From the NCBI GenBank assembly GCA_000091205.1, contig AP006498.2: DNA of 64,000 bases; one strand, written 5' to 3'. The position numbers and the translations under genes are program-made. This document shows, in pieces, positions 1 to 64,000 of this stretch; within the stretch, counting starts at the first letter, position 1; the number at the start of each line of letters is the position of its first letter. The notes beneath the pieces are model-generated. The model was not told where the DNA came from. It did no database searches and was given only the letters and a program-made list of their open reading frames with translations. This DNA comes from Cyanidioschyzon merolae (taxonomy: Eukaryota).

Positions 1-8
1 AAGAGCTG

Positions 9-1016
9 TTGCTCTGGGGTCTGTGTATCGGAGGTAATCGCTCTGCCGGAGGTGAAGACCTTCGAACTAGAGCGCAGCAGCAAAAGAGGTCGGGAGTATG
101 TCTCTCCTACTGTCTAGAACATGAGGAAAGGCGACTGAGCCATCATTCCCTATATATGGTGCGTCTAGAGCTGTCAGGAGTGGTGGTCGCTCGCGGACGA
201 GGTCGCTCGATTCGCAGTGCAGAGAACGCAGCAGCGGCCGCTTTCCTGAAGGCACTCGGTCTGGACTGTGCATCGTTTCGAACGCCATATGCCTCTGGGG
301 AAGCGTTATCCAGCCGAGAGATTTGGAAACAGTTCCGCGACCTCAACGTGCCGCTTTGCATCCCGGACAACTATAAGCCCGCGTCTCCTTTCGACGAGGA
401 TGCCGACTGGGCGACAATCTTGCTCTGGAATCGAGAACGCTTCGGGAGCGTCTCGCGACAAGAACAGAAAACACGCGCCAAGGCCGAAGAACGAGAGGAA
501 CGCTCTCCTGGTGATGCTGTTTTTTGGCATCAAGCTCTGGGATTCGATGATTGGGCAAACGCCCGGCAAGTGCTGCCGTCTCTGTTGGCGCTGGTGCTTC
601 CGAACGAGGGCCCCGAACCCGAGGCTGCCCGAACGGCGCTCGCTGCTGCGGAGCTGGTGGAACTCAAGTATTTGGGACACTGCGGTTTGAAGCTTTTCGC
701 AGCAAGCTCCAGTCTTCGGATCTATGGTCCGGGTGCATGGTCGACGGGAGCCCTTCACGATGACTACGTGCGAGCGATTGCGTCAACAGCGGTAACGGGG
801 CAGGCTGCGGAGCTGCTGAGACGTCTGCAGCGCGCCGGGGCCTGGCGGACGAGGCAGCGCCTCTCAGCAGCTGCGCAACGCGAACTGTTGCTAGCGTTCT
901 TAGGAATTGCACAGGTGCTGTTTGGTTACGAAAAAGGGCCGGATTTACTTCTTAGAACTCTGGATGAGGAGAAACGCGCGTCTACACCTGTCTCTTTCGA
1001 CAGACCCCATCTTTAG
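9..1016 (+). CDS. dsRNA-binding-domain protein, probably partial (ORF opens at the window edge)
   Basis: Residues around YMVRLELSGVVVARGRGRSIRSAENAAAAAFLKALG match the C-terminal half of a dsRBD (GxG-S-K/R ... AA..AL..L). The reading frame is open from position 9, so the 5' part may lie outside the window. Confidence 0.45.
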   Translation: MLWGLCIGGNRSAGGEDLRTRAQQQKRSGVCLSYCLEHEERRLSHHSLYMVRLELSGVVVARGRGRSIRSAENAAAAAFLKALGLDCASFRTPYASGEALSSREIWKQFRDLNVPLCIPDNYKPASPFDEDADWATILLWNRERFGSVSRQEQKTRAKAEEREERSPGDAVFWHQALGFDDWANARQVLPSLLALVLPNEGPEPEAARTALAAAELVELKYLGHCGLKLFAASSSLRIYGPGAWSTGALHDDYVRAIASTAVTGQAAELLRRLQRAGAWRTRQRLSAAAQRELLLAFLGIAQVLFGYEKGPDLLLRTLDEEKRASTPVSFDRPHL

Positions 1017-3496
1017 ATGAAGCTTTGGACGAGCTCACGAGTCGGTAGCTCGCATCCATGTATTCTGGCTTTCTCCGAGACTCTGAAAAGCTATGACACC
1101 CCCTTCACAATAGAAGAGGACACATCCTCCAACGCAGGCGTACAGAATACCATTTGTATCTCTTCAGATTTTCATCAAGATCAGCCTTTGTGCGCTGTTT
1201 CTGCGACTGCATTGATTTCCTCCCTCTTTTCTCCGGCTTTAAATAAGCAGCGCTTTCCTTCCCATCAAGTTCCGTTTTCAGCAGCTGGGGGATGCTGATG
1301 GACGCATGAATGTACAATAGGCACCGTTCACGGCTGGTGTCGACCCATCGGATGCACAGACCGAAGTTGCGATCCTCGCTTTGCGAACCATTTTCTTCTT
1401 CTTTGTATGTAGCCTCAATGCGCCGCTGGCAGTTGTGATACGTGGCCGCTGTTCAGTATTCTGATACGCCCACAGCATCTTCACCGCCAAGCACCACCCT
1501 GTGATGCATGAACGCCTGCGTCATCGCTCAGTACACAACCATGATGGGTATAGATGGCTGGCATCGACGCGCTCCTCCGTTCATGCGACTGCTACCACAC
1601 ACTACGATCATGGAGTTCTTCTGGGCAAACTGCTATACGTGGACGGTGCCCGCTATACGCGCCAGCGTGCGCTGTTCCACATGATGGAAGATTTCCCGAA
1701 AGATATGGTGACTATGATAAAACATGTTCCTGAAGGAATATCGAGACTCAGGGACAAATCTAGATTTTTCGATCCCACTACGCTCGCTTCGTGCAAAGCG
1801 GTGAAGCGCTTTCCATTGGTAGCGATCCCTGCGGTAAGTAAAATGCGATTCGAACACCCTTTCCCATACAGTCAGAACACAAGTGACTCGAGTCTCTGCG
1901 AGCATATCCAGTGCGAGGTATCAGGCTGTAGCTGGATACCGCTTTCGTTGATGTCCACAAAGTGAGGAAGATTTGTATTTCGAATTGAATCGATTACTTC
2001 ATGAGACAATTTCAATCGAATTTCAACATTGGCGTGTGAAGCACTCGTCAAGGGACGCAGTGGAGTTTCTTTCTCGTCAATAAAATGCTAACCATCGATG
2101 CGCCCGGTGTTCACTTTGAAACGGAAAGATCTAGGACTAGAAAGAAGCGTAGTTGAAGCATGCTGCACGTAAGGAATCGAGAAGAGTAGATGCTTGAACG
2201 TATAAACTGGATAAAGGTATCTTTTATTTTTATCAAACCTTCTTGAAGAATGTCGTGAATCAAATGCATTCCTGCGATGTATCGAATACCAGCGCGAAAA
2301 AGAATCGAAAGCGCCACTCCAGAAAGTCTCCTGAAAATCCTGAAACTCTACTCATGAGTCCGTGAAACCGTATTCGTGCAATTTAAATTTCGATGATGTG
2401 TATCAAGAAAATTTAGCACATTTTCTCAAGCCAGGCACAGAGCGAGCAGTTCGGTGTTCCATATTAGTCTGACACAGATGCAGGACACCGTTCTGCATCT
2501 GCGCTCGCAGTGCACGCATTCGTCGAATCCGAGGTCATCGATGCAACAAAAGTATCATTTCTCTGCTTTGGTGCACATGGTGATCGTTCAGGATGATGAA
2601 GATCTGTATGTCTATGCCATCGAAGCGGCAAAAGTAGCATTCTTCTGTTTTGATGCTCTCGGTGATCGTTCAGCTTCCCAGAAGTCTATACTCCGAGACC
2701 ATCGACGCGGCCAACGTCTCACTACTCTTCCACAGTGGACAGGGTTATTCATCAGCTTCCTGGAGATGCACATGGCAAGTGTACTGCAGCGGTGAACCGA
2801 TCATCCCTGTTCCTTGGTGCAAAGCGGGGTCATTAAGGTTCCGTCAGACGCATATCCAGAGGAAGCGGCGGTGGCGGGACAGTCGCCAAGCACGCTGTCG
2901 GAGCGACCAACAGAGACGCACACAGAACGACAGCTGCTTTTGCGTTCGTAAGCACCATGGATGCAAATGCATCCAAAACCGCATGCGTCGTGGACGTGGT
3001 ACCACGCATCCCGTGTACTGTGTTCGTGCCCCAGAGGATGCTGTGCAGTAGTCTACCTGGACTGCCACAAAGAGGTGCGCACCACGTTCCTGTTCACTGC
3101 AAGAGCTCAGCTGTAGAAGTGCCTATGCGCCTCAGGGCAAACGTTTTTTCCAGAGGTCGCTGGGTTTTCTGGTCTCGGTGGAATGCTCGTGCATCTTACA
3201 TAGTCTGTACGCAACACGCATTCAACTGTTCGCGAACGTTCGACGCTACACAATAGATGTACACTTCATGCGCAATGCCGTATACTCAGGTTTTTTTTTG
3301 TGCCGGCAAATCTTACCAGGGCCGCTGCAGTTCCCCTCAGAGCGTCCCGCGACACGCTCATACGTGACCTTGACCGCCGACGTCGCTGCGTGAGCGTTTT
3401 CGTGCCATTGAGAGCGTGCGTCTCTGTCTGCGGCTAGACTTGTGAACTGCGCTGCGGACAACAACAGCCCCATGACTTTATGTACAGATTGTATGC

Positions 3497-4462
3497 TCAA
3501 GGGCGTTTCATTCTTTCGGGACTTGGGCCCCTTGGTGTATCGACAGCGACGACCTCGCCCCGTTGCGTCGTCGGAAACTTTCCCGCGTCCTTCCCGTTGC
3601 TTTGCAGAGCCGCATCCGCTGCCATTTCTTCATCCATTTCTTTCAGGGCTTGTCGGGTAGTTCTCCCAATGAGCACCAGTACACCGGCAGTAGCGGCAAG
3701 GCCAACAATCAGCAGCGCAGTATTGACTCCAGTGCCGCTCGCGGCGAGCTCTTCGCCAGCATCTGACGCAGCGCGACTGGCAACCCTCTCAAGCACGGCA
3801 TTTCCAGTGCGCCCTGCGTAAACGTACGCAAGCGTGCCTGGCAGCATGCCCAACCAGCTCGCAACAATGTACGGAACGAAGCGCACGCTCGTCAGGCCGT
3901 AGAGATAGTTGCTAGCGGAGAACGGCAGCAGCGGGCTCAGACGAAGCAGAAGAACAATTTTGAAGCCCTCTTTCGCAATTGCACGGTCGATAGCGCGGAA
4001 TCGGGGAAACCTCGATGCCAGCTTCTCCTGGATCAGGTTGCGAAGAAAATACCTTGAAAGCAGAAACGAGGTTCCCGCGGCTGCAGTTGCGGCCGCCGAA
4101 GACACCAGGAGGCCTCGCCAGACGCCAAAGAGATACCCCGCCCCGATGGTCAGCAGCAGGGCTGGAAACGAAACCAGCTCTAACACAAAGTACAAACCAA
4201 AGTAGTAGAGCACTGCGGCAGGTCCCATAGATTCAAACCACTTCACAAGATCGTGGAGGTTCTCGATGGAAAGCGTGCCCAGCGAGTGCCCTAGCACGCT
4301 TACCGCACCAATAGCGCCTCCTGCAAGACCAAAGAGATAGAGCGTTCGTTTCAGCGAGCGGCGCTCGGGTTTCCTCTCCCGACTCTCCAGATCCGGCTCA
4401 GTTTTCGCCTGCAGTCTCGTTGCGGCGCAACCACTTCGCCAAGCCGAACGGACGCGCGTCAT
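3497..4462 (-). CDS. TVP38/TMEM64 (DedA / SNARE-associated Golgi protein family) membrane protein
   Basis: The core YYFGLYFVLELVSFPALLLTIGAGYLFGVWRGLLVSSAAATAAAGTSFLLSRYFLR...LLLRLSPLLPFSASNYLYGLTSVRFVPYIVASWLGMLPGTLAYVYAG is typical of DedA/TVP38. The ORF track extends to 4861, but the first in-frame ATG upstream of the conserved core is at 4462 (checked: cat at 4460-4462). Confidence 0.7.
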   Translation of the reverse strand: MTRVRSAWRSGCAATRLQAKTEPDLESRERKPERRSLKRTLYLFGLAGGAIGAVSVLGHSLGTLSIENLHDLVKWFESMGPAAVLYYFGLYFVLELVSFPALLLTIGAGYLFGVWRGLLVSSAAATAAAGTSFLLSRYFLRNLIQEKLASRFPRFRAIDRAIAKEGFKIVLLLRLSPLLPFSASNYLYGLTSVRFVPYIVASWLGMLPGTLAYVYAGRTGNAVLERVASRAASDAGEELAASGTGVNTALLIVGLAATAGVLVLIGRTTRQALKEMDEEMAADAALQSNGKDAGKFPTTQRGEVVAVDTPRGPSPERMKRP

Positions 4463-6228
4463 GCTCGCAGAGCAGCTGGGCCGGAGTAGCCTCTGTTCTG
4501 GGGGCCCCAACCAGGTTCGCTCCAGTGCTCGTGTCCCAGCACACAGCGTGCCTCGCACGGGTCGTGTGCGCGCGGAGGGAACACTCGCACAAACCGTAGA
4601 AGTACAGCTGACGCTTCGTTGGCGCGTGTTCAATACAGACTTGCCTCCGGATCCAGAAAGCACGAATGCACTGCAAGGGCGCAGCCAACTCAGGTTATGC
4701 ACTGTGCAATGCTGTAGGCACGCAACGCCGCTCAGTTGTGTGAATGCTGCAGGCTGCGCTTTCTGTGAAGCAGCGACGCACAGGACCCAAACTTTTGGCA
4801 GCGTCCAACTTTGCCTTGGCGCAGCGGTTGAAGCTTCCTGTAGAGAAAGCATACAGTCCACCAGCTTCGGGAGAGCGAGCTTGTTTCAAGCCTGCAGTCG
4901 TTTCAGACACTTTGTTCCAGCGCTGCTTGGGATGCATCTGGTGGCGGGCCCGCAACGATGCGGGCGCAGGCGATGGTGGCGGTGGAAGGGCGCAGCAGGC
5001 CGTTGCAGCGCGCGCGCCCCGGACGTCAGTCGAATCCGATCGAAATCGACAGAGGCATGGCGACTGGCGATGTCAGGCTAGGGACTGGTAGACTGCTTGA
5101 TCGTTATCAGGGGCAGGTATGCACCCATTGCTATTCTGTTCGATGCATAGATGCTAAAGCCTGAAATGTCGGACGGTTGAGTGGACAGTATCCCTGCATC
5201 TCAAGCCGCAGCCCGAATTCCATCAAGGCGAACCGTCATGCGTCCGTACAAGCTTCGTCCTTTTTTTTCTAGTCCAGATTGATGCATCCGCCAAGGCTCT
5301 CGAGGACGCGCAAACGCAGCTGATGATCAGGGAAGAGAGTTCAGTTCCTCGGCAGGCGCTTGCGTGCCCCGTACGACCAAGAACAGTTTTTAGGCAATAA
5401 CGGCCTGTCCCATCTAAAGATATTCAGAGTGCGGAGCCTATCGGGGACGCCACGATTGGACAGGGCCGCTCCGCGCGCTACCCTTGCCCGCCTCGGACCG
5501 CCACATGGAGGACACGGCGCAGGACGAGGACTCGCTCATTGCCAAGACTCCTCCGGGGAGCAGAGCAAGGCCTACTACTGGAGCCCAGCGACGTGCTGGT
5601 GCGAGTTCGCGATCAGTTCGACACGCGCGCCTCGAGGGCCTCTCTGCGTCGTCGCCGAAGAGCTGACAGAAAGCGTTCCAGGTGCGCGAGCCTCACTTGG
5701 GCATATACCAGTGAGTGGGTGCGGGCACCACTAGTCCGGTGAACTCGGCCGGTCAGCCAAATCCTCCACCCGGAAGGTTCGCACCGTCACTGCAGCGAGC
5801 GCAGTCCAAGCTTCTAGGCGCGGTAGGCGTGCAGGATGCGCGTCCAATTCGGCAAGATGCGCTGCCGGCATGCCCGCCCATGTGTCGGACCCATTCCGTG
5901 CAAGCGAGGCACGTCGAGCGATTTGGGGCGCGTGCATAGGCCCGCGCACGATGAATGATCTGGTTGCATGCGTACACAAACAGGACTTTTCTGACCATGA
6001 TATCCCTATTCGGACATGACGCATCGCGCACTTCCGCAACACCTCGTTGCTGGGCGCAGCCGGCCGCGGCACCTCGCGAGCACGCCGGCCTCGGCAGCGC
6101 GAGCGCATTAGCGAGATCTCCGACGACGGACGTGGGTCGAGATTCGATTTCGGAGGCCGCACGACGCAAAAAGGTCATTCGAGTTTGTGTCTGCGGACTC
6201 TGAACGTTCCTCGTAAAGCACTTCTGAT

Positions 6229-7464
6229 ATGATCGGCTTCGTTGGTTCTGTTAGCTCTCTCGGCGCTCGTGTTTCATCCTTCACAGCAAGCTGTAGTGCA
6301 AGCAACAGCTGCTCGGTCGTAGCTGCTCCCCGACGGGCGTTCGACCTCCGCGCGGCTGAGGAGAAGCCACAAACCAGCAGTTCGAGTGCAGCGGGATCGT
6401 CTTCTGCTTCGAGTAGTGGCGCGGGATCATCGGAGCGTGCGGCGCCATCAGCAGTGTCGTCACCCCCTGCGGCGGCGACGTCCACGCAAAGCGGGGCAGC
6501 GAAGATGCCCACGATGACTGCACTGAAGACGGCAGCAAATAGGAAGTTGGGTGAGGTTACACAGGCTCGCTTGCGCAAGGTCGGAGACTCCGTCACCCCA
6601 AGTTATCGCCAGATCGATAGCTTCCGTGTTCCAGCGTATCCGATACCCGGGAAAGATGACGAAGTGTCTCGCCGCACGGAGCGTATGTACATGATCCTGC
6701 GCCAGATCTTTGGATACGGTCACCTCTTCGAGCGAGACGGTGAGGAAATGGATAAGCTCCAGAGTTGCTATATCAATGGTGAGCTGAGCACGAAGGATTT
6801 CGTGAGAGCCGTCGCCAAGTCGGAAACATACAAGGAAAAGTTTTGGAACAACCGGCCGCCGTTCGGACGCTACGGCGCGGTGGAGCTCGCCTACAAGCAT
6901 CTGCTTGGCCGCCGCACCTTCGACGCGAAGGAGAACGCAGCTGCGCAAGCGGTGTACCACGCACACGGCTACGACGCAATGATCGATTATATTATCGACA
7001 ACGAGTATGATCGGGCGTTTCCGTTCCGCAACGACGGCAGCGACAACGTGCCGCACTGGCGTGAACCAGCTTGGTTCATGGGACGCCGCCCCGAACCCCA
7101 GGCACTACGTGGCGGTCTCGAGCGCGCGATGAGCGGTGCCCGTGGTGCGATGCTCTACCAGTACCGCGTCCGCCTCGGCTCCCAGAATATGGGCGTTGTG
7201 GCTGGAGGCTGTCCGCCGCCCGTGAACCTCAAGAACAAGACCGACGAGCCGGTGTTCCGTGTGGTCACGGCCGGGTATCGCGAGCCGGCAGTGAACAGCG
7301 GCGGGCTGGGCTACTCCGTGGGCAGGTCCTACACGCGCCAGAACAAGTACAGCACCGTGGCGCGCTCACAGCGCACGTATCTAGTGCCACTGAGCGAGCT
7401 GAACAACACCATCACTCGCATTCACCGCTCGGGAGGCTACATCCGCACAGTGGAGCGAGCGTAA
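6229..7464 (+). CDS. phycobilisome rod linker polypeptide (CpcC-type: PBS-linker domain plus C-terminal CpcD domain) with an N-terminal Ser/Ala-rich presequence
   Basis: FVRAVAKSETYKEKFW ... ELAYKHLLGRRTFD ... GYDAMIDYIIDNEYDRAFP ... DNVPHW aligns closely with cyanobacterial CpcC (FVRSVAKSELYKKKFF / ELNYKHLLGRAPYD / GYDAEIDSYIDSWEY). The C-terminal PVFRVVTAG ... RTYLVPLSELNNTITRIHRSGGYIRTV matches the CpcD domain (RVYRLEVTG ... TVFIVPYERLSDKIQQVHKQGGKIVSV). ATG confirmed at 6229. The N-terminus MIGFVGSVSSLGARVSSFTASCSASNS... resembles a red-algal plastid transit peptide with Phe at position 4. Confidence 0.9.
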   Translation: MIGFVGSVSSLGARVSSFTASCSASNSCSVVAAPRRAFDLRAAEEKPQTSSSSAAGSSSASSSGAGSSERAAPSAVSSPPAAATSTQSGAAKMPTMTALKTAANRKLGEVTQARLRKVGDSVTPSYRQIDSFRVPAYPIPGKDDEVSRRTERMYMILRQIFGYGHLFERDGEEMDKLQSCYINGELSTKDFVRAVAKSETYKEKFWNNRPPFGRYGAVELAYKHLLGRRTFDAKENAAAQAVYHAHGYDAMIDYIIDNEYDRAFPFRNDGSDNVPHWREPAWFMGRRPEPQALRGGLERAMSGARGAMLYQYRVRLGSQNMGVVAGGCPPPVNLKNKTDEPVFRVVTAGYREPAVNSGGLGYSVGRSYTRQNKYSTVARSQRTYLVPLSELNNTITRIHRSGGYIRTVERA

Positions 7465-8516
7465 TAACGGAGCGTTTCACGAGGGACGCTCACAGGAGGA
7501 TGCTTGCGCTGCGTTCACGGGACCAGAACCCGCGGGGGACGTTTAACTCATGCTGTTTCTTGGTACGCTCACTGAATGGCAGGGAAATGTGAAAAGCAGC
7601 TGGATCTCATCCTTCCAGCATGGAAATAGTATTAAGAGGACTTTTGGGAACGATATATCAATAGTTGCCATGCCATTCGTTTCGTGTTATCGCATGAAAA
7701 CGTTTGACTTCAAAGGATCGACAAAGTCAGGATTCGTAAATAGACGGTAATTAGAACATCACAGTGCTCGTGTCTCCAGCGAACGCTGTAGACCGCTGTC
7801 AGCGAGTGCGGCATTCGCGCATGCGCCAGCGCATCAGCGAAGAAACGGCGCGAGACACCTCCCAGCGAGCCCGCCATGAACTCGATCGTCAGTGATCGTG
7901 CATGAAACCAGCGAGGCGTGTTTCCTCTTCACCGGCTTTGCTCGTCAGGTTAACGTCGCACGACGGAAGACGCTTCGCCCCAGCATCCACGCTGAGGCTC
8001 CCGGAAAAAAGAAACCACCGAGCTAGAGAGGGCGCGCTCCACCCAGCCTGTGATACGCAGTTTACGAACCACACGCGGTTAGGCACGCGACGTAGGGTTT
8101 CCCAGTGCGTCGCTCTTCTTTTTCCTCTGTGCATGCGCTTTACCATAGAGATCCCGAATGCGCGTCCGGTTGTGGGCAAATTGTTTCCAGTGGCAGCTGT
8201 TGATCGCTGGTGGAACCCCGTTCGACTGGAATGGATGGACGCGCATTCCGCGTCATCCAGGAGGCGCGCTTCATCACATATCTATGACAGTGGATTAACT
8301 GACGCCGGCCAAGGCGAGCGCCAGTGTGAACGCTTGTCTCGACGATGTAGTGTGCTGCCGGCCAGTCTGCGAAGCGACGTCGGCCTTTGCTGGCAAACGC
8401 GCAGCTGTTCCCTCAAGCAGAGATCTCGAGCGATGGATGCAGCGGAAGCACACTCAAGTCGCTGGCAACGCCAACGCTTCAATAACGTTCGCAGTACTGC
8501 TTCTAGCCAGTGCACA

Positions 8517-9500
8517 TCATCGAGGAGAGTCTTCGATTGGATCACGCGAATCGGTGCATTCGGTTGGGCCCCAGGGCATAGGTCGATTTTGCAAACGCTC
8601 CTGTCTCCTTTGCAAGCGCTCAATCACGAGCATAAGTTCCGTATCGGGCTCGAGCGAGCCTATGGATACCGTGGCGACGCAGCCGGCAACTGGACAAGGT
8701 GCTGCATGCCTGTCCGTGAGACGTTCACGGGCTCGCAAACGGTTGTGGGCTCTGATGAGCTGCTCTATGCTCTGCTTTTCGTATGAGTGCTGGCAATCGC
8801 GGTTCCGGAAGGGTTGCTGCATGACTACGCCAGAAACGGGGCAGCGTATTCGAGAAGCATCTGGTTCCCAGTCAGCGGCTACATACGTCGGGGCGGTTGA
8901 ATCACCGACAATAGGGTCTGGGCTCGCTTGCTGCGTAGCGGCGAGTGACGGATCACTCAGGCTATCCGCCGAAGCTGACTGCATCGTGCCGCCTTCAACC
9001 AGGCGACGGACCTTGTCACGGTTCCGCTCCGTTATTGTCTCTCCCGAGCTAGCGCTTCTTGCCGACCTTCCCGTCTCTTCAAAACGCCGCCACGTGTCCG
9101 TGAAAGACTCTGTCGTCTGCCCTTCAGTCCCTGTTGGTGTTGGTTCCTGGCAGGAGAGAAGCGCCTCGCGAACTTTCCGTGCAGTTCGGAGGATATTTGC
9201 AGCCTCTCTCTCTCCGGTAACGCACTGCGAAGCAGCCAACGAGAGACTCTCCAGCGTACCAGCTTGCGAGGCCGCACTGGGGCCCTGACAGACTGCCTCC
9301 GGGTTCGCAGGCGCTCCTCCGAGAAGGCACCGAGATGCGCTCACCAAATGCTCCGAGAGGAGCACGCTTCGCGTCTTCCACGCAGTGGTGAAACGCTCAA
9401 TATCGGCCAGTGAGGCCTCAAAGTCAGGACTTTCAACCGTTGTGCCTTCCGCAATGGATTTGGCAAGTTCTAGTATTGAAGCCTCGCCGCTACGCTCCAT
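8517..9500 (-). CDS. NSE2: NSE2/MMS21-type SP-RING SUMO E3 ligase (SMC5/6 complex subunit)
   Basis: The C-terminal CPVSGVVMQQPFRNRDCQHSYEKQSIEQLI...APCPVAGC...L.PD..L matches the Nse2 SP-RING (CP.T..P....C.H.[FY][ED]K..I......CP..GC). ATG confirmed at 9500. The plus-strand ORFs 7902..8786 and 8326..9288 overlap it antisense and have no recognisable domains. Confidence 0.7.
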   Translation of the reverse strand: MERSGEASILELAKSIAEGTTVESPDFEASLADIERFTTAWKTRSVLLSEHLVSASRCLLGGAPANPEAVCQGPSAASQAGTLESLSLAASQCVTGEREAANILRTARKVREALLSCQEPTPTGTEGQTTESFTDTWRRFEETGRSARSASSGETITERNRDKVRRLVEGGTMQSASADSLSDPSLAATQQASPDPIVGDSTAPTYVAADWEPDASRIRCPVSGVVMQQPFRNRDCQHSYEKQSIEQLIRAHNRLRARERLTDRHAAPCPVAGCVATVSIGSLEPDTELMLVIERLQRRQERLQNRPMPWGPTECTDSRDPIEDSPR

Positions 9501-11505
9501 GTCTGGTTCTTCTTACAAGAGGTGAGCGTATCGAAGAAGACCTCCGCCTATCTACCTGCCTGTCTGCCAAACAAATATTGACGGAACCCAACCGCTTTCC
9601 AAACCAGGCGTGCCACAAGTCTAACAGTACTCTTCGGGCAAGTTTCCAGGTTTTGGCGCCACATCCTACGCGCTTCCGCAGGGTGCGTTTCATTCAATGC
9701 CGGTACACGGCTGCAGGCTTTCGTCGTACAGGCGGAGCTGCGTTCCCTTACTCCTCCACTTTGGAAACAACCTCTGCGTTATCAGAGAGAAAGGCTTGAA
9801 CTGCTGTGTCCTTGACGTTCATCGCGATGTTCGTTTATTTGCAGAGTTTCAGTTCTGCTCGCATGAGGCCAGTTGCAATATGCAAGGCACAATAGTGTCG
9901 GACTTGTACACTTTGTCGTTAATTATGCAGCACTGCAGGCAGGAACTCTCGCGAGAATAGTTAATGGGAGGGGGGTTGGAACTGTGAAGTGCCTCAACAC
10001 GGCATGTGCCGGTGACTCGGTTTGTCATGTTCTTCAGCAACCAGGTAGGCAGCCTCTGGGAGTCATTTTGTGCCGCTGCAAAAGAACCACCTTGCACCAG
10101 GGAAAACGTTCTTGTTTCCGTGAAACAAAAATAGGCGAATCTTAGGACAAAAGTAAAGATCGGTCTCTGTGATATAAAATCAGCCTCCGAGTTACCTGCG
10201 AGGAATGTGGAACTCGTGGAAAACAGCGGTCCTTTATGAGTGAAAGCCGTTGCATTCCACATGCAACGCTTTTCCGGTAGCGAATTCGGGTCCAGGTACC
10301 TCAATGTACATCATCGACTTGTAATTAATCAGACAGCGCTGTGGCGGCCACGTAGGATGGTAGATGCGTGCGCTCCTGTCCAGGCACGAAACTGTCAGCG
10401 CTCGCCTCTGTCTCCACGCCAGCTCACGGATGGTGCGATACCATGCTACGACTTGCATGAGATTCATGCACTGAAGAAGAGAAGCATGAGACAAGTCAAT
10501 TCGTAGTGGCATGCAGGCACAGACTCGTTCTATCACAAGCCAATGTTCCCTGTGCTGAAGCGTTCTTCAGGAGAATCAAAGTATGCCACCGCGCTACCCT
10601 GAGCGTTTTGGCTCCGTGCCTGTTCTGCCGCCTTCACCAAGCCGGGGCTCGAATCATTTCGATATCCTTCGGATGCTTGCTAGTGCGTTACGGGCATTTC
10701 CAGAGCACCGATGCGAAGCTGACTTCTGCTCCAGTGCCTCGGCATTGAAGTCTGTGCTCGCATGCGTTGACGAAGAATACACGGCGCGTTCGAAACTGAC
10801 GCGCCGTTTCCGGCCAATATCCCAGACGGACAGAGCTCTTCGCGGAGTCATTACTCTGGTGAACGCCACGCAACGCAGCTATCATGCGCCCGAAGACGGG
10901 ATTCGACCGTACCCAAGAGCGCCCCTGCCCAAGTGCGGCACACATCTCGTAAATGGATCCCATGTGATGGCCTCTTGTAGCGAAACTGCTACCGGATACG
11001 TTATCCGAGGCGAAACCTCGGCAAATGCCAAGATACACCGGCGTTTGCGACCAGTTCAACTGTCCCGGAGTGTGACTGCAAATCTTCGTAGAATATAGAG
11101 ATTCCCATCGCAACATATCTTTGTCTGGGCGGAAACGTTTGCAAAGTAGTTCTCCACGGAGCGACTCTTGGTGGGCGTTTCCCGCCACGGAGCGCAAACT
11201 GGCCCCTTGGGTGCGGCTTCCTGATGGCACTGTAGCTGCGCGACATGTGTGTGCGAACGAGTCGTTCCTGGGTACTATGATGTACGGAAACATGACAGTA
11301 ATGATTGCTTTCCCTGCATGGGGCCTCTTCGTGTTGTCGGCTCGCTTTCTGTGGCCCAGGGCTCTGCTAATTTGATGTCTGACGAAAATGGAAATCGTCC
11401 AATAAACTAACTCGGACGTACATGCGAAATTTTTGGATCTTTCCGCAGTCATCAACACCAGCCTTGGCGGATTCTCTGTGACTGCTTCCATTAGATTTCT
11501 CGTAG

Positions 11506-11965
11506 CTACGACTTTAAATACGCCGGTCGATCACCTCCCTCAAGATCTGTCGTCAGAGCTCGACGGATATTGATGCCAGCATTAAAGTCCCGATTTCGCC
11601 GTCTCAGGCTGGTGCCAACGCATGCCATGCCCAGGCAAAAGTTGCGATCTTCGCTTTGTCTGCCATCTCCATTTTCTCTCCAGAGCAGCATCGATACGCC
11701 CTTCGCAGCAGCGACTCTTGGTAATGGTCACGCTTTTCCTGTTTGTCCAATACGCTTCCTCCTCTGAGCGCCGCCCTGTGGCGCGTGAACGCTTGCCCCA
11801 ACGCTCACAGCACATGCACGTGCTGGGTACAGAACCATCCCGCAAGTGCCGTCCTCCATCCACGCGCCCGGTACCGTACCCTGTGATCGACAGCTTATTC
11901 CGGGTAAGTCTGCGGCAGGTGCTCTGCCCGCTGAACACGAAAGCGCACGCCACTCTATTCGACAA
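11506..11965 (-). pseudogene. TnpB/Fanzor-like C-terminal remnant (zinc ribbon plus RuvC-III), frameshifted
   Basis: SVPSTCMCCERWG resembles the TnpB motif pSSkTCsnCG. In a second frame, RNFCLGMACVGTSLRRRNRDFNAGINIRRAL resembles RtFtCpnCG...DRDvNAAiNI. The upstream ITGYGTG sits at the RuvC-II position without the Glu. Confidence 0.5.
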
Positions 11966-12160
11966 AGGATTTGTGGATCGCGATGTTGTTCACGATGAAA
12001 CAAGTTCCGGACGGGAAACCCGCAGCAGCCAGAAGACTGAGGAGCTTCGAACAATCCACGCTACACTGGTGCAACGCGGTGACGCACTCTGCGCTGGGGG
12101 CGAGCGCTGACGTCAGTGCGAGTCCAAGACACTTCTCCGTGCAAGCAGAAGCGCTGGAGC

Positions 12161-12220
12161 CTCCGAGAGCCTCCGAGAGCCTCCGAAAGCCTCCGAGAGC
12201 CTCCGAAAGCCTCCGAGAGC
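12161..12220. repeat. 10-bp tandem repeat (ctccga[g/a]agc) x6 inside R1 copy 1, with only x2 in copy 2 at 19996..20015
   Basis: Direct reading of the sequence. The 40-bp length difference is the only indel between the two near-identical copies. Confidence 0.9.
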
Positions 12221-12664
12221 ATACCCCCAAGAGAGATATCGTGCTGTTGTCGAACCCTATTTCGTGGATGGCCACACAGAGTAGAGAATAACTCCTTCGG
12301 ACGGAATAGATCGTTCGGCGTTCGCAGTCCAGTCCGGAATCGGCACAAGCTCGCGAAGGAGTCCTCAAGGGAAGGCGTCGAGTTTTTTGGTCGCCAGTCC
12401 ATCAGAGCAGATTCCTACGCGCTCGGGTAGCCTCGAAACCAGAGAACTCTAAAAATTGAAGAATGCGTCATTTGAGCATATTACTCGTAAGGAAGGAGTA
12501 TGAGTGGCGTCTTCTGCGTATGAATTGGATGATGGTATCGGTTATTTTACGAACCCTTTTACGGGGACGTCGCGAATGACCGTGACTCTGGGGATGAAAC
12601 GCAGTCCAGCGGGAACGAGTCGAAGGGGTCATTCCGGAAAGACCACCGATGATCCTGGAGTTAT

Positions 12665-14935
12665 ATGAAAATCCCAAACCGATTGCTGCACTTTGCATGC
12701 CGAGGACGTGCAGCTAAAAGAATTTCGGGAGAATTGCAAGGCAGGAAGAGAGCGAAGAGTTCAGTGTTTCATTTGAATCTGGCTCGGCTGTTGTGCACTC
12801 GTCCAGAGGAGGCACCGAAATGCCTCGGAGAACGCTCGCACTGCACTCATCTTAAGGGACTCGTGGCAATGGACTTCAAAGACTTGGTTGCTCTCCGTTG
12901 TGAACTTTCTGTGCAGAGTCTGACAGAAGTTTCGGCTGCACTCCGCCGCGTGATTCTGAGCAAGTCCTACTACGAGTATCAGGTAACTAGAGCGCCCCTG
13001 CGGAGTTTCCTCAACAACGGACCGCTATGGATTTTCCAGACTCTGAGCGGTGCAGGCAGCCTATGGGTATCAAACTTTTACGACACTTGCCGGGATCTCA
13101 TCGCGTCGGGAACGAGACCGGCAACAGGCACTTCCAGTTCTGCGGCGGGCGGCGCGCCAGCGAGGGCCTCACCGACCAGGGCGAGCGATAAAACAGAAAA
13201 GAAAAAGGCTCGGAGGCTGCTGGAGCTATGTCAGGCCGCACAGCCACCGGGGCTTCGCTCTTTGTGTGAACTAGAAAGGGCCCGATGCCAGGCTGCTGTG
13301 CATGCTCTCGGCCGTCTCGAGCGAGCCTTAGCAGTGTATCTTGGAAGGGCCCAGGAGGAGCTTTCTCGTCTACGAAGTTTAGTCGAGAAAGATCCTCAAA
13401 ATAGTTCTGAGTTGCGGGCACTCTTTCTCTCTTGCGACGAATTGCATCACCGTACACTAACAGCGCTGGAAGCAACCGATGTGGATGCTATCGAGGAGGC
13501 TGTTTACGCCCACTTGTTGGTCGATTCTGACGTTCTGGCTGATCTGGATCGCTGGGCTTCTATAATGAAAGAGGATGCAGAACGATTCATTACGCTCCTG
13601 CGCGATGTTCCGCGTAGATGGAACGTCTATTTGACTCTGGAAGAGCTCAGTCGCATCATGCCTGCGGCAGGACGTCAGTCCGGAAAGCGCCGCGGTCTGG
13701 GCTTCATCGAGCGATTGCAAAGGGTTTCGCTCATTTACCCATCGCACTTTGCGAGAAACTGGATACGCTACCTGTGCGGTACCCTGACCATCTTCTGGTC
13801 CTGGACGAAAATCAGCGCACATCGCGAGCATGTGATGCATATCGCACTGAGCGTACGTCAGGTTGTGAGAGGCTTCTGGGACGAGCGCATTATTACCCCG
13901 CTCACCATGATCTACAGGGAAATCTTTCAATCGTCGTATCGAACATTCATGGATCCGAAGGCGGTTCAGGCTGAGAAAGAGACCTTGAAGCGCATGGTTG
14001 TGGATTTTACCCGGGAGGCCTATGCGCGCCTCCCGGACGACCAGCGACAGGAAGCTGAACTTCTGGCTGCAAATGGTGATCTCACACCGGTCATGAAAGT
14101 CTACGAACGCCAGATTCGCAGCCCTGTGGTGAATATGCTTGCTGGTGACGTGATCAGAGCATTACTCATACAAGTCCAGAAACTCAAAGTTGATGTCGAG
14201 CAGGAGATGGTCGCTGTAGACTCCTTGGTTCGTTCGAACGAGCTCAATCTCCAGATCGCTGCTGCCGTTCCAGGCGTTCTTGGATGTTGCCTAGCGGTCG
14301 CGCTCCTGTACCGCTGGTTCAGGCGTTGGTGGTCGAGTATTCGCCTCACTGAAGTAGATCGTTTCGGAGGTGGCGGATATCTCTGGGCCAACGCCTTCGC
14401 CGAGAAGCTTCCCACCCGTGAGCGGGCCCGCCTCTTGCTACGAGATATCGAACGCTATCTGGTGTTGACGCTTTCGCTACGCGGCCCTGAAGCAGCTTCT
14501 GCGAGGCTTCAAGAGACGCCTCTGCTCCAGAAAGCACAAGTGCTCAACGGGAGAGCGCCGGCTTCGTTGGCGTCCGCTTCTCCGGAACGTGTGCAACGAG
14601 TATCAGATCGAACGCTCGCGACGTTCTTCCCTGGCGGTCTCGCTCAGGGTGAAACTGGCGAGAACCTCAAAAGCAGTGAAAATAGTGTGATTTTTCTCTC
14701 GACGGCTTGCATTGCTGAGTACGAAGACAAAGGACGTATTCTTCTCACCCTGGACGAACTGGAGGCCATGGTAACGAGCCGCGCTGGAGAGTTTGGGATC
14801 AGCCGCGGCTCTCAGCTGGAGACTCGCCTACGTGAAGATCTTTTGGACCTGAGATCATTCGCTCTCGACGCTGAACAAAAACTGCTCACAATCCTTCGAA
14901 TGCGCTCTACATATCCCTTTTTATGGGATCGCTAG
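12665..14935 (+). CDS. NCA2-like (nuclear control of ATPase 2 family) membrane protein; the first 39 codons come from the R1 repeat, so the true start may be ATG 12869
   Basis: A 756-aa uninterrupted ORF. VRGFWDERIITPLTMIYREIF and VDSLVRSNELNLQIAAAVPGVLGCCLAVALLYRWF (a TM segment) recall conserved NCA2-domain blocks (gFW.nWv.eP...I..ti; ksNELnF...vaP). This is recalled from memory and not verified. ATG at 12665 lies inside the repeat; the same start in copy 2 gives only the 71-aa ORF 20460..20675. Confidence 0.4.
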   Translation: MKIPNRLLHFACRGRAAKRISGELQGRKRAKSSVFHLNLARLLCTRPEEAPKCLGERSHCTHLKGLVAMDFKDLVALRCELSVQSLTEVSAALRRVILSKSYYEYQVTRAPLRSFLNNGPLWIFQTLSGAGSLWVSNFYDTCRDLIASGTRPATGTSSSAAGGAPARASPTRASDKTEKKKARRLLELCQAAQPPGLRSLCELERARCQAAVHALGRLERALAVYLGRAQEELSRLRSLVEKDPQNSSELRALFLSCDELHHRTLTALEATDVDAIEEAVYAHLLVDSDVLADLDRWASIMKEDAERFITLLRDVPRRWNVYLTLEELSRIMPAAGRQSGKRRGLGFIERLQRVSLIYPSHFARNWIRYLCGTLTIFWSWTKISAHREHVMHIALSVRQVVRGFWDERIITPLTMIYREIFQSSYRTFMDPKAVQAEKETLKRMVVDFTREAYARLPDDQRQEAELLAANGDLTPVMKVYERQIRSPVVNMLAGDVIRALLIQVQKLKVDVEQEMVAVDSLVRSNELNLQIAAAVPGVLGCCLAVALLYRWFRRWWSSIRLTEVDRFGGGGYLWANAFAEKLPTRERARLLLRDIERYLVLTLSLRGPEAASARLQETPLLQKAQVLNGRAPASLASASPERVQRVSDRTLATFFPGGLAQGETGENLKSSENSVIFLSTACIAEYEDKGRILLTLDELEAMVTSRAGEFGISRGSQLETRLREDLLDLRSFALDAEQKLLTILRMRSTYPFLWDR

Positions 14936-16112
14936 CAGCTGTGCTACCGTATTGTTCCCTGCGATCCTGCACGTTATGCGCTCATCCAGTGCCCTGCGAC
15001 CGCTTGCCACTGAGTGCTTCTGTATGTTTTCACTCTGTACCTGCAATTCGTGCGCTCTGCCAAGCCTCTGTTATCGCTCGCCACTGAGTGCTCCTGTACG
15101 TTTTCACTTGGAGCCTGCATCTGATGCGCTCATCTCATCCATAGCGCATTGGTGAAAGACAAAGTCCTTTCTCAGAGGTATTTTTAAAAAGGCTCTTACG
15201 GATGAAAACTGTTCGTATGTGCACCGCAGTGGTGCCCATCGTTTTTTTTTTCGAGTCGGAAAGTGCTCTCGCTCTATCGCCTACCCCACCGGAACTAATA
15301 CTGCATACATCGTTGTCTCCAAAAGAAACGTTCCAGCGCTTGCCACGCAGTCTGTTGTACGTATTTCGTACAAGTGATGCATCGCGTCAACGATGGCACT
15401 CTGCCAGACTGCATTTCGTCGTTTCCAGGGCCTAGCACCCAGGGTCCGTTGAAGTGGGTCGCTGTTCGTCGCATGCAGCACGCAACCGGCATCGAAGAGA
15501 GTCACTGGAAACTACTCGAGGAGCAGTGCCTGCCTCTCGCTGCTAGATCCATTTACAGCTGTCGCAACTTGTTATGGCCATAATGTCCATGGAAACCGAA
15601 AAGCTACGGTAGGCAAGTAATATGTAACTGCATCGAATGCAGTGGTTGCAGCACCTCCATCGTAGCAGCAGTCAAACGATCATGGCGCTGCTCCTTTGGC
15701 GCATAACGCATAACGCGCGGGCGCATAGACTTGCATCTGTGTTGCCATCAATGCTCGTTTATTCCGTCGGGATTTCGAAGCGCCCACGATCGCAGTGGGA
15801 GGAGTACGAAACATGTGAAAGCACCAGATGCCGAATCAATCTCCCGTCCTCGAATTTGCACATGAAACCGTGGGATTCGTGCGTCTCCACAAGCCCTGGC
15901 TAATTTAAGATGCGCTTCTTGAGACATTTTTGATTGTGTGCCGTCTAACGCCAGCGTGGGCAACGTGAACGAGCCTCCAAGCTAGGACGCGACATTTTTG
16001 TCTTCTACACACATGCGAACATACATGGGAAAGGGTCTCGTACCGCTGGCGTACGCTCTAAAGATTGGGTCTCTCCCCATTGTAATCAACATGAGCCTTT
16101 GGGGGCTTCTCA

Positions 16113-17235
16113 GCGATTGTTTCCGCTTCCTCTCTCCTGTCCACGCCATTCGGTACACTAGTCGCTACAGTTCCGTTATCAGCTGTTGGAAGATGTGGAT
16201 GGCAGTGACAAAGACCCGATTTCGCTCCTTCTCGCTGTTGTCGACGAATGCAGTGCAGAGGCGGCAGTTACAACCTGCGCTTCTGTTGCTATTTTCAATT
16301 TTTTTGTTTACAGCCTCGGTTCGCCCTTCGCAGCAGTGGTACTTGACTGCCGTCACGTGTTCTCGTACGTCCATCTCACTTTTACCTCGAGCACCGCCTT
16401 GTGGTGCGTGACGGTTGCTTCATCACTCAGAACATGCCGTGGGCTGGTACGGAGGACTCCCCATAATGTCCTTCTCCGTTTCCGCACCTGGTCCCGTACC
16501 TAACGATTACGGACTCCTTCTGGGCGGTACAAACGGCGAGTGCTCTGTTCCCTGCACATGCGAGCGCATCCTGTTCCATTCGATAGTTGATGTTTAGAAA
16601 GAGACGTTGTCCATAATGAACCGAGTGAAGGAAAAATATTTCAGGCCGGAGATCAAGTCGGGATACTTAGATCCGTCTACGCCCTCGGCATGGGAAACGG
16701 TGACTCACGCTCCACTGGAAGCGATCGCTGGAATGCCTCGATTCCCAGTCCAGGAACTTTTCCATGGAAACAGAAAAGACGGGAATCGCTGGATCCGCAA
16801 TCGGTGAGAGGTTCATGCTGCTGCCGAATCCTGTATTTCGGATAGCCTGAAAGAGAGAAGGATTTACCTTTCGAACAGAGTCGATCATTAAATGTGACAA
16901 GTTAAGCGAAATTTCAGCATGAACTTCTTAACAAGGCCCTGATGGACGTTGTCGAGTTTTTCTCTCGCCAATCTAGCTATGCGAAGGGTTGCGACAACAA
17001 AGTTGCCTTCAAACAGCAATATGGAAAACTTGAGGAACGCATGATTTGAGCATGGAACACCTAGTGACTTGGGAAGATTGGAGGCTTGCGCGTGTGAACT
17101 GGATAATGATATCGTCTATTTTACGACCCGCCGTTCGAAGGCGTTGCGAATCATCTTAATTCGTGTGAAGTTACGAATTCCAGCAGCAAATAGTCGAAGA
17201 CGCCATTCCGAAGACACAACCGAGAATTCTAAAAT
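16113..17235 (-). mobile_element. R1 element copy 3 (diverged, about 1.1 kb), same orientation as copies 1 and 2
   Basis: Plus-to-plus DNA homology to copy 1 over 11441..12650, for example aaagacccgatttcgctcc versus aaagtcccgatttcgccgtc. The end module 16900..17225 aligns with 12340..12650. The minus ORF 16165..16374 carries KYHCCEGRTEAV...CNCRLC...RNRVFVTAIHIFQQL in a single frame, matching the copy-1 pieces RCCEGRIDAA / CLGMAC / RNRDFNAGINIRRAL. It starts with TTTCCGCTT. Confidence 0.6.
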
Positions 17236-17406
17236 CTACATATGAACCAGTAAGTCCTCACAGCTGTACTTTAAAATGTCGATGCTTAACGTCTAAAAAC
17301 AAGTGCGAATAAAAGTCGAAGTGCAGGAACATTGCGAGTAGTCCAGCGTTCCATTTTTAATCTGACGCAGTTGTGGAGGGACAATGAATCCCGGAGCGAC
17401 TTTGCC

Positions 17407-18436
17407 ATGCCAGAGCTGCCAGCAGTTGAGCGGGCTCGTCGTATGATCGATGCCTTATGTAAGAGCTATAGACGGATAAACGTTCAATCCGCACCCGATC
17501 CGAAACATGCCTCTGAGTTTGTGGACAAGCTTTTCGAAGGCAGGCTGGGGCTGGACCTGCTCGAGCGACGTGTCTGCGTAGGTCATGTGCTGCGGCAACT
17601 TGGCCGTCACGGCAAGAACCTGTGGTTTGAGTTCGACGAACCTCCCCACGTTTTCGTCCGCTTTCGAATGGCTGGCTCTTTCGTGGTTCGTGGTCACGAA
17701 GACGGCTACGTTTATGAGACTTTTCGCCGACGTACTGCCGCCTGTCGGTTCCACGACTCAGGAACGCCCCTCGTCTCAGTCTGGCCACCGAAGCATACAC
17801 ACATTGTTTTTAGTTTTGCTCCCTGCTCCCCAGGAGTAGATTCTGCCAGTATAAACGGTATCTCTGTCCGAGAGTTCGCGCTGGTCGACCCGCGAAAGGT
17901 TACGAGGATGCGCCTCAGCGACTCGTCGTGTCCTTCTGTCGAGATTCGAAGCCTCATAGGAGGCTTCGATGCGCTGCATGCGCTCCCTCCTATTGAGCGC
18001 TTCGAAAGGAAAATGTTAGTGTACCCGAAAGCGAATATCAAATCGTTGCTTTTGGGCCAGCGCTTCATCGCTGGGCTCGACAATTGGATGGTCGACGAAG
18101 TTCTTTATTACGCTCATATTCACCCGGAGAGTCGCACTTGTGACCTCACTCGTATCGATGTTGCAGCATTGCATCAGAGCATCGCATAAGTTGTGCGAAG
18201 CTCGTGTGATGCAAACGCAGACTTGGCCCTTTTCCCCTAAGACTGGCTCTTTCATATCCGGTGGCAAGGAGCAGCGAAAAGGAGACGCGGCCGCGACATG
18301 CATCAAGTCGTTATTACAGCAGACGGGAAAAGCAAATTTCATTCATGCTAGCGGACGTACAGCGGTATATGTACCCTCTCTGCAAAGAAAACGTGGCCAT
18401 GCCCGAAAGGTTTGCCACACAGACGCCGGCGCATAA
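17407..18436 (+). CDS. FPG: Fpg/Nei-family (formamidopyrimidine-DNA glycosylase, H2TH) base-excision repair enzyme, plant/fungal zincless-finger type; needs a short intron (about 18160..18220) or a +1 frameshift
   Basis: The N-terminus is MPELPAVERARRM (canonical Fpg MPELPEVE with catalytic Pro2; ATG at 17407). The H2TH block is DNWMVDEVLYYAHIHPE. ORF 1 stops at 18189, but the +1 frame (18221 onward) encodes TWPFSPKTG...ASGRTAVYVPSLQ, matching the Fpg C-terminal beta-hairpin (gGRsTffCPqCQ) with the Cys residues replaced. A candidate 61-nt intron is GTTGCA...AAACGCAG at 18160..18220; the exon phases fit. Confidence 0.75.
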
Positions 18437-18516
18437 CAGTTGAAAACGTTAAAGTGTCTTCTCTTGCTGACTCGGACGAGCTTGCGTATTTCAAGTGAAG
18501 GACTTTTCACGCTTTG

Positions 18517-19191
18517 ATGCCTCGCATAAAGCACGCTTCAACGAGCGACGGAAGGAGCAAGACGGTGACAACGCATGGCAAAGGAGGCTCTTCCACAGTG
18601 CGCTCGAGCAGAGCCTCCGCACGCGCCGGCACTGATGCACCTCGAAGCCTGGCCCGCACTGGGGGCGCGCAAGACCACAACTTGCGGCGTTGCAGCAGCG
18701 AATCAACAGAGGCTCTCTCTGATTCGGACACGAGCTGGAAGCGAAGCGACGCAGAGAGCGCGGACGAGACCAGTGGGGAGCACGACCGGTCAGCCACGCG
18801 GAAGCGTAAGCAAACCCAAGTTAGCGGAAGCGCAGTGAACGGCAAGAGAGCTGTTCGCGGAAATGGCGTAAGAGAGCTTGAACAGCCCACTGCAGCTGCC
18901 GCAACCGTGAAAACAGAGGCAGCTTCTCTGAAAAAAAAGCCCGCTGACAGTGCGAAAAAGTTGAAAGCATCGGAGGTCACCTTCGTTTTCGATGAACTTC
19001 GCAATGATCAACGTTTTATTACACCTCGCCAGCTCATGAGGGCAATCATGTGTCAAATGGGGCAACAAGAGGCTGAACAAATGACTGACAGCGACATCAC
19101 AGCGATGATTAGACTAGCCGACACCAACGGAGACAACAGAATCGACAGAGAGGAGTTTGAGAATTTTGTACAGAGAGAAATCCGTCTCTGA
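18517..19191 (+). CDS. small basic protein with a C-terminal EF-hand
   Basis: The C-terminus has an EF-hand loop DTNGDNRIDREEFENFV. The N-terminal half is basic and Ser/Ala-rich. ATG at 18517 (the ORF track starts at TTG 18514). Confidence 0.45.
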   Translation: MPRIKHASTSDGRSKTVTTHGKGGSSTVRSSRASARAGTDAPRSLARTGGAQDHNLRRCSSESTEALSDSDTSWKRSDAESADETSGEHDRSATRKRKQTQVSGSAVNGKRAVRGNGVRELEQPTAAAATVKTEAASLKKKPADSAKKLKASEVTFVFDELRNDQRFITPRQLMRAIMCQMGQQEAEQMTDSDITAMIRLADTNGDNRIDREEFENFVQREIRL

Positions 19192-19273
19192 ATATACCAC
19201 TAAACCTATGCTCCATAAGTATGAAACGAGTCCTATCTGGACAATTCTGGTTTGCATATTCAAGTTTCTGTCC

Positions 19274-20583
19274 CTTTCCGCAGTCATCAACACCAGCCTT
19301 GGCGGATTCTCTGTGACTGCTTCCATTAGATTTCTCGTAGCTACGACTTTAAATACGCCGGTCGATCACCTCCCTCAAGATCTGTCGTCAGAGCTCGACG
19401 GATATTGATGCCAGCATTAAAGTCCCGATTTCGCCGTCTCAGGCTGGTGCCAACGCATGCCATGCCCAGGCAAAAGTTGCGATCTTCGCTTTGTCTGCCA
19501 TCTCCATTTTCTCTCCAGAGCAGCATCGATACGCCCTTCGCAGCAGCGACTCTTGGTAATGGTCACGCTTTTCCTGTTTGTCCAATACGCTTCCTCCTCT
19601 GAGCGCCGCCCTGTGGCGCGTGAACGCTTGCCCCAACGCTCACAGCACATGCACGTGCTGGGTACAGAACCATCCCGCAAGTGCCGTCCTCCATCCACGC
19701 GCCCGGTACCGTACCCTGTGATCGACAGCTTATTCCGGGTAAGTCTGCGGCAGGTGCTCTGCCCGCTGAACACGAAAGCGCACGCCACTCTATTCGACAA
19801 AGGATTTGTGGATCGCGATGTTGTTCACGATGAAACAAGTTCCGGACGGGAAACCCGCAGCAGCCAGAAGACTGAGGAGCTTCGAACAATCCACGCTACA
19901 CTGGTGCAACGCGGTGACGCACTCTGCGCTGGGGGCGAGCGCTGACGTCAGTGCGAGTCCAAAACACTTCTCCGTGCAAGCAGAAGCGCTGGAGCCTCCG
20001 AGAGCCTCCGAGAGCATACCCCCAAGAGAGATATCGTGCTGTTGTCGAACCCTATTTCGTGGATGGCCACACAGAGTAGAGAATAACTCCTTCGGACGGA
20101 ATAGATCGTTCGGCGTTCGCAGTCCAGTCCGGAATCGGCACAAGCTCGCGAAGGAGTCCTCAAGGGAAGGCGTCGAGTTTTTTGGTCGCCAGTCCATCAG
20201 AGCAGATTCCTGCGCGCTCGGGTAGCCTCGAAACCAGAGAACTCTAAAAATTGAAGAATGCGTCATTTGAGCATATTACTCGTAAGGAAGGAGTATGAGT
20301 GGCGTCTTCTGCGTATGAATTGGATGATGGTATCGGTTATTTTACGAACCCTTTTACGGGGACGTCGCGAATGACCGTGACTCCGGGGATGAAACGCAGT
20401 CCAGCGGGAACGAGTCGAAGGGGTCATTCCGGAAAGACCACCGATGATCCTGGAGTTATATGAAAATCCCAAACCGATTGCTGCACTTTGCATGCCGAGG
20501 ACGTGCAGCTAAAAGAATTTCGGGAGAATTGCAAGGCAGGAAGAGAGCGAAGAGTTCAGTGTTTCGTTTCAGTCTGAAGGTTG
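19274..20583 (-). mobile_element. R1 element copy 2, near-identical to copy 1
   Basis: The six-frame ORFs are identical to those of copy 1 (for example the 61-aa MLLWRENGDGRQSEDRNFCLGMACVGTSLRRRNRDFNAGINIRRAL... and the 162-aa ORF). The only differences are the VNTR count and roughly 3 SNPs. It diverges from copy 1 immediately after ...agttcagtgtttc. Confidence 0.75.
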
Positions 20584-20804
20584 TAAAGTGCGATTGGTCA
20601 ACGATACTTGCACTGCCCATCAAGAGAGTTTTACGGATCATCGTTTCCCCACCGCTGCCAAAAATTTGCAACTAAGCATTGCGAGCTGGATCATGTTCTA
20701 CATCGTGTAAAATCGATCCGCACTTGTCCAACAGAGGCATTCGTCCGTGCCCCTGAACGAAAGCCTCGCCTGGAATTCTCAACGTGAAGGTTCTCCCGTC
20801 CGTG

Positions 20805-21650
20805 TTAAAACACGTTTGGAATGAAAGCCTTCACTCGCGCGGCATACTCTTCATACTCTTTGCCGAAGCGCTCAATAAGATATTTCTCCTCTTCAGTTGC
20901 TTTGCGAGTGAAGAAGTAAAACAGCGCTAACGTTAAAACTAAACGTTCCGGAGAATGCGAAACCGTTGAAAATCCAAAACTGGTCAGAACTATCCCAGTA
21001 TAGATCGGATGCCGCATGAGGCCGTACAAGCCGTCAGTTTTCAGAGCGGCGCTCGCCGGCGGCTTCACCCAAGGCACAAAATTCTCAGGACCGAGCTCTC
21101 GGATAGCCTGCACGACAACGTATATGCCCAGGAAAAGAGGCACAGGCCCCATAAGGAAACCGAAGACGGGATCAAGTGCTCCTGGATCGCGCAAAATCAG
21201 TAGTATGAGAGCAAGTTGTATAACAACGTAAGTCTCACCGCGATTGAACCATTCGCCGGCCACCGTGTTGTCTAAGACTCTTTTCCAGTATGCAGCTGAA
21301 TCACGAGAAAACTTTTCCACGTCGAAATTAGCTATTTTCTTCGAAATTGCTTCGGGTATTTTCTCGATGCTTTCCAATACCTTTTGCAGTTTCTCTCCCA
21401 GTTCAACAGTTACAGACTCGTTTGCTGGAGTCGCATCTACAATTTCAGGTGCGCTTTTACTCGCTTTAGGCGCTTCGTCGACCTTCCGCATCAGCAGCGT
21501 TGCTCGCTGTGCACGCGAACTTGGAGTACAAGCCAAACCAGTCCTCCCGGAGTGCCGGCGGCTCGTTGATCGCCCCCACAGTGGCGAGAGCGTTTCACGA
21601 CACAGTGCCGCTGGCACAAAGGCAAGCTCATCTCCCGCAAGAAAAGTCAT
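20805..21650 (-). CDS. phospholipid / isoprenylcysteine-carboxyl methyltransferase-family (PEMT/ICMT-like) membrane methyltransferase
   Basis: The C-terminus GLYGLMRHPIYTGIVLTSFGFSTVSHSPERLVLTLALFYFFTRKATEEEKYLIERFGKEYEEYAARV matches the PEMT/ICMT SAM-binding region (RHP.Y.G......G ... EE..L...FG..Y..Y). The ORF-track start at 21830 is TTG. Candidate ATGs are 21800 and 21650 (MTFLAGDELAFVPAAL, transit-peptide-like), so the start is uncertain. Confidence 0.6.
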   Translation of the reverse strand: MTFLAGDELAFVPAALCRETLSPLWGRSTSRRHSGRTGLACTPSSRAQRATLLMRKVDEAPKASKSAPEIVDATPANESVTVELGEKLQKVLESIEKIPEAISKKIANFDVEKFSRDSAAYWKRVLDNTVAGEWFNRGETYVVIQLALILLILRDPGALDPVFGFLMGPVPLFLGIYVVVQAIRELGPENFVPWVKPPASAALKTDGLYGLMRHPIYTGIVLTSFGFSTVSHSPERLVLTLALFYFFTRKATEEEKYLIERFGKEYEEYAARVKAFIPNVF

Positions 21651-21761
21651 TTGTGGCTGTACTCTGCGTCGCGAACGTTCTCTCTCGGGCTCTTTGTACA
21701 GGCGTGACACCCGCACGTTCTGTCGACGCCGCAAATACGCGCCATACATTGTCATACACTT

Positions 21762-21910
21762 CATGCGATCGACATGGACAAGGCGTCCGTGGCACTCCAT
21801 TGGTGCAGGTATGTCTGTAAATGTACACAACTAGCGATACGCATCATGCGAGCGACACGGACAGGGCGCCCGTGGCAGCACATTGGTGTATAAATGTCTA
21901 ATAAGGTACA
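21762..21910. repeat. imperfect tandem duplication of about 70 bp, upstream of the methyltransferase gene
   Basis: catgcgatcgacatggacaaggcgtccgtggcactccattggtgcaggtatgtctgtaaatgtacac is followed by catgcgagcgacacggacagggcgcccgtggcagcacattggtgtataaatgtctaataaggtacac. Confidence 0.8.
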
Positions 21911-22016
21911 CGGCAAGGTCGCCGCGTGTCGCTGCGTCGCCATTCCGCGAAATAAGCTACTGTGTGCAGCGCTCGACGCTGGAGTGGGGCGTTATCGTTC
22001 GTTAGGCTCGTGAGTC

Positions 22017-22370
22017 ATGGTGCGTGCGACCAAGCAGGCTTTACTAAAGGAAGACGTTACAAGAGAGTACACGATCCACCTTCATAAATACATCCACAGC
22101 GTCGTATTCAAAAAGAGAGCACCGCGAGCGATCGCAGCAATAAAGGCGTTCGCACGACGGACCATGGGTACCGAAGACGTGCGAATCGACGCCAAAGTCA
22201 ATAAGGAAGTGTGGAAAAATGGCATTCGGGGCGTTCCAAACCGTGTGCGTGTCCGGCTCTCGAGGAGAAGAGCGGATACGGATGCGTCCAAACCGAAGCT
22301 TTACACGTACGTGACACTCGTGCCGGTAACCAGCTTTCGAGGCTTGCAGACCGTGAACGTAGATGAGTAA
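22017..22370 (+). CDS. RPL31: 60S ribosomal protein eL31 (L31e)
   Basis: The full-length 117-aa protein [85 protein letters not shown]... is an unmistakable eL31. ATG confirmed at 22017; single exon. Confidence 0.95.
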
Positions 22371-24384
22371 CCTATTGAAGCCAAGCTGTTCTTTCCACTC
22401 TCAACAGGGCTAAGCCTCGTTCGCAGTCTGTCTTATGGAAGAGTCGGAAGAGTGCCCATGGGATTCAACAAGGATGCGCGCACATATTGCGAGGCGCACT
22501 TCAGAGGGACGCGCTGCATGGTCGCGGCCTACGCGAGTCAGTGCGGGCAGTCTCAGTTCGGCTTTTCTACGGCATTTTCTTACGACAACGCTCGGCTCAA
22601 AGTATTTGTGATTGAGAGCTGAGGCAGCCGCGGGATACCATGTGTATCGAGAAGTACTGTGGGCCTTGTGGAATAGTAGCATTCTGCACATGGGAGCTGC
22701 AGTTGTTTCCGCTTTCAGCCTAATGCCCTGCTATTTCACATCGACAAAGATGTAAGCCTCCTTGATTTCTGAGGAAATTTCCCTATCTCGGTGCTTTTTA
22801 CAGAGCTTCGAGCTTACCGTGTCTATCGCGTTCGAGGCGCAGGGCAAGGCGCTCAGCGGATGGACGACTCTTTGTACGTGTCATTTCGTGATAAAGCAGG
22901 GAATACACATCGAATGTTCTGGCCAGCGCTGTCCACGGGCATGGCGTCCAAATAAAGCTGAGGATATGGAATCCATAGCGTGCATACGCCTTCTTGGTTC
23001 CAGAGCGTGCTTCCCGGTAGCGTGTCGACGTGTGCGGACTGTTGTGGGTGCGGAAGTAATCCTATGCAAACCGCGTTCCGTCTACGTGCCAGGGCAATGT
23101 GTGTTTCCGGTGCGGCATAATATATTGCTCAGAGTGGCGTGTGTCCATGAGAACCCCAAAAACTTGGTAAGCAGCATGGGCAAACTTCTCTCTGAAAGTG
23201 GCTTGAAAAAGTATCGTCTGCTGTACCTGGAACAAGTCGACTTGTAGCTGCCGGCTAAATGCTCCAGTCTCTGATTGCACATGAAACACGCTGCGTGGAA
23301 ACGCTACTTGTCATGACGTGGGACGCATGCTGCTATGAAAGTTGACGCCAAGTGGTATGCCGTTCGTTTCCGTTCCGCTTTGCCTGTACCGCCTCGAGGC
23401 ACATACCAGCATATATGTATAGCCCTTGGAGCTTCGTTGCGCATCGAGCTCTTGATAATTGGATGTCTTCATAGCCTTGGAAATTCTCGGCAAGCACGTT
23501 ATGCGGCTCTGAAATCTTGCACGACGAGCGAATGGATTCCCATACATCACTGGTTCAAGCCTCGAGCGAAAATTTGCCCCAGAATTGATGACGAACACAG
23601 ATGTAATCATGCACAGGCGATCTAAGTGTCGCCTTGACAGTCATCCATGGAGCGGACTTGCATGAACAGCGCATACAGTAAACTAGAAACTCGTTGATCC
23701 TCGAGAGCTGTATGTAGCGAGCTTGGGCTGGAAACCGAACAACGACTTGGTGTTCTATGCAGTTAGATTTTATTTCGTTTGATCAAATTCCCTTCAAGTG
23801 CGCGTTGTGGTATCCCCGAGAAGCGGTGGCTGAACGTTGACTTTCGCCCGGCCTGTCACACCGCTGCGTGATACAGTCCTGTAGCGCATTGGCCTGTCAA
23901 ACCATGGACTTTTTGCGCTGCAGTGGAAACAGCGGTATTCGTGGCACGATCCTTGTTTGCAGCGCTGCAATGCCCGATAACTTGCGCGATGGCGCATCCG
24001 CTACCGCCATCCAGCCTAATGTATGAGGCGTGTCGTCACCCGTCTAAAGACACTGCATTAACAAACCAGTATGCCTCATGCGCTCCACTCTATAGTGTCA
24101 AATGTGTGGCGATCTTGTGGAGCCTTAGTCTCGCCAACGATCCTGGTGACGCACGGAGGTCCCGTATTCTACGATCCAGTGCAGCTTTCTTGGAAGCTGC
24201 CAAAAGCACCCATCATAACTAAATCTCTCAAGTTGTCGAAGGTTGCATACTGGAGGGTTTCTGGGTCATCTGTCCAATCCAGATAAGAATACCTCACCAC
24301 GAACAGCCCAGCAGAAGGTCACAAAGCGGAAAGTAAGCACAGTTATTCGGACCGCTCTTTATCGCGCTCTTTCAAGTGCCCCGA

Positions 24385-27300
24385 TCACGCCTGCGGGCCC
24401 TGATCTGTGCGCGTGTCGCCGCACATGCAGTGCTCAAGCTCACGCTCAAGAAGGGAATCACAGGCATCCTCTGCATCTGGCGATAGGGCTTCTGCTTGCC
24501 GGTGATTGGGAAAGCCAAGTGACGCCCCCGAGAGGTCTCGCTCCCCAACATTGTTGCAGGGAGCTTCTCCGTCATCACAGGAGTCCGGGATGTGCCCCGT
24601 CCTCCAAGGGACGTGCTCCTGTGCAAACTCTCGCCCCTCCTCTGCCTCGGAGGCAGGGGAAACAGCGTGCAAGCCGTGCTGCAAGCGCTCGGCACGAAGA
24701 CTAGCCATCTGCGCGCGGTATGCCTCCAAGTTCACAAGCTTAGAGATGCTGGATCCATCCTGTCCCGATGCGCGTTGTGCAACAGAATCCCCAGCGAATG
24801 TTGCAGAAGCGCTTTCACCGTCATCAAGTAGATGCTCCAGTTCATTGGCGCGGCGCATATCCTCCGCAGAACAGACTAACCAAGTGGGTTTCACAATGAA
24901 CACGCTATTCATTGCTCTAGCAGTCTGGGTTTTCAGTGTATCGCGGCCTCGTTGCGGATCAGCAATAAGATGGGAAACCTGCGGAAGTACCTCCCGATGG
25001 CATACGGCGCCGAAACGAACCGCTAAGCGCCACAGCTCGTGATCCTCAGGAGCCATCCCAGCATGCTTGGCAAACACACCCGTAAAGCACAGCTCGCAGC
25101 CAGTCAAAACAGAGCGCCGCAGCTCAGCGAGGATATCTTTGATGCTCGCCGGCGGTCGCCAGAGTGGAAGCGAAGCGCTCACGGTATACGCCTTCCCGCG
25201 CTTCACAGGATCCAAACCTCCTGACGGAGGAGGCACTGGTGGTGTCGAGCGCGACTCCGGCGTCGCCTCTGGATGGCAGCGAGGACGAAGTACTCTGCGC
25301 GGGCGACGTGTTGCTCCATCATGTTCCGGGTTAGACCCAGGGGAAGGTTTTTGCGTGGTGCTGCTCTCCGCCAGGGTACCACTGGTGATACGGTTTTGTT
25401 CATCGCCTTCAGCGAGCGCCAGCGCTGCCGTGCGACGCAGCAGGTTCTGACGGAGTTGCGTTGCAGGCGACGGAGAGCGCCTCTGCTCCCTCGCTCGCTC
25501 GGGAAAGCGGTTCCGCGTTTTCTTCGTCGGCGCGACACTTTGGCGCTCACTCGAGTCAGCTATTGTGGGCTTGTCGTATCGCCCAATTTCTCCTTCACAG
25601 TTCGGATCAATCGTGAAAGACGTTCGTTCTGAGACGCTATCTTTCAATGCAATTCCGCCCGTGTTCATCTCTCTGGAAGCCGAAAGATTCCGTTTTCTTC
25701 CGGTTCGCGTGTAACCCACTGCACTACCCAGCGTTGCCCACGCAGTCGAACCCGAGTCAGCACTCTGCTTGCCGCTCTCCCCGTTGCTACGTTTCAGGCT
25801 TTGCTCCAAGAGTCGTCGAGAGCGGCGAATGATTTTGCCATCCGCACAAGACTCCCCTCCGAGGGCTTGTGATATCAGCAAAAAAGTGGAACCAGACTCC
25901 ACCTGTGCAGGCGTATTCCTATCGACCATGCTGTCCCAGGACCGCTGTGTTATGGGCGTCGGCGTATCGCCAAGCCCGTCAGTTCGGCTCTGTTCAGAGA
26001 GATCGCCCTTTGTGGAGAAACTGAGGCCTGGGTCGCGCTCTTCCTCGGCGACGTCCGCAGCCGCAGTGAAATCATGCACAGTCGGCGCTGGAGACGGTGA
26101 CGCTATCGCCGCACTCTCGTCGTCATCGTCGTCGTCGTCAACATTTTCGTCTTCCGCACCATCAGAGTCTGCGACATGAAGGCTTCGAGCTTCGACAACC
26201 ACGGAACTAGCTTGGTTGCCATCTGCAAACTCGCCACCGCCGTCAGTTCCCAGAATGCTGCTGGGATAATCCTTCGCACCGCCAGTTCCTAAATCGTACG
26301 TAAATGCAAGGTTGGCATCTTCTGCGTGTAGAATCCGTGCTGCGCCCGTCGCTTCTTGAACCTCAAACGTAGCCGGCAACATGCGCATTCCGGTTTCAGC
26401 GGAGAGCGGCGAGTCGGTACCCGACTTGGTCCGTTTCTCGTGGCGGTCCCAAACCATCATCTGCATCGCCCCGGCGGATGTCCCACGATAGACTGCGCAG
26501 CCCCCTTCGTCCGGCATTTTGGAAGGGCCCTTCGTCAGGAACAACTCTGTCGAAGTGCCCTTTGGACTCTGGTTATCGCAATAAGATGGAAACGTATGCA
26601 TGTTTGGTTCCGAGTCGCCATCGTAAGCATTCGAGGCTTTCGCATTGACGGCGGCGCCTGTGCGCTGCAGTAGTTCGCCTCCTCGTGCTTTGTAGCCATG
26701 GATATCAGCCACGGTCGAATAGGAGCCCGGGAGAAATGATCCCTCTGCTTTGGAGGAAGCAATGAGGGGTGATCCTGATAAGGCATTAACCGCCGGATCG
26801 GAGGACGAGCGTTCTTGTGTTGGCTCATGCTGCGGTGCGTTTGCCTGCAAGACAGCCTCGCTTACATTTCCGTCGAGGGTGCGTCGCTCAAGTGGACATT
26901 GATCCGGATAACGTGCAGTTACGGAGTCTGAATGTCGCCTGAGTCGCTGTATCCGTGATCCCTTCTCGAAGACGTCTCGCTCATGTGCTACCTCGGCTAG
27001 CCTCTGCCGAGGATACTCGATCGAAAGCGATTGCAGTTGATCAGACTTGGACACTGAAGTGCTCGGGTCCAACTCACTCGCTGCAATCGGATGCTGCTCG
27101 ATCCCAGATGCTACATATTGGTCGTAGAGGGTGAAAAATCGCTGGTGGCATTCGGCTAGAATTTCCGCAAGCCGTCGGAGATGGCTGTGATCCTGATGAT
27201 CAGCAGCAATCCACTGCTGCAGAAACCATAGGGCGCTCTTCACTGCAGAGCTCGGGCTGTTTTGCGAATTTTCAGACAAGAGTACACCCTCACGAGATGG

Positions 27301-29307
27301 GGCAGGATCCCCATCAACGATCAGGCTCAAGTCCGAATGATCATGAGTATTCGTAAGAATGTCAGTGGTTGCTGTGTGCTGTTCTCGTTGAAAGGTCTCT
27401 TCGAGTCCGCGGAAGAAATAGTATGGCCTTGCTCTAATGAGATTCGGAAAATGGCGTCCGTGCAAAGACTGATCCTGAGCGACCCAAACATCCTCGCGGT
27501 CATCAACAACTAGAACCATTGAATCGTCACAGGGAAACACGTGTTTCAGATTCTTCTGGTTCAGCCGACCATCTTCAAAGTCATCTCTTGAGGTTATCCG
27601 GCCCTGGAACAACCGCTCATCCGAATCGATTATAGAAGCAACAGTGTCCGCATATGGTCGCGAGCCCATCGTGTAAATGTGAAGCTCAAAACGATCCGCG
27701 ATCGTTCTGAGAAATTCATGCAGACCGGGACGTAGTTTGATGTAATAAAGAGACGTATTCGCATCTGCTGTCTGACCAATTCCTTTTGAGCTGTTCGTTT
27801 GCTGCAGGGAGGCCGGGTCAGTCCGCCACCATCTCCAGAATGGAACCAGTTTCGCGTCAGTGGTGTTGTCCAATGGTGCACAACCCCTTGACGCTGAGGT
27901 GTCTTTGCCGATTGCAAAGGCGAAGATCCCAAGTCGCTGGAACAGGTTTTGCAGAAGCCTATCTACGGTTGCAGCAGATTGCTCCGTAGCGTTCAAGTCT
28001 GCCCGATCCGCGGAGACCTTGGATACGACCCGGTTGGGGCTGTCCATCCTAGTCAGCTCCCGGAGGAGACGTTCCGCAATGGGAGCGCTCGGGTCTTGAA
28101 GTATTCGCTCCCATTCGCTTAGCGCCCCCGTGAGCTGTAACGAGGCGTGAAGCGTGCTCGACAGAACGCACAGAATTTCTCGAGCCCTCGGGTCATTCGT
28201 TGCGTGGACTAGTGTGTGATCTAGATCAAGCACAAGCGGCAATTTGCGCTGACGCAACAAGCGTCTTGCATTCTCCTCTGATAGTTCTTCGGCCTTACGA
28301 AGCGAAACGCTGAGCTGATGGTTTTGGTAGGCAACCGGTATGTGGAATTTTCGACTGGATCGAAGGATATCGCTACCTGAATCCTCCATCCAGGCGACAC
28401 GTCTAAACGAAGAACCATGCCCCATGCTGGGACCATACGAAAAAGTGGTACTTTCTTGTGATTGAGGCCGCGCTACCGTGGGTACCGCGCGAGCCTCGCT
28501 TGACACGTCCCTTTGGCAGTTGACGCAAATACCGCGGTAAACAGTCGAATGTGTGCAATACTGCACAGTGCCGATAACCTGGCCAGGTTCGACACGTGCA
28601 GGTGAGAACGCGCACGCACGTATGACCTCAGACAGCTGTTCCTTGTCGCTTTCGGACTCCATAATCGAGGCTAATTTCTGTGCAAGATCAGTTGGTAACT
28701 GTGCCGCCAAATGTTTCAGAGTACCGTTCACTCTGGAAGGCAGGTGAGCTCGGCCTACGCGAAACATTGGCTCCTGTCCACTGCCTTTTCTGGTGACTAG
28801 ACCTGATTGGCCGTTCGTGGTCGAAACAGGACCTTGCCCGCTGTGCTCTGTCTCAAAAAGTACGACTTTAACGCTTTCATCAGTGCGCGAAGGTTGCTCT
28901 ACGCTGAAGCGCACCAGTTCTGCTACAGAACTCCCAGCTGCCACATCCCCACCATCTTCGGCGTACCAGTGCATAATAACATAGAAGGGAAAAGCTACAA
29001 CCTCCGTATTCAGGGAGCGCGTCTCTTTCCTTCCAGCCTTCTCGGAAGCCCAACTCGAGTCGTTCTGAGCCTCGACACTCGCATTAGCCGCGGTGCTGTC
29101 CTCTAAGGGAGTCGTTGAGGAACTCAGCGGTGTCGTGGAGCCTCTCCACGCGGTAGCCTCCGCCGCAGTAGAAACGCTGGAGCTCGTCGAGCACGTGAGC
29201 GCGGCGTCCGCGCACTCGCTGGGGCCTCGAGTCGGACCCTCCAGTACTGGAGGCCAGCAGCTCGGTGCTCGAAGCTCCCACGTTTCCCAGTCCCCTTCCA
29301 TGGCCAT
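24385..29307 (-). CDS. FCP1: FCP1-like RNA polymerase II CTD phosphatase (FCP1 homology domain plus BRCT) with long low-complexity insertions
   Basis: LPLVLDLDHTLVHATNDP carries the DxDxT phosphatase motif. HIYTMGSRPYADTVASIIDSDERLFQGRITSRDDF...VVDDREDVW is the FCP1/HAD core. VRFGAVCHREVLPQVSHLIADPQRGRDTLKTQTARAMNSVFIVKPTWLVCSAEDMRR is BRCT-like. The ORF-track start at 29322 is TTG; the first ATG is 29307 (MAMEGD). A run of Asp (DDDDDDD) is encoded by the GTC/GAC repeat near 26110. Confidence 0.8.
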   Translation of the reverse strand: MAMEGDWETWELRAPSCWPPVLEGPTRGPSECADAALTCSTSSSVSTAAEATAWRGSTTPLSSSTTPLEDSTAANASVEAQNDSSWASEKAGRKETRSLNTEVVAFPFYVIMHWYAEDGGDVAAGSSVAELVRFSVEQPSRTDESVKVVLFETEHSGQGPVSTTNGQSGLVTRKGSGQEPMFRVGRAHLPSRVNGTLKHLAAQLPTDLAQKLASIMESESDKEQLSEVIRACAFSPARVEPGQVIGTVQYCTHSTVYRGICVNCQRDVSSEARAVPTVARPQSQESTTFSYGPSMGHGSSFRRVAWMEDSGSDILRSSRKFHIPVAYQNHQLSVSLRKAEELSEENARRLLRQRKLPLVLDLDHTLVHATNDPRAREILCVLSSTLHASLQLTGALSEWERILQDPSAPIAERLLRELTRMDSPNRVVSKVSADRADLNATEQSAATVDRLLQNLFQRLGIFAFAIGKDTSASRGCAPLDNTTDAKLVPFWRWWRTDPASLQQTNSSKGIGQTADANTSLYYIKLRPGLHEFLRTIADRFELHIYTMGSRPYADTVASIIDSDERLFQGRITSRDDFEDGRLNQKNLKHVFPCDDSMVLVVDDREDVWVAQDQSLHGRHFPNLIRARPYYFFRGLEETFQREQHTATTDILTNTHDHSDLSLIVDGDPAPSREGVLLSENSQNSPSSAVKSALWFLQQWIAADHQDHSHLRRLAEILAECHQRFFTLYDQYVASGIEQHPIAASELDPSTSVSKSDQLQSLSIEYPRQRLAEVAHERDVFEKGSRIQRLRRHSDSVTARYPDQCPLERRTLDGNVSEAVLQANAPQHEPTQERSSSDPAVNALSGSPLIASSKAEGSFLPGSYSTVADIHGYKARGGELLQRTGAAVNAKASNAYDGDSEPNMHTFPSYCDNQSPKGTSTELFLTKGPSKMPDEGGCAVYRGTSAGAMQMMVWDRHEKRTKSGTDSPLSAETGMRMLPATFEVQEATGAARILHAEDANLAFTYDLGTGGAKDYPSSILGTDGGGEFADGNQASSVVVEARSLHVADSDGAEDENVDDDDDDDESAAIASPSPAPTVHDFTAAADVAEEERDPGLSFSTKGDLSEQSRTDGLGDTPTPITQRSWDSMVDRNTPAQVESGSTFLLISQALGGESCADGKIIRRSRRLLEQSLKRSNGESGKQSADSGSTAWATLGSAVGYTRTGRKRNLSASREMNTGGIALKDSVSERTSFTIDPNCEGEIGRYDKPTIADSSERQSVAPTKKTRNRFPERAREQRRSPSPATQLRQNLLRRTAALALAEGDEQNRITSGTLAESSTTQKPSPGSNPEHDGATRRPRRVLRPRCHPEATPESRSTPPVPPPSGGLDPVKRGKAYTVSASLPLWRPPASIKDILAELRRSVLTGCELCFTGVFAKHAGMAPEDHELWRLAVRFGAVCHREVLPQVSHLIADPQRGRDTLKTQTARAMNSVFIVKPTWLVCSAEDMRRANELEHLLDDGESASATFAGDSVAQRASGQDGSSISKLVNLEAYRAQMASLRAERLQHGLHAVSPASEAEEGREFAQEHVPWRTGHIPDSCDDGEAPCNNVGERDLSGASLGFPNHRQAEALSPDAEDACDSLLERELEHCMCGDTRTDQGPQA

Positions 29308-29949
29308 ATTGGGCCTGCTCAAGGCGTCTCAGAGCCAAGACGGCTGAGGCTGCTCCGCAGCGTGCGAGGAAAGCGTTCGTTGCAGTTGCACAGCCTTCAT
29401 GCGGCGACCGTCCAGCGACCGCCACCTCGAGATCTTCATCCGCGCGCAGTGCGTCCGACGCGAGCCTGGAGCAGCCGGACCTGTGGCGAAGTCCGACGAC
29501 GCTTGGCATAGCTGCACTTCCTGTCGTTCAACGCAATGCTGTTCCGTACCCGCTGCGTATCATTGAATGCTTATTCGATGTTTATAGCAAGAGATCGAGA
29601 TCGTTATGCAATGCACCCTACATACCGCAGACGGGTTGCCTGTATGGTACACTCTGTACTGAGGAGTGTACCGGGAACTGCATGCCTCCTTCAGGTCAGT
29701 CATACCGCATTACTTTGATGGCAGAGGAACGCTGAAAGAAATAACTAGATCTGCTCCGCGCCGAAAACTGGTATTGCCAAAGTATGTTTGCGGTCAATGG
29801 TACAAAAACAACCCGTTGATCTCTTGAGGGAAAGCAAAAGCTGTGATAGGAGCTGCTAGGACTGTCTCTGTTACTCAGTAGCTTGTTCGCTTGATCCTGA
29901 AAACACTGGGACACAGTCGCAAGAAAAGGCAATCTAATTCAGCACCATC

Positions 29950-30545
29950 TTGCACGGAAATCGCAACGAAAGCGTTCCTAGAACGTTGCGATCGGTATGA
30001 AGCTGAGCAACGCCCGTGTATTTCAGTCGATGTGGCTTGCTTCGGATGAAACGGTCGGAGCGTACATAAGTATTTGCTGGGCGGGAGCCCGGCGTATGTA
30101 CGATCCAACACGAAGAGAATGACGACATTATCATCTGTTCTAGGTACAGTGTATGCATATGGCGGCCTCAGTTTCGCTTATAAAGAAGGCTCATACATCA
30201 GGACCCTTTTCGTCGAATTATTCAAGATTTTCCTCCTCACGTCTGGCGGCGTCATTTTGTTGGACAACGTGGCGTTTCACCATTCCCCTTGCGTTCGAGC
30301 TTTTGCAGATGCGGTTGGGGTAGAACTGCTTTTCACTCCTTCGTACGCTCCTTGGTTAATCCCAGTCCAGGAGTGTTTTCTATCATGAAACGTAATGAGC
30401 GCTCCACTGGGCGTACTGATGAAGCGTTCAGCACACGGTGACACCAGGGCACATTTCGTCTTTCCTCCGCAAGTCCCTGTCTCTCCGGGAGGGTTTTCCC
30501 CTAAGGGCATAAAAAGGTGCGTTTATTTGAAGGAATAAAAAAATC
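29950..30545 (+). mobile_element. Tc1/mariner (IS630-superfamily) transposase relic B, 5'-truncated
   Basis: ORF 30074..30388 encodes ...GGVILLDNVAFHHSPCVRAFADAVGVELLFTPSYAPWLIPVQECF, which carries the second D and the E of the DD(34)E motif (DN..H ... Y.P.LNP.E). It is homologous to relics at 34550..35350 and 45840..46790, and the 3' tail is homologous to the low end of relic C. Confidence 0.7.
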
Positions 30546-30989
30546 CGAGGGAAAATTAAGGACATGAAAGTCGGGGATCCTGGCGAGCCGTCATCGCCAG
30601 CTGCCGGAAAACAACGAAAAACTCCTCCGCCCGCCCACCATCGAGCGAAGAAGGACAAGTGACAAAGAAGAAAACAGAAGTTTAGCTAGAAATGGTGTTT
30701 CCTCCAACAGAACAATGAATAGGCTGTTGTAGCATATACAGCATGAGTTCTGGGAGTCCTTCCAAAGGTGAATTCTATCAGAGGCAATAAACGCATGGAG
30801 TACGTGAAGCGAGACTTTACGCTGCTACCAACATCATACGCTATGTGGTGCTGTATACGAGACTACAGGAGCTTAGGCGATATGAGTTTGTAAGGCAGCC
30901 TCTCAGGGACTTGGTGCAAAGAGAAAAACTGAAGCCAATGGCAGGAGGGCGGCCAAAAAGGCTGCGAGGCGTCTTCGGGTGGGTGTCAA

Positions 30990-31650
30990 TTTGCCAAGGA
31001 TAGCAAGAACAGAAACTAAACACTTACTAGCTGCCCGATAACGATTTCTTCCCGCCTCTACAGTAAGCGTTGAAAGGGAGGGAAGGGTTCCGTATATTCG
31101 AAAGTTTACCTTCTAGGCGGAAGATCCCCCGACCCGGACGAGTCTGCCGGGCTTACGCTCCGTTTGAATCTGCAGTGACGAAAGCTGTGATGAAGTTTGA
31201 GCAGCTCGTCCGAAATGCAAGTTATCCTGGGACTCGGAGCTGATATGCTGCCTCTGGATGTCGCCCTGGTCGCAGTGGACTCCTAGTATATCGCTTCGCG
31301 TTGCCGCAGGCAGTATGTCTGTCTGTACAGTTTCCAGGCTCCCAGAATGATAATGAATCCCAACCTGTGTCGGATGAACCACGCCTCGGTCCGACGCCTC
31401 AGCAGTATGGCAAAGCCGCTCTATCTCCGTTCTGCATCGGCATCAGCGGTATGGGCGCTTTCGCTGGAGCCCAGAGCAGGTACTCGGCACGCGACAGAAT
31501 GTATGAAGCGACCAGTGTGTCCAAGAAGAAGTATCGGTTATGGAACTTGGAGTTAAGGTGCCGCGTGATGGACGCTTTCCCGAAAGCCAAGACCCATCCG
31601 GCAATCTGGAATCCATAGTCTATGTAAATATTCTGTCAAAGAAAAAAGAT
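30990..31650 (+). repeat. R2 dispersed repeat copy 1 (about 650 bp, no recognisable coding capacity)
   Basis: Homologous to 33880..34575 in the same orientation, for example gcgttgaaagggagggaagggttccgtatattcgaaagttt versus gcgttgaaagggaaaagtgtttcccttattttagaaagttt. Both ends match: ...gatggacgctttcc... and aaagaacagaaacta. Confidence 0.7.
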
Positions 31651-31811
31651 CGACGCGATCGCTGCCTCTGTTGGATGCTGCCGCCCTCGATGTTTCCCAT
31701 CGATTCCAAACCTACTAAACACCCGCGACGACTCGCCCGTCGTGCAGTTCTGTGCAGCTCTGCAACCGCTTGGCCGCATTGCACGAAATAGTCTCGGGTT
31801 GCACTCGTGCC

Positions 31812-32273
31812 ATGTACGGGCGTGACGCAGATGTTAAAGTTCCTAGGAACTTTCGTTTACTCGAAGAGCTCGAGAAAGGGGAACACGGGCTTGGAGACGT
31901 GTGCGTCAGCTATGGCCTTGTGGATGACGACATGACGCTCTCGAACTGGACTGGCACGATCTTGGGCCCACTCAACACGGTGTTTGAGAATCGAATCTAC
32001 AACCTTCGGATTTACTGCGGGCCAGACTATCCGACAAAACCGCCTGTTGTTTTCTTTCGCACTCGTATTAATATAAGCTGTGTGAACGGCGCAACAGGCC
32101 AGGTCGATCCGACGCGTTGTGGCATTCTGCACAACTGGACGCCGGACTGCACGCTGGAGACACTGCTCGTTGAGCTGCGACGTGAAATGACTAGCGCAAC
32201 CAACCGTAGACTGAACCAACCTCCAGAGGGGTCAGAGTTCCCGCCACCGCGCGACATAGAGCGGTTTGGTTAG
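31812..32273 (+). CDS. MMS2: ubiquitin-conjugating enzyme E2 variant (UEV1/MMS2 family, partner of UBC13)
   Basis: [93 protein letters not shown]...LPQPPEG aligns residue for residue with human UEV1A/MMS2. ATG at 31812 (the ORF track begins at 31752). Confidence 0.9.
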
Positions 32274-33024
32274 TGCGTTACATGGGTTTGCTCTCACAGC
32301 GGTTTACCGAAAGTTCCCCAACAGAGGCGTGCACCATGATTTTTCGCGTGAAATGGTGCTAAGGATCTGATATCTTTCTCAGCGTCCGCAGGTTAGCTAG
32401 GGGATGAGCCTGCTAATGATTAACGTGTACCTTTCGCGGTACCAACACAAGCGTTCACCCTTTTCATCGACGCGAACGTGTTCGAAAACGTGGTCGTCGA
32501 CAGATGGCGTTCACCCGAGTTGGATGTTCAAACGTCGCAGGCGTCCGTTGGACTGGGAAAATTCGTTCACAGAGACGCTTGCAATTGCGCCCAAGAGTTG
32601 TTCGAAGGGGCAGCGAAAGCGTCAGACAGCTTCCTTCCATGGGAGGCTGTTGCTTGGCACGCATGCAGAAGTTGCTCGTTTTCCGTTGGCGCGGTCGACG
32701 CTCACCAGAACCTATCGCCGCGGAATTACGAGAAAATAGTCAATCTGGAACATTGTGGGATCGCATAAGTTTCCTGCTGCCTGACGGTTAGAAGAAAACC
32801 TTGCACTCTCTACTTCTCACTTCGGCACTACTACGCTTTACTCGATTTTCTCTCTGTCTTCGTCTGAAAAGCCGAGCAGAGCCGGACTCGCTGCTCACTG
32901 TAAAGAAGGACCGAGAATGCAATGTTTCTCGGAAACCAGCGGGCAGGCTCCATTCGGAGCTCTATTTCAAGCCACGATGACAAGGAAATGCTCGCGAGTA
33001 TCGGGCATACCGCAAAAGATGCCC

Positions 33025-33681
33025 CTAGTACAACCGATGTGGTTTGCCCATGGAGGTCTTCACGTGAATAGACTTGATGTTCTGCCACTGCTTCTTAAGA
33101 AGAGAGATTAAAAAGTTGATTGCCAGTGTAATGTTGGCGACAAGTTCATCCTCTGTCATTTGGACGTTACCCACAGCCACCGCGAGGCAGAGAACTTTCT
33201 TCAGCTGGAACTTGATCGTGGCTTTCACCTCATTAACCTTCGCCTCTACAGTTTCATTTGAGGCGATGAGAGTCGGAAACTTGCCTGCCTTGTTCAATCC
33301 AGGCCCCAGAACCCTTGGAATCTGACGTATTACAGACTCACTCGCCAGAAAGGCGTCATAGGACTTGGCAAACTTTTTGATCGGTTTCTTCTGTTTGTTG
33401 AACTGCTTGAGCTTCTCGAGGTCGTAAAAGTCTATGCCAAGGGCTGCTGCCTGTGCATTATGCGCAGCATCTCCCAAAACTGCCACTTTCATTTTCGGTC
33501 GGGGAATGTACGGCAGCTTGACGGAGCCAGAGAAACGCTTGTCTTTCTGTGGATCATAGTTTTTCAGACCAACCTGAAGCTCAACCGTTTCGACAAAGTT
33601 TCTCTTGCGCTCCTCCCTTGACTCGCGCAACATTTCCTGCACCGCAGCGCGAGTTACGGACACAGGTAGTTTGCTCGTCAT
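33025..33681 (-). CDS. RPL10A: 60S ribosomal protein uL1 (L10a)
   Basis: [137 protein letters not shown]... is a full-length L10a of 218 aa. ATG at 33681; the ORF track extends upstream to 33783. Confidence 0.95.
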
Positions 33682-33879
33682 GGTATACCGTCTAGTTTCT
33701 ATTCCACAGAAACTACAGAAAAGACTAGAGCGTGTCTCGACAGCAATGACGGCGCATCCGCGACGCCGGATACGAATGGACAAGGCTAGCTAAATCTGAT
33801 CAATACGAATAAAAGAGACAGCGATCGCGCCTCTAGCACGCAGGCAGTGACCTACGACCACATACACCACGCGAAACAA

Positions 33880-34575
33880 CAACCTACGAGCTACAATTGC
33901 GCTAAAAGAACAGAAACTATCCAATAACCAGCAACTCTATAACAATTTCGTTTCATCTTCACGGCACGCGTTGAAAGGGAAAAGTGTTTCCCTTATTTTA
34001 GAAAGTTTGTCTTCAAGCCGGAAGGTCCCGCGAGACGGACGAGTGTTCCGGGCTTGCACTCCGTGCGCCTCTACAGTGGCGGTCGCAGTGCCGAGACCTG
34101 AACGGCTCATCTGGAATGCGTTTTATTCTGGGAATAAGGGTGGCAAGGGTGTATCCAGGTATCGCCCTGGTGGAAGTGGTCTCCTAGCACAGCTCTTTCG
34201 CGCTGCCGCATGCAGTAGGTCTGTCTGCGCAGATTGCATGCTCCAAAATGATTCTATGATCCGATTCCGTATCGGGTGCACCACGCCTTGGGCCGACGCC
34301 CTCTGTGCCATGACAAAGCCGTTTTGTCTCCGTGCTGTATCCGTACCATCCATGTAGGCGTTATTGTGGGTGCTCACGGCAGGCTCGGCGCGCGGTAGAA
34401 CGCACGTAACGACCAGTACACCCGAGAGGAAATATGGGTGATGAAACTTGAAGGTGGAGCGCAGCATGATGGACGCTTTCCACAATGCCACAACTCATCC
34501 CGCAATTTAGTGACCATGGCCATCTAAAACGATTTCTCAAACAAAAAGGTTCGCATAATGGAGCGATCATTACGT
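33880..34575 (+). repeat. R2 dispersed repeat copy 2
   Basis: See copy 1. It lies about 200 bp upstream of the RPL10A start codon and abuts the truncated 3' tail of Tc1-like relic A. Confidence 0.7.
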
Positions 34576-35350
34576 TACACTATGAAAAACACTCGTTCTT
34601 TGGGGTTCAGCTATGGGCATTACGGAGGAATGAAAAGTAGCTCTACCCCCGATAGAATCCGCAAAAGCTCGAACGCAACGGAAATCGTGAAATGCCAGGT
34701 TGTCCAGTAGAAGCACATCAGCAGATGTGAGGGAAAAGTCTCCAATGATTGGATCATGTGGGTGCTATTTCATGAGCCTTCTCTGCGAGAGAATCCGAGG
34801 CCGCCAAATATATCCACTGCAGCTAGAACAGATGATGAAATCTTTCTCTTGGAGTTCGATCTTATATACAACTGGCGCCTTCTATGCGAATACCCATATA
34901 CAATCCGACCGTTTCGTCCGAACGGAGTCTTACCGACTAAGTAAACGGACCGACGTGCCTGTGCTTCCCAGCGATCGAGACGTCCCAGTAACTCTGTCGT
35001 TGCGATATCGGTGGAAGATGGTGGTGCATGAAACTCAACTTTTTTGCGACTGTATCCCTGTGTATTCAGGACCACACGAACAAGCTGCTGAGTACCAGAC
35101 ACGCCCGTGGTCGCTACCATCGTACGGTTTGATTTCTCTAAAGTGATCAACATATCGTTTTCTACCATTGACCGCAAGCACGCTTCGAGAATATCGGTTA
35201 CTGGCTCGGAGCGCATACACGTTTTTCTTTCAGTTTTCCTCAAACATTTGCGCACTGTGGTATGGCTTACTTGAAGGGGCAAGGCAGTCCTCCTTGCACT
35301 CTTCAACAGAGCATATATCCTATAGGTAATTCGCCTACGATCTAAATGTT
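34550..35350 (-). mobile_element. Tc1/mariner (IS630-superfamily) transposase relic A, degenerate
   Basis: The minus ORF 34770..35306 has an HTH (LQVSHTTVRKCLRK) followed by SVYLVGKTPFGRN (first D of the DDE motif mutated to G) and YIRSNSKRKISSSVLAAVDIFGGLGF. A further reading below 34770 gives ...VLLLDNLAFH.... It is homologous to relics B and C, and the 5' flank 35150..35350 matches 46600..46790. Confidence 0.7.
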
Positions 35351-35607
35351 ACATTCATTAGAGATTTCTGTCTCCTTCTCCACCCCGCAACGATGGTGAA
35401 CCAAAATTGAGTTGAAAGATTACAAGCGACGGCCGTTCCGTGGCCGCAGCTGCTGTGTCCGAATTTACCAAGATCGAGAGCCGTTACGCTTCTGTGCCTG
35501 GCCCTGAGCTCAAACAGCTACGTTTACGTACATACGTTGCAGTGGGTTATGTGAGCACAACTTTAGGCGTCTTACTTTTTCTCACTAGCGCACCAGGATT
35601 TTTCCTA

Positions 35608-36243
35608 ATGAGCAGTCAGGAAATACCATGCAGTTCGCAAAACACTCGAATCGAGTTTGGAAGAGCAGCGAAGCGCTTGCAGTCAGAGCTGTCGTCTCTT
35701 ATGTTGGAAAGCGTACCGGGCGTATCCGCTTTTCCTGAGTCTGACGACATATTGACCTGGAGAGGCACGATTCGTGGCACCGAGCACTCACCATATTCAG
35801 GTATGCGTTTCCATCTGGCACTCAAGTTCCCGCAGAACTATCCATTTTCGCCACCAACGGTCACTTTTGTTACTCGTTGCTTCCACCCGAACATAGACTA
35901 TGCGAGCGGGACCATATGCCTCGATATCCTCAAGGAGCACTGGAGCTCAACATTTACCGTGAAAACTATTCTCTTAAGCATACAGTCTCTTCTCGATGAG
36001 CCCAACGTTGAAAGCCCGCTGAACGTGCAAGCCGCGGGCCTCTGGGAGACAGACCCGCGCGAGTTTCGCGAAGTTTGCATTGCCAAGTATGAGGAAGCAA
36101 CTGGTGAGAAGATCGTTTCTGCAGATTACAGCCAAAGGAACGAGGGGAAGTCGGAGCAGCATGCTCGCAGGGTTCCCGCACCCTTGTATAAATCAAATCC
36201 CATGGTTGCGAACCGGGTGCATCGTTACCGAAACCAAAGTTAG
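35608..36243 (+). CDS. UBE2C: ubiquitin-conjugating enzyme E2 C-like (UBC domain) with a C-terminal extension
   Basis: KRLQSELSSLMLESVPGVSAFPESDDILTWRGTIRGTEHSPYSGMRFHLALKFPQNYPFSPPTVTFVTRCFHPNIDYASGTICLDILKEHWSSTFTVKTILLSIQSLLDEPNVESPLNVQAAGLW aligns closely with human UBE2C, including the catalytic Cys within HPN..Y.SG.ICLDIL. ATG at 35608 (the ORF track begins at 35440). Confidence 0.85.
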   Translation: MSSQEIPCSSQNTRIEFGRAAKRLQSELSSLMLESVPGVSAFPESDDILTWRGTIRGTEHSPYSGMRFHLALKFPQNYPFSPPTVTFVTRCFHPNIDYASGTICLDILKEHWSSTFTVKTILLSIQSLLDEPNVESPLNVQAAGLWETDPREFREVCIAKYEEATGEKIVSADYSQRNEGKSEQHARRVPAPLYKSNPMVANRVHRYRNQS

Positions 36244-36623
36244 TCGACTGCATTCAAGAGCGCACATACTGCGCTCTCCACTAAGCAGCTCTCTAGCCGA
36301 TTGGAAAATCCCACTCGGAGCACGTTCGCTGACGTGCACGCACTCAGATTTAGAACGGTATGCCGTTTCCTGTATCGTGTTGGCAGATGGCAATCGAATT
36401 CTCTTTCATACGACATAGCCCCCGATCGCGGGGCATTCGAGGCGCACGTGGCGAGCTCCAGCCCGAGCCGATGTTCGCACAGAAGCTGGAGCTGTGGTAA
36501 TCGGTGCGTCGCTTCTATTTTATCTTGCTCGAGGACCAACGATTGCGCTGAGTCGCAGGGATAAATATATAAACGGAATTCGTCTGCCATTGACTAACAC
36601 GATCTGCGGCGTTCTGCTGGGCG

Positions 36624-37769
36624 CTACTCAAACCACAGTCTTCTGTGGGAGATGAAATCGAGATGCAGAAGCGATGTGGCTGATTCGGCTTCAGGAAAAA
36701 GGTTCTGAGTAAGGAAACGGCGCAGACCTACGATGATTATCATTTCCTCCTCTGTGAGTTGATCTATTTCATCCGTATCTCGTTCAAGGAGTCGGAACGG
36801 TATAAGCACAGGTTGCTCTTCGAGGGTCCTGAGCCGCCTTAGCCCTATTCCTGGTGTCTTCGCTAGAGTGCGGCTATCAATCTTAAGCGTCCGATTATTA
36901 TCGTCGGCCCGATTTGCTGCTGTTTCGGGTCGTGCTGTTCTCGACCGAACTATCAGCGCCCTGAAACGCCAGTCGAGGAACTGCTGATGATCCCGAGTTT
37001 CACTCTCTCGCACCCTGCAAGATAGTTTCGCACTTGAAAACTGCTCTAGCATGCGAATAGCAGAGTTGGTATCAGGAACCCAAATCACGGCGAAGGTATC
37101 CATGGGGAAGAAGTGCCCATGCTTATCGAAATGTCCTGGAACTTCATCTGTGAAAACCGGGCACTGCGGGTAGAACTCGCGGTATATGAACCATTCCAAT
37201 TCCGCTAACACATGAAGCAGGGTAGAATCTGACAGAAGTGGCAGTTTTCTGCCAAGTCTGGTGCGAAACTCGAACTCATTACTAATACTGGAAGTTGCAT
37301 TCTGCGAGACAAAGCTCAGAGGGATTTGGCAGAGAACAACTTTGCGCTTTGCGGTACATACCCCCTCTTGGGGTTGCTTGGCTGCCTGCTCCACTGAAGT
37401 TCCAGAGCAACCCGCCTCATGAGTGCTCGGTCGTAAAAAGTGGCGCACCCTGCTGAGAAGCCTCGAAACGGAAGCCGCTGACACCGAAGACAGGTCCGTC
37501 GACGACTCACCTGCACCTATTATCTCATTCCAGCAACTGCCACCCGGTTGGTAGCTGATATCGGCAAGAGCAGCGCTGACCTCAGCCGCGTCTACGAACA
37601 GAACCTCAGTCTGGGAGGCTGCGATCCAAAAGTCACAGTTCTCCAAAACGATACTAGAGGGGTCCCGCACGAGCGCTCGAAAACGGTAGGTTTCTTCTCC
37701 ATCGAGTAGCTCAGCGAGCAGTTCGGTTCCTTCGAGTCGTGAGCTACATAGCAAGTAAGGGCACTTCAT
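36624..37769 (-). CDS. hypothetical protein (381 aa), no recognised domain
   Basis: An uninterrupted ORF with a confirmed ATG at 37769, lying between UBE2C and a repeat-rich region. No motif that I can assign. Confidence 0.35.
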   Translation of the reverse strand: MKCPYLLCSSRLEGTELLAELLDGEETYRFRALVRDPSSIVLENCDFWIAASQTEVLFVDAAEVSAALADISYQPGGSCWNEIIGAGESSTDLSSVSAASVSRLLSRVRHFLRPSTHEAGCSGTSVEQAAKQPQEGVCTAKRKVVLCQIPLSFVSQNATSSISNEFEFRTRLGRKLPLLSDSTLLHVLAELEWFIYREFYPQCPVFTDEVPGHFDKHGHFFPMDTFAVIWVPDTNSAIRMLEQFSSAKLSCRVRESETRDHQQFLDWRFRALIVRSRTARPETAANRADDNNRTLKIDSRTLAKTPGIGLRRLRTLEEQPVLIPFRLLERDTDEIDQLTEEEMIIIVGLRRFLTQNLFPEAESATSLLHLDFISHRRLWFE

Positions 37770-38279
37770 CGTCCAGCGAGCGACGTGCTCGGCTCAAAAG
37801 CCTGTCGTTCGCAGAGATCCATCGGGGTGGGCGTCTGCTAGGACAGCGCTCGCGCATCTGCGGACGCTACGACTTGCGGCAAATTGAATTGCGGAGTGCT
37901 GGATCATCGGCGCCACGCGACCCGACGCCGCAGTGGTGTAACAAGCCGCTAAGCATACCGATAGCTATCGTGCAAATGAGGATAGCTGGATCTTGAAGAA
38001 ATTCCGAAACACTCAAAATACGGAATCGCTACGGCACGCATGCGCATCAATGTGAGAATAAAATGGAACGGATCCTCTACTTCGGACGAACACACTAAAG
38101 TTTCTAACCTCCTGATGCCACCAACACCAGCTTTTTCGGGTTTTTTTCTGCGTTTGCTACTCTTTCCTCTTTTTTGTACCAGGTTATAAATCCGCTGATC
38201 ACTCCTTTCCGTCCAGCTATTTGTCAGCAGTTGGCAGTCGTCGATGGCAGCGTTAGGATCCTGAGTTCGCTGCTTGTAG

Positions 38280-38760
38280 CTTTCGTCAACTCATTTCGAG
38301 CACAGGCGGCAGATGCGATCTTCGTTTCGCTCGCCATTTTCGTCTTCTGTGTATACAGCCACGATGTACCTTTGGTAGCACAGAAACTGCACCGCGGTCA
38401 ATTGTCCTCATATTAAAAACATCTCTTTTTCCGAGGGCCGCACTGTACAGCGTAAAAGCTTGCTTCATTTCTTGGTACACACTTTTCACGGGTTCAGAAG
38501 GTTCTTCTCGATGCCATCCGCCGTTTCCGCACCCGGTGCCGTATGCTATGATCACGAACTTCTCGCGCGCGATGCGCTCAGCGAGTAGCCTGTCCGCTGC
38601 ACGCGCATATAGACGCTTCCCGTTGGAGAACTCGCCATACCTTTCCTTGCACCCACTTCGTTTTCTGCAAACTCTACAACCCAACGTAACGTTGAGCGTT
38701 GCGGGCATCGATGTGCCTTGGCCACTTGCAGGCATCGTGTCCACACGTTCCACTCACACA
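38280..38760 (-). mobile_element. R1/F-family fragment (copy 5), same orientation as the others
   Basis: DNA such as ccatccgccgtttccgcacccggtgccgtatgctatgatcacgaactt matches ccatccacgcgcccggtaccgtaccctgtgatcgacagctt in copy 1. The minus ORF 38286..38753 carries KFVIIAYGTGCGNGGWH, compared with copy 1 ITGYGTGRVDGG and the long element KILVVAHGAARW. Confidence 0.5.
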
Positions 38761-39548
38761 AGCTGATGCGGGTAAGGCTTCTGAGCCTCCCTACTGCTTC
38801 CGTCGCTCGACGTACCGTTCTCTTACCTGCCCGGTTTCGTTGAGACGAAGACAATTGGTGCGCGAATTGGACGCCCAGCTGTAAGTGCAAATTAGGCGAT
38901 TCGAAATTCTTGTCTTCAAAGCGTTGTCGGTTGTCAAAGTAGGATTTACTCGAATTCGGTGCTGACAGAAACGCTGGTGTGGAGATGTGCACTCCATGAG
39001 GTCAAGCCTGTGCAGATCGCATTGGGGAGTAAATTCGCAGCGCTATACTTCTGTACGGCTTGTTTCCCCTCGGCTATGTCCTCTTCTAACTAGTGGTGCA
39101 TTTGAGTTCTGACGGGTCATGGAGCGCGTGGGACGTTCGCTATCGATGGCAATGGATACAATCACGCGATCGGTCTCGATAGAGCACCGTGTCTCCTCGA
39201 TATACCGCCAGACTCCTGTTCCTCATTTTTTCGTTCTCTTTCGCACCTTGCTTTATCTGACAGAGCTTTTCCTTTCTCAAACGGTTCAAGATTGCCTGAG
39301 AAGCTCCAGAAAAAGGCTCCAAATATTGCTTCATAAACTCCAGGTCGTCGATCAGCACCTCTTCTACGCCGCACCTTCCGTTCTCCATCGGACGCATCCG
39401 CACCCTGTCTGCGTTGGCAAGCCTCTTCACAATAAAGCAAGAAAGGCGCAAAGCGAGGCGATACTACCAGCGAACCAGAGATGTGTTCGGAAAAGATGGA
39501 GGCCTCTGCCATCAGGAGTTCTGGAAAACCACTCCATCTACAGAAGCA

Positions 39549-40619
39549 TCATTGCTTTCTTGGACGGTTACTTGCAGGTTGCAGGTCTATCTTCTTCTTG
39601 GTGTCTTCGTCTTTCTCGGATATTCCGTAGAGTTGCATCACGCTTTCCATATCTTCCGAGCCAATGGGCTTCAGCACAGCTCCCGTTGTGAAGAATGCGT
39701 CCATGCCGCCCAGGCCAATGACCGTGTCGCCGCTCTCTCTCCTCCCCGTAATCGGGACCTTCATGTGCCCATCGGGTTGAATTCTTAATTTTTTCAAGTT
39801 CGACGTACGTACTTTTCTGTCTACATACTTCTTTGTTTTATCCAGGCCATTATGAGTCACCATGCGAGTGAGGATCTCGACATCCGCAAACCCGTTCAAC
39901 TTGGAAGCCGATGTGCGTGTGGCGTCGATGGAAGCATTGAGCGCATGAGGTGTTTCCGGTATGCGCTCCGGCAGAGTGAGGACATGCAAGGCCGTAAGTG
40001 TCAGCAACGCCTCTAAGAAGTACCCGACTTTTACAAGAATCCCGCCGCACATGATGTTTGCGGTTACGATGGTGAGGTAAGCGCATCGCTGGAGCATGGT
40101 GCGAAAAAAAACATATTCCTGGACGCCAGCTGTCTGTTCCGGCGACAGCAACTACGTTCCGAGGTATCCCTTTATGATCATAGTGTCGCAGAGCAGCGAT
40201 GAGAACAGCTCCTCGTCCCAGAGAACGCCGAAGCAGTAATCTTCCTGTAGGAACGCGTTTCGTATGGTGCTGCCACATTCTCTGCGAGCGACAAACAGCT
40301 CTCTTCGAAACCAGCTGGGATCTTTTGGCGAGTCTTTCACAGTTGTTTCCCTGGCATACCTGGTTTGTACGGGCTGCGTGCCTCCATTAATAAACAGGTC
40401 ATTAATCCGTATCCTTAATGCATTATTTTCCGTTTTTGGTATGCCTCTTCTAGAATCCACGATTAGAGAACGTCGGCGACTTCTTGCAAAACCTGCGCAG
40501 GCGAGTGCGGCAGCCGCAGTCGCTATGCCATGAGCGTCGAGCACTTGTTCGTTTCGGGGACGATCTTTATGATGGAAACTTGCATTTGATTCCATGAAAC
40601 AGCTTTTCAAGGTCCCCAA
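39549..40619 (-). pseudogene. two-TM membrane protein gene interrupted by a single in-frame TAG (356 codons in all), either a pseudogene or a readthrough/sequencing issue
   Basis: ORFs 40152..40619 and 39549..40151 are in the same frame and directly contiguous, separated only by TAG (plus strand cta at 40152..40154). The hydrophobic stretch YLTIVTANIMCGGILVKVGYFLEALLTLTALHVLTL forms the TM segments. Family not recognised. Confidence 0.4.
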
Positions 40620-40649
40620 ACGACATATTCGTGTTTAACCATGGGGAAT

Positions 40650-41340
40650 AAGTTGTAATGTATACGATGATAAATGCTTTGTTCACTGGCGTCTACCAAA
40701 GAGAAGAGGGTTGGTGGAACGTGATGTTGTCCGTGATGAAACAAGTACCGGGAGGAAAATACAACCAGGAGAATAAGTCGACCAATCTGGATTCGTCAAC
40801 GCACTCTTCATGTCCAGCGGTGGCGCAATCTCTACCGAAAATGATCGCCACTATAGCTTAAGTCCGATCCCAAGTCAACTGTCCATGCAAACAGAAGAGA
40901 TGGGAGCCTCCCGGAGTAAATATTTTGAGCGGCATCATCATGCAGAGGAGTGGTGTTGCATCGATGGAAGCGAAGAAGGGATCATTTTTATCAGAGCGAA
41001 ACCCATTATTTGGCGTGACAAGTTCAGTGTGCTTTCGGCATGAGCTTGTGAAGGAGTCTTCAAGCGACGGCGTCGCGTTTTTCTCGTCGCCATTCCAGCG
41101 GCGCGAATCGCTGCGCTCTCGAGTTGCCATCAAAGAAAAAACCAACAGCTTGAAGAACGCTTGATTTGAGCAAGCAACTCGTAAGGAGAGAAGCAGCGTG
41201 GTAGCTGGACCGTATGAACTGGGTGCTGATATGGATTAGTATACAAACCCTCTTTCCAGTCTGTGGCGATTCATCTTGATTCCAGTGGCTTGAGGAATTC
41301 CAGCGTCAACGCCTCAAAGGAGCCAGTTCGAAGCGACGAT
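40650..41340 (-). mobile_element. R1-family fragment (copy 4), containing the conserved end module
   Basis: gaacgtgatgttgtccgtgatgaaacaagtaccgggagg matches gatcgcgatgttgttcacgatgaaacaagttccggacgg in copy 1. Peptide echoes are MLSVMKQVPGGK versus MLFTMKQVPDGK, and KNATPSLEDSFTSSCRKHTELVTPNN versus KNSTPSLEDSFASLCRFRTGLRTPND. The module 41150..41340 aligns with 12460..12650. It lies in the divergent promoter region between the 39549..40619 gene and the DHQS-like gene. Confidence 0.6.
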
Positions 41341-41623
41341 CGATTAGCCAAAATCTACGTGCAAAACCTTTAGCGGTAAATACGGCACTTAAATGCCTTG
41401 GCTGCACAGCTAAAAAAGTTCAGAAAAAATCGAAAGGCAGAACTTAGCGATTAGTTCATCTTTACCTGCCGCGGCGGCTAGATCCGGGATGGTACGCTCG
41501 GTAAGATCTTGCTGCAGATTCCAAACTAGGTAGTGGTCAGCACAGCGTTTCAACGTGCTCGACGAACAGACGAATCTGCAAAAAAACCCTGACGTCGTAC
41601 GCATAGGGCCGAGGTGTTGGTCT

Positions 41624-42937
41624 ATGTCACTGGTCAAGGACGAGAGCACGGAAACGAGGTTTGTTCCGCTAGAGCGTGCACCGCGGAACGTTTTCAAGCG
41701 GGAAGTATTCAGTTACAAAGATGAGCAGTTTCCGGAAACCCAAGGTCCCAGGGCCGGAAACATTGCCAAAATCGTGCACTGGAGGAACTGCTTCCCACTT
41801 CCTATCGAGTACTCGGTGTATTTATGCGATCCTCTTTTGAGGGCCGAGAACGCCCTCCTGGGTGAGTGCTTGCTACCGGCGAACTTGTCGAGGAGGTTTT
41901 GCGTCGTTGACGATTCCGTTTGGGCAATATATGGAGAAAAATTGAAGGCATACTTTGATGAACGAAATATAGCATCTAAATATGTGGTCTTACCAGGAGG
42001 GGAAGAACATAAAAACATTGGCGCTGTGTTCCAAGTGTTGGATGCCCTTTGTGACTTTGGTCTTCACCGTAGGGAACCGATTCTAGCTATTGGCGGCGGC
42101 GTGGTCCTCGATATTGCGGGATTCGCAGCATCCCTCTATAGGCGTGGTGTTCCCTATATTCGGGTGCCCACGACATTGCTTGCAATCGTTGATGCCAGCG
42201 TCGGCGTCAAAACTGGAATAGACTATACGCATACTGTGACTGACGAACATTTCAAGAACAGGATGGGTGCGTTCTACGCCCCAGTCGCATCATTTTTGGA
42301 CAAAACGTTCGTCGCTACCCAGGACGAAAGACAAATCATTAATGGGCTCGGAGAAATCTTGAAACTGGCCCTTGTTCGCTCTGCAGAGCTCTTCGCTCTT
42401 CTGGAAGAGCACGCAGCAGATTTGGTTCGTATGAAGTTCCAGCAATCGTTTGTGCCGGACCGTGTAATCGAGCTCAGTGTCGAAATCATGCTTGAAGAGT
42501 TAGGGCCGAACCTTTGGGAACAGAAGCTCGAACGATGTGTCGACTATGGCCACACATTTAGCAAAGTGCTCGAAATGAAATGTTTAGGTGAACTCTGCCA
42601 TGGAGAGGCGGTTAACATCGATGGATTTTTCTGTGTCCTACTCAGCGAAGGCCGTGGATGGCTGGATAGCAGGACAAGGAACCGCATCCTGCGTGTTATG
42701 CGTGATTGCTGCCGACTTCCATTCTATCATCCACTCTGCGAGGACGTGGACACTATGTGGCAGGCTGTTATGGATGGGATCGAACATCGCGATGGGCTGC
42801 AGAGGATTCCTCTCATTTACCACGAAATTGGTCGGTGCACTTTTGTGAACGACTTGACAAAGGATGAAATTAAGGTCGCAGCCCAAAAGCTGGTACATAT
42901 CAAGAAGAACTTGTCCGAAGCGCAGGCGTCTCAATAA
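41624..42937 (+). CDS. 3-dehydroquinate-synthase-like sugar phosphate cyclase (DHQS superfamily), possibly a sedoheptulose-7-phosphate cyclase (EEVS/DDGS-like) rather than AroB
   Basis: The Rossmann and metal-site blocks GGGVVLDIAGFAASLYRRGVPYIRVPTTLLAIVDASVGVKTGIDY ... KNRMGAFYAP ... DYGHTFSKVLE ... HGEAVNIDG match the DHQS fold. At the position of the DHQS motif LNLGHTFGHAIE the sequence has VDYGHTFSKVLE: Asp replaces Asn268 and Lys replaces His275. The ORF-track start at 41555 is GTG; the first ATG is 41624. There is no obvious transit peptide. Confidence 0.75.
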   Translation: MSLVKDESTETRFVPLERAPRNVFKREVFSYKDEQFPETQGPRAGNIAKIVHWRNCFPLPIEYSVYLCDPLLRAENALLGECLLPANLSRRFCVVDDSVWAIYGEKLKAYFDERNIASKYVVLPGGEEHKNIGAVFQVLDALCDFGLHRREPILAIGGGVVLDIAGFAASLYRRGVPYIRVPTTLLAIVDASVGVKTGIDYTHTVTDEHFKNRMGAFYAPVASFLDKTFVATQDERQIINGLGEILKLALVRSAELFALLEEHAADLVRMKFQQSFVPDRVIELSVEIMLEELGPNLWEQKLERCVDYGHTFSKVLEMKCLGELCHGEAVNIDGFFCVLLSEGRGWLDSRTRNRILRVMRDCCRLPFYHPLCEDVDTMWQAVMDGIEHRDGLQRIPLIYHEIGRCTFVNDLTKDEIKVAAQKLVHIKKNLSEAQASQ

Positions 42938-43511
42938 ACTCGAGCGCGTTCCCATCAGGATCTCTGCAGAAAAGCGCTCTTCTGCCGCTTCGACTCATCG
43001 TGAAGGGTATGCCTTTTTCACGTAGCCTTCGTTCCAAAGGCTCAAGGGCGTCGACCGTCATGGCGAGGTGGTAGTCCCTGCCTCCATGCGCGGGTCGGTT
43101 TTCCCGAAAGCTGGGTTCCGGTATTTCGAGATTGTCTGCCACCATCAAGTGAATTTGAGTTGCACCCACTTTCACGAAAGCTCCTCCAAAAGGTAACTTT
43201 GGATTTCTGAGGTGAGAGTCGTCTTCCATACCAAGCACACCGACGTAGAAATCGAGCGAACGGTTCAGATCACTCACGATGATCCCCGCGTGCTGGATAC
43301 CACCATAAGTAGCGACTCCATTCTGCGCCACGGTGCAAAAAAGTTTGGGGAGCGAACTATCCACGAACAAACGTTTCCTCGACCCTGCCGAAAAGTGTAT
43401 AGACCAGTTTCGACTTAGGCGAACTGAAGACTTGCAAACTTCACAGGTCAAAGGCCCGCGAAAAGACACGAAGGGCGAAAGGAAAGCAGACGAATAGCTC
43501 TTCCCGAACAT
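42900..43511 (-). CDS. glyoxalase I / VOC-family protein with an N-terminal presequence
   Basis: GGIQHAGIIVSDLNRSLDFYVGVLGM ... GGAFVKVGATQIHLM ... HLAMTVDALEPLERRLREKGIPF ... RRALFCRDPDGNALEFIE is a VOC (glyoxalase/bleomycin-resistance/dioxygenase) fold. The ORF-track start at 43658 is GTG. ATG at 43511 gives MFGKSYSSAFLSPFVSF..., with Phe near the N-terminus as in a red-algal transit peptide. Its 3' end overlaps the DHQS-like gene by about 37 bp in a convergent arrangement. Confidence 0.65.
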   Translation of the reverse strand: MFGKSYSSAFLSPFVSFRGPLTCEVCKSSVRLSRNWSIHFSAGSRKRLFVDSSLPKLFCTVAQNGVATYGGIQHAGIIVSDLNRSLDFYVGVLGMEDDSHLRNPKLPFGGAFVKVGATQIHLMVADNLEIPEPSFRENRPAHGGRDYHLAMTVDALEPLERRLREKGIPFTMSRSGRRALFCRDPDGNALEFIETPALRTSSS

Positions 43512-43721
43512 ACGATGTGCGCAGAACACGAAATAACGAAATCGTCGCCGCAAAAATCGTGAGCGGCGAACGCGTTTTGCAACAGCGCCATTTGTATTTG
43601 CGGCCAGAGTCAATGGTACGAAAAACGTTTCGCAATCATTGGATAAATGAATAGCCACCTAAAGACTCATCCCAGTCTTTCTCGACCGGCCACCCACAAC
43701 TGGATTCAACTTCTTTCCGAG

Positions 43722-45800
43722 CAATTCCGCCTTGAGAGGTTGCCCCGTAAAGTTGGCTCTCGTCAACTCTGAGGATCTCGTCTCGAGCACAGCACATCTT
43801 CTGATATTAATAGCAGCGTAAATGTCATGGTTCATGAACTTTATTCCATTCTTTCAGTTCGTTGTACTCACCAGTGCGAGCAGTCTTCGAAAATGTGCCC
43901 CTCTTTCCGTTTGCTGTTCTGTCAGCGCTCCGTACTTTTCTACATCCTCAGGGCTTCGCTGGCACTTTTCCATCTCGACCCTCTGAAGCGTGCACCCCAG
44001 CTCATAGTGCATACAGGACGTTTGGAAATCATCTACCAGTATTGTGACAAAACGGTGTGTACATTTCTTGTACGCTCTCGTCGATGGAGCAGGTGTGCCT
44101 TTTTTGGACGCCCATCGCGCCGCTCCGTGTGCTACTACGAGAATTTTTCTCGTGTCCGCCTTGAGGGCGCTCAGCTGATTGATGAAGTTGGCGAATGCAC
44201 GCTGTTTCCCATAGTACAGGCTCATACGCGTACGAGCGCACCAGAGCCCTGTGTACTCTTTTCACAGCTCCTCGTTATGAGCAGCGCCAACTTTCATGAA
44301 TTCCTGAAAAGCTTCAAAGTTCTCTACGCGGCTCGGCAGCTGGCTGATCGCTTCCAGATGCTCCTTCACTCCTGCGTTCCATGTCTCAGTTTTCTTCCTC
44401 TCATTCATTATTCCCGATTCTCGGCAATATATCGCTCTCGAGAACTTTAAAAGACGCATGTCTTTTTGACGTAAGTTTGAGTCAGTGCCATCTTCCGCAC
44501 ACTTGGGTGCTGTGATGGCCATGATATTCGTCTTCCCAGTGTCAAGGCCAACGACAAAGTCGTTATCCTGCACTTTCTGTGTCGCAGGATCCGCCTCCTT
44601 CTCATCTTCCTGCTTCGTCACGGGCGATCTCGCAGATGGGCCACGATGATCTGCCTTCAACCTTCGACAGTGTACACATAGGGCTACTCCATCGGTCTCG
44701 ATGATGCCTGCGAGTGCCTTCTGCCTACTCGTTTTGAGACATTTAAAATCGAAGATATTCTTCCAGTACGTCTCCCGGTTTTCGCCGGTGAACTCTGTCA
44801 CCCTTACATCGAACTCCGGACAGATCTCCTTCGTGATGCCGAAAAGGGATGTGGAGTCGATTGTCACAAAACGCCACTTGATCTTACGGAACAGAACGAC
44901 GTTGAAGCGCGTCCCCATTACGACAGCCCTCCGTCGCTCCTGCTCTTCGCTTCCGCCCTCACTCAGCTTCATCTCCACCTTGCGTTCGAGTTCACGGTCC
45001 AAAAATACAAAATAGCGCAGGATGAGGGGATAACACTTTTTCTTATCTTTTTTCGTAGCTGATACCTTTTCTGCTGCATTCGCTAGCCGCAAGACTGCAC
45101 GGTGCTCTTGAACAGCCGCAGAGATCACAGAAGCTCCATTCTTTCTCCTGCGTGATGTCTTCTTGTGGACGAAATCTATCTCCTGTTAATATTGGATATC
45201 GTCCGTGATGCTTTCGACAATGATCCATCTCTCTTTCCGAGAGAGGCCCGGGTACAGTGCAAGCGTGGCGCGTATCATGAAGATTTTGAGTTTCATGGTC
45301 AGATTGTTCTTCAGCTTCGTGAGATACTTCGTCGCCCGTAGGTGCAAATATCCCCGTCACCCCCGTATCGAGTACCGTTGAAAAGGCACTCGGGGTGATT
45401 TTCTTGTAGGACGTGTACTCAATCAATTCTGCTCGACGCTTCCCGTGTGCCAAGCATCAGGCGGAGAATGAAGGTCATGTTGAAAAATTCTTCCGGTACC
45501 TCTACTGTTTTGATGTCCGCCACGTCGTGATGCATCTCCCTCACCATATGCCTCAGTTCTAAAGAAGTGTTTCGGACACTGCTGGAGTACGAGGCGACTC
45601 GGTTTCTGATTGCCTCTTGGACTTTTTGCTCGTACGAACTCTTGATGTGTCCGAGAAGAGACGCTTTCCCTACCATCTCGTCATACTGTCGTCTTCCGTG
45701 CAGCTTTTGATGTCTGACCTCCCTTTTCTGCTCCTTCATCTTCCCCTATTCCTCCGGGCTTGGCACTGTTTTTCGTTTTTTCCGGCAGCCGGCGACACCG
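43722..45800 (-). mobile_element. F element (about 2.1 kb): the longest TnpB/Fanzor-like element in the window and a relative of R1
   Basis: The low-coordinate terminus cttcTTTCCGAGCaattccgccttgagagg is homologous to the R1 terminus ctTTCCGCAGtcatcaacaccagccttggcgg. It encodes the minus-strand TnpB-like ORFs at 43854..45739. Its high end abuts Tc1-like relic C. Confidence 0.55.
43854..45739 (-). pseudogene. TnpB/Fanzor-like (OrfB_IS605 RuvC-fold) protein gene with one in-frame TGA (44262..44264) and upstream frameshifts
   Basis: ORFs 44262..45128 and 43854..44225 share a frame, separated by TGA plus 12 sense codons. DNDFVVGLDTGKTNIMAITAP matches the RuvC-I motif vGIDlGiknlA. KILVVAHGAARW lies at the RuvC-II position with the Glu replaced. 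FVTILVDDFQTSCMHYELGC matches V.p.yTSQ.C..CG. The RuvC-III DxNAAxNI block is missing here but present in R1 copies as RDFNAGINI. The upstream ORFs 45043..45453 and 45419..45739 are in other frames. Confidence 0.5.
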
Positions 45801-45839
45801 TCCCTCCAGGATCCTCAGCCTCCGCGTCCATAACTTGTT

Positions 45840-46790
45840 CTTGCGTTTTTTTTATTTTTGACAATTAACGCGCTTGTTTATGCCGTTAGGTGAGGACCTG
45901 TACGGCGGGGGAAATATTAGCGGGAGAACGACGACATGCGCCCCTATGTCAACGTGTTCTGAACGTTTCGGCGATCCTTCCACTGGATCGATCGTTACTT
46001 TTCCGGATAGAAGAAACTCCATCGATGGGGTTCAAACACGGACACTTCGAAGGAATAAAAAAGCAACGTTAGCCCGATAGAATTGGCAAAAGCTCGAACA
46101 CAAATGGAATGGTATTTACCATTTCGTCCAAGGGAAGGAGGTCACCACACGTCAGGAAAAAAGTTTCAATGATTCGAAAAAGTGGGCGCTGTTGTTTGAG
46201 CCTTCACTATGAGCGATACTGAGACCGCCAAACGAGTCCATCGCAGCTAGAACAGATGATGTCGGAGTTCTCTTTGAGTTCGACCCTGCATACAACAGGC
46301 TCCCTCTCCGCGAATACCCATGTACGCTCCGACGGTTCTGCCCGAGGGGAGTCTCATCGACTAAAAAATAAATCGACACACCTGTGCTTCTTACCTATCG
46401 CACGGTTTCAGGAAAGCTGTAGTCGCGATTCCTGTGGAAGATGGCGATGCCTGAAGCTGAACTTTTTTGCGACTGTATCTTAGTGTTTCCAAGACAATAT
46501 CAACAAGCTGCTGATAAACAGAGACGCCCGTGGCGACTAGTGTCGTCGCGTTTTGCTTTCCTTGAGGCGAGCAACGGGTCATTTTTATACGACTGACCGC
46601 AAACACGCTTTGACAATTCCAGGCTTTGGTGCGGAGCACACATACTTGTTTCTTTTAGTGTTCTTGAACGATCAGAGTATTGTGGTATGACTGACCCGAA
46701 AGAGGAATGCCGTCCTCGTTGCACTCTTCAGTAAAGAATGCATCCTACATTCAATTCGTCTACTATCTGTACGGCACATTTCGTAATGAT
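45840..46790 (-). mobile_element. Tc1/mariner (IS630-superfamily) transposase relic C, degenerate
   Basis: The minus ORFs carry an HTH (RVSHTTIL), then ATGVSVYQQLVDIVLETLRYSRKKVQLQASPSSTGIATT, then SIYFLVDETPLGQNRRSVHGYSRRGSLLYAGSNSKRTPTSSVLAAMDSFGGLSIAHSEGS (first D of DDE within FLVDET). It is homologous to relics A and B. The antisense ORF MPLGEDLYGGG... mirrors 30277..30510. Confidence 0.7.
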
Positions 46791-47479
46791 TTTGATCTCC
46801 TGCTCTGCGCTCGAAAAAGCATTCGATTGCACTTAGCGACATGGGAGCGAAACTGAATTGGAAGAATTTAAGTTTTTGACCACATCGTCTGAATCCAAAC
46901 CCATCGGGTTGAAAACGGTAAGAAAAAGCATTTGTCTGTGGTGTGGGAAATGAGCAGCGGGCGCATCCGCAGCAGTGATGTACCTCGTTCAGGAAAGGTT
47001 TTCCGGCATTCTCTCCTGCACTGCGGGCTCCAGCTTCCAACTCAAAGGGGCAAATTTCGGCGTTTTTTCCCACGTTGTGTTCATTTCTAGACCAGACACT
47101 GAACAACTGAGATAAGGCAAATTTTCTAAATGGTACGTTTGGATTTGTGACAACCAAGATGTACCAGGCTTTTGGCGGCCTGGTTGCCAAACGCTGCTTT
47201 CCACTGCGAATCAATGGTAATTTTCTCGGCAGTATCACCTAAAGCAAAGATCATCTTCGTTCGCCAATTGCTCAGAAAAATCTCTCTCGGTGCGTTCATC
47301 CGGCGCTCAAGACTCGCTGGACAGCTGAACATTACATTACCGGTGCCTTGCTAGGGTCGACAAGAAAATACCCTCTGTTCTGGCTGCTTACGTTCTCATC
47401 GGAAGTCTCCGTGGTTCGGTACATTGCCCACGTTGAGTACTAATTGATGCTCTGAGAAGTTCGCTCGACACTCCGGAAG

Positions 47480-48020
47480 CACGAGATATTCCAGGATGCT
47501 TATCAAAGGGCGTTGAAGGCTCAGTGCAGAACTTGCTCCCGCACATGCACACTGGTGAAATCACACTGTAACAAGCCGCTCACCTCCGATTGCATCCCCA
47601 TTTGAAGTTCGATCATCTTACCGCACACAATCCCTTGCATCCGGGTCAGTTTCACGCTGGAATTCTCTAACGGGTTTGGCGAGAACCCGTGCTCGAGATG
47701 CACGGATGTTTTCCCAAACCTTCCATTCATATCGCGCATAATCGTTACTACACTAAATGTACGCCCTTGTGGATGGAGCAGAGGTGCAGCACATGCGTGC
47801 TATATTACGTCCAGCGCCATTGGCTATCATAGAAAGACGTGACTTATCGGTCATTTCCGTTCCCAACTCATTGAACAAGTTCGTTATTGCATGCCTCTTG
47901 CCTTTATAAATCAGAAACCGTTGACAACCCGAGCGTGTCTCGTGTGCTTCTACCAAAGGTCGTCTGCATGAGTCATTGGGATGCTGGTGCACTCTCTGAC
48001 TGAGGCGAACAACGCATCGC
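47480..48020 (-). mobile_element. F-family fragment (copy 6), same orientation
   Basis: The minus ORF 47753..48022 has GKRHAITNLFNELGTEMTDKSRLSMIANGAGRNIARMCCTSAPSTRAYI, compared with the F element GKQRAFANFINQLSALKADTRKILVVAHGAARWASKKGTPAPSTRAYKK. ORF 47521..47739 has LQCDFTSVHV, compared with LVDDFQTSCMHY. Confidence 0.5.
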
Positions 48021-49206
48021 ACTTTGCTCGATTCAGTGCTCAGAGTCTAGGGATCGGTCCTTGTGTTGTCATAACGCTTCTTGACCTGCATCCTGGCATC
48101 CATTGTGCCGGACTTACCATGAGATCGAGCCATGGAAAAGCTGTGAAGCTCCATCCGGTTTCCGGTCAAATATTCGTCACTACCGCCTTGTTCTAGTGGT
48201 ATAGCGGCGGGCATCATATCCTTGGAGCCAGGATCCACGCCCCTCACGAAATCTTTCTTTCTTCATGGAACTTGAAGGAGTGAAAATGAGAGCCGTTGCA
48301 TCACTCAGGCCTAGTTATCAAGAAGTGTATGCAGATGAATATTCTGTTGGTCTCCGTGGTCCTCGAAAAACTCTTTCCACTTTGTTCCTATATAAAGCAG
48401 GGTCCTTGAACGAGCTTTACCTATTCTTATTGCTAGGTTGTTCGAGTGCTTTGAAGTTTTATGCTTAGGCGAACCATGGCATATAGAGAACCGCCCATAG
48501 TACACTGTGCTAATTCCTACAAAGATATGATTGGGCTGTCAAGCGACGTATGAGACCATGTCGAATAGACGCGTGAGGATTCGAGGGTGGATTCTGCTTT
48601 GTTGTCCTTGGTTTCCTGGAGGAAAACGTGGGAACGAAAGATGCACGCAAGGCAGGTGTTATGTTTGATGAATTCTTAAGACAAGCCCTCTGTGGGTATG
48701 AGGGCTGAAATAACAGCATGAGCTTGCTCGATCCGAAGTGATACGCGCCCCCGCTGAGGTATACCTTCCGGTACTACTAGCTCGTGATTGTCCTCTAACG
48801 ACTTCCCTGTATCCCATCCATTCGTGCCCTCCTTTCTGGGCCGGTACTCTGAGGCTACAACGCCGAGAGGTACGCCTTACGAAGCGCTCGAGATTAACCC
48901 GCAAATAGCTTTTGAGGTTTATTGATACTTTTTGGCAACTACGCCGTAGATATTCCAAAACCCGACTGAGCATTGCTGGGCGTCAAGGTGTTCTGGAGAC
49001 CCTGTTTGCAAATCCCTTATGCTACGTTCCAACCGTCTTGCATCGTCTGTCCCGAGCATCAGTTCATTTCTATTGGGAGTTTTGATCAAAAAAATAGGTA
49101 GCCATGTGGACAGCCTGCAGACTTGTTTGCGGAACTCGGATGTTCAGCTGCGTGATGGAGTGCGTCAAGACGAAACACGCTAACCGAGCATTGCTCGAGT
49201 AAGTAG

Positions 49207-49689
49207 CTACACGCTCACGGATAGCTTGCTGCACCTTACCTTTTGGAAGATTGCCTCCGCGCATGTGTTTAGGTATCTAGCCTTGACAAGGCGTTCAGAC
49301 AGACAAATCCCCCGCTGATTGATCTCTTTCCTGCCCTTCCTCGTCCCCTTTTCGGGAGGACACCTCTCTTCATTGTCCATGGTTTTTTCCTCCTTCTTCG
49401 TCTTCACCCTCTTGTTGCGGTATGCGGTGGCATAGATATGGGAGCTGAAAGCCATATTCGCTCGTTTTTCCTCGGGACCTGAATGCACTAGGTGGATACT
49501 GGGGCCGAAGCTCATATTTTTTGAATGAATATAATGTTGTTCGAGTGCTTTTTCGTGGCCATCTCCGTCATGAGCACGCCCAAGGACTGAAGCGCGTCTA
49601 TACGCACTCTCCCTCGCAAAAGCATAAAAGCAACAGATCGATACAGGGCTGGTAAGGGTAGAGAACAATTCGGTGATGAACGGGCTCAT
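49207..49689 (-). CDS. hypothetical small protein (160 aa) containing an internal short duplication
   Basis: ATG confirmed at 49689. A partial tandem duplication at 49440..49530 (gctgaaagccatattcgctcg / gccgaagctcatattttttga) lies in the coding sequence. No recognisable domain, so it may be spurious. Confidence 0.2.
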   Translation of the reverse strand: MSPFITELFSTLTSPVSICCFYAFARESAYRRASVLGRAHDGDGHEKALEQHYIHSKNMSFGPSIHLVHSGPEEKRANMAFSSHIYATAYRNKRVKTKKEEKTMDNEERCPPEKGTRKGRKEINQRGICLSERLVKARYLNTCAEAIFQKVRCSKLSVSV

Positions 49690-50769
49690 GGATGCGAGCG
49701 ATTCGACTATTGGTCCGTGAGCGGAAAAGTGGCGATCGACTACAGAAAAGACGCCGCCGACAGTACTGAACCATGGAGAATAGGCTTAAGCAATGCGCAG
49801 CTCAGCGCCTAATTCAGCTACATACTCCTTGAGCGCTTGTTGAGTGATGGAAAGCGACGTTGTCCGTGAGCTTTACTGGAAAATGTGGAAAGAAGAAGAC
49901 ACGAAGAGTGTCCCGACGGAGGGTGGGGTGACATACGATTCTGTATGTTTCAGAATTTGTTGGTGGCCACAAGATCCAAGCACAGCTAGGGCTGATTTTA
50001 TGGGAATGCTCGCTCGTCTCCTCTTCATGGACAGCAGTTTACCCTTTTTCGTGCTCACATTCAAGTCTACCATTTCTCCAGAATGACGTTCCACAGAATG
50101 AATCGTGCACCCGTCCCTTCATACTCAGCGTTTGCGTTTCGGTATAGAATCGATAGCGTGCCGTTAAATGCGCAAAGATCTCCCAGAGAAGCGTGCGTTT
50201 CTCTTTGTTCAGTCTTGTTCCTTCATCACTATTCATAGAAGAGACATGTAAACTTCATGTGCAGTGGCATCTACGGTATTTTTCTCAGAGATCTTGTTGA
50301 TCGGATTCGATTGACGGGAACACTGACTTGTAGATAGATTCTGTCAACTTCTATTGATGGTGCAGCATGTTTAGGATACGGTCTACGAGAACGGTGATTC
50401 ATCCACCTGGTGACCGCAGAATTACTGCATTGGACACCCAATGCCGTTTTTCGCAAGCCTGAAACGCCAATTCTAAATCATCCGGCAAACTTTCGCGAGT
50501 CTGTGGAGTATAATCGTTCTGATCAATACCCACAAGAAAAACAAGCGATAACAAGAAGGGCGTCACCGTGCGGGTGTTCGAGAACTCACACCTCAAAGCG
50601 GAACCGCGTGCTGCACCGAGCGTCGCCTGAGCAGCCCGCTGGGAAGCAAAAGAGACGCGCGTCCGCTTCGCCGCGAGACGTTTTGGAGCTTCTGAAAGCG
50701 CCCGTACGACTGTTCGAGCCCTTGCCAGTTGGCTGTCAGTGTGCAGCCGCCGGGCGCGAGCGGACGTTC

Positions 50770-51411
50770 ATGTACTTTCACGAGCTGATCGCCCGTGGCT
50801 TTATTTCGCGAACAGAAGATTACGGTCCAGTTTTGAGCATTTTAGAGCGTTTGGCGCCATCTACAAACCCCGGCGTCGAGTTCGCGGAGCTCGAGAGACT
50901 CTACCGGATACCGAGCGCCCTCAACACGAACAGGCATCTGAGATTTTCGCAACCCGAAGTTGTTGTACGTTTCAATCTGCTTCCGGAAAATGAGGCACCG
51001 GAACCTGCCGCTCAGGTAGACCTGTACGTGCGGACCGTGCAGAGGAACGAGGGGACTGTGAGAGCTCGGCGCTTTTGCCGAACTACTTTGCCACCTGTCG
51101 ATGCCCTCTGTTTCGTTGAGGGGTTTTTGCCTGAGGCTACCTTCGCTTTTGAACGTGTCCGCCGCGGAAATCGCTTTTGTTTCCGAGATGGAACAGTGAT
51201 GGACGTCTTCCGCCTGGAGCGAGTGTGTTCAGATTCGAAAGGGAATTTCCACTCAGAACTGCTCTCGGAGCTCAAATGGATTGTAGAGTTGAGATGCTTG
51301 CGTAGTCTCAACGCTCTCGGATCTGAGATTTCTGCAGAGCCTCAATGCAGCATTTCAGATATGCTGGGAAAAAGACTTTCCCTGCTTGCACCGTATGTTG
51401 TCCAAGTGTAG
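50770..51411 (+). CDS. Mediator subunit MED18-like protein (tentative)
   Basis: MYFHELIARGFI..GPVLSILERL loosely matches human MED18 MEYLLQGSV..SLESLIHRL. LCFVEGFLPEATFAFERVRRGNRFCFRDGTVMDVFRLE loosely matches LEFLTALGYQPDHEFVCRGNLFRLGDLVLTLGCLF. This alignment is from memory. The ORF-track start at 50410 is GTG; the first ATG is 50770. Confidence 0.4.
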   Translation: MYFHELIARGFISRTEDYGPVLSILERLAPSTNPGVEFAELERLYRIPSALNTNRHLRFSQPEVVVRFNLLPENEAPEPAAQVDLYVRTVQRNEGTVRARRFCRTTLPPVDALCFVEGFLPEATFAFERVRRGNRFCFRDGTVMDVFRLERVCSDSKGNFHSELLSELKWIVELRCLRSLNALGSEISAEPQCSISDMLGKRLSLLAPYVVQV

Positions 51412-52598
51412 CAGCACCTTAGAGAACATCGTATGAGTCGCCCGTCCAACTAGAAAAGTTATTGGAATCTTTTGCGTGAAAATTGGTGAGTGCAGCCTCC
51501 GGCACGTCCTCTGCTTTGGAAAAGCTCTCGTTACGAACACTTTTCGAAGCCGTTGCATTAGGAGAAGCCAAGAGAGTCTAATATTGATCTTCTCAGAGTC
51601 GAGAGGTGTAGGATCACAGAGTACTTTGCGATGTGAACCTCTCTGCAGAGCAGCGATGAACACTTCCGCAGTGTTTGTCTGCTGCAAACGTACCAGTTAT
51701 CGCTTGTTATTGGCTCGAGTCCGAAACCTATTTTAGTATCAGACTAGGCTTGCTGCACCACCACAACAACGTGCTCATTTTCCCTGCAATGTTGCAGACT
51801 TGTTCTAATCACAGGCAAGCCAAAGAGCGTTCGAGGTCATAGCGGCTGTTATTCATCCCCAGGATGAGCTCCTTCTTTCTATTTATGAGAGACACCAGAA
51901 CCTGGGGTCGCATGAATTTACCTCTACTCGAAATGCACCCACCACTCTGAGGGGCGGTAACAGCTGCAGTCCGGTTTCAATGACGGAAGACATCTACATA
52001 TACATCGTGGCCCCTGTTGGATGCTTTTGATGACGAGGCATTCGAATATGCAGGACGCAGCCGCTCGTGATGTTAGTTGCATGTCTCGCATGGCTGTGAG
52101 CGCCATAGTGATGTTGTCGATGAACGCTCAACGCGCGTTTGTGGACTCTTGAACATCTCCTGGCATCCTAGATAGAGAAACATATTTACAACGTTCCATG
52201 AAGGATACCTCGAAGGTTACCATCGGCTACTCAAGAAGACTTTGCACAGTTTCCCTCTTTAGCATCAGCCAGAGATTCCCGATGGTCATCTGGACCAAGG
52301 GCCAGGTCAGCGCTCTCGTCTCATGAACGCAGCAGACCAAGCATGTTTAATGCTATAAAGGAAGCAACCGCACGCCAATCCAGCAACGCGATCCGTAGGG
52401 TTACTCTGGTAAGCGATTCAAGTGGCCATCGAGCCCTAGCCGCAATTCTCGCGCAAGTTTCCTGTGTACGGTGGCGAACGCACAGGTACCGTCTGCCTCC
52501 CACAGACGAAAACAGGTACTCTATGAACGTCAAACTTGATGCACAGGGCAGAGAGTTGTCCCAAAGTAGCCGCCATTTGGGGGTGACAAAGCGTGAAA

Positions 52599-53330
52599 TC
52601 AGCTTTTCGGGCAGTAACTGACTGAATAGGTCCCATCAGGGTTGCGCTTTGTCTGAAAATTATCGATCGAAACGCCGAAGAGAGAGAGAAACGAGTTGCC
52701 GACCTCTTTGAGTTTCTGTAATGCCTCCTGCTTTGCCCTCTCGCTCTCAGCAGCTGCACGCTGCGCGAGAAGTTCCGCCTCCGAGCGGTACTCAGGCCGA
52801 ATCTTAGCTAGCGCTTCGGCATCTTTGGCGGCATCCGCGAAGTTATTCTGCCCTTTGTTCGCAACCATACGCCTATAGAGTGCTTTGACGCGTAGTTCCG
52901 TGACCCTTTCTGACTCACCTTCATCCTCAAAGTCAGTAATCAGGTCCAGAGCCACCGAAGCGTCTTCCGCCGCTCTTTGCCAGAGGCTACACGGAGTTGC
53001 TTCTTCAGACTCGTGCTCCGCGGTGCACGCGTCCTCTTCAAAACGGTTCGAGCCAACGTTTGGCAGCGCGGCAGCGGATGCAAGTCTGAGAAAGACGAGT
53101 GCTCGATTGCAGCGGATCAACACCTCCTCAAGACTCCAGGGATAACGGTCTTGGGTTGGCAGCTCCGTTTTCGCTAATCGTATCTTCTCCAAAGCCTCTG
53201 AATAGTAGCTAGCAGCAGCCTCATAATTTCCACGGCGAAATGCTTCGTTTCCCCGAAGACGATCTTCCACGAAGTCGCCTTCCACAGCCTCGCTACTCTT
53301 AGTCAACGGTGCTCCACCTCCCGTCTCCAT
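52599..53330 (-). CDS. TTC1: TTC1-like TPR-repeat protein
   Basis: TPR-like helices (GNEAFRRGNYEAAASYYSEALE...) and the C-terminal tail LKEVGNSFLSLFGVSIDNFQTKRNPDGTYSVSY match the TTC1 C-terminus ([31 protein letters not shown]). The ORF-track start at 53339 is TTG; ATG at 53330. Confidence 0.6.
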   Translation of the reverse strand: METGGGAPLTKSSEAVEGDFVEDRLRGNEAFRRGNYEAAASYYSEALEKIRLAKTELPTQDRYPWSLEEVLIRCNRALVFLRLASAAALPNVGSNRFEEDACTAEHESEEATPCSLWQRAAEDASVALDLITDFEDEGESERVTELRVKALYRRMVANKGQNNFADAAKDAEALAKIRPEYRSEAELLAQRAAAESERAKQEALQKLKEVGNSFLSLFGVSIDNFQTKRNPDGTYSVSYCPKS

Positions 53331-54077
53331 CTCAGCCAAAACTTGCTTACAGTGCCCTTCTCCACGGTGCTCCAGCTCGAAAGAACAAAGGTGCTCACAG
53401 AAAATAGTTTCTGTGTTGATAGCGATGTGCGTCGCATTGCATTCGTACCAGCTTCAAGCAGAGTACGCTTCGTACGAGGCTCTCCTTGTGTGAATATGAA
53501 ATAATTGTACAGAATCTCCCATCAGGTGAACAGCATCAAGCCGAGCATGCTTCCACTGAGGCTCCCCTTCAGTAAATTAGAAATGATTGTACAGAATAGC
53601 CCATCAGATTGCATGCGCTTTTCGGGACGGACGTCGATCACCGGCCGCTCATATGCTCCAGCGCAGCTACGAGTGTTCTGCAGCCTATAGCACGTTTCTG
53701 CAGCCCTGTTTAGCTGGAACTACGACAGCTCTTCGCGTGGTTTTCGTTTGGGCACATACTGTGGGGTGCTGCCTAGCTGGCCTGGGTGAAGTCTTCGAGC
53801 GCACGACGACGCGCCTTGAACTTGCTTGGTTTTGCGGTACACTTGTCGCAAACGACGCGCTGCATCCGAGCGAAGCGCTGCTTCCTCTCTGGGCTAGTTT
53901 TGGGGCCATACTGGAAGCTGCTTCTGGTCGCCTTATATTGCCAGTGCTACGGTGGAAGCTTAGCGGTGGCGTCTAAGGAGGTGCATCGCAAACAGGCTCA
54001 ATCTGCGGCGAATACGACTCGCGCTAGAGAACGGCACGGCGCCTTCTGCTAAGCGTCTTGGAGGGGCTGCTTGCATC

Positions 54078-57000
54078 ATGGACAAATTTTGTTCGAAGCT
54101 TAGCTGCAGTGATGAGGAGAGTGCTCGTCAAAGTTCTGAAGGCCGACCTACGCTAGGCGGTGAAGCTCTGGATTTCGGGGCACCGCCAGCGCTGCCCTTT
54201 CCACCAGACGCGAGTCTGGGACTCTGTCGGCGCTTGGAAATCCATGGAGCCACCTGCTCATGTGTATGTGAAGCCTTTGGTAACATGGGCTCACATCTCG
54301 ATAGCCTCGTGCCACTGAACACTGCTGACGTCTTGGCCAAGGTGCGAAGTGCTGCGAAACGCCTCGCCACTCGTCTGGACGAAACTGCCGATGAAGAGCG
54401 ACTGCGCCAGACCTGTTTATCGCTCTGCGATTTATTTGGAGACGGTATTCATCACGATTTGATCCAGGCTGTGCTTGATGCTGGGGTCGTTCCGCGAGTC
54501 GTGAGGATCCTCGAACCACTAATAGATGATGATGGAAGTGGCTCGGGCACGACGCAAGATGCGGATGGGCATACCTCGGACGCGTTTCATTCGCCAATGC
54601 AACGACAGCGGGACGGAGCCGCGACATCTCGACTGAACGAGGAACGGACTGCGGAGTTGTTAGAGACTCCTGACAGATCTGGAGATTCTCCGGGACCGGA
54701 GATGAGACACAGTAGAGTCACGAGTCGCGATCATGCCAGAGCTAGCTCTGGGCATGCGGCAAGCACCGTACGGAAGCGCAGTCGCAGGAGAGAGGTATCC
54801 TTGGGCTTGCAGTCCGCTGCTTTGCAGGTGATCGGGAACATTGCTTGCGGAGACGACCGTCAAACGCAGGTCATTATTGATTGCCCGAACGCTTTGACGA
54901 TTTTGCGAACGCTGCTAGCCTCTGTGGAGCCATGCATTCAGAAGGAATGCTGCTGGATCATTTCGAACATTACAGAATCCGCGCATCAAGTGCAGGATAT
55001 TGTCAGGGCTGGCATTCTAGAACCGCTTGTGGGCATCTTCTCCGGAGGACACGAATCCTGCGATGAGGATGCTGCATGGGTTCTCTACAACGTCACAGCT
55101 AGTGGCGATCCGGAGCACATACGATATTTGGCGAATATCGGTGGCATCTCTGCTCTGTGCGCTCTGATTCTCTCGCCTGCTGAGCTAGAGGTTGCCTGGA
55201 AGGGCTGTGCAACGGTTGCAGCTGTTGCGTTGCACGCACTGTCGAATATGCTCACCGTTTTACCAAACGAGATGCCGTATCGCATTGCTGCGGAGTACGG
55301 TGTGGAATGTCTGGATCTTCTTGCACATGGAGGTGGCCGCCACATCGAAGATGACGAGAACAGACGTCAAGCACGCGAATTGCTGAGTCGTCATTTCCAG
55401 GGCAAGAGCGTCTCGGAAACCGCCGCTGCTCGAAGAAGAAGTGCAAATGAGACGCCCATGTTAGCATCTCTCGGATCCCAGAGGCCGTCTGCCTCCAAGA
55501 TGGAGGCTTCCGCAAACGACGCCCAGGTGCATCTCGTTGCAAGTGGCACTGCCGGCAAACATGCGCCCCAGATTTGTACGGACGAATCTGTACAAACATC
55601 TACATATATAGATGAAGTGGACTATGCGCAAGCGTGCTCGACCGCGACGACTGGCGGCCTCGTGCAGACAGGTTCCGCGGACGCCGAGCGACTCTGCGAA
55701 TGCTCTGCGTCTGAGGTGACTTTGAAGCAGCTCCCCTATGGCGATATCAGCGATGTCAAGCAGATGCGAAACCTGCGGGCATGTTCGTTCTGCTCTGGTC
55801 TTGAGCCTCGGTATGACGTAGACGCAAGCGACTTTATTGGGTGCACCCGGCGTGACAAGTGCACTGCGCTTATGGCGCGTGCTGTGCGAGTGGATCATAA
55901 TTCGTGCTTGGAGAGCATCATCGATGCTTGGTTGACCATGGACGATGTTGATCTGGTCGTGGAGAGGCTTATTCCAGATGCAGGAAAAATTTATGTTGAG
56001 TATCAAGAATTTGTCAGTCGTATTTGCAATTTCCTGCGAAGCGTGATGATGGAAACCAGCACGCTCTCGTGCGCTGTTCAGATGGTTCCACCTGAGGTCG
56101 GTACTGGCACGCCCGGGACGCAGCCGCCTTGGCCGAGCGAAAGAGCGAGCAGCCTAACTGCTTCGAGGTCCGTCGACTGTGAACAATCGACCCAAGATAG
56201 GAATCGTTGCTCTATCATTACGCTTGCGTCGCAACTGGGAAGAGCGGAATGTCTGCAGACGATCCTAAGTCGCATGCAGCCGCTGCTAGTTCCCGAGTGG
56301 AGGGATTTTCTGTATTCCTCGCTGCTAGCTGGTGCCGCCTACAAGGGTCACTTGAACGTTGTGCAGACGTTGCTCGCGTATTGGTGCAATTCCGTTCAGG
56401 AGAATGGGAGGACGCGTTCCATGAGAGGCTCAGCGAATGAAGGTCACGGTACGCTACCGCTGGAAACGATCGATTTCAATGCCCTGCATCTCGCTGCAGC
56501 AGCTGGACAATATAAGACATGTAGCCTGCTTTTGAAGGGGTTTCCGGAAGCGCTGAACTTGACGAGTTCAATGGGACACACCGCTTTGAGCTTTGCTGCA
56601 CTTTTCGGATACACAGATGTTTGCCGTCTTCTGCTGGAAAAGGGAGCAGATATCTGGTCAATGGACACTTACCAGCGAACAGCACTGCATCTGGCTTGTG
56701 TTCACGGTCGCACGGACACCGTGGCATTACTCGTGGAACACGCCAGAAAAGTTCTTGCGGATCAGGATCGAGACGCTTTCACGAAGTGGCTGAACGCCCG
56801 CACGACGACCGGCATAACCGCACTACACTACAGTATACAAAGTCGGGTGCTGGCGTGTGTAGAGCTCCTGGTGACGAACGGTGCTTGCATCAAGGATCGA
56901 TTACCGAATTCAGGGCCGAATCCGCTGCTGGTACTTGCAGCGGATGCGGATTCTCTGGAAATCGTGCAGTTTCTGCTGGAGGCTGGGGCCCCGGTGCGAT

Positions 57001-60000
57001 CCGTCGTACCGCTGAGGATTCGGATTGGTGACACAAGCGACACGCTCTCGCTTTCGTCCCCAGAAGATAGTTTGCACGCCGAAATTGAGGATTTTTTCAC
57101 GCCGCTGCATGTTGCAGCGAACAAAGGTAGCTTGCAGCTAGTGCAGATGCTCCTGGAATCCGGCGCTGATGTCAATGTTCGCGGTGTCACCGGTTGGTCT
57201 GCGCTTGATCTAGCGGTGCTGAACGGTTTCGATGCGGTTGCGAGCTTGCTGCTCTCAAAGGGCGCCATCGTGGATCCCCATCTGAAGATTATTCCAAGCG
57301 GAATCGTCGGGCAAATGCCCAGTGCCAAGACGCTGGTCCAGATTGCTGCAATGAACCACCGCAAGGATTTGGTGCGGATGTTAGTCGAGCGCCTCCGCGT
57401 TCAGAGCCTTAACAGTGAGTCGGCGAATGCTGGAGTCTCGAGCGCATGTCTCGTCTCTGCGTCTCCAGCTGGTGGTGCTGACGTCTCCACGACATGCAGT
57501 GTCGAGGGACCCGATACCGGCCAACATGGTGCCGGCGAGTCTGTCGGCGCTCTTGATGCTCCAAACGATCGAGGAAGCGCTTCAGTGGATGTAAGCGAGT
57601 CCACCGGTTCCAAGAAGCGCCAAGAATCAGATAAGGACTCGCAGCGAAATCGGGAGCTGCGACGACGGGAACTGGAGGCGAACGATGCGCGAGAGCGCTT
57701 GCGAGATGCCATCCAGACGCGCTCTTTAACGAAACTGCAGGATGCTATCGGGATTGCAAACCGGGTGATACTGCAGCTGGCCGCTAGTTACGTCAAATCC
57801 GGCTCCGCCAAACTGGTTGGTCCGGAGATTGGGCTCGGAGCTGAGGTGGAGCGAGCGCGTCGTGTGCTCGCTGCTCTTCAAGAGCAGCAGCAGCGCGTTG
57901 CCGCGGACCGAGAGCGCCTCGCGTTGGAGGCCCGTCAGGATGCCGCACACCGCAAACTGTTAGAGTCCATCGCGTCCTTCTTTTCTTCCAGCGATGTTCG
58001 CGTATTTGACAAAGCGATTCGGCGGGCATCCAAAGCGGGGCTTGACCCCTCTGATAGCGTGATGCAAAGTGTCACGGAGCTGCGCTCTCGCTGGACTGAA
58101 ATGCAAGATGCTGCTCGAGGATTGGATGATTATCTCAACGATGAACATCGGCTCGGAGAGGACGCAGCGACCGTGGTACGTGGATTGGAGGGCATCATTT
58201 CGAAAGCAGAGCATGCATTAGAGCGTTTTTCCGCGTTCAGCCCCGAGGCGGCGAAATGCAGCGCTGCGGAGCGGGTCCGGGATAGTATCAGGCGAGCGAA
58301 GGAGCGAGCGAATGAAGTTCAGAAACTAGTCGAAGAGAAAGCTCGCTTATTCGCGGTTGAGGAAGCCAAATGCCGAGAAATATGCGAACGCCTTGATCAA
58401 ATATGCGCAGTATTGCGGCAGGGACGCTCGCTCGTTGATGCGCCCTCGTCGCTCACAGAGGCGGAAAACGCTATCGAGTTGTTTGCTGTGCAGGTTACCA
58501 AGTCGCTGCAGGATTCGACGCTGCAACTGCGGGCTGAGGAGCATTTGGAGCAGGCTCGTCGGGCGCTGCAGAAAATCGTTCGAAACGAGCGCAAGAGGTT
58601 GCGCTCAGTTGCTACGCTGGAGGATATTACGGCAATCGATGAGCTGATCGATTCAGTGCGGCAACTTGGACTCAAGGCACTAAGTGCGGACCTCTCGAGC
58701 GCCATGGAAGTTCGAGAGCGCAGAATCCTGCAGAGGGAAGCGCTCGCTGACTGGGAGGAGGTTGAAGCTCGGCGCTCGTCGGCGCTGGAGCTTGACGAAG
58801 TGTTGGCACTGCAATCGCGCCTAGAGCAGTTGGGCCTCATCGAGGCTGCTGAGAAGGCACGTCAGCTGGCGGACCACCTTGCTCGAGAGCAGCGTGCGGC
58901 ACAAACGCTGAAGACAGCGACGGATGAAGCTCGCGAAGCGCTGTCCTCTTACGCAGAGGTTGACGCAGACTCGTGCCTTCAGCAGCTTTTGAGCCGAGCT
59001 GGAGACTCGCTGGATCGCGCAAGTCTGGAGAAACTTCGTCGGCTGCGCGTCGCCATCGAACGGGCAAGAAAGTTTGACAGCTTAGCGGAGATCGTCCATG
59101 AGGCACAGCACGTGTACGAAGCTTTCCTTGAGATCCAACGGGAGCGACTGCAGCGTATCTGTAACTGTTTGCGGGCTGTACCTTTGGAGGATGTTCCTAG
59201 CTTGGTTCAGCTCAAAACAGCACTGTGTCATGATAACAGTGAAAAATCCGAGTCCGATACTGGCGTTACTCGTGATGAAGCCCGTTGCCTTGTAGCCGCG
59301 CAAGTGCTGCGAGAGATTTCTGATCGAGTGCAAGTGCTCATGAACGTCTACGCGAACGCGCTGAACGTTGACCCGGAGAATGCCGAAAACAGCTCTCGGG
59401 GGCCTTACTCTGTGATACCGTCAGCGCTGGTAGATTTGAGGTCCTGGCTGGAGAAAGCGACGTGTCGCTGTACTGAGCTTCACGAGGCTGCCCGCCAGCT
59501 GCAAGAGTCTCGCGCCACCGAGTCGCTTATGGTAGAATCGAACGCGGATGGTGCTTCGGAGAAGGCGCGGAGCCAAACACCAGAGGTAGTGGATGTTACA
59601 AGCAAGCTAGCATCCCCGTTGGAACTGGGTTCATCGGTACCTTCAGAGATGCCTTCGTCGGGCGAGCGAAGCGTATCATCGCAACGTCGCTCCGGTCGAA
59701 GAGCTCGAAACCGACGAGGCAGCGCTTCTGCAGTACCTGCAGCCTCCGAGTCCCGCGAAGCTGCGTCTTACATAGAGAGCGGCGCGGAGCGCATGACCGC
59801 GTCGACGACTGTCGACAGCCATGCGGAAGACAATCAGGCACGACGCAGTACCAAGGGGAAGAGTCTCTCCGAGAAGAAGAAGGGCGGCAAGGCAGGTAGA
59901 TCTGCGGACAGTGGAATCGTATTGACGGACGCTGGAGCGGACGAAACAGAGAGTGTGCAGCGGAAAGCGGGAAGCGCCGATCCTGTGGCAGAAGAAGTAA

Positions 60001-61298
60001 GTCGACGCGCAACGCCGAGTCTGGAGACGACGCATCGGAAACGACAAACAGCGAAACGTGCGGAAACGGGTGAGTCAGCGGGTACCGGCAAGCAGGAGAC
60101 GAGGCCATCCGAGGGATCCGGCATCCGCGAGTCAGGCGAACTGGTCGCACCGGAGGCTGGATGCCCTCACTATTACATCTGGACCAAGTCGAACATTGTT
60201 GTCTGCGGCAAATGTGGCGACGTGAGGATCTCACATAATCAGAACTGGCTCGAGCGCGTGAAGAAACGGACGCAGAAGAAGAAGGATCAGGTGCCGGCAG
60301 AGTTTCTGGAGGCTGTGGAAAGCGCATTGCTCGCACGCCGGCGCCGGTCTACCTCCCGGAGTGATACGAATCGAGCACCTGGCGACGAGCAGACTGCTGC
60401 TCTCCAAAATGACGACTCGTACGATAGTGTGCCGTACACTGGCCCAGCGACAAGCACAGGTGATGACTCGCGAGCGAGCGATCCGCATCAAGACCGCTAT
60501 CCACGGCCAACGAGCAGTATGTTCTGGACGACTCCAGCAGCGTTTCCGATCGGGGAAATGAGTTTTGTTGCGAGACCTAGCGTCATGGAGCGTTCACCAT
60601 CGAGCTTCCAGATGCGGCAGGCGCGTCTCGGGTATGCAGCGCCCGCAGAGTCCCTGGAGATGAGTTCGCGTCCAGGTACGCCTGCTCGTCCCGTATCGCC
60701 ATTTGTGAATGCGTTTCCCTCGCCAGGTCGAAATGTGGTCGATGGACGTGCCAACACGCCGCTCTACGCAGACATGATCCTAGGCATGCCAGATACGCGC
60801 TTGAGTGTCGCAGCGAACGGTGCAGCGCGCTCGCCCTGCGTAACCTTGTATCGAGAAGCCCGAGCGGCAGCTGCCACTCCTATGGGGCGGTATCCACCAA
60901 GTCTCGGGGGCGACGTTTGCGATGCAAACGCTGGTGTCTGGTTGCAACCGGGCCTGGTGGCCGGAGCGACAACTCAGGTACCGTTTCCGAATAGTATTCA
61001 CGGAAGTGGCCAAGCTGCGGAGCCGTCCCTGGACCCCGTGGCTCATGGGCACCCTCTGCGCGACGAGCGCGGCCACCTTTTTGGGATGACTGATGTCTTC
61101 CATGGACATGGCGTGCTGAATGGAGTCGACGACGCCCTGCTATCGTCTTCACCTGTTGGTGTTGGGGACTCGGAGTTTGCGAGTCAGAATTTCGGCTTTA
61201 ACATAGATGCTATCGTGGATGAGAATCCACAACCTCGGACAACTTCGAAAGACAAACTGGCAGTAGAAAGCGATTCTTCTCAGTATAGGATCTTTTAA
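54078..61298 (+). CDS. giant (2406 aa) armadillo-repeat plus ankyrin-repeat plus coiled-coil protein with a Ser/Ala-rich tail
   Basis: N-terminal importin-alpha-like ARM repeats (QAVLDAGVVPRVVRIL; ALQVIGNIACGDDRQTQVIIDCPNALTILRTLL; CCWIISNITESAHQVQDIVRAGILEPLV). At least five ANK repeats (TALSFAALFGYTDVCRLLLEKGADI; TALHLACVHGRTDTVALLVEHA; TPLHVAANKGSLQLVQMLLESGADVN; SALDLAVLNGFDAVASLLLSKGA). A long heptad-rich central region (residues about 1150-1800). ATG confirmed at 54078; uninterrupted 7.2 kb ORF. Confidence 0.8.
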   Translation: MDKFCSKLSCSDEESARQSSEGRPTLGGEALDFGAPPALPFPPDASLGLCRRLEIHGATCSCVCEAFGNMGSHLDSLVPLNTADVLAKVRSAAKRLATRLDETADEERLRQTCLSLCDLFGDGIHHDLIQAVLDAGVVPRVVRILEPLIDDDGSGSGTTQDADGHTSDAFHSPMQRQRDGAATSRLNEERTAELLETPDRSGDSPGPEMRHSRVTSRDHARASSGHAASTVRKRSRRREVSLGLQSAALQVIGNIACGDDRQTQVIIDCPNALTILRTLLASVEPCIQKECCWIISNITESAHQVQDIVRAGILEPLVGIFSGGHESCDEDAAWVLYNVTASGDPEHIRYLANIGGISALCALILSPAELEVAWKGCATVAAVALHALSNMLTVLPNEMPYRIAAEYGVECLDLLAHGGGRHIEDDENRRQARELLSRHFQGKSVSETAAARRRSANETPMLASLGSQRPSASKMEASANDAQVHLVASGTAGKHAPQICTDESVQTSTYIDEVDYAQACSTATTGGLVQTGSADAERLCECSASEVTLKQLPYGDISDVKQMRNLRACSFCSGLEPRYDVDASDFIGCTRRDKCTALMARAVRVDHNSCLESIIDAWLTMDDVDLVVERLIPDAGKIYVEYQEFVSRICNFLRSVMMETSTLSCAVQMVPPEVGTGTPGTQPPWPSERASSLTASRSVDCEQSTQDRNRCSIITLASQLGRAECLQTILSRMQPLLVPEWRDFLYSSLLAGAAYKGHLNVVQTLLAYWCNSVQENGRTRSMRGSANEGHGTLPLETIDFNALHLAAAAGQYKTCSLLLKGFPEALNLTSSMGHTALSFAALFGYTDVCRLLLEKGADIWSMDTYQRTALHLACVHGRTDTVALLVEHARKVLADQDRDAFTKWLNARTTTGITALHYSIQSRVLACVELLVTNGACIKDRLPNSGPNPLLVLAADADSLEIVQFLLEAGAPVRSVVPLRIRIGDTSDTLSLSSPEDSLHAEIEDFFTPLHVAANKGSLQLVQMLLESGADVNVRGVTGWSALDLAVLNGFDAVASLLLSKGAIVDPHLKIIPSGIVGQMPSAKTLVQIAAMNHRKDLVRMLVERLRVQSLNSESANAGVSSACLVSASPAGGADVSTTCSVEGPDTGQHGAGESVGALDAPNDRGSASVDVSESTGSKKRQESDKDSQRNRELRRRELEANDARERLRDAIQTRSLTKLQDAIGIANRVILQLAASYVKSGSAKLVGPEIGLGAEVERARRVLAALQEQQQRVAADRERLALEARQDAAHRKLLESIASFFSSSDVRVFDKAIRRASKAGLDPSDSVMQSVTELRSRWTEMQDAARGLDDYLNDEHRLGEDAATVVRGLEGIISKAEHALERFSAFSPEAAKCSAAERVRDSIRRAKERANEVQKLVEEKARLFAVEEAKCREICERLDQICAVLRQGRSLVDAPSSLTEAENAIELFAVQVTKSLQDSTLQLRAEEHLEQARRALQKIVRNERKRLRSVATLEDITAIDELIDSVRQLGLKALSADLSSAMEVRERRILQREALADWEEVEARRSSALELDEVLALQSRLEQLGLIEAAEKARQLADHLAREQRAAQTLKTATDEAREALSSYAEVDADSCLQQLLSRAGDSLDRASLEKLRRLRVAIERARKFDSLAEIVHEAQHVYEAFLEIQRERLQRICNCLRAVPLEDVPSLVQLKTALCHDNSEKSESDTGVTRDEARCLVAAQVLREISDRVQVLMNVYANALNVDPENAENSSRGPYSVIPSALVDLRSWLEKATCRCTELHEAARQLQESRATESLMVESNADGASEKARSQTPEVVDVTSKLASPLELGSSVPSEMPSSGERSVSSQRRSGRRARNRRGSASAVPAASESREAASYIESGAERMTASTTVDSHAEDNQARRSTKGKSLSEKKKGGKAGRSADSGIVLTDAGADETESVQRKAGSADPVAEEVSRRATPSLETTHRKRQTAKRAETGESAGTGKQETRPSEGSGIRESGELVAPEAGCPHYYIWTKSNIVVCGKCGDVRISHNQNWLERVKKRTQKKKDQVPAEFLEAVESALLARRRRSTSRSDTNRAPGDEQTAALQNDDSYDSVPYTGPATSTGDDSRASDPHQDRYPRPTSSMFWTTPAAFPIGEMSFVARPSVMERSPSSFQMRQARLGYAAPAESLEMSSRPGTPARPVSPFVNAFPSPGRNVVDGRANTPLYADMILGMPDTRLSVAANGAARSPCVTLYREARAAAATPMGRYPPSLGGDVCDANAGVWLQPGLVAGATTQVPFPNSIHGSGQAAEPSLDPVAHGHPLRDERGHLFGMTDVFHGHGVLNGVDDALLSSSPVGVGDSEFASQNFGFNIDAIVDENPQPRTTSKDKLAVESDSSQYRIF

Positions 61299-61633
61299 AC
61301 GCTGCTGATCGTGCTTTTTACCTTGCGGCATCGCTCCCGTTACAGGGTGTTCCTGAGTCGACGCACATCGCACGAGGTACTCGCCCGGTTCGCGAGTTGA
61401 GACTCGGGAAACGGGGTGCGCGCATCCTCACCTATTCCATAAAAAAGATGCCCAGTCCGCGGAAGGTTGTCTGTTGCACCTGTGATCCTTCTTCGTTTCT
61501 CCGTGGACTGCTTGCGGTGAGGTTGCGACGGCGTCAAGCACAAGTCAGCGTAGTGCGAGAGCGTCTCGGGCCAGCGACAAGTGCGAAATCCGATCTCTAT
61601 CCAGATATGATTTCGCTATACATCCTGTGTGCA

Positions 61634-63448
61634 TTAAACTTCTAAAATTTTCACGTGATCGAGGATTCTAGCCTCGCGGCTTCCCGGGACCACTCTGCCT
61701 ACAATCCATGCCGGCCAGTGATCGTCTACCGTGGCCAGTTTTTCGCAAAACTGCCGGGCGACGACTTGGCTGCTCCGCTCTGTGCTGGATGCACCGAAGC
61801 AAATGAGTAGACCGCCGCTGGTCTCCGCAGAGAAGCCCTCCAGAAGTCGGAACATTTTTCCACCTTGCAATGCACGATCTGCGCTCGTCATACCCCGAAT
61901 GATCGGAAGTACATCAATCTCCATGTCCACGGGAGCTTTCTGGTTTCGCGCTAGATTTTGGGCGTGCCCCAGAATCCCGAAACCGGTTATGTCAGTGACG
62001 GCGTGCGCAGCACCACTTTCTAAAAGCAGCTGGGCAGCTCTTGCGTTGAGATGGGCCATACTAAGACAAGCCACATCGTAGGCACGACAGATATCCGCTG
62101 GGGTCAGCACTTGTTCGATTTTCGAGTAGTGGACGCGCGCTTGGCGACCTTGAGCGAGCGTCTTGCGGGCAGCGGGTGGTAGTTGTTCGAGAATGCTGCT
62201 CGACAACGCTCGAGACAAACGAGCATCATGAGTTGTATGTGCAGGACCCGGTCCCGGGATGTCGCGAGCATGCGTTTCCTCTGAAGGCGGCACGAACTGC
62301 CCATGAACGCTTCGACGGGTGTCTTCGGGGCCATACTCCTGCTGCTGTGTGGTCTCTAGACTCTCCAGAAGATGCAAGTAGTGAGCATCCTCCATTTGTC
62401 CGAGCCACTGGTAGAGATTGATGGCTACCTGCGTTCCGAGGGGTTTCGTAAGCACAATGGTGTCGCCCGGCTGCGCTGCATCCGGCATTAGAAACTCGCC
62501 TCGAGGGAGGACGACTTCGGCAACACCTCCGATGAGCGGCCACGGATTCAGCGTCGTCTGACCTCCTGTGACTTGAGTACCAGCCTCGTGGCAGGCATCA
62601 ATGAATCCCGCCATCATGGTCTGTGTTACGCCAGCTCGAAGCGCTGGAGGCTCAATCTCTGTTGCCGCACACACGAGCATCAGCATGGTACTCGGTGGTG
62701 TTCGGATACCCAGAGCGTACGCATCGGACAGCACATTCGCGGCTGCAATGCGTCCCATGAGATACGGATCTTCAACCAGTGGGAAAAAGAAGTCCGTAGT
62801 GCTGATCAGATATAGCGGCTGGGTGCCGAAGGAGGGCGCATTCTCGGCGTCTTTCTCCGTGCTCTGTTGTCTGCTGGAGAGCTGGGTCAAGCGTACCACG
62901 GAGGCGTCCATGCCAACCCCGAGTTCCACGGAGACGTCTCCTGGCGTGCTCGACTCTGTGTTGCTTGTACTCATCAAGCCGCCAGGTCTGGAAAAGCTCT
63001 TCATTGGTGAACGCAAGAGGTTCTTGGTTGCGGTCATCCACTCGAGCAACTCACTTTGAGGAACCTTGCAACCACAGCCCTTAAGTGTAGAATACCGCGT
63101 AAGGCGGAAGCGCAGCGTCTGCAGGTCCAGTACCTGATCAGCGGCCTTCTGCTTTGCAGCATATTGAGTCACTCGCTCGAACCAATCCTCTGCTCGGCGT
63201 CGGACGTGCTCATCAGCGCGCTGAAGCGTTGGCAGACCCGTTTCGTGGAGCTTGCGAAAAGCCTTTTCGCTGTGCTCCTCAAGACTGAGCGGCAGCCTCT
63301 CCTGGTCCTTCAACGGCGGCGGAAAGTACTCCCTGAGTGCTTCATAGTCACAGGGATCGAACTCACTCGGACGCGGCACCTTTTCTAACAGGGAGTCCAG
63401 CGACATTTGCACAGCGCATATGAAGTCAGCGTGGAACTGGGAATCCAT
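61634..63448 (-). CDS. SEPHS: selenophosphate synthetase (selenide, water dikinase; SelD/SPS family), Cys-type, with low-complexity insertions and an N-terminal extension
   Basis: FRLTRYSTLKGCGCKVPQSELLEWM matches SPS FRLTRFTELKG[T/U]GCKVPQ, with Cys at the Sec/Cys catalytic position. AIR-synthase-like blocks are MGRIAAANVLSDAYALG, GGQTTLNPWPLIGGVAEVV, GDTIVLTKPLGTQVA and HAVTDITGFGILGHAQNLA. The ORF-track start at 63526 is TTG; the first ATG is 63448, with another candidate at 63406. Confidence 0.8.
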   Translation of the reverse strand: MDSQFHADFICAVQMSLDSLLEKVPRPSEFDPCDYEALREYFPPPLKDQERLPLSLEEHSEKAFRKLHETGLPTLQRADEHVRRRAEDWFERVTQYAAKQKAADQVLDLQTLRFRLTRYSTLKGCGCKVPQSELLEWMTATKNLLRSPMKSFSRPGGLMSTSNTESSTPGDVSVELGVGMDASVVRLTQLSSRQQSTEKDAENAPSFGTQPLYLISTTDFFFPLVEDPYLMGRIAAANVLSDAYALGIRTPPSTMLMLVCAATEIEPPALRAGVTQTMMAGFIDACHEAGTQVTGGQTTLNPWPLIGGVAEVVLPRGEFLMPDAAQPGDTIVLTKPLGTQVAINLYQWLGQMEDAHYLHLLESLETTQQQEYGPEDTRRSVHGQFVPPSEETHARDIPGPGPAHTTHDARLSRALSSSILEQLPPAARKTLAQGRQARVHYSKIEQVLTPADICRAYDVACLSMAHLNARAAQLLLESGAAHAVTDITGFGILGHAQNLARNQKAPVDMEIDVLPIIRGMTSADRALQGGKMFRLLEGFSAETSGGLLICFGASSTERSSQVVARQFCEKLATVDDHWPAWIVGRVVPGSREARILDHVKILEV

Positions 63449-64000
63449 ATGCACAGTGCGTTTAGCGACACGTTCGGCGATGCGGTAATCAGTACGTATT
63501 TTGGTGCTGCTGCGACAAGTACTCAAGCAGGACTCTCTTACCTACAGCAGGGCAGGTGCAAAACTGGATATTCATTTCGCAGCGTGTGATCTGTCTAAAG
63601 AAGATTGCAAAGTCTGTATGCAGTGAACAAGTACTTGCACAGAGGGCTGGAAACTAGCGAACTCAAAAAGCGTACTGTATTGGGTACAGAGCCGAGACGC
63701 GCGCTGACAACAAAAACAGCACGAGGCGCCTATTTTGCACGATCCGCGCTACGTACCTCTCCAGCGTAGCTGTGTTCGGTCTGGATTGAATCCTGGGCTT
63801 TCACGAACAGGTGTTTGCTGAGTGTCAGCAAAACAGGTGTCCCGGCAACGGCTGTATGGAGAGGTGTTTCCAGGGGGAGCTGCCCTCTCTGGGTCGAGAC
63901 GGATAGCAGACTGCACTGGCAGCAGACGATTCAAGGAAACCGCTGATAACCTGTGGAGCGCGGTTGTGGTCAAAAGGCGATGGGATTTTTAGGACAAGCA

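Follow-up and report, generated by a model that had tools for sequence, protein, structure and literature searches.

Among the closest described systems to the gene analysed here are the cyanobacterial rod linkers CpcC1 and CpcC2, represented by solved chains from Synechocystis PCC 6803 (7sc8, chains BL and BM), Anabaena (7eyd_N1) and Synechococcus 7002 (7ext_N1). In these proteins a Pfam00427 domain precedes a Pfam01383 domain, and the CpcC gene lies in the cpc operon. Red algae possess a nuclear-encoded rod linker with the same pair of domains, LR1, which is present in the structures from Griffithsia pacifica (5y6p_24) and Porphyridium purpureum (6kgx_X2 / 7ezx_X1). Lee et al. 2019 (PMC6811547) report no nuclear Pfam00427 linker family in Cyanidiophytina other than LR1, which groups with cyanobacterial sequences and which they trace to endosymbiotic gene transfer. 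Mesophilic red algae have extra linkers (LR2-3, LRC2-3, gamma subunits) together with phycoerythrin, all of which are missing in Cyanidiophytina (PMC6811547).

A Phe-based motif at the N-terminus is described as a hallmark of rhodophyte and glaucophyte transit peptides (PMC7038456, PMC4510345), and Patron and Waller, cited in PMC4510345, give its frequency among known rhodophyte transit peptides as 85%. In Cyanidioschyzon merolae, the targeting peptide of APCC (CMO250C; residues 1-60, beginning MFVQTSFFGTG) has been used experimentally for chloroplast delivery. A second phycobilisome linker of this alga is known in the C. merolae literature as CPCC, locus CMP166C. Its ESTs are abundant, and the gene is highly expressed and light-responsive. 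The 500-bp fragment upstream of CPCC has become a standard strong light-responsive promoter in C. merolae engineering, with promoter activity seen as strong reporter expression in PMC6589524 and PMC12770821. Here we describe a rod linker gene in a DNA stretch of 64,000 nucleotides, referred to below as the window.

Identity of the locus and its coding sequence

The ORF list of the window contains an ORF of 411 aa at 6229..7464, with an ATG start and a TAA stop that is included in these coordinates; like all parts of the linker locus given below, it lies on the plus strand. An exact-sequence look-up returned 411 identical residues out of 411 for BAM81797.1 / XP_005537833.1, entitled 'phycocyanin-associated rod linker protein [Cyanidioschyzon merolae strain 10D]' and located on a 908,485-bp record. 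The ORF thus represents a complete, single-exon coding sequence, and we regard it as practically certain that it is the nuclear gene CPCC (CMP166C) of C. merolae 10D, encoding the precursor of a phycocyanin-associated rod linker of the LR1/CpcC class; compared with the strain 10D gene, there is no difference. The letter P in the locus name presumably stands for chromosome 16.

The upstream region identifies the same locus. The published 'CPCC/CMP166C promoter, 500 bp upstream of the CPCC orf' begins at 5729, exactly 500 bp 5' of the ATG at 6229, and the 384 nt of it that are printed equal window positions 5729-6112 without a mismatch. The 500-bp fragment, comprising the promoter and 5' leader, therefore corresponds to 5729..6228, and membership in locus CMP166C is established by the exact protein match together with the promoter match. 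An in-frame TAA occurs at 6214, five codons 5' of the ATG, so that M1 is the first possible start of CPCC. The precursor has a computed mass of 45.0 kDa and a pI of 9.8.

The preliminary description of this DNA had placed the gene in a red-algal or glaucophyte lineage, resembling Porphyridium or Cyanidioschyzon. The red-algal, Cyanidioschyzon-like part of that placement is confirmed by the match to BAM81797.1 and the CMP166C promoter, while the exact match to a C. merolae 10D protein excludes the glaucophyte and Porphyridium-like alternatives. The GC content is 53.1% for the window and 60.5% for the linker ORF, compared with the earlier estimate of about 55%.

CPCC itself is not new: it has been annotated, its evolutionary origin has been described, and its promoter is in routine use for expression. 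In practice it serves as an anchor when the remainder of the window is interpreted. Because of the protein identity and the match to the published promoter, the window is nuclear DNA of C. merolae 10D; the standard nuclear genetic code is accordingly valid for it, there are almost no introns, and Phe-type transit peptides are to be expected on plastid proteins. The published C. merolae genome, which is fully annotated, is the reference for all other findings in the window.

Domain architecture and fold of CPCC

Pfam assigned two domains to CPCC: PBS_linker_poly (PF00427; aa 155-276, E 6.8e-22, 78.3 bits against a cut-off of 28.7) and CpcD (PF01383; aa 367-408, E 2.3e-08, 34.7 bits against a cut-off of 27). 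An ORF encoding these two domains downstream of a Ser/Ala-rich presequence that begins MIGFVGS had been described earlier, and both the ORF list and Pfam bear this out. The helical PBS linker domain spans codons 155-276 (6691..7056), as delimited by Pfam, AlphaFold2 and Foldseek. It is followed by an inter-domain arm, codons 277-366 (7057..7326), which is conserved within the Cyanidiales, with identities over aa 281-340 of 90% to the Cyanidiococcus and 68% to the Cyanidium orthologue. The CpcD-like domain, codons 367-408 (7327..7452), was located by Pfam, profile alignment and AlphaFold2.

An AlphaFold2 model of CPCC, built on a 31-sequence alignment, predicts helices at 143-263 (pLDDT 75-92) and a C-terminal strand-helix-strand domain at 378-410 (pLDDT about 80-85), whose first strand the model places further upstream, at 342-351. 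Residues 1 to about 140 and 279-333 have no confident structure in the model, and pLDDT falls below 50 over 8-95 and 279-333. When the model was compared with the PDB using Foldseek, the Pfam00427 crystal structures 3pru/3nph were matched with a TM score (target) of 0.80 and an rmsd of 2.4-3.2 Å. The best full-length fold matches were Synechocystis CpcC1/CpcC2 (7sc8_BL, 7sc8_BM), 7veb_Z, the Synechococcus 7942 chain 9wg7_Z1 and red-algal LR1 (5y6p_24, 6kgx_X2); the top 10 matches are all CpcC and LR1 chains, with 288-309 aligned columns.

Sequence comparisons gave the same picture. A sequence search of the PDB aligned residues 155-408 collinearly with 38-285 of Synechocystis CpcC1 (7sc8_BL), and likewise with 7ext_N1, 7eyd_N1 and 7veb_Z, while the LR1 chains 6kgx_X2 and 5y6p_24 matched in two stretches. 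In a local HMMER alignment with a profile built from 14 cyanobacterial CpcC sequences, the match starts at profile position 36, corresponding to CPCC residue 153, and profile positions 232-287 align with residues 354-409. Identity is about 27-34% to cyanobacterial CpcC1/CpcC2 and, by structural alignment, about 26-27% to red-algal LR1. In the MAFFT alignment, CPCC differs from cyanobacterial CpcC by an insertion of about 18 aa after a conserved N-terminal LG, by small insertions inside the Pfam00427 domain and by a different inter-domain arm. In location too the genes differ, CPCC being nuclear.

CPCC is thus a two-domain rod linker of the CpcC/LR1 type, as its domains and fold matches indicate, and its place would, by analogy with these chains, be inside phycocyanin hexamers. 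The earlier assignment to two-domain CpcC-type rod linkers accordingly stands, given the Pfam pair, the collinearity with solved chains and the Foldseek matches. No phycobilisome structure of a cyanidialean alga was among the PDB matches to CPCC in either the sequence search or Foldseek.

Gamma-type linkers had been named beforehand as another class in which homologues might be sought, a suggestion that was not upheld. The phycoerythrin gamma-subunit (LR-gamma) class consists of chromophore-bearing linkers devoid of Pfam00427, which CPCC carries, and this places CPCC in the LR1/CpcC class instead; phycoerythrin itself is missing in Cyanidiophytina (PMC6811547), and gamma subunits were not found among the PDB matches to CPCC.

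A different function, as a rod-core linker of the CpcG/CpcL type or a photosystem-I-associated linker, is brought to mind by NCBIfam, whose sole matches to CPCC are the CpcG1-4 models. These matches, however, score 35-45 bits, far below the cut-offs of 420-440, and do not extend beyond the shared PF00427 domain. Assignment to the CpcG-type rod-core class, whose members have a C-terminal region of their own in place of a CpcD domain, was consequently rejected, given these low scores and the presence of a CpcD domain in CPCC. The C-terminal position of that domain, the whole-length collinearity with CpcC and LR1 chains, and the plastid location of the gene for the red-algal rod-core linker LRC1 (PMC6811547) likewise argue against this reading, which we consider highly improbable.

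The N-terminal extension of CPCC

The N-terminus of CPCC reads MIGFVGSVSSLGARVSSFTAS... and its composition differs from that of the rest of the protein. Ser, Thr, Ala and Gly make up 62% of residues 1-95 (27 Ser, 20 Ala), which include 4 acidic and 7 basic residues, compared with 28% of residues 96-411. Within the extension their share is 49% in residues 1-45 and 74% in residues 46-95.

Orthologues with the same architecture were found in Cyanidiococcus (78% identity) and Cyanidium (67%), and comparison with them divides the N-terminal region into distinct segments. Codons 1-7 (6229..6249), MIGFVGS, are identical in Cyanidiococcus and 71% identical in Cyanidium (5/7, MLGFVSS), giving the consensus M[IL]GFV[GS]S; on the basis of this conservation they are annotated as the Phe motif of a presumed plastid transit peptide. 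Codons 8-95 (6250..6513) represent the Ser/Ala-rich, acid-poor and variable rest of the presumed presequence, as judged from composition, conservation and pLDDT. Identity over aa 8-45 is 53% to Cyanidiococcus and 17% to Cyanidium, and over aa 46-95, the least conserved part of the protein with 20 gap columns, it is 46% and 10%. A sharp rise occurs at about residue 96, with identities of 89% and 64% over aa 96-150, and conservation stays high thereafter. Codons 96-154 (6514..6690) were therefore annotated, from conservation and MAFFT placement, as the conserved N-terminal segment of the presumed mature protein.

The extension is confined to the eukaryotic proteins in these comparisons. Cyanobacterial homologues are 249-294 aa long and, in MAFFT and HMMER alignments, lack about the first 95-117 residues of the cyanidialean proteins, in agreement with the earlier claim that prokaryotic homologues have no such presequence. 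In the MAFFT alignment, M96-TALKTAANRKLG is placed opposite the cyanobacterial CpcC start MAITTAASRLG, followed by the Cyanidiales-specific insertion. This placement, which carries no statistical support, is only suggestive of M96 as the counterpart of the cyanobacterial start codon. Residues 90-170 alone gave no PDB match. The extension also influenced database searching: the whole protein returned 3 matches in the homology search, compared with 40 for residues 93-411, including cyanobacterial CpcC, a difference probably due to crowding of the word-based candidate list by the Ser/Ala-rich presequence.

Several features of the extension are those of a transit peptide. F4 of MIGFVGS supplies the Phe, or other bulky aromatic residue, that such peptides have at the very N-terminus, and is kept in Cyanidiococcus and Cyanidium; the extension is absent in cyanobacteria, abundant in Ala and hydroxylated residues, acid-poor, poorly conserved and unstructured, with the conservation profile of a targeting sequence. 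The APCC targeting peptide offers a comparison within the same organism: APCC, like CPCC, is a nuclear-encoded phycobilisome linker with an M-x(0-2)-F-V start and a hydroxylated, acid-poor N-terminus, but its Phe is at position 2 rather than 4, and it has no long poly-Ser/Ala tract. Other red-algal PF00427 linkers recovered in the homology search begin MAFVPA / MAFVSA. As to the Phe near the N-terminus, which had been put forward as a hallmark of such peptides, the motif is present and is well described in the literature; as a diagnostic feature in isolation it fails, because a 2406-aa Ank/Arm protein encoded in the same window, which is non-plastid, begins MDKF. Phe at position 4 is for this reason weak evidence when taken alone, and it is the combination of features that leads us to presume that the CPCC extension is a plastid transit peptide, which would direct import and be cleaved by the stromal processing peptidase.

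A simpler reading of the gene would have translation start at M93 or M96, leaving residues 1-95 as an untranslated leader and the protein without a presequence. The alignment of M96 with the cyanobacterial start would fit this reading, as would the 316-aa product from M96 that prokaryote-style gene callers give on 54 metagenome contigs, although such calls are the expected output of bacterial gene finders on eukaryotic DNA. Against it, in none of three genera do indels interrupt the frame that opens at M1, residues 1-7 are conserved, and a nuclear-encoded phycobilisome protein needs a targeting signal. Furthermore, the fragment ending at 6228 drives a reporter, and transcription must therefore start upstream of M1, which is the first ATG after the in-frame stop. 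We consider a start at M93 or M96 very unlikely, and prefer translation from M1 with a presumed presequence.

The point at which this presequence ends is a separate matter. Cleavage near residue 96 would yield a mature CPCC of 316 aa, with a computed mass of 35.9 kDa and a pI of 9.7. A presequence of about 95 aa would be long, and its Ser/Ala-rich second half could belong to the mature protein. A variant, which has some overlap with the main explanation, would limit cleavage to roughly the first 40-60 residues and leave the Ser/Ala-rich segment of about aa 46-95 on the mature linker as a flexible N-terminal tail that has its own role. In its favour, the APCC targeting peptide that functions in C. 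merolae has a length of 60 aa, and the higher share of Ser, Thr, Ala and Gly in residues 46-95 than in residues 1-45 would also suit such a division. Disorder in the AlphaFold2 model likewise continues past the extension, to about residue 140, and because it does so it does not mark the cleavage point. The weak conservation of aa 46-95, on the other hand, speaks against a specific function for this segment, and conservation rises sharply at about residue 96, just where the cyanobacterial N-terminus aligns. A retained tail is thus a possibility to which we give modest weight, and removal of most or all of the extension is the reading followed below.

Proposed route to the rod and origin of CPCC

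From established knowledge of plastid protein import, the 45-kDa CPCC precursor would be made in the cytosol, the red-algal import pore of the Toc75/Omp85 type would recognise its Phe-containing, Ser/Ala-rich presequence, and removal of the presequence would follow in the stroma. The probable product is a basic mature protein of about 36 kDa, starting somewhere around residue 90-96. By comparison with solved phycobilisome rods, the Pfam00427 domain would then occupy the central cavity of one phycocyanin hexamer, and the CpcD-like domain the cavity of the neighbouring hexamer. CPCC may in this way build rods from stacked hexamers, like CpcC1/CpcC2 in Synechocystis. The gene itself descends from a cyanobacterial cpcC that reached the nucleus via endosymbiotic gene transfer.

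Cyanobacterial CpcC offers no counterpart to the conserved stretch of about 55 residues at aa 96-150, which includes the insertion of about 18 aa. Conceivably this stretch, possibly plus part of the Ser/Ala tract, might let one linker replace several rod linkers and the CpcD cap, a proposal that we regard as speculative and rather improbable. If true, the cyanidialean rod would be a minimal one-linker design.

Genomic context of the linker gene

The long ORFs neighbouring CPCC in the window belong to eukaryotic families, each contained inside a single uninterrupted ORF. The families are a VTT domain protein, an Nse2-type SUMO-ligase zinc finger (zf-Nse), NCA2, formamidopyrimidine-DNA glycosylase, an EF-hand protein, a PEMT/ICMT methyltransferase, a 1645-aa NIF/CTD-like phosphatase, a UEV-type E2 variant, an E2 ubiquitin-conjugating enzyme (UQ_con), a eukaryotic-type ribosomal protein L1/L10a, 3-dehydroquinate synthase, a glyoxalase, the 2406-aa Ank+Arm protein and an AIR-synthase-like protein. 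The surroundings had been characterised beforehand as eukaryotic, nuclear and single-exon, and the families and uninterrupted frames of these ORFs agree with that view.

Gene order is shared with a second cyanidialean genome. At the linker locus of Cyanidiococcus yangmingshanensis (VWRR01000005.1, 703 kb), the order matches that of the window, the common series being RNase III, VTT (-), linker (+), NCA2 (+), EF-hand (+) and PEMT (-).

The pairing of PF00427 with PF01383 is typical of cyanobacterial CpcC, and would also be found if the linker were prokaryotic, that is, cyanobacterial contamination or plastid DNA with an artefactual presequence. The preliminary description had itself named a cyanobacterial best match with prokaryotic flanks as the outcome that would overturn its reading. 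This outcome was looked for and is absent: identity to the best cyanobacterial proteins does not go beyond 27-34%, and the flanks are eukaryotic (zf-Nse, NCA2, E2, Ank/Arm and L10a-type L1). The protein that matches exactly is a nuclear one of C. merolae, from a 908-kb record, and the same nuclear gene order occurs in Cyanidiococcus. Scans of the 64-kb window for tRNA genes and Rfam families found none, and the absence of tRNA and rRNA genes from the window likewise speaks against plastid or bacterial DNA. A prokaryotic origin of this DNA is in effect refuted, with a negligible residual chance, and the nuclear context of CPCC is a direct observation.

One neighbouring gene was considered as a possible exception to the single-exon pattern. 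Of the 140 positions of the UQ_con profile, the E2-like ORF at 31752-32273 matches only 20-109, and an intron within it was considered and rejected; the ORF represents a complete UEV-type E2 variant that ends at its stop codon.

Gene order around the linker gene

Comparison of window positions 1-21830 with contig VWRR01000005.1 of Cyanidiococcus yangmingshanensis revealed that the gene order around the phycocyanin-associated rod linker gene CPCC is common to both genera, running RNase III/dsRBD, VTT (-), linker (+), NCA2 (+), EF-hand (+) and PEMT (-). For two window ORFs, zf-Nse (8517-9500, -) and Fapy-glycosylase (17332-18189, +), a Pfam-matching counterpart was absent among the genes called at the VWRR01000005.1 locus.

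Linker versions in public assemblies

A 316-aa version of the linker, encoded by codons 96-411 (window 6514-7464) and starting at M96, near which conservation resumes after the variable, presumed presequence, was present on 54 contigs from public metagenome and Logan assemblies. These assemblies also contained a 383-aa version whose C-terminus is frameshifted and has no CpcD domain (PF01383). Both are probably products of bacterial-style gene calling and assembly errors in environmental C. merolae-like DNA, rather than real isoforms.

Repeats and other ORFs in the window

A dispersed duplication of 1.3 kb is present in two copies, at 11439-12781 and 19274-20576, which share 96.6% identity overall and 98-99% within ungapped blocks, with a 40-bp length difference near a 10-bp microsatellite at 12157-12220. 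Within both copies lies the same ORF of 162 aa (11622-12110 and 19457-19945), identical between them, for which a Pfam search returned no match. The copy at 11439-12781 reaches at its right end into the NCA2 ORF, covering the opening ~116 nt of that frame.

A further family of dispersed intergenic repeats, 0.65-1.07 kb in length, ~70% identical and found in both orientations, comprises copies at 29562-30622, 45768-46827 (-), 34559-35380, 45984-46805, 31005-31652 and 33906-34553, with shorter related pieces at 12340-12560, 20135-20355, 41035-41254 and 16894-17239. The internal ORFs tested in the copy at 34559-35380 had no Pfam match. These repeats may be decayed mobile elements.

Pfam searches at an E-value of 0.001 likewise gave no match for four long ORFs of 267-381 aa, located at 10688-11491 (-), 36624-37769 (-), 44262-45128 (-) and 50410-51411 (+), which may be either genes particular to this lineage or open frames arising by chance. 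The ORF at 54078-61298 (+) encodes, without interruption, a protein of 2406 aa with Armadillo and many ankyrin repeats (Ank/Arm). This protein begins with MDKF; an N-terminal Phe, which the preliminary description had taken as a hallmark of rhodophyte and glaucophyte plastid transit peptides, is therefore not by itself the mark of a plastid protein.

Three mutually unrelated tandem duplications with units of 74-83 bp, each in about two copies of 72-79% identity, were also observed. All three sit at gene boundaries: directly past the NCA2 stop codon (14955-15134), at the PEMT ORF's 5' end (21754-21911) and upstream of the Ank/Arm gene (53449-53607).

Follow-up and report, generated by a model that had tools for sequence, protein, structure and literature searches.

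Near-identical 1.3-kb repeats around three resident genes of Cyanidioschyzon merolae: a probable case of ectopic gene conversion

Cyanidioschyzon merolae is a model alga, valued because its genome is minimal and nearly free of repeats and because its genes can be targeted by homologous recombination. The 64,000-nucleotide stretch of its DNA analysed here (the window) raises the question of how two nearly identical copies of a repeat, which we call R1, came to stand on either side of three protein-coding genes. An earlier, sequence-only reading of the window saw in this arrangement a composite-transposon-like configuration of IS605/Fanzor-type elements, and also named gene conversion between copies as one route to their near identity. 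Our analyses indicate that the repeat is real and the mechanism ordinary, and we describe the locus as a probable case of two dispersed C. merolae repeats, 7.8 kb apart, kept identical by recombination.

The R1 copies of the window

Nhmmer searches with a family HMM identified five R1 copies in the window, all on the + strand and sharing the same ends; these are given below together with the tandem repeats (VNTRs) that TRF located in two of them.

1081..2504, + strand: R1 copy A, old and diverged, in the spacer between the RNase III/dsRBD and VTT-domain genes
11361..12807, + strand: R1 copy c1, full family unit (family HMM positions 2-1409), with near-identity tract 11439-12783
12157..12220, + strand: 10-bp VNTR GAGCCTCCGA in c1, 6.4 units
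15993..17398, + strand: R1 copy c3, old and diverged, in the NCA2/Fpg spacer
19215..20587, + strand: R1 copy c2, full family unit (family HMM positions 26-1396), with near-identity tract 19274-20578
19992..20015, + strand: 10-bp VNTR GAGCCTCCGA in c2, 2.4 units
38028..41491, + strand: R1 copy c5, old, split into 38028-38617 and 40705-41491

The near-identical, same-orientation pair noted earlier was borne out by self-BLAST, a repeat finder and MAFFT, which placed the direct repeats at 11439-12783 (c1) and 19274-20578 (c2); the self-comparison of the window that the sequence-only reading had called for is among these, self-BLAST recovering both copies. The exact 3' limit varied with the method used (12781 or 12783 in c1, 20576 or 20578 in c2). 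The difference between the copies, described earlier as a VNTR count and about three SNPs, likewise held: there are three substitutions within the tract, at window positions 12128 (G/A), 12417 (A/G) and 12589 (T/C), and a sole indel of 40 bp which corresponds to the differing copy number of the 10-bp unit, so that with the VNTR excluded 3 of 1270 positions differ (99.76% identity). Across strains the VNTR ranges from 2 to 6 units. The tract begins with CTTTCC and ends with TCTG, and the outer flanks of the c1-c2 block read ...TTTTTGGAT up to the left edge of R1 and AAGGTTGT... from its right edge. While the 5' boundary of identity is sharp, the 3' edge decays gradually, with three extra mismatches (12771, 12775 and 12777) in the final 13 bases of the tract before similarity collapses.

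The remaining copies are far more diverged. Old R1 copies show pairwise identities of 57–61% in a star-like pattern, and c3 and copy A are 59.6% and 58.4% identical to c1, respectively. The third copy reported earlier at 16113..17235 with ~60–70% identity is thus real and ~60% identical, but it is longer than that, extending over 15993-17398. Two full-length copies, at 1081-2504 and at 38028-38617 plus 40705-41491, had been missing from that account. The spacer holding copy A is 1303 bp longer than its Cyanidiococcus counterpart, and c5 is interrupted by 2087 bp (~2.09 kb) of unique DNA for which we found no homologue beyond itself. Used as the query of an exhaustive protein search, one R1 ORF recovered 30 additional cluster representatives, all diverged and all encoded outside the window, so that public data hold at least 30 R1 relatives beyond the window copies.

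R1 has little left that could be read as a gene. Its longest stop-free stretch is 174 codons and there is no intact ORF, although ORF remnants of up to 292 codons occur in other copies of the family. A Pfam search of all six frames of R1 at E<=1 gave no match, including to TnpB, Fanzor, Y1 or any transposase; Pfam, PHROGs and PDB profile searches with the long R1 relatives and their consensus gave nothing either, the substitutions in R1 showed no codon periodicity, and an AlphaFold model of low confidence (pLDDT 51) showed no fold. We found no terminal inverted repeats in R1, nor, at its 5' end, any inverted repeat reaching 8 nt; the 3' side has a single 11-nt palindrome, 150 nt in from the end, and the ends folded no better than shuffled sequence (z = -0.67 and +0.15). 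Comparison of the flanks revealed no target-site duplication around c1, c2 or the whole block, where the sequence-only reading had suggested looking for them, and the c1/c2 tract carries no poly(A) tail. With units of ~1.4 kb, R1 belongs to an old, decayed, non-coding and lineage-specific interspersed repeat family.

The bracketed genes and their ancestral neighbourhood

The NCA2-like, Fpg and EF-hand genes that the earlier reading had placed between the two copies agree with our Pfam matches; they are listed here with the gene that follows c2.

12869..14935, + strand: NCA2-like gene (PF08637, E=2.5e-51)
17407..18189, + strand: Fpg/Nei-type DNA glycosylase gene (PF01149, PF06831)
18517..19191, + strand: EF-hand protein gene CMP171C (Pfam EF-hand families)
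20805..21830, - strand: PEMT/ICMT-family methyltransferase gene (PF04191, PF04140; synteny)

As the EF-hand protein matches CMP171C of C. merolae 10D exactly (BAM81802.1 / XP_005537838.1), the window belongs to chromosome 16 of that strain. The ORF of the NCA2-like gene is open from 12665, with its conserved part starting at ~12860, and two in-frame TAA codons, at 18187 and 18238, cut the Fpg gene short; in tblastn an outgroup Fpg protein aligns across both. The PEMT gene is convergent with the EF-hand gene and bounds the c2 spacer on the right.

In Cyanidiococcus and in a metagenome relative, the zf-Nse, NCA2, Fpg, EF-hand, PEMT and L31e genes are adjacent, and in Cyanidium NCA2, zf-Nse, Fpg/EF-hand and PEMT are neighbours; neither the R1 DNA HMM nor the ORF profile matched these loci in any of the three. 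Because the same gene neighbourhood exists without R1 in three outgroup taxa, NCA2, Fpg and the EF-hand gene are ancestral residents of the locus. The EF-hand/PEMT spacer measures 214–235 bp in these taxa versus 1593 bp in 10D, an excess of 1379 bp, and the ~240 bp that remain outside the full R1 unit of c2 agree with the outgroup lengths.

This bears directly on the proposal that two IS605/Fanzor-type elements mobilise the bracketed genes as a unit. What invites it is the geometry, same-orientation and near-identical repeats of ~1.3 kb around 6.5 kb, and an element size in the range of tnpB-only IS605-family elements; in both respects R1 resembles known systems, as the bacterial composite transposons Tn5, Tn10 and Tn9 likewise carry near-identical ~1.3-kb repeats around unrelated genes, and the IS200/IS605 tnpB and Fanzor elements share with R1 a similar size and the lack of terminal inverted repeats and target-site duplications. 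However, there is no TnpB, Fanzor, Y1 or other Pfam domain in R1, its longer relatives or their consensus, and no remnant of a RuvC and zinc-finger ORF was detectable by Pfam, PDB profile search or structure prediction; R1 also lacks the subterminal hairpins of the IS200/IS605 group. The bracketed genes keep the same neighbours in three R1-free outgroups, no target-site duplication surrounds the block, and in the metagenome contigs searched all matches to the block map to one locus, in a eukaryotic rather than a bacterial host. None of the three marks of a composite transposon (insertion sequences served by a transposase, cargo that has moved, and a target-site duplication or other sites) was found, and neither were the two of IS200/IS605/Fanzor membership (a RuvC/zinc-finger or Y1 ORF, and subterminal hairpins). 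We conclude that the block is no mobile composite element; the IS605/Fanzor-type identity of R1 is likewise not supported, and we regard mobilisation of the genes as a unit as extremely unlikely.

A similarly negligible probability attaches to the view that c1 and c2 are the LTRs of one retrotransposon-like element and the other R1 copies solo LTRs. Near-identical direct repeats around an internal region of ~6.5 kb, with the remaining R1 copies occurring singly, would suit it, but that internal region consists of ancestral host genes and R1 c3, there are no gag/pol matches in Pfam, no TG...CA ends and no target-site duplication, and analysis of the finished C. merolae genome turned up no LTR retrotransposons (Nozaki et al. 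2007, PMC1955436).

Origin of the near identity

Assembly is difficult for 1.3-kb repeats that are 99.8% identical, and one might ask if a single repeat was placed twice, or its consensus copied between sites. In the metagenome assemblies of related strains both copies are indeed perfectly identical, VNTR number included, and one contig stops exactly at 11439, at the repeat edge. Against this, 3 SNPs and 4 VNTR units tell the copies in the 10D record apart and the flanks of each are unique, comparison with the outgroup spacers calls for ~1.4 kb of additional DNA at each site, and the finished 10D genome was closed one clone at a time (PMC1955436). Several independent metagenome assemblies of related strains, 99–99.6% identical, also carry R1 at both positions. 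An assembly artefact in 10D is therefore highly improbable; the identical copies within the metagenome assemblies, in turn, could themselves result from graph collapse.

Contigs of four hot-spring metagenomes contained an exact 44-mer of the young R1 type at the c1 and c2 loci only, and in the metagenome contigs we found neither an extra young R1 copy nor a second site of the block. Within the tract the two 10D paralogues differ at 3 of 1270 positions, between-strain orthologues at 6–9 of 1270, and no sites group the tract sequences by locus. In any one assembly, where the repeats may be collapsed, the two copies agree at eight sites that vary among strains; of the evidence for such sharing only the 10D-private alleles, at alignment columns 468 and 631 and present in both 10D copies, are robust to this artefact. 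Paralogues are thus closer than orthologues and lineage-specific alleles occur in both copies, as expected of concerted evolution.

The edges of the tract provide a second line of evidence. In c2 the family unit extends 59 bp further upstream than the near-identity tract, to 19215, and the segment 19215-19273 matches c1 at 29 of 57 positions (~51%), like any other pair of copies. This 5' flank resembles that of c5 (p=0.002; permutation test p=0.005–0.02), its assignment as old R1 being made over ~57 alignment columns, and on the 3' side about 22 nt have ~64% identity. On sequence comparison the tract thus appears bounded on both sides by homology of much lower identity, a modest indication from short flanks. 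A leave-one-out HMM restricted to the upstream 80 nt weakly recovered the other four copies but not c2.

Based on the nesting of the near-identity tract in ~50%-identical homology, and on the 10D-private alleles common to both copies, we consider it likely that ectopic gene conversion between old repeats produced the near identity of c1 and c2 and continued after the strains diverged; of the routes named in the sequence-only reading, gene conversion is the one we favour. The competing explanation is that, just before the sampled strains diverged, a duplicated or transposed copy of c1 segment 11439-12783 entered an EF-hand/PEMT spacer that held no prior R1. The sharp 5' boundary, a tract spanning nearly the whole family unit, the failure of the leave-one-out HMM upstream of c2 and the rough fit of the 1379-bp excess to a 1305-bp insert all speak for such a copy-and-paste event. 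However, pairwise and permutation tests pick up homology of the family type over the 59 bp preceding c2, and such an event would leave a spacer of ~308 bp where three outgroups have 214–235 bp; the tract shows neither a target-site duplication nor a poly(A) tail or terminal repeats, no coding capacity or active relative was found, nor any other young copy in the metagenome contigs, and duplication alone does not explain 10D-private alleles in both copies. We judge it unlikely.

Under ectopic gene conversion, the R1 family would once have spread through intergenic spacers and later decayed, leaving c1 and c2 in the two spacers that flank the three resident genes. One copy would then have been repaired with the other as template, probably replacing the older copy that lay between the best-conserved blocks at the element's two ends, which would yield the 1.3-kb tract of 99.8% identity. 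Repeated later conversion, easy once the copies were nearly identical, would keep them alike, while strand slippage would alter the 10-bp VNTR independently. Efficient DNA integration by homologous recombination is described for C. merolae (PMC3764038), and we infer a role for this capacity, as we do the mechanism and its direction. Conversion at only ~58% identity is mechanistically difficult, which makes the first homogenising event hard to account for; the short conserved blocks at the ends may have been enough for it, or c1 and c2 may have been less diverged to begin with.

Affinities of R1 and consequences for the locus

Ectopic, or non-allelic, gene conversion and the concerted evolution of dispersed repeats are familiar from yeast Ty/delta elements and animal low-copy repeats. 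R1 resembles these systems in having a near-identity tract nested in older, diverged homology, paralogues closer than orthologues, strain-specific alleles in both copies and a host with efficient homologous recombination. It departs from them in that only two of five nearby copies are homogenised, the intervening c3 being untouched and other R1 members ~58% identical.

As to what R1 is, a novel interspersed repetitive element has been described in C. merolae with 253 copies of mean length 3.2 kb, making up ~5% of the genome and carrying a truncated ORF weakly similar by BLASTX to WSSV WSV486 (Nozaki et al. 2007, PMC1955436). Like that element, R1 is C. merolae-specific, dispersed, mostly intergenic and present in many old copies, with decayed ORF remnants and no recognisable transposase; its unit is 1.4 kb versus 3.2 kb, and with five copies in 64 kb it is more closely spaced than 253 copies in 16.5 Mb would be. 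Compared by its published description, the 253-copy element is likely the same as R1. There is also a slim chance that R1 is an unclassified mobile element of the C. merolae lineage, with c1 and c2 the trace of a still-operating copying process that makes neither terminal repeats nor target-site duplications; that its ancestral ORF came from no known transposase, reverse transcriptase or viral family is equally doubtful.

The inference that c1 and c2 form a substrate for unequal recombination is sound: as 1.3-kb direct repeats they are a natural one, and a pop-out could delete NCA2, Fpg and CMP171C, a risk relevant to engineering near the locus and to assembling related strains. Setting aside a bacterial-style composite transposon or Fanzor element, for which this locus offers no support, also removes a false lead. 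The R1 family further supplies sequence immediately upstream of several host genes. The start codons of NCA2, Fpg and DHQS lie 9–62 bp downstream of three R1 copies, with the Fpg ATG beginning 9 bp past the end of c3, and there is a slim chance that the 3' ends of these copies have been co-opted as promoters or 5' UTRs of the three genes.

The c1/c2 repeat pair and the R1 family

Two direct, same-strand repeats at 11439-12783 and 19274-20578, recovered by a repeat scan, by self-BLAST of the window and by pairwise alignment, form a real and well supported pair. Over this tract of near identity, common to copies c1 and c2 of the R1 repeat family, we found three substitutions (at 12128, 12417 and 12589) and additionally a single 40-bp gap, identified by Tandem Repeats Finder as a copy-number change of the 10-bp unit GAGCCTCCGA; c1 and c2 thus differ at 3 of 1270 positions when this VNTR is set aside, and three more mismatches lie in the final 13 bases of the tract. 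The description of the pair in the sequence-only reading was accurate. The VNTR is polymorphic between strains: its two loci have 6.4 and 2.4 units in 10D, whereas three assemblies have 4 units at each and one more has 3 at each. The old R1 copies have a lone unit-like sequence at its position.

VNTR GAGCCTCCGA in the near-identical pair (Tandem Repeats Finder)
12157-12220, in c1, 6.4 units
19992-20015, in c2, 2.4 units

A profile search of the window located five R1 copies with common ends, all on the plus strand.

R1 copies in the window (profile search)
1081-2504, plus strand, copy A
11361-12807, plus strand, copy c1
15993-17398, plus strand, copy c3
19215-20587, plus strand, copy c2
38028-38617 plus 40705-41491, plus strand, copy c5, its halves parted by 2087 bp of unique DNA

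Every pairwise identity between old copies is 57-61%, a star-like pattern as expected from one old burst followed by decay. The copies are all in plus orientation whatever that of the adjoining genes, a bias not significant by itself (1/16). The DNA parting the halves of c5 (38618-40704) has a 355-codon minus-strand frame with one internal stop; we rejected this 2.09-kb insert as the coding part of a "full-length" R1, finding no similarity elsewhere in the window and no Pfam match. Its only homolog in other Cyanidioschyzon assemblies was itself, and neither a clear target-site duplication nor terminal inverted repeats marked its edges.

Coding potential and relatives of R1

R1 had been taken for an IS605/Fanzor-type element, and here our searches disagreed. 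None of the six frames matched Pfam even at E<=1, no frame stays open for more than 174 codons, and the ends have no terminal inverted repeats, significant terminal hairpins or target-site duplications. The assignment therefore fails on every testable defining feature, and R1 does not belong with the IS605/Fanzor elements. Substitutions between copies had no codon periodicity, which fits neutral decay and is compatible with an ancestral ORF; the window had no match in Rfam or tRNA scans.

Searched exhaustively with HMMER, the 162-residue plus-strand ORF of R1 recovered its own cluster plus representatives of 30 others (E-values 1e-11 to 1e-3, 32-61% identity to the query). None of these 30 is encoded within the window; the R1 family is thus dispersed and its old members are many. 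The relatives have in common the motif ...RRVLCPLH.QAHAV.FDRGF.ERDVVHDETS.GR.IQAGEQVE.FRSVYA..., and a few retain ORFs of 250-292 codons, which together suggest a decayed ancestral ORF; the R1 DNA consensus has a reading frame of ~200 codons on each strand, so either could have been coding in an ancestral gene. Neither the relatives nor their consensus matched Pfam, PHROGs or PDB profiles, an AlphaFold model gave no confident fold (pLDDT 51.5), and exact database look-up of the 162-residue ORF returned no record. A six-frame concatenated, X-joined R1 query had zero protein matches, probably a limitation of the query form since the single ORF found 31 clusters.

For annotation of the CMP167-173 locus and for repeat classification, Nozaki 2007 and Mikulski 2017 were the only useful literature sources found. 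Nozaki et al. (2007) described a C. merolae-specific interspersed element with 253 copies and a mean length of 3.2 kb, carrying a truncated ORF with weak similarity to WSV486 (PMC1955436). R1 resembles it in being a C. merolae-specific dispersed repeat, a likeness drawn between units of different length, the R1 family unit being ~1.4 kb. The density of R1, five copies per 64 kb, is above what 253 copies spread over 16.5 Mb would be expected to give.

The bracketed genes and their ancestral neighborhood

The EF-hand protein (18517-19191) has exactly the sequence of CMP171C from C. merolae 10D, encoded on a 908-kb chromosome; neighboring genes encode NCA2, Fpg and a PEMT/ICMT-family methyltransferase. 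We compared this neighborhood with three outgroups: the Cyanidiococcus yangmingshanensis genome, a metagenome relative contig and Cyanidium caldarium. The zf-Nse, NCA2, Fpg, EF-hand, PEMT and L31e genes are kept together in the first two, and most are still neighbors in the partly rearranged Cyanidium; neither the R1 DNA model nor the R1 ORF profile had a match in any of the three. The C. merolae spacers exceed those of Cyanidiococcus by roughly one R1 unit each: the excess is 1303 bp for copy A, 1148 bp for c3, 1379 bp for c2 and 2233 bp for c1. The convergent EF-hand/PEMT spacer is 1593 bp vs 214-235 bp in all three outgroups. Together with the R1-free synteny, these lengths indicate that the R1 copies are discrete C. 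merolae-lineage insertions into an ancestral neighborhood, and thus that the block was not mobilized as a unit. The c1/c2 block is therefore not the composite transposon that had been suggested, with NCA2, Fpg and EF-hand as cargo: the bracketed genes are ancestral, occurring as neighbors where R1 is lacking, and R1 has neither a coding signal nor target-site duplications.

Compared with Cyanidiococcus, the zf-Nse/NCA2 spacer, which holds c1, has ~790 bp extra over R1 itself, and a 267-codon minus-strand ORF (10688-11491), called in all metagenome assemblies and without a Pfam match, starts within the c1 5' end. R1 3' ends lie 9-62 bp upstream of the same-strand start codons of NCA2 (12807-12869), Fpg (17398-17407) and DHQS (41491-41534), so near that, judging from sequence, these genes would have to have their promoters and 5' UTRs within R1; the identical 3' end of c2 faces the convergent PEMT gene at its 3' end. 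The Fpg gene (17407-18330) contains two TAA stops in frame, at 18187 and 18238. Similarity to the 342-residue outgroup Fpg runs past both (51% identity over 309 residues), and the first is CAA in metagenome strain L001 and TAA in the other strains, making Fpg either a recently decaying pseudogene or dependent on stop-codon readthrough.

Near identity of c1 and c2

The c2 family unit starts at 19215, 59 bp before near identity sets in, and in these flank columns c1 and c2 are identical at 29 of 57, typical of any copy pair. This flank homology had p=0.005-0.02 in a permutation test, and the c2 flank resembles that of c5 (p=0.002, softer scoring); stringent local alignment and a leave-one-out HMM, both underpowered, did not recover it, and the flank involved is a short stretch of sequence. 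Removing c2 from 19215 leaves ~240 bp of the EF-hand/PEMT spacer, matching the outgroups, vs ~308 bp when only the identical 1305 bp are removed. At the 3' edge identity fades gradually, with no abrupt stop. Related hot-spring metagenome strains (99-99.6% identical) have R1 at both sites in all cases, and over the tract the 10D paralogs differ at 3/1270 positions vs 6-9/1270 for orthologs between strains. At eight strain-variable tract sites the two copies within any one assembly agree, and no site groups sequences by locus, a pattern that short-read graph collapse could also give (one contig ends exactly at 11439). Both 10D copies carry two alleles private to 10D, at alignment columns 468 and 631, where the 10 other sequences all have the alternative base; this pattern is independent of the metagenome assembly method. 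Among metagenome contigs, exact matches to a 44-mer from the young-type 5' end are confined to the loci of c1 and c2, so nothing points to an active element that is spreading.

Flanks, paralog and ortholog counts, shared alleles and the 44-mer favor gene conversion over recent insertion. Conversion was among the routes offered by the sequence-only reading, and the nested older homology, the paralogs closer than orthologs and the 10D-private alleles favor it. The best reading is that c1 and c2 belong to an old, decayed, lineage-specific family and that ectopic gene conversion keeps them alike around three ancestral genes, a phenomenon of known kind; C. merolae is noted for its efficient homologous recombination (PMC3764038). 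The initiating conversion may have relied on the conserved terminal blocks alone (5' TCATCAACA.CAGCCTT and 3' GCGA..AGTTCAGTGTT), or c2 may originally have been nearer in sequence to c1. However, recombination between ~58%-identical partners is difficult, and a recent local duplication, afterwards maintained by conversion, is a reasonable if rather unlikely alternative. The direct repeats are a potential substrate for pop-out deletion of the three ancestral genes, a point on which we agree with the earlier reading.

The window has other repeats. A second old family, unrelated to R1 and ~70% identical (29562-31652, 33906-35380 and 45768-46827), occupies intergenic spacers in direct and inverted orientation. 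A 74-bp unit is present 2.1 times immediately past the NCA2 stop codon (14955-15134), and there are a 77-bp and a 56-bp repeat pair (53449-53607 and 2536-2673).

Follow-up and report, generated by a model that had tools for sequence, protein, structure and literature searches.

LTR- and MITE-associated promoters are examples of host-gene promoters and 5' UTRs that derive from transposable elements (TEs). In plants, TE fragments co-opted as cis-elements have been discussed (bioRxiv 10.1101/2022.10.24.513474). In Cyanidioschyzon merolae, a 'novel interspersed repetitive element' was described that is present in 253 copies with a mean length of 3.2 kb, makes up about 5% of the genome, is transcribed and carries a truncated WSV486-like ORF (Nozaki et al. 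2007, PMC1955436). A later re-annotation of this genome includes 1755 EDTA-annotated elements, 40% of them of unknown class. C. merolae is a model alga in which no promoter has been dissected so far, and, according to a 2025 paper, none of its endogenous promoters has a known TATA box or transcription start site (PMC12770821). Likewise, our literature search found no transcript start or 5' UTR data for this species.

Here, we analysed a 64-kb stretch of C. merolae 10D DNA (the window), in which nhmmer identified five copies of a non-coding repeat family of ~1.4 kb, all on the + strand and at non-homologous sites. Two of them, at 11385..12797 (+) and 19222..20599 (+), are older family members that host copies 1 and 2, respectively, of a near-identical sequence termed R1. 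The other three are diverged: copy A (1100..2498, +; 65–69% identity to R1) lies between the convergent genes for RNase III-like and VTT-domain proteins; copy B (16013..17373, +; ~68% identity) is followed by the Fpg/Nei start codon at 17407; and copy C (38051..41479, +) consists of two pieces (38051–38607 and 40706–41479) split by ~2.1 kb of other DNA, and is followed by the first ATG (41624) of a 3-dehydroquinate synthase ORF. As with TE-derived promoters, the repeat lies in sense before three start codons, ending 33 nt (Fpg, copy B), ~71 nt (NCA2-like gene, the member hosting R1 copy 1) and ~145 nt (3-dehydroquinate synthase, copy C) upstream of them; it differs from such promoters in that it belongs to no recognised element class, is linked to these genes by position only and, in two of the five copies, lies upstream of no gene. 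It also resembles the repetitive element described in 2007 and the EDTA-annotated elements in being dispersed and intergenic, in having been found in no other genome examined than that of C. merolae, and in fitting no recognised transposon class. Compared by description, it differs from the 2007 element in its length (~1.4 kb versus 3.2 kb), in having no conserved ORF or Pfam domain and in its greater density (five copies per 64 kb here versus 253 per 16.5 Mb).

The structural features of known mobile elements were sought in the family copies. The copies share no terminal inverted repeats, and no long terminal repeats, A-rich or poly(A) tail or tRNA-like head were found; the termini are too eroded for a target-site duplication to be scored. 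The R1 ORFs contain no Pfam domains, including transposase and reverse transcriptase, their codon scores are those of non-coding DNA, and the tblastx similarity of the family is equal on both strands. A non-coding RNA or SINE was discarded as a candidate (no Rfam match at E<=1, no tRNA), as were Helitron or TIR termini, for which the copies gave no consistent signal. The idea that the R1 pair represents LTRs flanking the NCA2, Fpg and EF-hand genes was rejected because these three genes are syntenic in sister lineages without the repeats, and there is no gag/pol.

Two syntenic loci represent these sister lineages: a metagenome locus (L006; 56% amino acid identity) and that of Cyanidiococcus yangmingshanensis (L007). 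Searching both with the family profile gave no match even at E<=10. The spacer between the EF-hand and PEMT genes, which measures 1613 bp in C. merolae, provides an empty site of the kind expected of a TE: removing the 1378-bp family member that hosts R1 copy 2 leaves 235 bp, compared with 230 bp in L006 and 234 bp in L007, which explains the difference in spacer size. Insertion of the family copies into intergenic DNA would have followed the split from Cyanidiococcus-like lineages.

N-terminal over-extension of gene models, produced by prokaryote-style or longest-ORF calling, is the closest known counterpart of what is seen at the NCA2-like gene. The preliminary description of this locus, made from the DNA letters, took ATG 12665, which lies inside R1 copy 1, as the annotated start codon of this gene. 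This ATG does open an ORF of 756 aa, beginning MKIPNRLLHFACRGRAAKRISGELQGRKRAKSSVF and running to 14935; however, the public 688-aa protein of C. merolae 10D (BAM81800.1 / XP_005537836.1) is 100% identical to the translation of 12869–14935, and the expert-curated 10D annotation places the start at 12869. The coding sequence at 12869..14935 (+), starting MDFKDLVALRCELSV, is a real gene, as indicated by the public protein, by its orthologues in sister lineages and by a match to the Pfam NCA2 family PF08637 (ATP synthase regulation protein; E=2.5e-51, 175 bits against a cut-off of 20.6, residues 381–602 in the 756-aa frame). As in other cases of over-extension, the 756-aa form is confined to unnamed metagenome gene calls (JGI, ENA and Logan), whereas the downstream Met is the start both in the curated annotation and in the orthologues; an exact look-up of 10D proteins recorded neither the 756-aa nor the 688-aa form. 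Unlike the usual artefact, part of the extra codons here comes from a repeat, so the artefact recurs at R1 copy 2, where the same ATG (20460) opens, as previously noted, only a 71-aa dead-end ORF (20460..20675, +). We therefore caution that mechanical ORF calls, such as the 756-aa 'hypothetical proteins' of metagenome pipelines, over-extend NCA2 into the repeat, and the curated 688-aa model is worth keeping.

The comparison with orthologues leads to the same start codon. In both L006 and L007, where the family was not detected, the first Met of NCA2 aligns with Met 12869 (MDFKDLVAL), and homology begins right after it (L006 MVEYGDIVQLRYELS and L007 MTEYSEIVQLRCELS, each aligned with C. merolae MDFKDLVALRCELS). 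Upstream of the orthologue starts, in-frame stops occur at 31 codons (L006) and 19 codons (L007), with no intervening ATG. The start context also differs between the two candidates, ATG 12869 being found in ggcaATGg (G at -3, G at +4) and ATG 12665 in ttatATGa (T at -3, A at +4). Very probably, then, the 756-aa ORF is a longest-ORF over-extension, NCA2 starts at 12869, and R1 is a copy of an old dispersed repeat homogenised by ectopic gene conversion. The true start is already in use in public annotation, and there is nothing out of the ordinary about it.

The in-frame, stop-free stretch between the two ATGs (12665..12868, +), comprising 68 codons, is almost certainly non-coding DNA that is in part repeat-derived. 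Its codon-usage score is -0.05 per codon, compared with +0.13 (sd 0.07) for coding windows and -0.14 for non-coding windows, and only 0.9% of coding windows score as low. Its open length is no greater than chance gives, as at least 72 stop-free in-frame codons are found upstream at 11–13% of positions in the non-coding DNA of this genome. No homologue of residues 1–68 of the 756-aa frame was found in NCA2 orthologues. MAFFT paired 'RISGE' in the extension with 'RISQSGE' in the NCA2 of Cyanidium caldarium, a match we regard as an alignment artefact because BLASTP of the extension against the Cyanidium N-terminus gave no similarity (E=7). The preliminary description assigned the first 39 codons of the long ORF to R1 copy 1; in fact, near-identity ends at 12770/12771, which leaves 35 codons plus 1 nt within R1, and the older, family-level homology reaches ~12797, or ~44 codons. 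The 204 nt upstream of ATG 12869 would accordingly be made up of 106 nt of gene-converted tract, ~27 nt of older repeat end and ~71 nt of unique spacer (12798..12868, +), and would be stop-free in frame by chance.

A different reading is that transcription from R1, upstream of 12665, yields a 756-aa NCA2 with a 68-residue extension, as the sole product or as a minor isoform, whose first ~44 residues, derived from the repeat, could serve as a basic targeting peptide of the presequence type. The extension is indeed strongly basic and rich in arginine and lysine, with a net charge of about +9 over its first 35 residues as read from the sequence, and looks like a mitochondrial presequence; gene models of Cyanidium caldarium also carry an extension of ~100 aa, unrelated to this one, before the conserved block. 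The long ORF is open, and its ATG kept, in every strain contig examined, although this says little because the strains are only ~0.3% diverged. Against a chimeric protein stand the N-termini of the two closest lineages, with their upstream stops, the non-coding codon usage, the poor Kozak context at 12665, the curated 10D start and the fact that the first 35 codons are held identical to a copy in which they lead nowhere. Moreover, the only two substitutions in the extension, found in the strain contig L005 within 12798–12868, are both non-synonymous in the long frame (dN/dS among strains has no statistical power, with 5–7 differences in the gene body and 0–2 in the extension), and eight more upstream ATGs (12463–12649) would be present in any transcript that begins far upstream within R1. 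We thus consider a chimeric NCA2 highly unlikely.

Environmental contigs were also considered in this respect. Several JGI and Logan contigs of 2.4–3.8 kb run unbroken across 12208–16236, from R1 into the gene, and belong to a Yellowstone project in which metatranscriptomes were also sequenced. Should they be RNA-derived, transcripts would contain R1 sequence and ATG 12665, which would favour a chimeric product. Contigs L001 and L011–L017 all break off at repeated sequence, namely at the R1 boundary, the 10-bp array, a 74-bp array or the beginning of copy B, and no poly(A) tails were found on them. These contigs, which may be of DNA or RNA origin, were set aside as uninformative on the start. 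Of the two alternatives originally put forward, a true start at ATG 12869 with the element in the 5' flank is the one that stood, whereas a chimeric N-terminal extension is disfavoured by the orthologue N-termini, the public gene model, codon usage, start context and the chance expectation.

Dispersed repeats are known to evolve in concert by ectopic (non-allelic) gene conversion, as in the Ty and delta elements of yeast and in human segmental duplications. The R1 pair resembles these systems in consisting of two direct copies, 7.8 kb apart, in which an identical tract is nested within diverged homology. The tract spans 1.33 kb in copy 1 (11439..12770, +), including ATG 12665 and codons 1–35 of the long ORF, and 19274..20565 (+) in copy 2. 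Pairwise alignment of the two gave 99.6% identity, the differences being 3 substitutions and 40 bp that stem from unequal copy numbers of a 10-bp tandem repeat GAGCCTCCGA (12157..12220, +), whose copy number varies both between R1 copies and between strains. An nhmmer profile made from the three diverged copies (A, B and C), with R1 left out, aligns to 11385–12797 with E=1.6e-193 and extends past the identical tract at both R1 sites, by 52–54 bp on the left and 27–34 bp on the right. In addition, when the copy pairs of two strains were compared, at five sites the two 10D copies shared one base and the two copies of the Yellowstone contig L002 shared another, so that, as in the yeast and human examples, substitutions are common to the copies within a genome and different between strains. 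The two R1 copies evolve in concert, and ectopic gene conversion between two old family members, rather than recent insertion, therefore appears to be what their identity reflects; since insertion, copies 1 and 2 would have been homogenised over 1.33 kb.

The identity of 99.6% across 1.33 kb, together with the sister-lineage empty site, which makes the family look mobile over a longer timescale, could also be taken to mean that an active transposon inserted twice in recent times, as copies 1 and 2, and that the insertion upstream of NCA2 rewired this gene. This is very unlikely, given that in each copy the identity breaks off, on the left and on the right, before the limits of the family unit are reached, that the substitutions are concerted in two strains and that both copies occupy the same sites in all strain contigs, with no presence/absence polymorphism among C. 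merolae strains. Recent transposition also fits poorly with a family that lacks transposase, reverse transcriptase, terminal inverted or long terminal repeats, a poly(A) tail and a tRNA-like head. Scans of metagenome contigs for other near-identical R1 ends, with known sites excluded, gave 0 hits in both cases, which is weak evidence because the scans had no positive control. The 'transposon insertion' of the preliminary description is accordingly borne out as regards a dispersed, apparently once-mobile family for which sister lineages show an empty site, but not as regards the near-identity of the copies, which points to gene conversion between old members. For a genome regarded as 'simple', the window holds a dense non-coding repeat family that abuts start codons, appears to be homogenised by gene conversion and was not found in sister lineages.

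Considering that the repeat ends ~71 nt before the start codon of NCA2 and 33 nt before that of Fpg, its right end probably overlaps the core promoter and/or the 5' UTR of both genes. The repeat may, therefore, supply promoter sequence, although no protein, and it is plausible from its position that R1 drives or modulates the expression of NCA2, as had been proposed. The repeat could instead be a neutral passenger without effect on NCA2, the promoter and 5' UTR lying within the 71–98 nt before ATG 12869 or beyond the repeat, and we regard this as a serious possibility, if a tentative one. In a compact genome any intergenic insertion ends near a gene, two of the five family members occupy spacers between convergent gene ends, which require no promoter, and the argument for promoter activity comes from position. 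On the other hand, the gaps of 71 nt and, at Fpg, 33 nt leave very little space for a core promoter together with a 5' UTR, a promoter beyond the repeat would imply a leader no shorter than 1.4 kb that contains many upstream ATGs, and three of the five copies are directed towards a neighbouring gene downstream.

It is conceivable, but unlikely, that the ~1.4-kb family as a whole acts as a mobile, outward-reading promoter module whose right end would provide the core promoter and the transcription start of the downstream NCA2, Fpg and 3-dehydroquinate synthase genes, with gene conversion keeping the promoters alike; copies of such a module would couple the regulation of unrelated genes. In a rarer variant of this idea, initiation at the repeat ATG would place a basic, presequence-like peptide on a fraction of NCA2. 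If the right ends of the repeats do carry promoters, they would offer a convenient and testable source of endogenous promoter elements in this alga. The unique spacer that separates the repeat end from the true start codon of NCA2 also holds an upstream ORF of 11 codons (12820–12855).

The NCA2-like reading frame already has a curated gene model, since the translation of 12869–14935 is 100% identical to the 688 aa of BAM81800.1 / XP_005537836.1, a C. merolae strain 10D record titled 'similar to expression regulator of ATP synthase Nca2p'. As the preliminary description stated, the frame can be read from ATG 12665 as 756 aa ending at 14935, and the same ATG in the second copy of the near-identical repeat tract R1, at 20460, opens only a 71-aa ORF ending at 20675. 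Two of its details need correction: the GenBank annotation begins at ATG 12869 rather than at ATG 12665, and identity between R1 copies 1 and 2 ends after 12770, that is, after codon 35 plus one base instead of covering the first 39 codons. The 756-aa form is confined to anonymous gene calls in JGI, ENA and Logan metagenomes, made on Yellowstone strains of 99% identity.

Gene order around NCA2 (VTT-domain, phycobilisome linker, zf-Nse, NCA2, Fpg, EF-hand, PEMT, L31e, NIF) is common to the window and to two sister-lineage loci without a detectable copy of the repeat, the metagenomic L006, at 56% amino acid identity, and L007 from Cyanidiococcus yangmingshanensis. Their NCA2 frames open with MVEYGDIVQLRYELSAQ and MTEYSEIVQLRCELSAR, with which MDFKDLVALRCELSVQ at 12869 aligns residue for residue, so that both orthologues begin at the methionine equivalent to 12869; upstream, in-frame stops occur at 31 (L006) and 19 (L007) codons, with no intervening ATG. 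The search for homologues of the 68 residues preceding M69 found no match, a 'RISGE' match to Cyanidium (BLASTP E=7) being an alignment artefact. In L007 (VWRR01000005.1), the NCA2 orthologue is divided into two overlapping ORFs, 9300–9827 (175 aa) and 9824–11371 (515 aa), a split for which a missed intron, a frameshift or a sequencing error could account; the deposited C. yangmingshanensis protein (456 aa) is without the N-terminal third.

Using a codon-usage score trained on 12 window genes and compared over 68-codon windows, we obtained −0.05 per codon for 12665–12868, against +0.13 (sd 0.07) for coding windows, 0.9% of which score as low, and −0.14 (sd 0.11) for non-coding windows. The open stretch before 12869 needs no explanation, because at least 72 stop-free codons are found upstream at 11–13% of positions in the non-coding DNA of this genome. 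Judged by the Kozak rule, the context of ATG 12869 (−3 = G, +4 = G) is favoured over that of ATG 12665 (−3 = T, +4 = A). Strain variation is too low to inform on the coding status of the extension, with only two substitutions, E48K and K52R in the C. merolae strain contig L005, both non-synonymous. A translated chimeric isoform with a repeat-derived N-terminus, one of two readings first proposed, is highly improbable; orthologues, annotation, codon usage and start context all support the other, in which the true start is the already annotated ATG 12869 and the extension is a longest-ORF artefact.

R1 belongs to a dispersed repeat family with a unit of ~1.4 kb, of which BLAST and profile searches detected five collinear copies in the window, all on the + strand: copy A (1100–2498), copy 1 (11385–12797), copy B (16013–17373), copy 2 (19222–20599) and copy C (38051–38607 plus 40706–41479, split by 2.1 kb). 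The older copies share 65–72% identity with R1, whereas R1 copies 1 and 2 (11439–12770 and 19274–20565) differ inside the tract by three substitutions and by 40 bp, the latter through unequal copy numbers of a 10-bp tandem repeat. No family copy was detected in the syntenic L006 and L007 loci, even at E≤10. R1 ORFs have no Pfam domain and score as non-coding, tblastx similarity among copies is equally strong on both strands, neither Rfam families nor tRNAs were found in R1, and the copies have no detectable terminal inverted repeats or A-tail. The family may be one of the repeats that the re-annotation of C. merolae classed as 'unknown'. Alternatively, it may be kin to the interspersed element with 253 copies described by Nozaki 2007 (PMC1955436), although, compared by unit size and ORF content, that element differs in both from the family described here, which has no conserved ORF.

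The spacer between the EF-hand and PEMT genes is 1613 bp in C. merolae and, less its 1378-bp family member, 235 bp, close to the orthologous 230 bp (L006) and 234 bp (L007). This clean empty-site signature indicates mobility of the family following the divergence of the lineages. The limits of copies 1 and 2 come from a profile built solely from copies A, B and C, and at both sites family homology outruns the identical tract by 52–54 bp on the left and 27–34 bp on the right; the tract is therefore nested within two older, diverged members. Moreover, positions 11737, 11875, 11883, 12038 and 12650 carry one base in both 10D copies and another in both copies of the Yellowstone contig L002 (8805–10117 and 16609–17921), which, as read from the alignments, is the signature of concerted evolution. 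The 'transposon insertion' of the preliminary description thus holds for a once-mobile family, but a fresh insertion as the cause of near-identity fails to explain the nesting and the concerted sites. Near-identity is explained by ectopic gene conversion between direct repeats 7.8 kb apart: the family, undetected outside C. merolae, has an old member at NCA2 that gene conversion keeps identical to its neighbour. What is seen at NCA2 is ordinary and of a type already known. At 12650, a T to G change removes an in-frame TGA and ATG 12649 in some strains. Two scans of metagenome contigs, run without a positive control, returned no further near-identical R1 ends.

ATG 12869 lies ~71 nt downstream of the end of its family member, the Fpg/Nei start at 17407 (MPELPAVE) 33 nt downstream of copy B, and the first ATG of the dehydroquinate synthase ORF ~145 nt downstream of copy C. 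These distances are so short that, for NCA2 and Fpg at least, the core promoter, the 5' UTR or both probably extend into the right end of the repeat. Most family copies share a TAAAA-containing motif, GCTAAAAGAA, which in copy 1 lies at 12711–12720. From its promoter-proximal position, the repeat may contribute promoter sequence to NCA2. A promoter role is not obligatory, given that copies A and 2 each sit between two convergent genes. A general function of the family as a promoter-donating module, suggested by position, seems unlikely. According to a 2025 paper (PMC12770821), none of the endogenous C. merolae promoters has a known transcription start site.

Short environmental contigs that span 12208 into the NCA2-like gene terminate at repeats. 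The gene is found on seventeen contigs of 2–5 kb and on none of 5–20 kb (L011–L017 and L001; JGI 33000503xx / 3300054995 / 3300057139 and Logan SRR296057xx-059xx). Their project, Lemonade Creek (Yellowstone), includes poly(A) and RiboMinus metatranscriptomes, and some contigs run through the junction of R1 with unique sequence at 12770, a point at which a graph assembled from DNA would be expected to fork. These contigs may be RNA-derived, in which case they would bear on the transcript start. Gene calls P0017, P0018 and P0023, on JGI contigs of 2.6–2.7 kb, start with VQAAYGYQT..., another frame of 13050–13100, with sequence from the R1 boundary or close to it joined on immediately; the contigs resemble assemblies that are chimeric or permuted.

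The left end of R1 mirrors the right: minus-strand ORFs at copy 1 (10688–11491, 267 aa) and copy 2 (19114–19326, 70 aa) take their ATG and their opening 18 codons (MEAVTENPPRLVLMTAER) from the repeat. The 267-aa ORF, called as a gene by JGI pipelines, has no Pfam match and scores as non-coding in codon usage (−0.02). A stretch of ~1.9 kb (9501–11384) that separates the zf-Nse gene from the repeat has no match elsewhere in the window or at the sister loci, and this spacer, repeat excluded, exceeds its counterpart in the sister lineages by ~850 bp. Copy C is interrupted at 38607–40706 by ~2.1 kb of unrelated DNA, possibly an insertion nested in the copy or a gene particular to the lineage; this DNA holds a 200-aa minus-strand ORF (39549–40151) that has no Pfam domain and whose codon score (+0.12) is coding-like. 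A second, unrelated dispersed family (72–77% identity) has two direct members, 34647–35130 and 46119–46553, and one inverted, 30021–30320. Directly after the NCA2 stop codon lies a 74-bp tandem repeat (14976–15134), in or near which several environmental contigs terminate and of which the Yellowstone contig L001 apparently has one more, diverged unit.

What the first reader, a model, noticed from the sequence alone, without database searches (positions are those of the whole stretch)
18157..18225. The Fpg glycosylase gene is split: the C-terminal zincless-finger beta-hairpin is encoded in the +1 frame after the annotated stop
ORF 1 (MPELPAVERARRM ... H2TH DNWMVDEVLYYAHIHPE) ends at 18189 without the C-terminal DNA-binding hairpin that all Fpg/Nei proteins have. 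The +1 frame from 18221 encodes TWPFSPKTGSFISGG...ASGRTAVYVPSLQRKRG. This is the plant/fungal zincless version of gGRsTffCPqCQ. A 61-nt intron GTTGCA...AAACGCAG (18160..18220) joins ...LTRID to TWPFSPK... in phase and would be one of very few introns in the window. The alternative is a genuine +1 frameshift in a pseudogene, or a sequencing error. Either way the ORF-track annotation of 17332..18189 is incomplete.
Basis: seen in the sequence. Interest (0 to 1): 0.5.

Follow-up and report, generated by a model that had tools for sequence, protein, structure and literature searches.

The report
Decaying Fpg repair gene, not intron
The DNA-repair gene for Fpg glycosylase in the red alga Cyanidioschyzon merolae is a recently dead gene, broken by two premature stop codons and a two-base deletion. 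It is not a gene interrupted by an intron, so the finding is an ordinary pseudogene that the public annotation presents as a 260-residue protein.

Summary
The sequence facts are correct. The Fpg ORF (ATG 17407) stops at TAA 18187-18189, and the zincless-finger hairpin (…ASGRTAVYVPSLQRKRG) lies downstream in the +1 frame.

The proposed 61-nt intron (18160-18220) is not supported:
- Intact, intronless, syntenic orthologues align with frame 0 straight through the "intron" and on to 18330 (54% identity over 57 residues).
- The +1 frame matches orthologues only from 18329.
- The real lesions are TAA at 18187, TAA at 18241 and two missing bases in the A-run 18328-18331.
- The "intron" starts GTTGCA and has no ACTAACC branch site, against the near-invariant Cyanidiales signals GUAAGU and ACUAACC.
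- Two wild haplotypes mutate its GT to TT.
- 303 chance GT..AG pairs would bridge the two frames equally well.

The window is C. merolae 10D chromosome 16, and the ORF is BAM81801.1. Across 25 distinct metagenome contigs, TAA-18241 is fixed, TAA-18187 is polymorphic with CAA, the A-run is A4 or A5 but never in frame, and one contig carries a further 23-nt deletion. Polymorphism looks neutral (pN/pS about 1.1) and is five times denser than in the neighbouring gene.

Verdict: a recent pseudogene, probably unitary, of low interest.

The parts
17407..18189 (+). Annotated remnant ORF (260 codons plus TAA). It holds the Fpg N-terminal catalytic domain (MPELP..., GK70) and the H2TH motif. It equals C. 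merolae 10D BAM81801.1 / XP_005537837.1.
   Evidence: ORF. (PF01149 60.8 bits, PF06831 46.3 bits). (exact match to BAM81801.1).
18160..18220 (+). It is really frame-0 coding remnant (VAALHQSIA*VVRSSCDANAD), homologous to orthologue residues 250-270.
   Evidence: colinear homology. (GTTGCA, no branch site). (18160 G>T in L010 and L011).
18187..18189 (+). Premature stop 1 (TAA). It is polymorphic in nature: CAA (Gln) in 8 metagenome contigs, which then give a 277-residue product. Orthologues have TAC (Tyr) or TCT (Ser) here.
18190..18330 (+). Frame-0 coding remnant after stop 1 (VVRSSCDANADLALFP*DWLFHIRWQGAAKRRRGRDMHQVVITADGK). It matches orthologue residues 260-306.
   Evidence: a single tblastn HSP, residues 1-306, E = 7e-112, running to 18330. 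(54% identity over 57 residues).
18241..18243 (+). Premature stop 2 (TAA). It is invariant in every metagenome contig that covers it. Orthologues have TCG (Ser) or CGG (Arg).
   Evidence: no variable column at 18241-18243. (all 277-residue variants end here)..
18328..18331 (+). Frameshift site. The A-run is A4 here, and two bases are missing compared with the orthologues (GGG AAA A-- GCA against GGA AAG AAG GCA and GGG AAA AGA GCG). Some haplotypes have A5, with one base missing. None is in frame.
18329..18436 (+). Remnant of the zincless-finger beta-hairpin, in the +1 frame (KANFIHASGRTAVYVPSLQRKRG...), followed by the ancestral stop TAA 18434-18436.
   Evidence: matches orthologue residues 307-328, E = 4e-6 to 6e-6. 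(aligns to 3TWL ...FITAGGRTTAYVPELQ).
18079..18081 (+). GAC (Asp225), where all 118 homologues have Gly, in the H2TH G-x-G-N-W motif. The change is fixed in all C. merolae haplotypes. Similar departures from invariant columns are Lys164 (17896-17898, Arg in 100%) and Arg85 (17659-17661, His in 99%; His is still present in other haplotypes).
   Evidence: column conservation. (haplotypes).

Best explanation
The locus is a recently inactivated pseudogene of the plant/fungal-type (zincless-finger) formamidopyrimidine-DNA glycosylase in Cyanidioschyzon merolae, probably the only copy. The ancestral gene was a single intronless ORF of about 343 codons (17407-18436).

Three lesions now break its 3' quarter in strain 10D:
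- a nonsense codon at 18241 (TAA), fixed in all sampled natural haplotypes;
- a deletion in the run GGGAAAAGCA (18328-18331), which puts the hairpin out of frame: two bases are missing in 10D and one in other haplotypes;
- a younger C-to-T nonsense mutation, CAA to TAA at 18187, which still segregates in nature.

If the ORF is translated, translation stops after 260 residues (277 in CAA haplotypes). That product keeps the catalytic N-terminus and H2TH but lacks the DNA-binding hairpin with its invariant Arg, so I infer it is not a working glycosylase.

Shown: the lesions, their reproducibility, the intact syntenic orthologues, and the neutral-looking polymorphism.
Inferred: loss of enzymatic function, the order of the mutations, and the absence of splicing or recoding.
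For: Identity and reproducibility
- The window is C. merolae 10D. The 260-residue product equals BAM81801.1, and the 2406-residue ORF equals CMP188C.
- The 1,220-nt stretch 17301-18520 is 100% identical wherever covered in five independent metagenome contigs, from JGI and ENA.

Orthologues
- They are intact, intronless and in the same gene order: zf-Nse, NCA2, FPG, EF-hand, PEMT, L31e, NIF/BRCT.
- P0002 has 342 residues (L012-L014). The Cyanidiococcus yangmingshanensis copy is in GCA_026122185.1 (L015).

Colinearity
- tblastn of P0002 gives one frame-0 HSP covering residues 1-306, running through both TAA codons to 18330.
- The +1 frame takes over exactly at residue 307.
- The codon alignment shows the two missing bases.
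- Arabidopsis FPG1 (3TWL) aligns without a break over the same stretch.

Population data from 26 loci, 25 distinct contigs
- TAA-18241 is invariant.
- Position 18187 is T or C.
- The A-run is A4 or A5, never in frame.
- L016 adds a 23-nt deletion (17856-17878), giving a 188-residue product.
- All 22 members of the 90%-identity cluster were read and 15 listed. The listed lengths are 260, 277 or 119 residues, none longer.

Relaxed constraint
- There are 14 SNPs in 1030 nt, 11 nonsynonymous and 3 synonymous, giving pN/pS of 1.05-1.15.
- SNP density is about 5 times that of the 764 nt downstream (Fisher p = 0.02).
- There are substitutions at columns that are 99-100% invariant in 118 homologues: G225D, R164K, H85R.

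Other copies
- No second protein labelled C. merolae is among the 120 best Fpg-family hits.
Against: - The first 260 codons are still open, and the catalytic residues are intact: Pro2, Glu3, Lys70, Asn226 and Arg318 of the repaired model.
- A relative-rate test shows no long-term acceleration in the C. merolae lineage: 22 against 18 unique changes, p = 0.64. The decay is therefore young, and a residual role for the truncated product is not excluded.
- pN/pS rests on only 14 SNPs. Metagenome contigs can be chimeras of co-occurring strains.
- No expression data were available to me.
- The rest of the genome was not searched at the DNA level for another Fpg/Nei copy.
Confidence: 0.9

Rival explanations
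1. One reading: a 61-nt GT-AG spliceosomal intron (18160-18220) is removed, joining ...LTRID to TWPFSPK... and yielding a functional 322-residue Fpg with its hairpin.
For: The arithmetic works. The segment is 61 nt long, has GT and AG ends, and gives an open frame from 17407 to 18436 after removal. C. merolae does have a few introns: 39 by RNA-seq according to bioRxiv 10.64898/2026.05.17.725761.
Against: - The "intron" is colinear coding sequence in frame 0, and so are the 110 nt after it.
- The spliced product would lose about 20 conserved residues and replace FP-x-WLFHIRW...VVTADGK with unrelated +1-frame sequence.
- The Pfam H2TH score falls to 38.6 bits, against 51.5 for the read-through model.
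- The donor GTTGCA has 4 of 6 mismatches to GUAAGU.
- There is no ACUAACC; the best match has 3 mismatches. There is no ACTAACC anywhere in the gene.
- Orthologues have no intron at this position.
- The donor G is mutated to T in L010 and L011.
- 303 alternative GT..AG pairs do the same bridging job by chance.
Confidence: 0.02
2. The truncated protein of 260 or 277 residues (N-terminal domain plus H2TH, without the finger) is expressed and kept for some residual or new function. In that case the locus is a shortened gene rather than a pseudogene.
For: The ORF is open from the ATG, and the catalytic Pro2, Glu3 and Lys70 are intact. It is found unchanged in many samples. The preprint suggests C. 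merolae may lack functional nonsense-mediated decay, so the transcript could persist.
Against: - Within the 260-codon ORF the SNPs are 8 nonsynonymous to 2 synonymous, which gives pN/pS of about 1.3 using the site counts.
- Invariant H2TH and N-domain residues are replaced: G225D, R164K, H85R.
- One haplotype truncates the product further, to 188 residues, through a 23-nt deletion.
- From established knowledge of Fpg/Nei/NEIL1 structures, the finger Arg contacts the lesion-strand phosphates and is needed for activity.
Confidence: 0.06
3. Translational recoding produces full-length Fpg: read-through of two UAA codons plus a +1 ribosomal frameshift on AAA-A at 18328-18331. A non-standard genetic code would be a variant of the same idea.
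For: AAA AGC allows tRNA-Lys to re-pair in the +1 frame. This is a sequence-level inference only.
Against: - The standard code is clearly in use. ORFs of 2406 and 1645 codons are uninterrupted, and TAA terminates the orthologues and the neighbouring genes.
- Three independent recoding events would be needed within 150 nt.
- Haplotypes differ in the shift they would need: A4 needs +1, A5 needs -1 or +2.
- The TAA at 18187 is polymorphic with an ordinary CAA codon.
- The orthologues need no recoding.
Confidence: 0.01
4. Sequencing or assembly error in the reference genome.
For: Homopolymer length errors are common in general.
Against: Where they cover it, independent JGI and ENA metagenome assemblies L001-L004 and L006 are 100% identical to the window over 17301-18520. 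All 25 distinct contigs carry TAA-18241 where they cover it, and every one that covers the A-run has it out of frame.
Confidence: 0.01

Closest known systems
Arabidopsis thaliana FPG1 (PDB 3TWL/3TWK), the plant/fungal zincless-finger Fpg subfamily
   Same: The domain order is the same: MPELPEVE catalytic N-terminus, GKNLW lysine, H2TH (G-x-G-N-W-x-A-D-E), then FP-x-W-x-FH-x-R and a Cys-free hairpin (GGRTTAYVPELQ against SGRTAVYVPSLQ). phmmer gives E = 2.6e-33 for the repaired model, with the alignment unbroken to residue 281 of the chain.
   Different: The C. merolae copy is not an intact gene. It has two in-frame TAA codons, a 2-nt deletion before the hairpin, and Asp in place of the invariant Gly of G-x-G-N.
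Orthologous intact FPG genes of related Cyanidiales: P0002 (342 residues, metagenome and NCBI) and Cyanidiococcus yangmingshanensis CCYA05G1576
   Same: They sit at the same chromosomal position between NCA2 and an EF-hand gene. They share 47-50% identity with the window sequence, are colinear residue for residue, and have no intron.
   Different: The orthologues are uninterrupted ORFs. The C. merolae copy has the three lesions. The Cyanidiococcus annotation starts 12 codons too late, but the gene itself is intact.
Unitary pseudogenes (loss of a single-copy gene in situ, for example GULO in primates)
   Same: Disabling mutations sit at the ancestral syntenic locus. No retroposition or duplication is involved. 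Polymorphism looks neutral, and further lesions are accumulating in different haplotypes.
   Different: This one is very young. Three quarters of the ORF is still open, one nonsense mutation is still segregating, and no lineage-wide rate acceleration is detectable.
Cyanidiales spliceosomal introns (39 in C. merolae)
   Same: Only the GT and AG dinucleotides at the ends of 18160-18220.
   Different: It lacks the GUAAGU donor and the ACUAACC branch site, its content is conserved coding sequence, it is absent from the orthologues, and its donor is mutated in wild haplotypes.

Membership tests
Fpg/Nei (H2TH) DNA glycosylase superfamily | N-terminal catalytic Pro2-Glu3 directly after the initiator Met, and a conserved Lys in the G-K motif | tested here: met
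   MPELPAVE starts at 17407. G69-K70 (GKNLW) sits at columns that are 100% conserved in 118 homologues. PF01149 scores 60.8 bits against a cut-off of 25.5.
Fpg/Nei (H2TH) DNA glycosylase superfamily | Helix-two-turn-helix motif with G-x-G-N | tested here: inconclusive
   PF06831 scores 46.3-51.5 bits against a cut-off of 34.7, and Asn226, Trp227 and Asp230 are kept. However, the Gly that is invariant in 118 of 118 homologues is Asp225 here.
Fpg/Nei (H2TH) DNA glycosylase superfamily | C-terminal zinc or zincless finger with the invariant Arg, in the same reading frame as the rest of the protein | tested here: not met
   The hairpin sequence, including Arg (GRT), exists only in the +1 frame from 18329. 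It lies downstream of two TAA codons.
Plant/fungal zincless-finger FPG subfamily | No Cys4 cluster; the hairpin aligns to the zincless finger of AtFPG1 | tested here: met
   This applies to the ancestral (repaired) sequence. ...FIHASGRTAVYVPSLQ aligns to 3TWL ...FITAGGRTTAYVPELQ, and the C-terminal 60 residues contain only one Cys. Pfam PF21218 is only weak, 12.8 bits against a cut-off of 27.1. P0002, P0004 and most other homologues also lack a precomputed PF21218 hit.
Spliceosomal intron of Cyanidiales | 5' splice site GUAAGU | tested here: not met
   The donor is GTTGCA, with 4 of 6 mismatches. The consensus comes from bioRxiv 10.64898/2026.05.17.725761. The donor G is T in L010 and L011.
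Spliceosomal intron of Cyanidiales | Near-invariant branch site ACUAACC upstream of the AG | tested here: not met
   The best 7-mer in 18160-18220 has 3 mismatches. The only ACTAACC matches in the window are at 24875 and 32268.
Spliceosomal intron of Cyanidiales | The interior is not part of the conserved protein, and removing it restores colinearity with orthologues | tested here: not met
   The interior encodes orthologue residues 250-270 in frame 0. Removing it destroys colinearity.
Spliceosomal intron of Cyanidiales | Split reads in RNA-seq, or listing among the 38 intron-containing genes | not testable with these tools
   No RNA-seq access. The preprint's Supplemental Table S6 is not held.
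Unitary pseudogene | Disabling lesions compared with intact orthologues at the syntenic position | tested here: met
   There are two nonsense codons and a 2-nt deletion, compared with the intact L012 and L015 in the same gene order.
Unitary pseudogene | The lesions are real (reproducible), and no intact allele is seen in the population | tested here: met
   Across 25 distinct metagenome contigs, TAA-18241 is fixed and the A-run is never in frame. No listed cluster member is longer than 277 residues.
Unitary pseudogene | A neutral pattern of variation | tested here: met
   pN/pS is 1.05-1.15 from 14 SNPs. SNP density is about 5 times that of the adjacent gene, p = 0.02. Power is low.
Unitary pseudogene | No other functional copy in the genome | not tested
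The genome outside this window could not be scanned.

The most novel reading that the evidence does not exclude
C. merolae has lost its only Fpg-type glycosylase recently, and the loss has consequences or is adaptive. Possible effects are a changed oxidative-damage mutation spectrum in a hot, acidic, metal-rich habitat, or a retained function for the truncated N-domain plus H2TH product. The segregating TAA/CAA and A4/A5 alleles would then offer a natural series for watching the stepwise death of a DNA-repair gene.
Probability: 0.08. Interest if true: 0.45.

Novelty: new member of a known kind. Interest (0 to 1): 0.2.

Why it matters
The main value is for annotation and for anyone using C. merolae as a minimal-genome model.

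- The database entry "similar to formamidopyrimidine-DNA glycosylase" (BAM81801.1, 260 residues) should be read as a pseudogene remnant. Inventories of base-excision repair in this alga should not count Fpg as present.
- It is a cautionary example. In an intron-poor genome, a GT..AG pair that repairs a broken frame is expected by chance. It should be tested against orthologue colinearity and against the very strict splice signals of this lineage.
- The population data give a small but clean picture of ongoing gene decay: one lesion fixed, one segregating, and extra deletions in single haplotypes.

Tried and rejected
1. My first placement of the frameshift was near 18262-18268, based only on the Arabidopsis alignment. 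I rejected it once the close orthologues showed frame-0 homology continuing to 18330.
2. A stop-codon reassignment (UAA as Glu or Gln) looked possible because the first TAA aligns with Glu in AtFPG. I rejected it because long uninterrupted ORFs and normal TAA terminators show the standard code, and because the site is an ordinary CAA/TAA polymorphism.
3. The search for an intact allele found none. It used one metagenome scan (4 loci), exact-protein look-ups and a cluster listing.
4. A relative-rate test for long-term acceleration was not significant. A local control using neighbouring genes showed FPG at the divergent end but not an outlier: identity between Cyanidiococcus and the window is 46% for FPG and 53-85% for the neighbours.
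5. Literature searches for a report of this gene or pseudogene found nothing relevant.
6. The list of RNA-seq-defined introns (Supplemental Table S6 of the preprint) is not held, so I could not check directly that this gene is absent from it. The long-read paper does not name genes on this chromosome.
7. An Rfam scan of 9000-24000 gave no hit.

Full report
**What is in the sequence.** The ORF listed at 17332..18189 contains an ATG at 17407 followed by MPELPAVERARRM. It ends at TAA 18187-18189, which gives 260 residues. Pfam recognises the Fpg N-terminal domain (PF01149, 60.8 bits) and the H2TH domain (PF06831, 46.3 bits), but no C-terminal finger. The +1 frame is open from 18140 to TAA 18434-18436 and ends ...KANFIHASGRTAVYVPSLQRKRGHARKVCHTDAGA. 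The stretch 18160-18220 is 61 nt, starts GTTGCA and ends CGCAG.

**What the region really encodes.** I translated the ORF frame onward past the stop. It reads ...LTRIDVAALHQSIA*VVRSSCDANADLALFP*DWLFHIRWQGAAKRRRGRDMHQVVITADGKSKFHSC*.
- A protein search with a read-through model found two intact relatives. One is P0002 (342 residues, 48% identity, 100% coverage). The other is Cyanidiococcus yangmingshanensis CCYA05G1576 (46%).
- tblastn of P0002 against the window gives a single HSP in one frame, covering residues 1-306 (E = 7e-112). It runs through both in-frame TAA codons and ends at base 18330.
- Taken alone, frame 0 from 18160 matches P0002 residues 250-306 at 54% identity over 57 residues with no gap.
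- The two frames therefore hand over exactly at the A-run 18328-18331. The codon alignment reads GAC GGG AAA A-- GCA AAT TTC in the window, GAC GGA AAG AAG GCA CAG TTC in L012, and GAC GGG AAA AGA GCG AAG TTC in Cyanidiococcus. Two bases are missing.
- The first TAA (18187) aligns with Tyr or Ser codons in the orthologues, and the second (18241) with Ser or Arg codons.
- Arabidopsis FPG1 (PDB 3TWL) aligns without a break across the same stretch, including the zincless hairpin.

**Source and orthology.** The exact 260-residue product is BAM81801.1 / XP_005537837.1, "similar to formamidopyrimidine-DNA glycosylase", of Cyanidioschyzon merolae 10D. The 2406-residue ORF at 54078-61298 is CMP188C. 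The window is therefore chromosome 16 of that red alga. The orthologues lie in the same gene order (zf-Nse, NCA2, FPG, EF-hand, PEMT/ICMT, L31e, NIF/BRCT) and are single uninterrupted ORFs. In Cyanidiococcus the true start, MPELPSVERARR, lies in frame just upstream of the annotated Met.

**Not an error, and not an intron.**
- The 1,220-nt stretch 17301-18520 is 100% identical wherever covered in five independent metagenome contigs from JGI and ENA.
- According to the RNA-seq-based catalogue in bioRxiv 10.64898/2026.05.17.725761, Cyanidiales introns have a strongly conserved GUAAGU donor, a virtually invariant ACUAACC branch site and an AG acceptor. C. merolae has 39 introns in 38 genes.
- The proposed intron has GTTGCA, with 4 of 6 mismatches. 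Its closest approach to ACTAACC has 3 mismatches. The only two ACTAACC sites in the window are elsewhere.
- In two wild haplotypes (L010, L011) the donor G at 18160 is T.
- 303 GT..AG pairs in this gene would give an open frame into the hairpin, 30 of them with a donor at or after 18100.
- I could not inspect the preprint's intron table or any RNA-seq reads.

**Population picture.** I collected 26 C. merolae-like loci, 25 distinct contigs, from metagenomes and SRA assemblies and aligned them to 17100-19200.
- TAA at 18241 is invariant.
- Position 18187 is T (TAA) in 16 of the metagenome loci, as in the window, and C (CAA, Gln) in L007 and L016-L022. The CAA haplotypes give the 277-residue products that end at the second TAA.
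- The A-run is A4 or A5, never a length that restores the frame.
- L016 carries an additional 23-nt deletion (17856-17878), which truncates the product to 188 residues.
- Of the 22 members of the 90%-identity protein cluster, the 15 listed are 260, 277 or 119 residues long, none longer.
- Within the 1030-nt gene there are 14 SNPs, 11 nonsynonymous (counting TAA/CAA) and 3 synonymous. With 778 nonsynonymous and 245 synonymous sites, pN/pS is 1.15, or 1.05 without the stop site.
- SNP density is about five times that of the 764 nt downstream, which is mostly the EF-hand gene (Fisher p = 0.02).
- Three residues depart from columns that are 99-100% invariant in 118 homologues and conserved in both close orthologues. 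They are Gly to Asp225 in G-x-G-N-W, Arg to Lys164 in DPRR, and His to Arg85. His85 is still present in other haplotypes.

**Age.** A relative-rate test against several outgroups shows no excess of changes on the C. merolae branch: 22 against 18 with the consensus outgroup, p = 0.64. Identity to Cyanidiococcus is 46% for FPG and 53-85% for the four neighbouring genes, so FPG is at the low end but not an outlier. The preprint gives a genome-wide average amino-acid identity of 65% for this species pair. Together with the still-open first 260 codons and a nonsense mutation that has not yet fixed, this points to recent inactivation. The likely order is TAA-18241 and the A-run deletion first, since both are present everywhere, and then CAA to TAA at 18187. 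This ordering is an inference. All four combinations of 18187 and A-run alleles occur, which needs recombination, recurrent slippage or chimeric assembly.

**Mechanism.** Nothing is spliced or recoded. If the locus is transcribed, ribosomes stop after 260 residues (277 in CAA haplotypes). The product keeps Pro2, Glu3, Lys70 and the H2TH, but lacks FP-x-WLFHIRW and the beta-hairpin with the invariant Arg. From established structural work on Fpg, Nei and NEIL1 (my own knowledge, not tested here), that Arg binds the damaged strand and is needed for activity. I therefore infer loss of glycosylase function. A residual role for the truncated protein cannot be excluded, but it is not supported: SNPs within the ORF are 8 nonsynonymous to 2 synonymous, invariant residues are replaced, and one haplotype is shorter still.

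**Comparison and novelty.** The ancestral gene belongs to the plant/fungal zincless-finger Fpg subfamily, and its closest solved structure is AtFPG1 (3TWL). The present locus fails the family's requirement of a finger in frame. It meets the criteria for a pseudogene at the ancestral locus, although whether another Fpg-family copy exists elsewhere in the genome was not tested. I found no paper describing this pseudogene, and the public annotation presents it as a protein. The kind of object is entirely ordinary, so interest is low. Its value lies in correcting the annotation, in correcting the inventory of base-excision repair for a model alga, and in showing how a chance GT..AG pair can mimic an intron.

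Noticed in passing
window 11439-12781 and 19274-20576: This is a direct segmental duplication of about 1.3 kb (99.0-99.9% identity) that brackets the NCA2-FPG-EF-hand block. The first copy includes the first 117 nt of the NCA2 coding sequence (ATG 12665), so a fragment of the NCA2 start is repeated at about 20460-20576. The 162-residue ORFs 11622-12110 and 19457-19945 are duplicates of each other.
   Followed up: partly
window about 19991-20015 (and 12180-12197): A 10-nt tandem unit (GAGCCTCCGA-like) differs in copy number between the two duplicate copies. It also differs between the window and metagenome haplotypes, which carry insertions of 10 or 20 nt.
   Followed up: no
L015 5965-6000 (Cyanidiococcus yangmingshanensis JANCYV010000005.1): The annotated protein CCYA05G1576 starts at an internal Met. 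The catalytic N-terminus MPELPSVERARR is encoded in frame immediately upstream, so that annotation is 12 residues short.
   Followed up: yes
window 17478, 17660 and 18187 across L001-L030: All four allele combinations occur between SNPs 500-700 bp apart, for example 17660 G/A with 18187 T/C. This suggests recombination in natural C. merolae populations. Chimeric metagenome assemblies could give the same pattern.
   Followed up: no
window 14936-17406: The 2.4-kb spacer between NCA2 and FPG has no long ORF and no Rfam match. It is SNP-dense, with about 16 variable sites between 15244 and 17406 among six haplotypes. The corresponding spacer in the orthologous loci is about 1.4 kb.
   Followed up: no
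L016 (Logan SRR29605867), corresponding to window 17856-17878: One natural haplotype carries an extra 23-nt deletion inside the Fpg N-terminal domain, giving a 188-residue frameshifted product. It is a single contig and was not independently confirmed.
   Followed up: partly

Follow-up and report, generated by a model that had tools for sequence, protein, structure and literature searches.

The window analysed here, a 64,000-nucleotide stretch of Cyanidioschyzon merolae DNA (contig AP006498.2), contains the nuclear gene CYME_CMP183C (CMP183C) of C. merolae 10D, for which an alternative longer ORF, initiated at a GTG codon, runs from 41555. The 3' end of CMP183C overlaps tail to tail with that of a VOC/glyoxalase-fold gene, as the preliminary description of this DNA had noted, and the overlap amounts to 38 bp. 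In an exact-sequence look-up the protein matched XP_005537849.1, BAM81813.1 and UniProt M1VK68 along its full 437 residues (100% identity); the GenBank product name of BAM81813 (C. merolae 10D) is 'probable 2-epi-valiolone synthase', and a literature search on CMP183C returned nothing. Osborn et al. 2015 (eLife 4:e05919, PMC4426668) give the identical sequence the heading 'Cyanidioschyzon_merolae_strain_10D_XP_005537849_EEVS' in their source data and include CYME_CMP183C among the algal EEVS in their supplementary table. The reading of CMP183C as a C7-cyclitol synthase and not as AroB, the 3-dehydroquinate synthase (DHQS) of the shikimate pathway, is already present in GenBank and in the literature; the present finding confirms an annotation in which the deposited protein bears the name of a probable (epi-)valiolone synthase and a published phylogeny shows it as EEVS. 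The features of the locus are the following (AnDHQS, A. nidulans DHQS).

41624..42937, plus strand: cyclase coding sequence CYME_CMP183C, 437 aa, no intron, ATG start, TAA at 42935-42937
41666..41695, plus strand: N-terminal motif PLERAPRNVF, residues 15-24; in the alignment kept in the aligned algae and missing from the aligned bacterial and animal EEVS
42092..42106, plus strand: glycine-rich motif GGGVV, residues 157-161; GGG invariant in the alignment
42188..42217, plus strand: VDASVGVKTG block with D190 and K196 (AnDHQS D146 and K152), from the alignment
42227..42253, plus strand: loop THTVTDEHF, residues 202-210, before K211-N212 (AnDHQS N162), from the alignment
42353..42364, plus strand: E244 (metal ligand, AnDHQS E194) and K247 (AnDHQS K197), from the alignment
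42539..42574, plus strand: VDYGHTFSKVLE with D307 (EEVS signature, ValA D281), H310 (metal ligand) and K314, from the alignment
42599..42613, plus strand: HGEAV, in which H326 (AnDHQS H287) completes the set of three metal ligands, from the alignment
42782..42796, plus strand: EHRDG with H388, aligned to ValA H360
42900..42937, both strands: tail-to-tail overlap of the convergent cyclase and VOC coding sequences, 38 bp, from the ORF coordinates
42900..43511, minus strand: single-domain VOC/glyoxalase-fold gene, 203 aa, ATG at 43511, stop at 42900-42902; Pfam Glyoxalase 3.8e-14

Two Pfam domains were found in CMP183C, i.e. the N-terminal DHQ_synthase domain PF01761 (1.4e-34) and DHQS_C PF24621 (6.2e-19), and the 437-aa ORF carries the complete DHQS scaffold with all the motifs that the preliminary description had quoted. 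These motifs start at residues 157 (GGGVV, which that description regarded as a Rossmann (NAD+) motif), 181 (VPTTLLA), 189 (VDASVG), 196 (KTGIDY), 211 (KN), 215 (GAFY), 306 (VDYGHTFSKVLE) and 326 (HGEAV); VDYGHTFSKVLE occupies the site at which true DHQS has LNxGHTxGHAxE. Active-site residues were compared at 13 positions, in AnDHQS numbering, in a MAFFT alignment of CMP183C with reference DHQS, EVS, DDGS and EEVS sequences from the source data of Osborn and co-workers (2015). CMP183C retains the shared catalytic core in full (R174, D190, K196, N212, E244, K247, H310 and H326), E244, H310 and H326 being the counterparts of the three metal ligands E194, H271 and H287 of AnDHQS. CMP183C thus has in common with AroB (A. 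nidulans 1DQS and the E. coli enzyme) the fold, the GGG motif, the metal ligands and the residues D146, K152, N162 and K197, whereas the AroB substrate-pocket residues K250, R264, N268, H275 and K356 are all replaced, reading M289, E303, D307, K314 and H388.

Four of these replacements separate the cyclase classes. Position 250 is Met in CMP183C (Met289), EEVS and DDGS and Lys in EVS and DHQS; position 268 is Asp in CMP183C and in every aligned EEVS, Ala in DDGS and Asn in EVS and DHQS; position 275 is Lys in CMP183C (Lys314), Pro in classical EEVS and DDGS, and His in EVS and DHQS; and the ValA-360 position is His in CMP183C (His388), Thr in DDGS, Ile in EVS and Lys in DHQS. The H388 column (ValA H360) was invariant in one of the alignments made. 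The changes of Asn268 to Asp and of His275 to Lys had been noticed from the DNA at the outset, and both were recovered in the MAFFT alignment as D307 and K314; with no gap in the VD(Y/F)GH(T/S)FS(K/P) block, Lys314 is no product of misalignment. What did not hold was the broader statement that Asp268 is the signature of all sedoheptulose 7-phosphate (SH7P) cyclases: it is specific to EEVS, with Ala in DDGS and Asn, together with His275, in EVS, and because of this specificity CMP183C is an EEVS-type enzyme. M289, D307 and H388 match M263, D281 and H360 of ValA. D281 and H360 are presumably the two residues by which bacterial EEVS and DDGS have been told apart, and Pro at ValA 288, which we believe to be part of the published 14-site EEVS fingerprint, is not matched in CMP183C (K314). 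According to Osborn et al., two residues distinguish bacterial EEVS from DDGS, and both thus appear to be of the EEVS kind in CMP183C.

Searches and phylogeny pointed the same way. Among PDB sequences the best match was ValA, an EEVS of solved structure (4P53, E 1.4e-83), followed by DDGS (5TPR, 1.5e-63) and DHQS (3ZOK, 3.3e-43). Pairwise identity of CMP183C was 41-47% with bacterial EEVS, 38-40% with vertebrate EEVS, 35-37% with DDGS, 28-31% with EVS and 24-29% with DHQS. In an NJ tree with 100 bootstraps CMP183C fell within the EEVS group, on a red-algal/stramenopile branch of its own, and not with DHQS, although the deep nodes were weakly supported; the two DDGS sequences formed a separate branch. 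A representative search covered a pool of 1.84 billion proteins, and of the best 150 clusters at 50% identity 140 had a readable motif, in every case with Asp at position 268.

The alternative that CMP183C is the shikimate-pathway DHQS is suggested by the fold, by the Pfam DHQS domains and by the name '3-dehydroquinate synthetase' given by JGI pipelines, and we regard it as virtually excluded. CMP183C scores below the cut-offs of both NCBIfam DHQS equivalogs (204.9 bits against 305 for the aroB model TIGR01357, and 197.7 against 333 for NF004852), the five DHQS pocket residues are replaced by Met, Glu, Asp, Lys and His, the identity to DHQS is only 24-29%, and a second protein of the same organism is documented as a canonical DHQS. 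The latter 3-dehydroquinate synthase was described by Huang & Gogarten 2008 (Genome Biol 9:R109, PMC2530860) as having beta/gamma-proteobacterial affinity, an enzyme that green plants share. The Cyanidioschyzon row of their alignment reads ...CKAAVVAADERE..RAILNFGHTFGHAIEA..WLHGEAVAAG..., a canonical DHQS motif set; this protein, with RAILNFGHTFGHAIEA, groups with plant and gamma-proteobacterial DHQS, carries the motif LNFGHTFGHAIEA and is clearly not CMP183C (PMC2530860). The supplement text was machine-read and is noisy, and the DHQS motif in it is unambiguous. AroB is accordingly refuted for CMP183C by sequence. The preliminary description had allowed that CMP183C would be the shikimate enzyme if the genome held no other AroB; this does not apply, because a separate canonical DHQS exists in C. 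merolae. Its main proposal, an SH7P cyclase and not AroB, is backed by the solved relatives, the cut-offs, the active-site residues, the phylogeny and the separate DHQS.

A DDGS, i.e. an MAA-type cyclase making desmethyl-4-deoxygadusol, is the second-best solved relative of CMP183C (E 1.5e-63), and MAAs are made by other red algae; we consider the DDGS assignment highly improbable. The DDGS of Anabaena variabilis (Ava_3858, 5TPR) is an SH7P cyclase of the same fold that shares Met at position 250 with CMP183C and is 35% identical to it. The aligned DDGS have Ala268, Thr at the ValA-360 position and HGHAV, as Ava_3858 does, where CMP183C has Asp, His and HGEAV; CMP183C is placed with EEVS in the tree and DDGS on another branch; and no O-methyltransferase or ATP-grasp gene was detected by Pfam in 23 of the long ORFs of the window. 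An EVS (Amir_2000 type) was also considered and rejected: the DHQS-like residues K250, N268 and H275 of that class read Met, Asp and Lys in CMP183C, and the identity is 28-31%. Because these three EVS residues are replaced, the GenBank wording '2-epi-valiolone synthase' is, on the residue comparison, imprecise for CMP183C.

Judged by its residues and relatives, CMP183C is an EEVS-type sedoheptulose-7-phosphate cyclase, and it probably gives 2-epi-5-epi-valiolone from SH7P, with substrate, product, metal and compartment assigned by homology. The enzyme would bind NAD+ and a divalent metal, the latter via E244, H310 and H326, and would cyclise SH7P by the DHQS-type sequence of transient oxidation, phosphate elimination, re-reduction, ring opening and intramolecular aldol closure, which should yield 2-epi-5-epi-valiolone. 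Enzymes of the EEVS type open the pathways to gadusol and the C7N-aminocyclitols, and CMP183C is by the same residues not of the DDGS (MAA) type; of the 'MAA/gadusol-type' cyclase proposed at first, the cyclase and the gadusol (EEVS) type stand and the MAA type falls.

Two characterised enzymes serve for closer comparison. ValA has the same fold, is about 41.5% identical to CMP183C over 398 aligned residues, and shares with it the metal ligands, the K/N/D/R catalytic residues and M263/D281/H360. It differs in having Pro288 in place of Lys314; CMP183C in turn has a loop before the KN motif that is 6 residues longer and an N-terminal extension of about 50 residues with the conserved PLxRAPxNVF, and ValA lies in an antibiotic gene cluster whereas CMP183C does not. 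The zebrafish EEVS LOC100003999, the first enzyme of gadusol synthesis, is like CMP183C a eukaryotic stand-alone member of the EEVS branch; the two are about 38% identical, both have D, M and H at the three tested EEVS-defining positions, and the zebrafish enzyme has Pro instead of Lys at position 275. The vertebrate EEVS gene adjoins that of MT-Ox, the bifunctional methyltransferase-oxidoreductase of the gadusol pathway (PMC4426668), whereas no MT-Ox was detected in 23 of the long ORFs of the window.

The gene that overlaps CMP183C encodes a protein with an exact database match to a C. merolae 'hypothetical protein, conserved'. Its first 65 residues form a Ser/Thr-rich basic extension of net charge +7, and the first 50 residues of the cyclase include 8 acidic ones, a composition consistent with the earlier suggestion of a transit peptide on the VOC protein and no plastid presequence on the cyclase. 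The cyclase is probably cytosolic, and because the VOC protein has the basic Ser/Thr-rich N-terminal extension and the cyclase has none, the composition points to different compartments for the two. It had been proposed that the VOC protein acts on a keto-cyclitol product, and for this no support beyond adjacency was obtained. A stronger version, in which the two genes make up a cyclitol module and the VOC protein serves as an EEV epimerase, draws on CetB and ValD, which are VOC-superfamily EEV epimerases, and on the retention of the overlapping pair in C. merolae, Cyanidiococcus yangmingshanensis and Cyanidium caldarium despite rearranged flanks (the overlaps are 26 and 38 bp in Cyanidiococcus and Cyanidium). 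We think such a module improbable. The overlapping neighbour is conserved in these three Cyanidiaceae only, and it is missing from the 10-kb surroundings of the cyclase in Galdieria, Porphyridium, a florideophyte contig and Ectocarpus. When the 10-kb flanks of 80 bacterial EEVS loci were searched by tblastn with the C. merolae VOC domain, a weak match was obtained at 2 of the 80 (27-29% identity, E about 3e-4). At 55-60% identity, the nearest relatives of the VOC protein are gammaproteobacterial proteins of about 125 aa, which in two genomes are located beside lysine-biosynthesis-like genes (dapC/D/E-type, by Pfam domains) with no cyclase; a cyclitol role is unsupported because these closest relatives are VOC proteins in a bacterial housekeeping context. 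The organelle-type presequence, by composition present on the VOC protein and missing from the cyclase, also argues against a module. Finally, retention of the pair can be explained otherwise, because a 38-bp overlap of coding sequences alone resists separation by rearrangement and would itself hold both genes together.

The other neighbours of CMP183C are ordinary genes, among them those for ribosomal protein L1, a ubiquitin-conjugating enzyme and a phycobilisome linker. Pfam searches of 23 of the long ORFs across the 64-kb window yielded no candidate for MT-Ox, an O-methyltransferase, an ATP-grasp enzyme, a kinase or an aminotransferase, so the O-methyltransferase and ATP-grasp partners sought from the outset were not found there; the sole methyltransferase-like ORF among them is a PEMT/ICMT-type gene 20 kb from CMP183C. 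No conserved partner genes were found beside the cyclase in Porphyridium, a florideophyte contig or Ectocarpus. For a transposon-like relic, a side item, searches of Pfam and NCBIfam and of PDB by sequence and by profile were all empty; an AlphaFold model of an intact member of its family had a pLDDT of 34, too poor for use.

The residue that sets CMP183C apart from classical EEVS is Lys314. All 120 of the closest database homologues of CMP183C have the D...K pattern, and those that are named come from red algae or from stramenopiles, i.e. diatoms, brown algae, Tribonema and Chrysoparadoxa; a Triparma (bolidophyte) cluster from the representative search is also Lys-type. Among the best 150 cluster representatives (140 readable), position 275 is Pro in 99 and Lys in 8. 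The Lys clade has in addition the conserved N-terminal PLxRAPxNVF and an insertion of 5-6 residues in the loop before KN (in CMP183C within residues 202-210), neither of which occurs in the bacterial and animal EEVS aligned. Its members have ERCVDYGHTFSK, the loop insertion and the N-terminal motif in common and are 50-68% identical, and CMP183C differs from the rest of the group just by ordinary orthologue divergence. Compared with every characterised EEVS, the clade differs at one active-site position (Lys314 for Pro288). CMP183C is a listed member of the red-algal/stramenopile 'EEVS' group in the data of Osborn et al. 2015 (PMC4426668), together with Galdieria XP_005706140, Chondrus XP_005713525, Ectocarpus CBJ27882, Thalassiosira and Phaeodactylum. 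The Lys-type algal clade is thus a recognisable subfamily that was sampled and labelled EEVS already in 2015: the distinct stand-alone variant with Lys at position 275 announced in the preliminary description is real and clade-wide, and it is not a discovery, being named in GenBank and in that paper. An enzyme assay of any member of the clade was not found in the open-access literature.

It is possible, if rather unlikely, that the Lys-type clade is a functionally distinct cyclase, which would make another C7 cyclitol stereoisomer or use another sugar-phosphate substrate with the same fold and chemistry. Such a difference would fit the distribution of Lys314 (120 of 120 closest homologues against 8 of 150 diverse representatives), the clade's own N-terminal motif, the loop insertion adjoining the substrate pocket and the separate NJ branch, of modest support (bootstrap 67). 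It would also have a precedent, since EboD turned out to cyclise mannose 6-phosphate (PMC12904256). Outside vertebrates, MT-Ox was reported by Osborn et al. 2015 (PMC4426668) in two organisms only, Aureococcus and Coccomyxa, and neither has a sequence row in the parts of the source file used here. Against a distinct function, all three tested EEVS-defining residues (D307, M289 and H388) are present, and position 275 varies elsewhere. A divergent bacterial clade, believed to be of Tyr/Leu type, was reportedly shown in 2017 by Osborn and co-workers to consist of authentic EEVS, which would argue that the 275 position tolerates change. Bacterial proteins with Tyr or Leu at this position are listed under 'Bacterial EEVS' in the data of Osborn et al. 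2015 (PMC4426668), where one row of the Tyr/Leu variant is headed DDGS in the sequence file.

An EEVS-like enzyme is conserved across red algae, diatoms and brown algae, lineages in which MT-Ox is unreported. For settling what a Lys-type cyclase makes, C. merolae is a convenient organism, because gene targeting by homologous recombination works in it and it has very few introns. One speculation, which we hold to be doubtful, is that in red algae and their secondary-plastid descendants the Lys-type cyclases constitute a distinct cyclitol synthase, ancient among eukaryotes, that supplies a pathway not yet described. [quoted passage not shown]

The protein encoded at 41624..42937 carries the product name "probable 2-epi-valiolone synthase" in both GenBank and UniProt, and the JGI pipelines still label it 3-dehydroquinate synthetase. 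Judged from its residue pattern, the former name does not fit: the characterised EVS enzymes retain the DHQS residues K250, N268 and H275 (A. nidulans DHQS numbering), whereas the C. merolae cyclase displays the EEVS pattern instead. Among distant EEVS-branch homologues in metagenomes (proteins outside the window), natural fusions are frequent, and all of them carry the Asp/Pro signature at positions 268 and 275. The cyclase domain is also found in several proteins of 2,400-2,650 aa. The fusion partners are as follows:

P0251, P0252, P0254 and P0262: N-terminal ROK-family domain fused to the cyclase, ~730-760 aa in total
P0247: AMP-binding domain (adenylating enzyme) fused to the cyclase
P0276: cyclase fused to a nucleotidyl transferase (NTP transferase)

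Cyclitol-related genes are grouped around the EEVS-like gene in two deep-branching Cyanidiophyceae, and this grouping is found neither in the C. merolae window nor in the Cyanidiococcus locus. The two regions are:

L002 7910..17618: EEVS-like gene region of Cyanidium caldarium
L003 10001..16720: EEVS-like gene region of Galdieria yellowstonensis

In both, a myo-inositol-1-phosphate synthase gene adjoins the EEVS-like gene, and genes for squalene epoxidase and inositol monophosphatase are located a few genes beyond; in Cyanidium caldarium a short-chain dehydrogenase gene comes after the VOC gene.

Two remnants of one multi-copy protein family were detected on the VOC side of the C. merolae cyclase, the first adjoining the VOC gene immediately upstream:

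43743..45401, minus strand: decayed copy with four in-frame stops
47735..48253, minus strand: second remnant

The family (proteins of ~520-590 aa; precomputed Pfam tag PF26935) has 177 database matches, nearly all from JGI metagenomes, and the longer relic is 58% identical to the intact member P0404 across 580 aa. Searches of Pfam, NCBIfam and PDB gave no match, and the AlphaFold model of an intact member was unusable (pLDDT 34). Intact members contain the motifs VVDADPGNTNI, AYGAGRW...VDEFRTS and FVNLDFNAAIN, which we read as putative TnpB/Fanzor-like RuvC I-III; in the window relic the RuvC-like motifs are eroded to VDDF and DIYAAIN.

Relative to its neighbours on either side, namely ribosomal L1, UQ_con, the giant gene with ankyrin repeats and the NIF/BRCT gene, the cyclase-VOC pair (41624..43511 in the window; 10001..11867 in the Cyanidiococcus locus L001) appears to be inverted as one unit between the two loci. 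In C. merolae the transposon-like relic borders this pair on one side; the Cyanidiococcus locus lacks it.

A tandem repeat lies in intergenic DNA upstream of ORF 54078..61298 (2406 aa), which is taken to be the ankyrin-repeat gene by its position and size compared with Cyanidiococcus:

53449..53607: a 77-nt unit present twice in tandem, with 78% identity between the copies and a spacing of 82 nt
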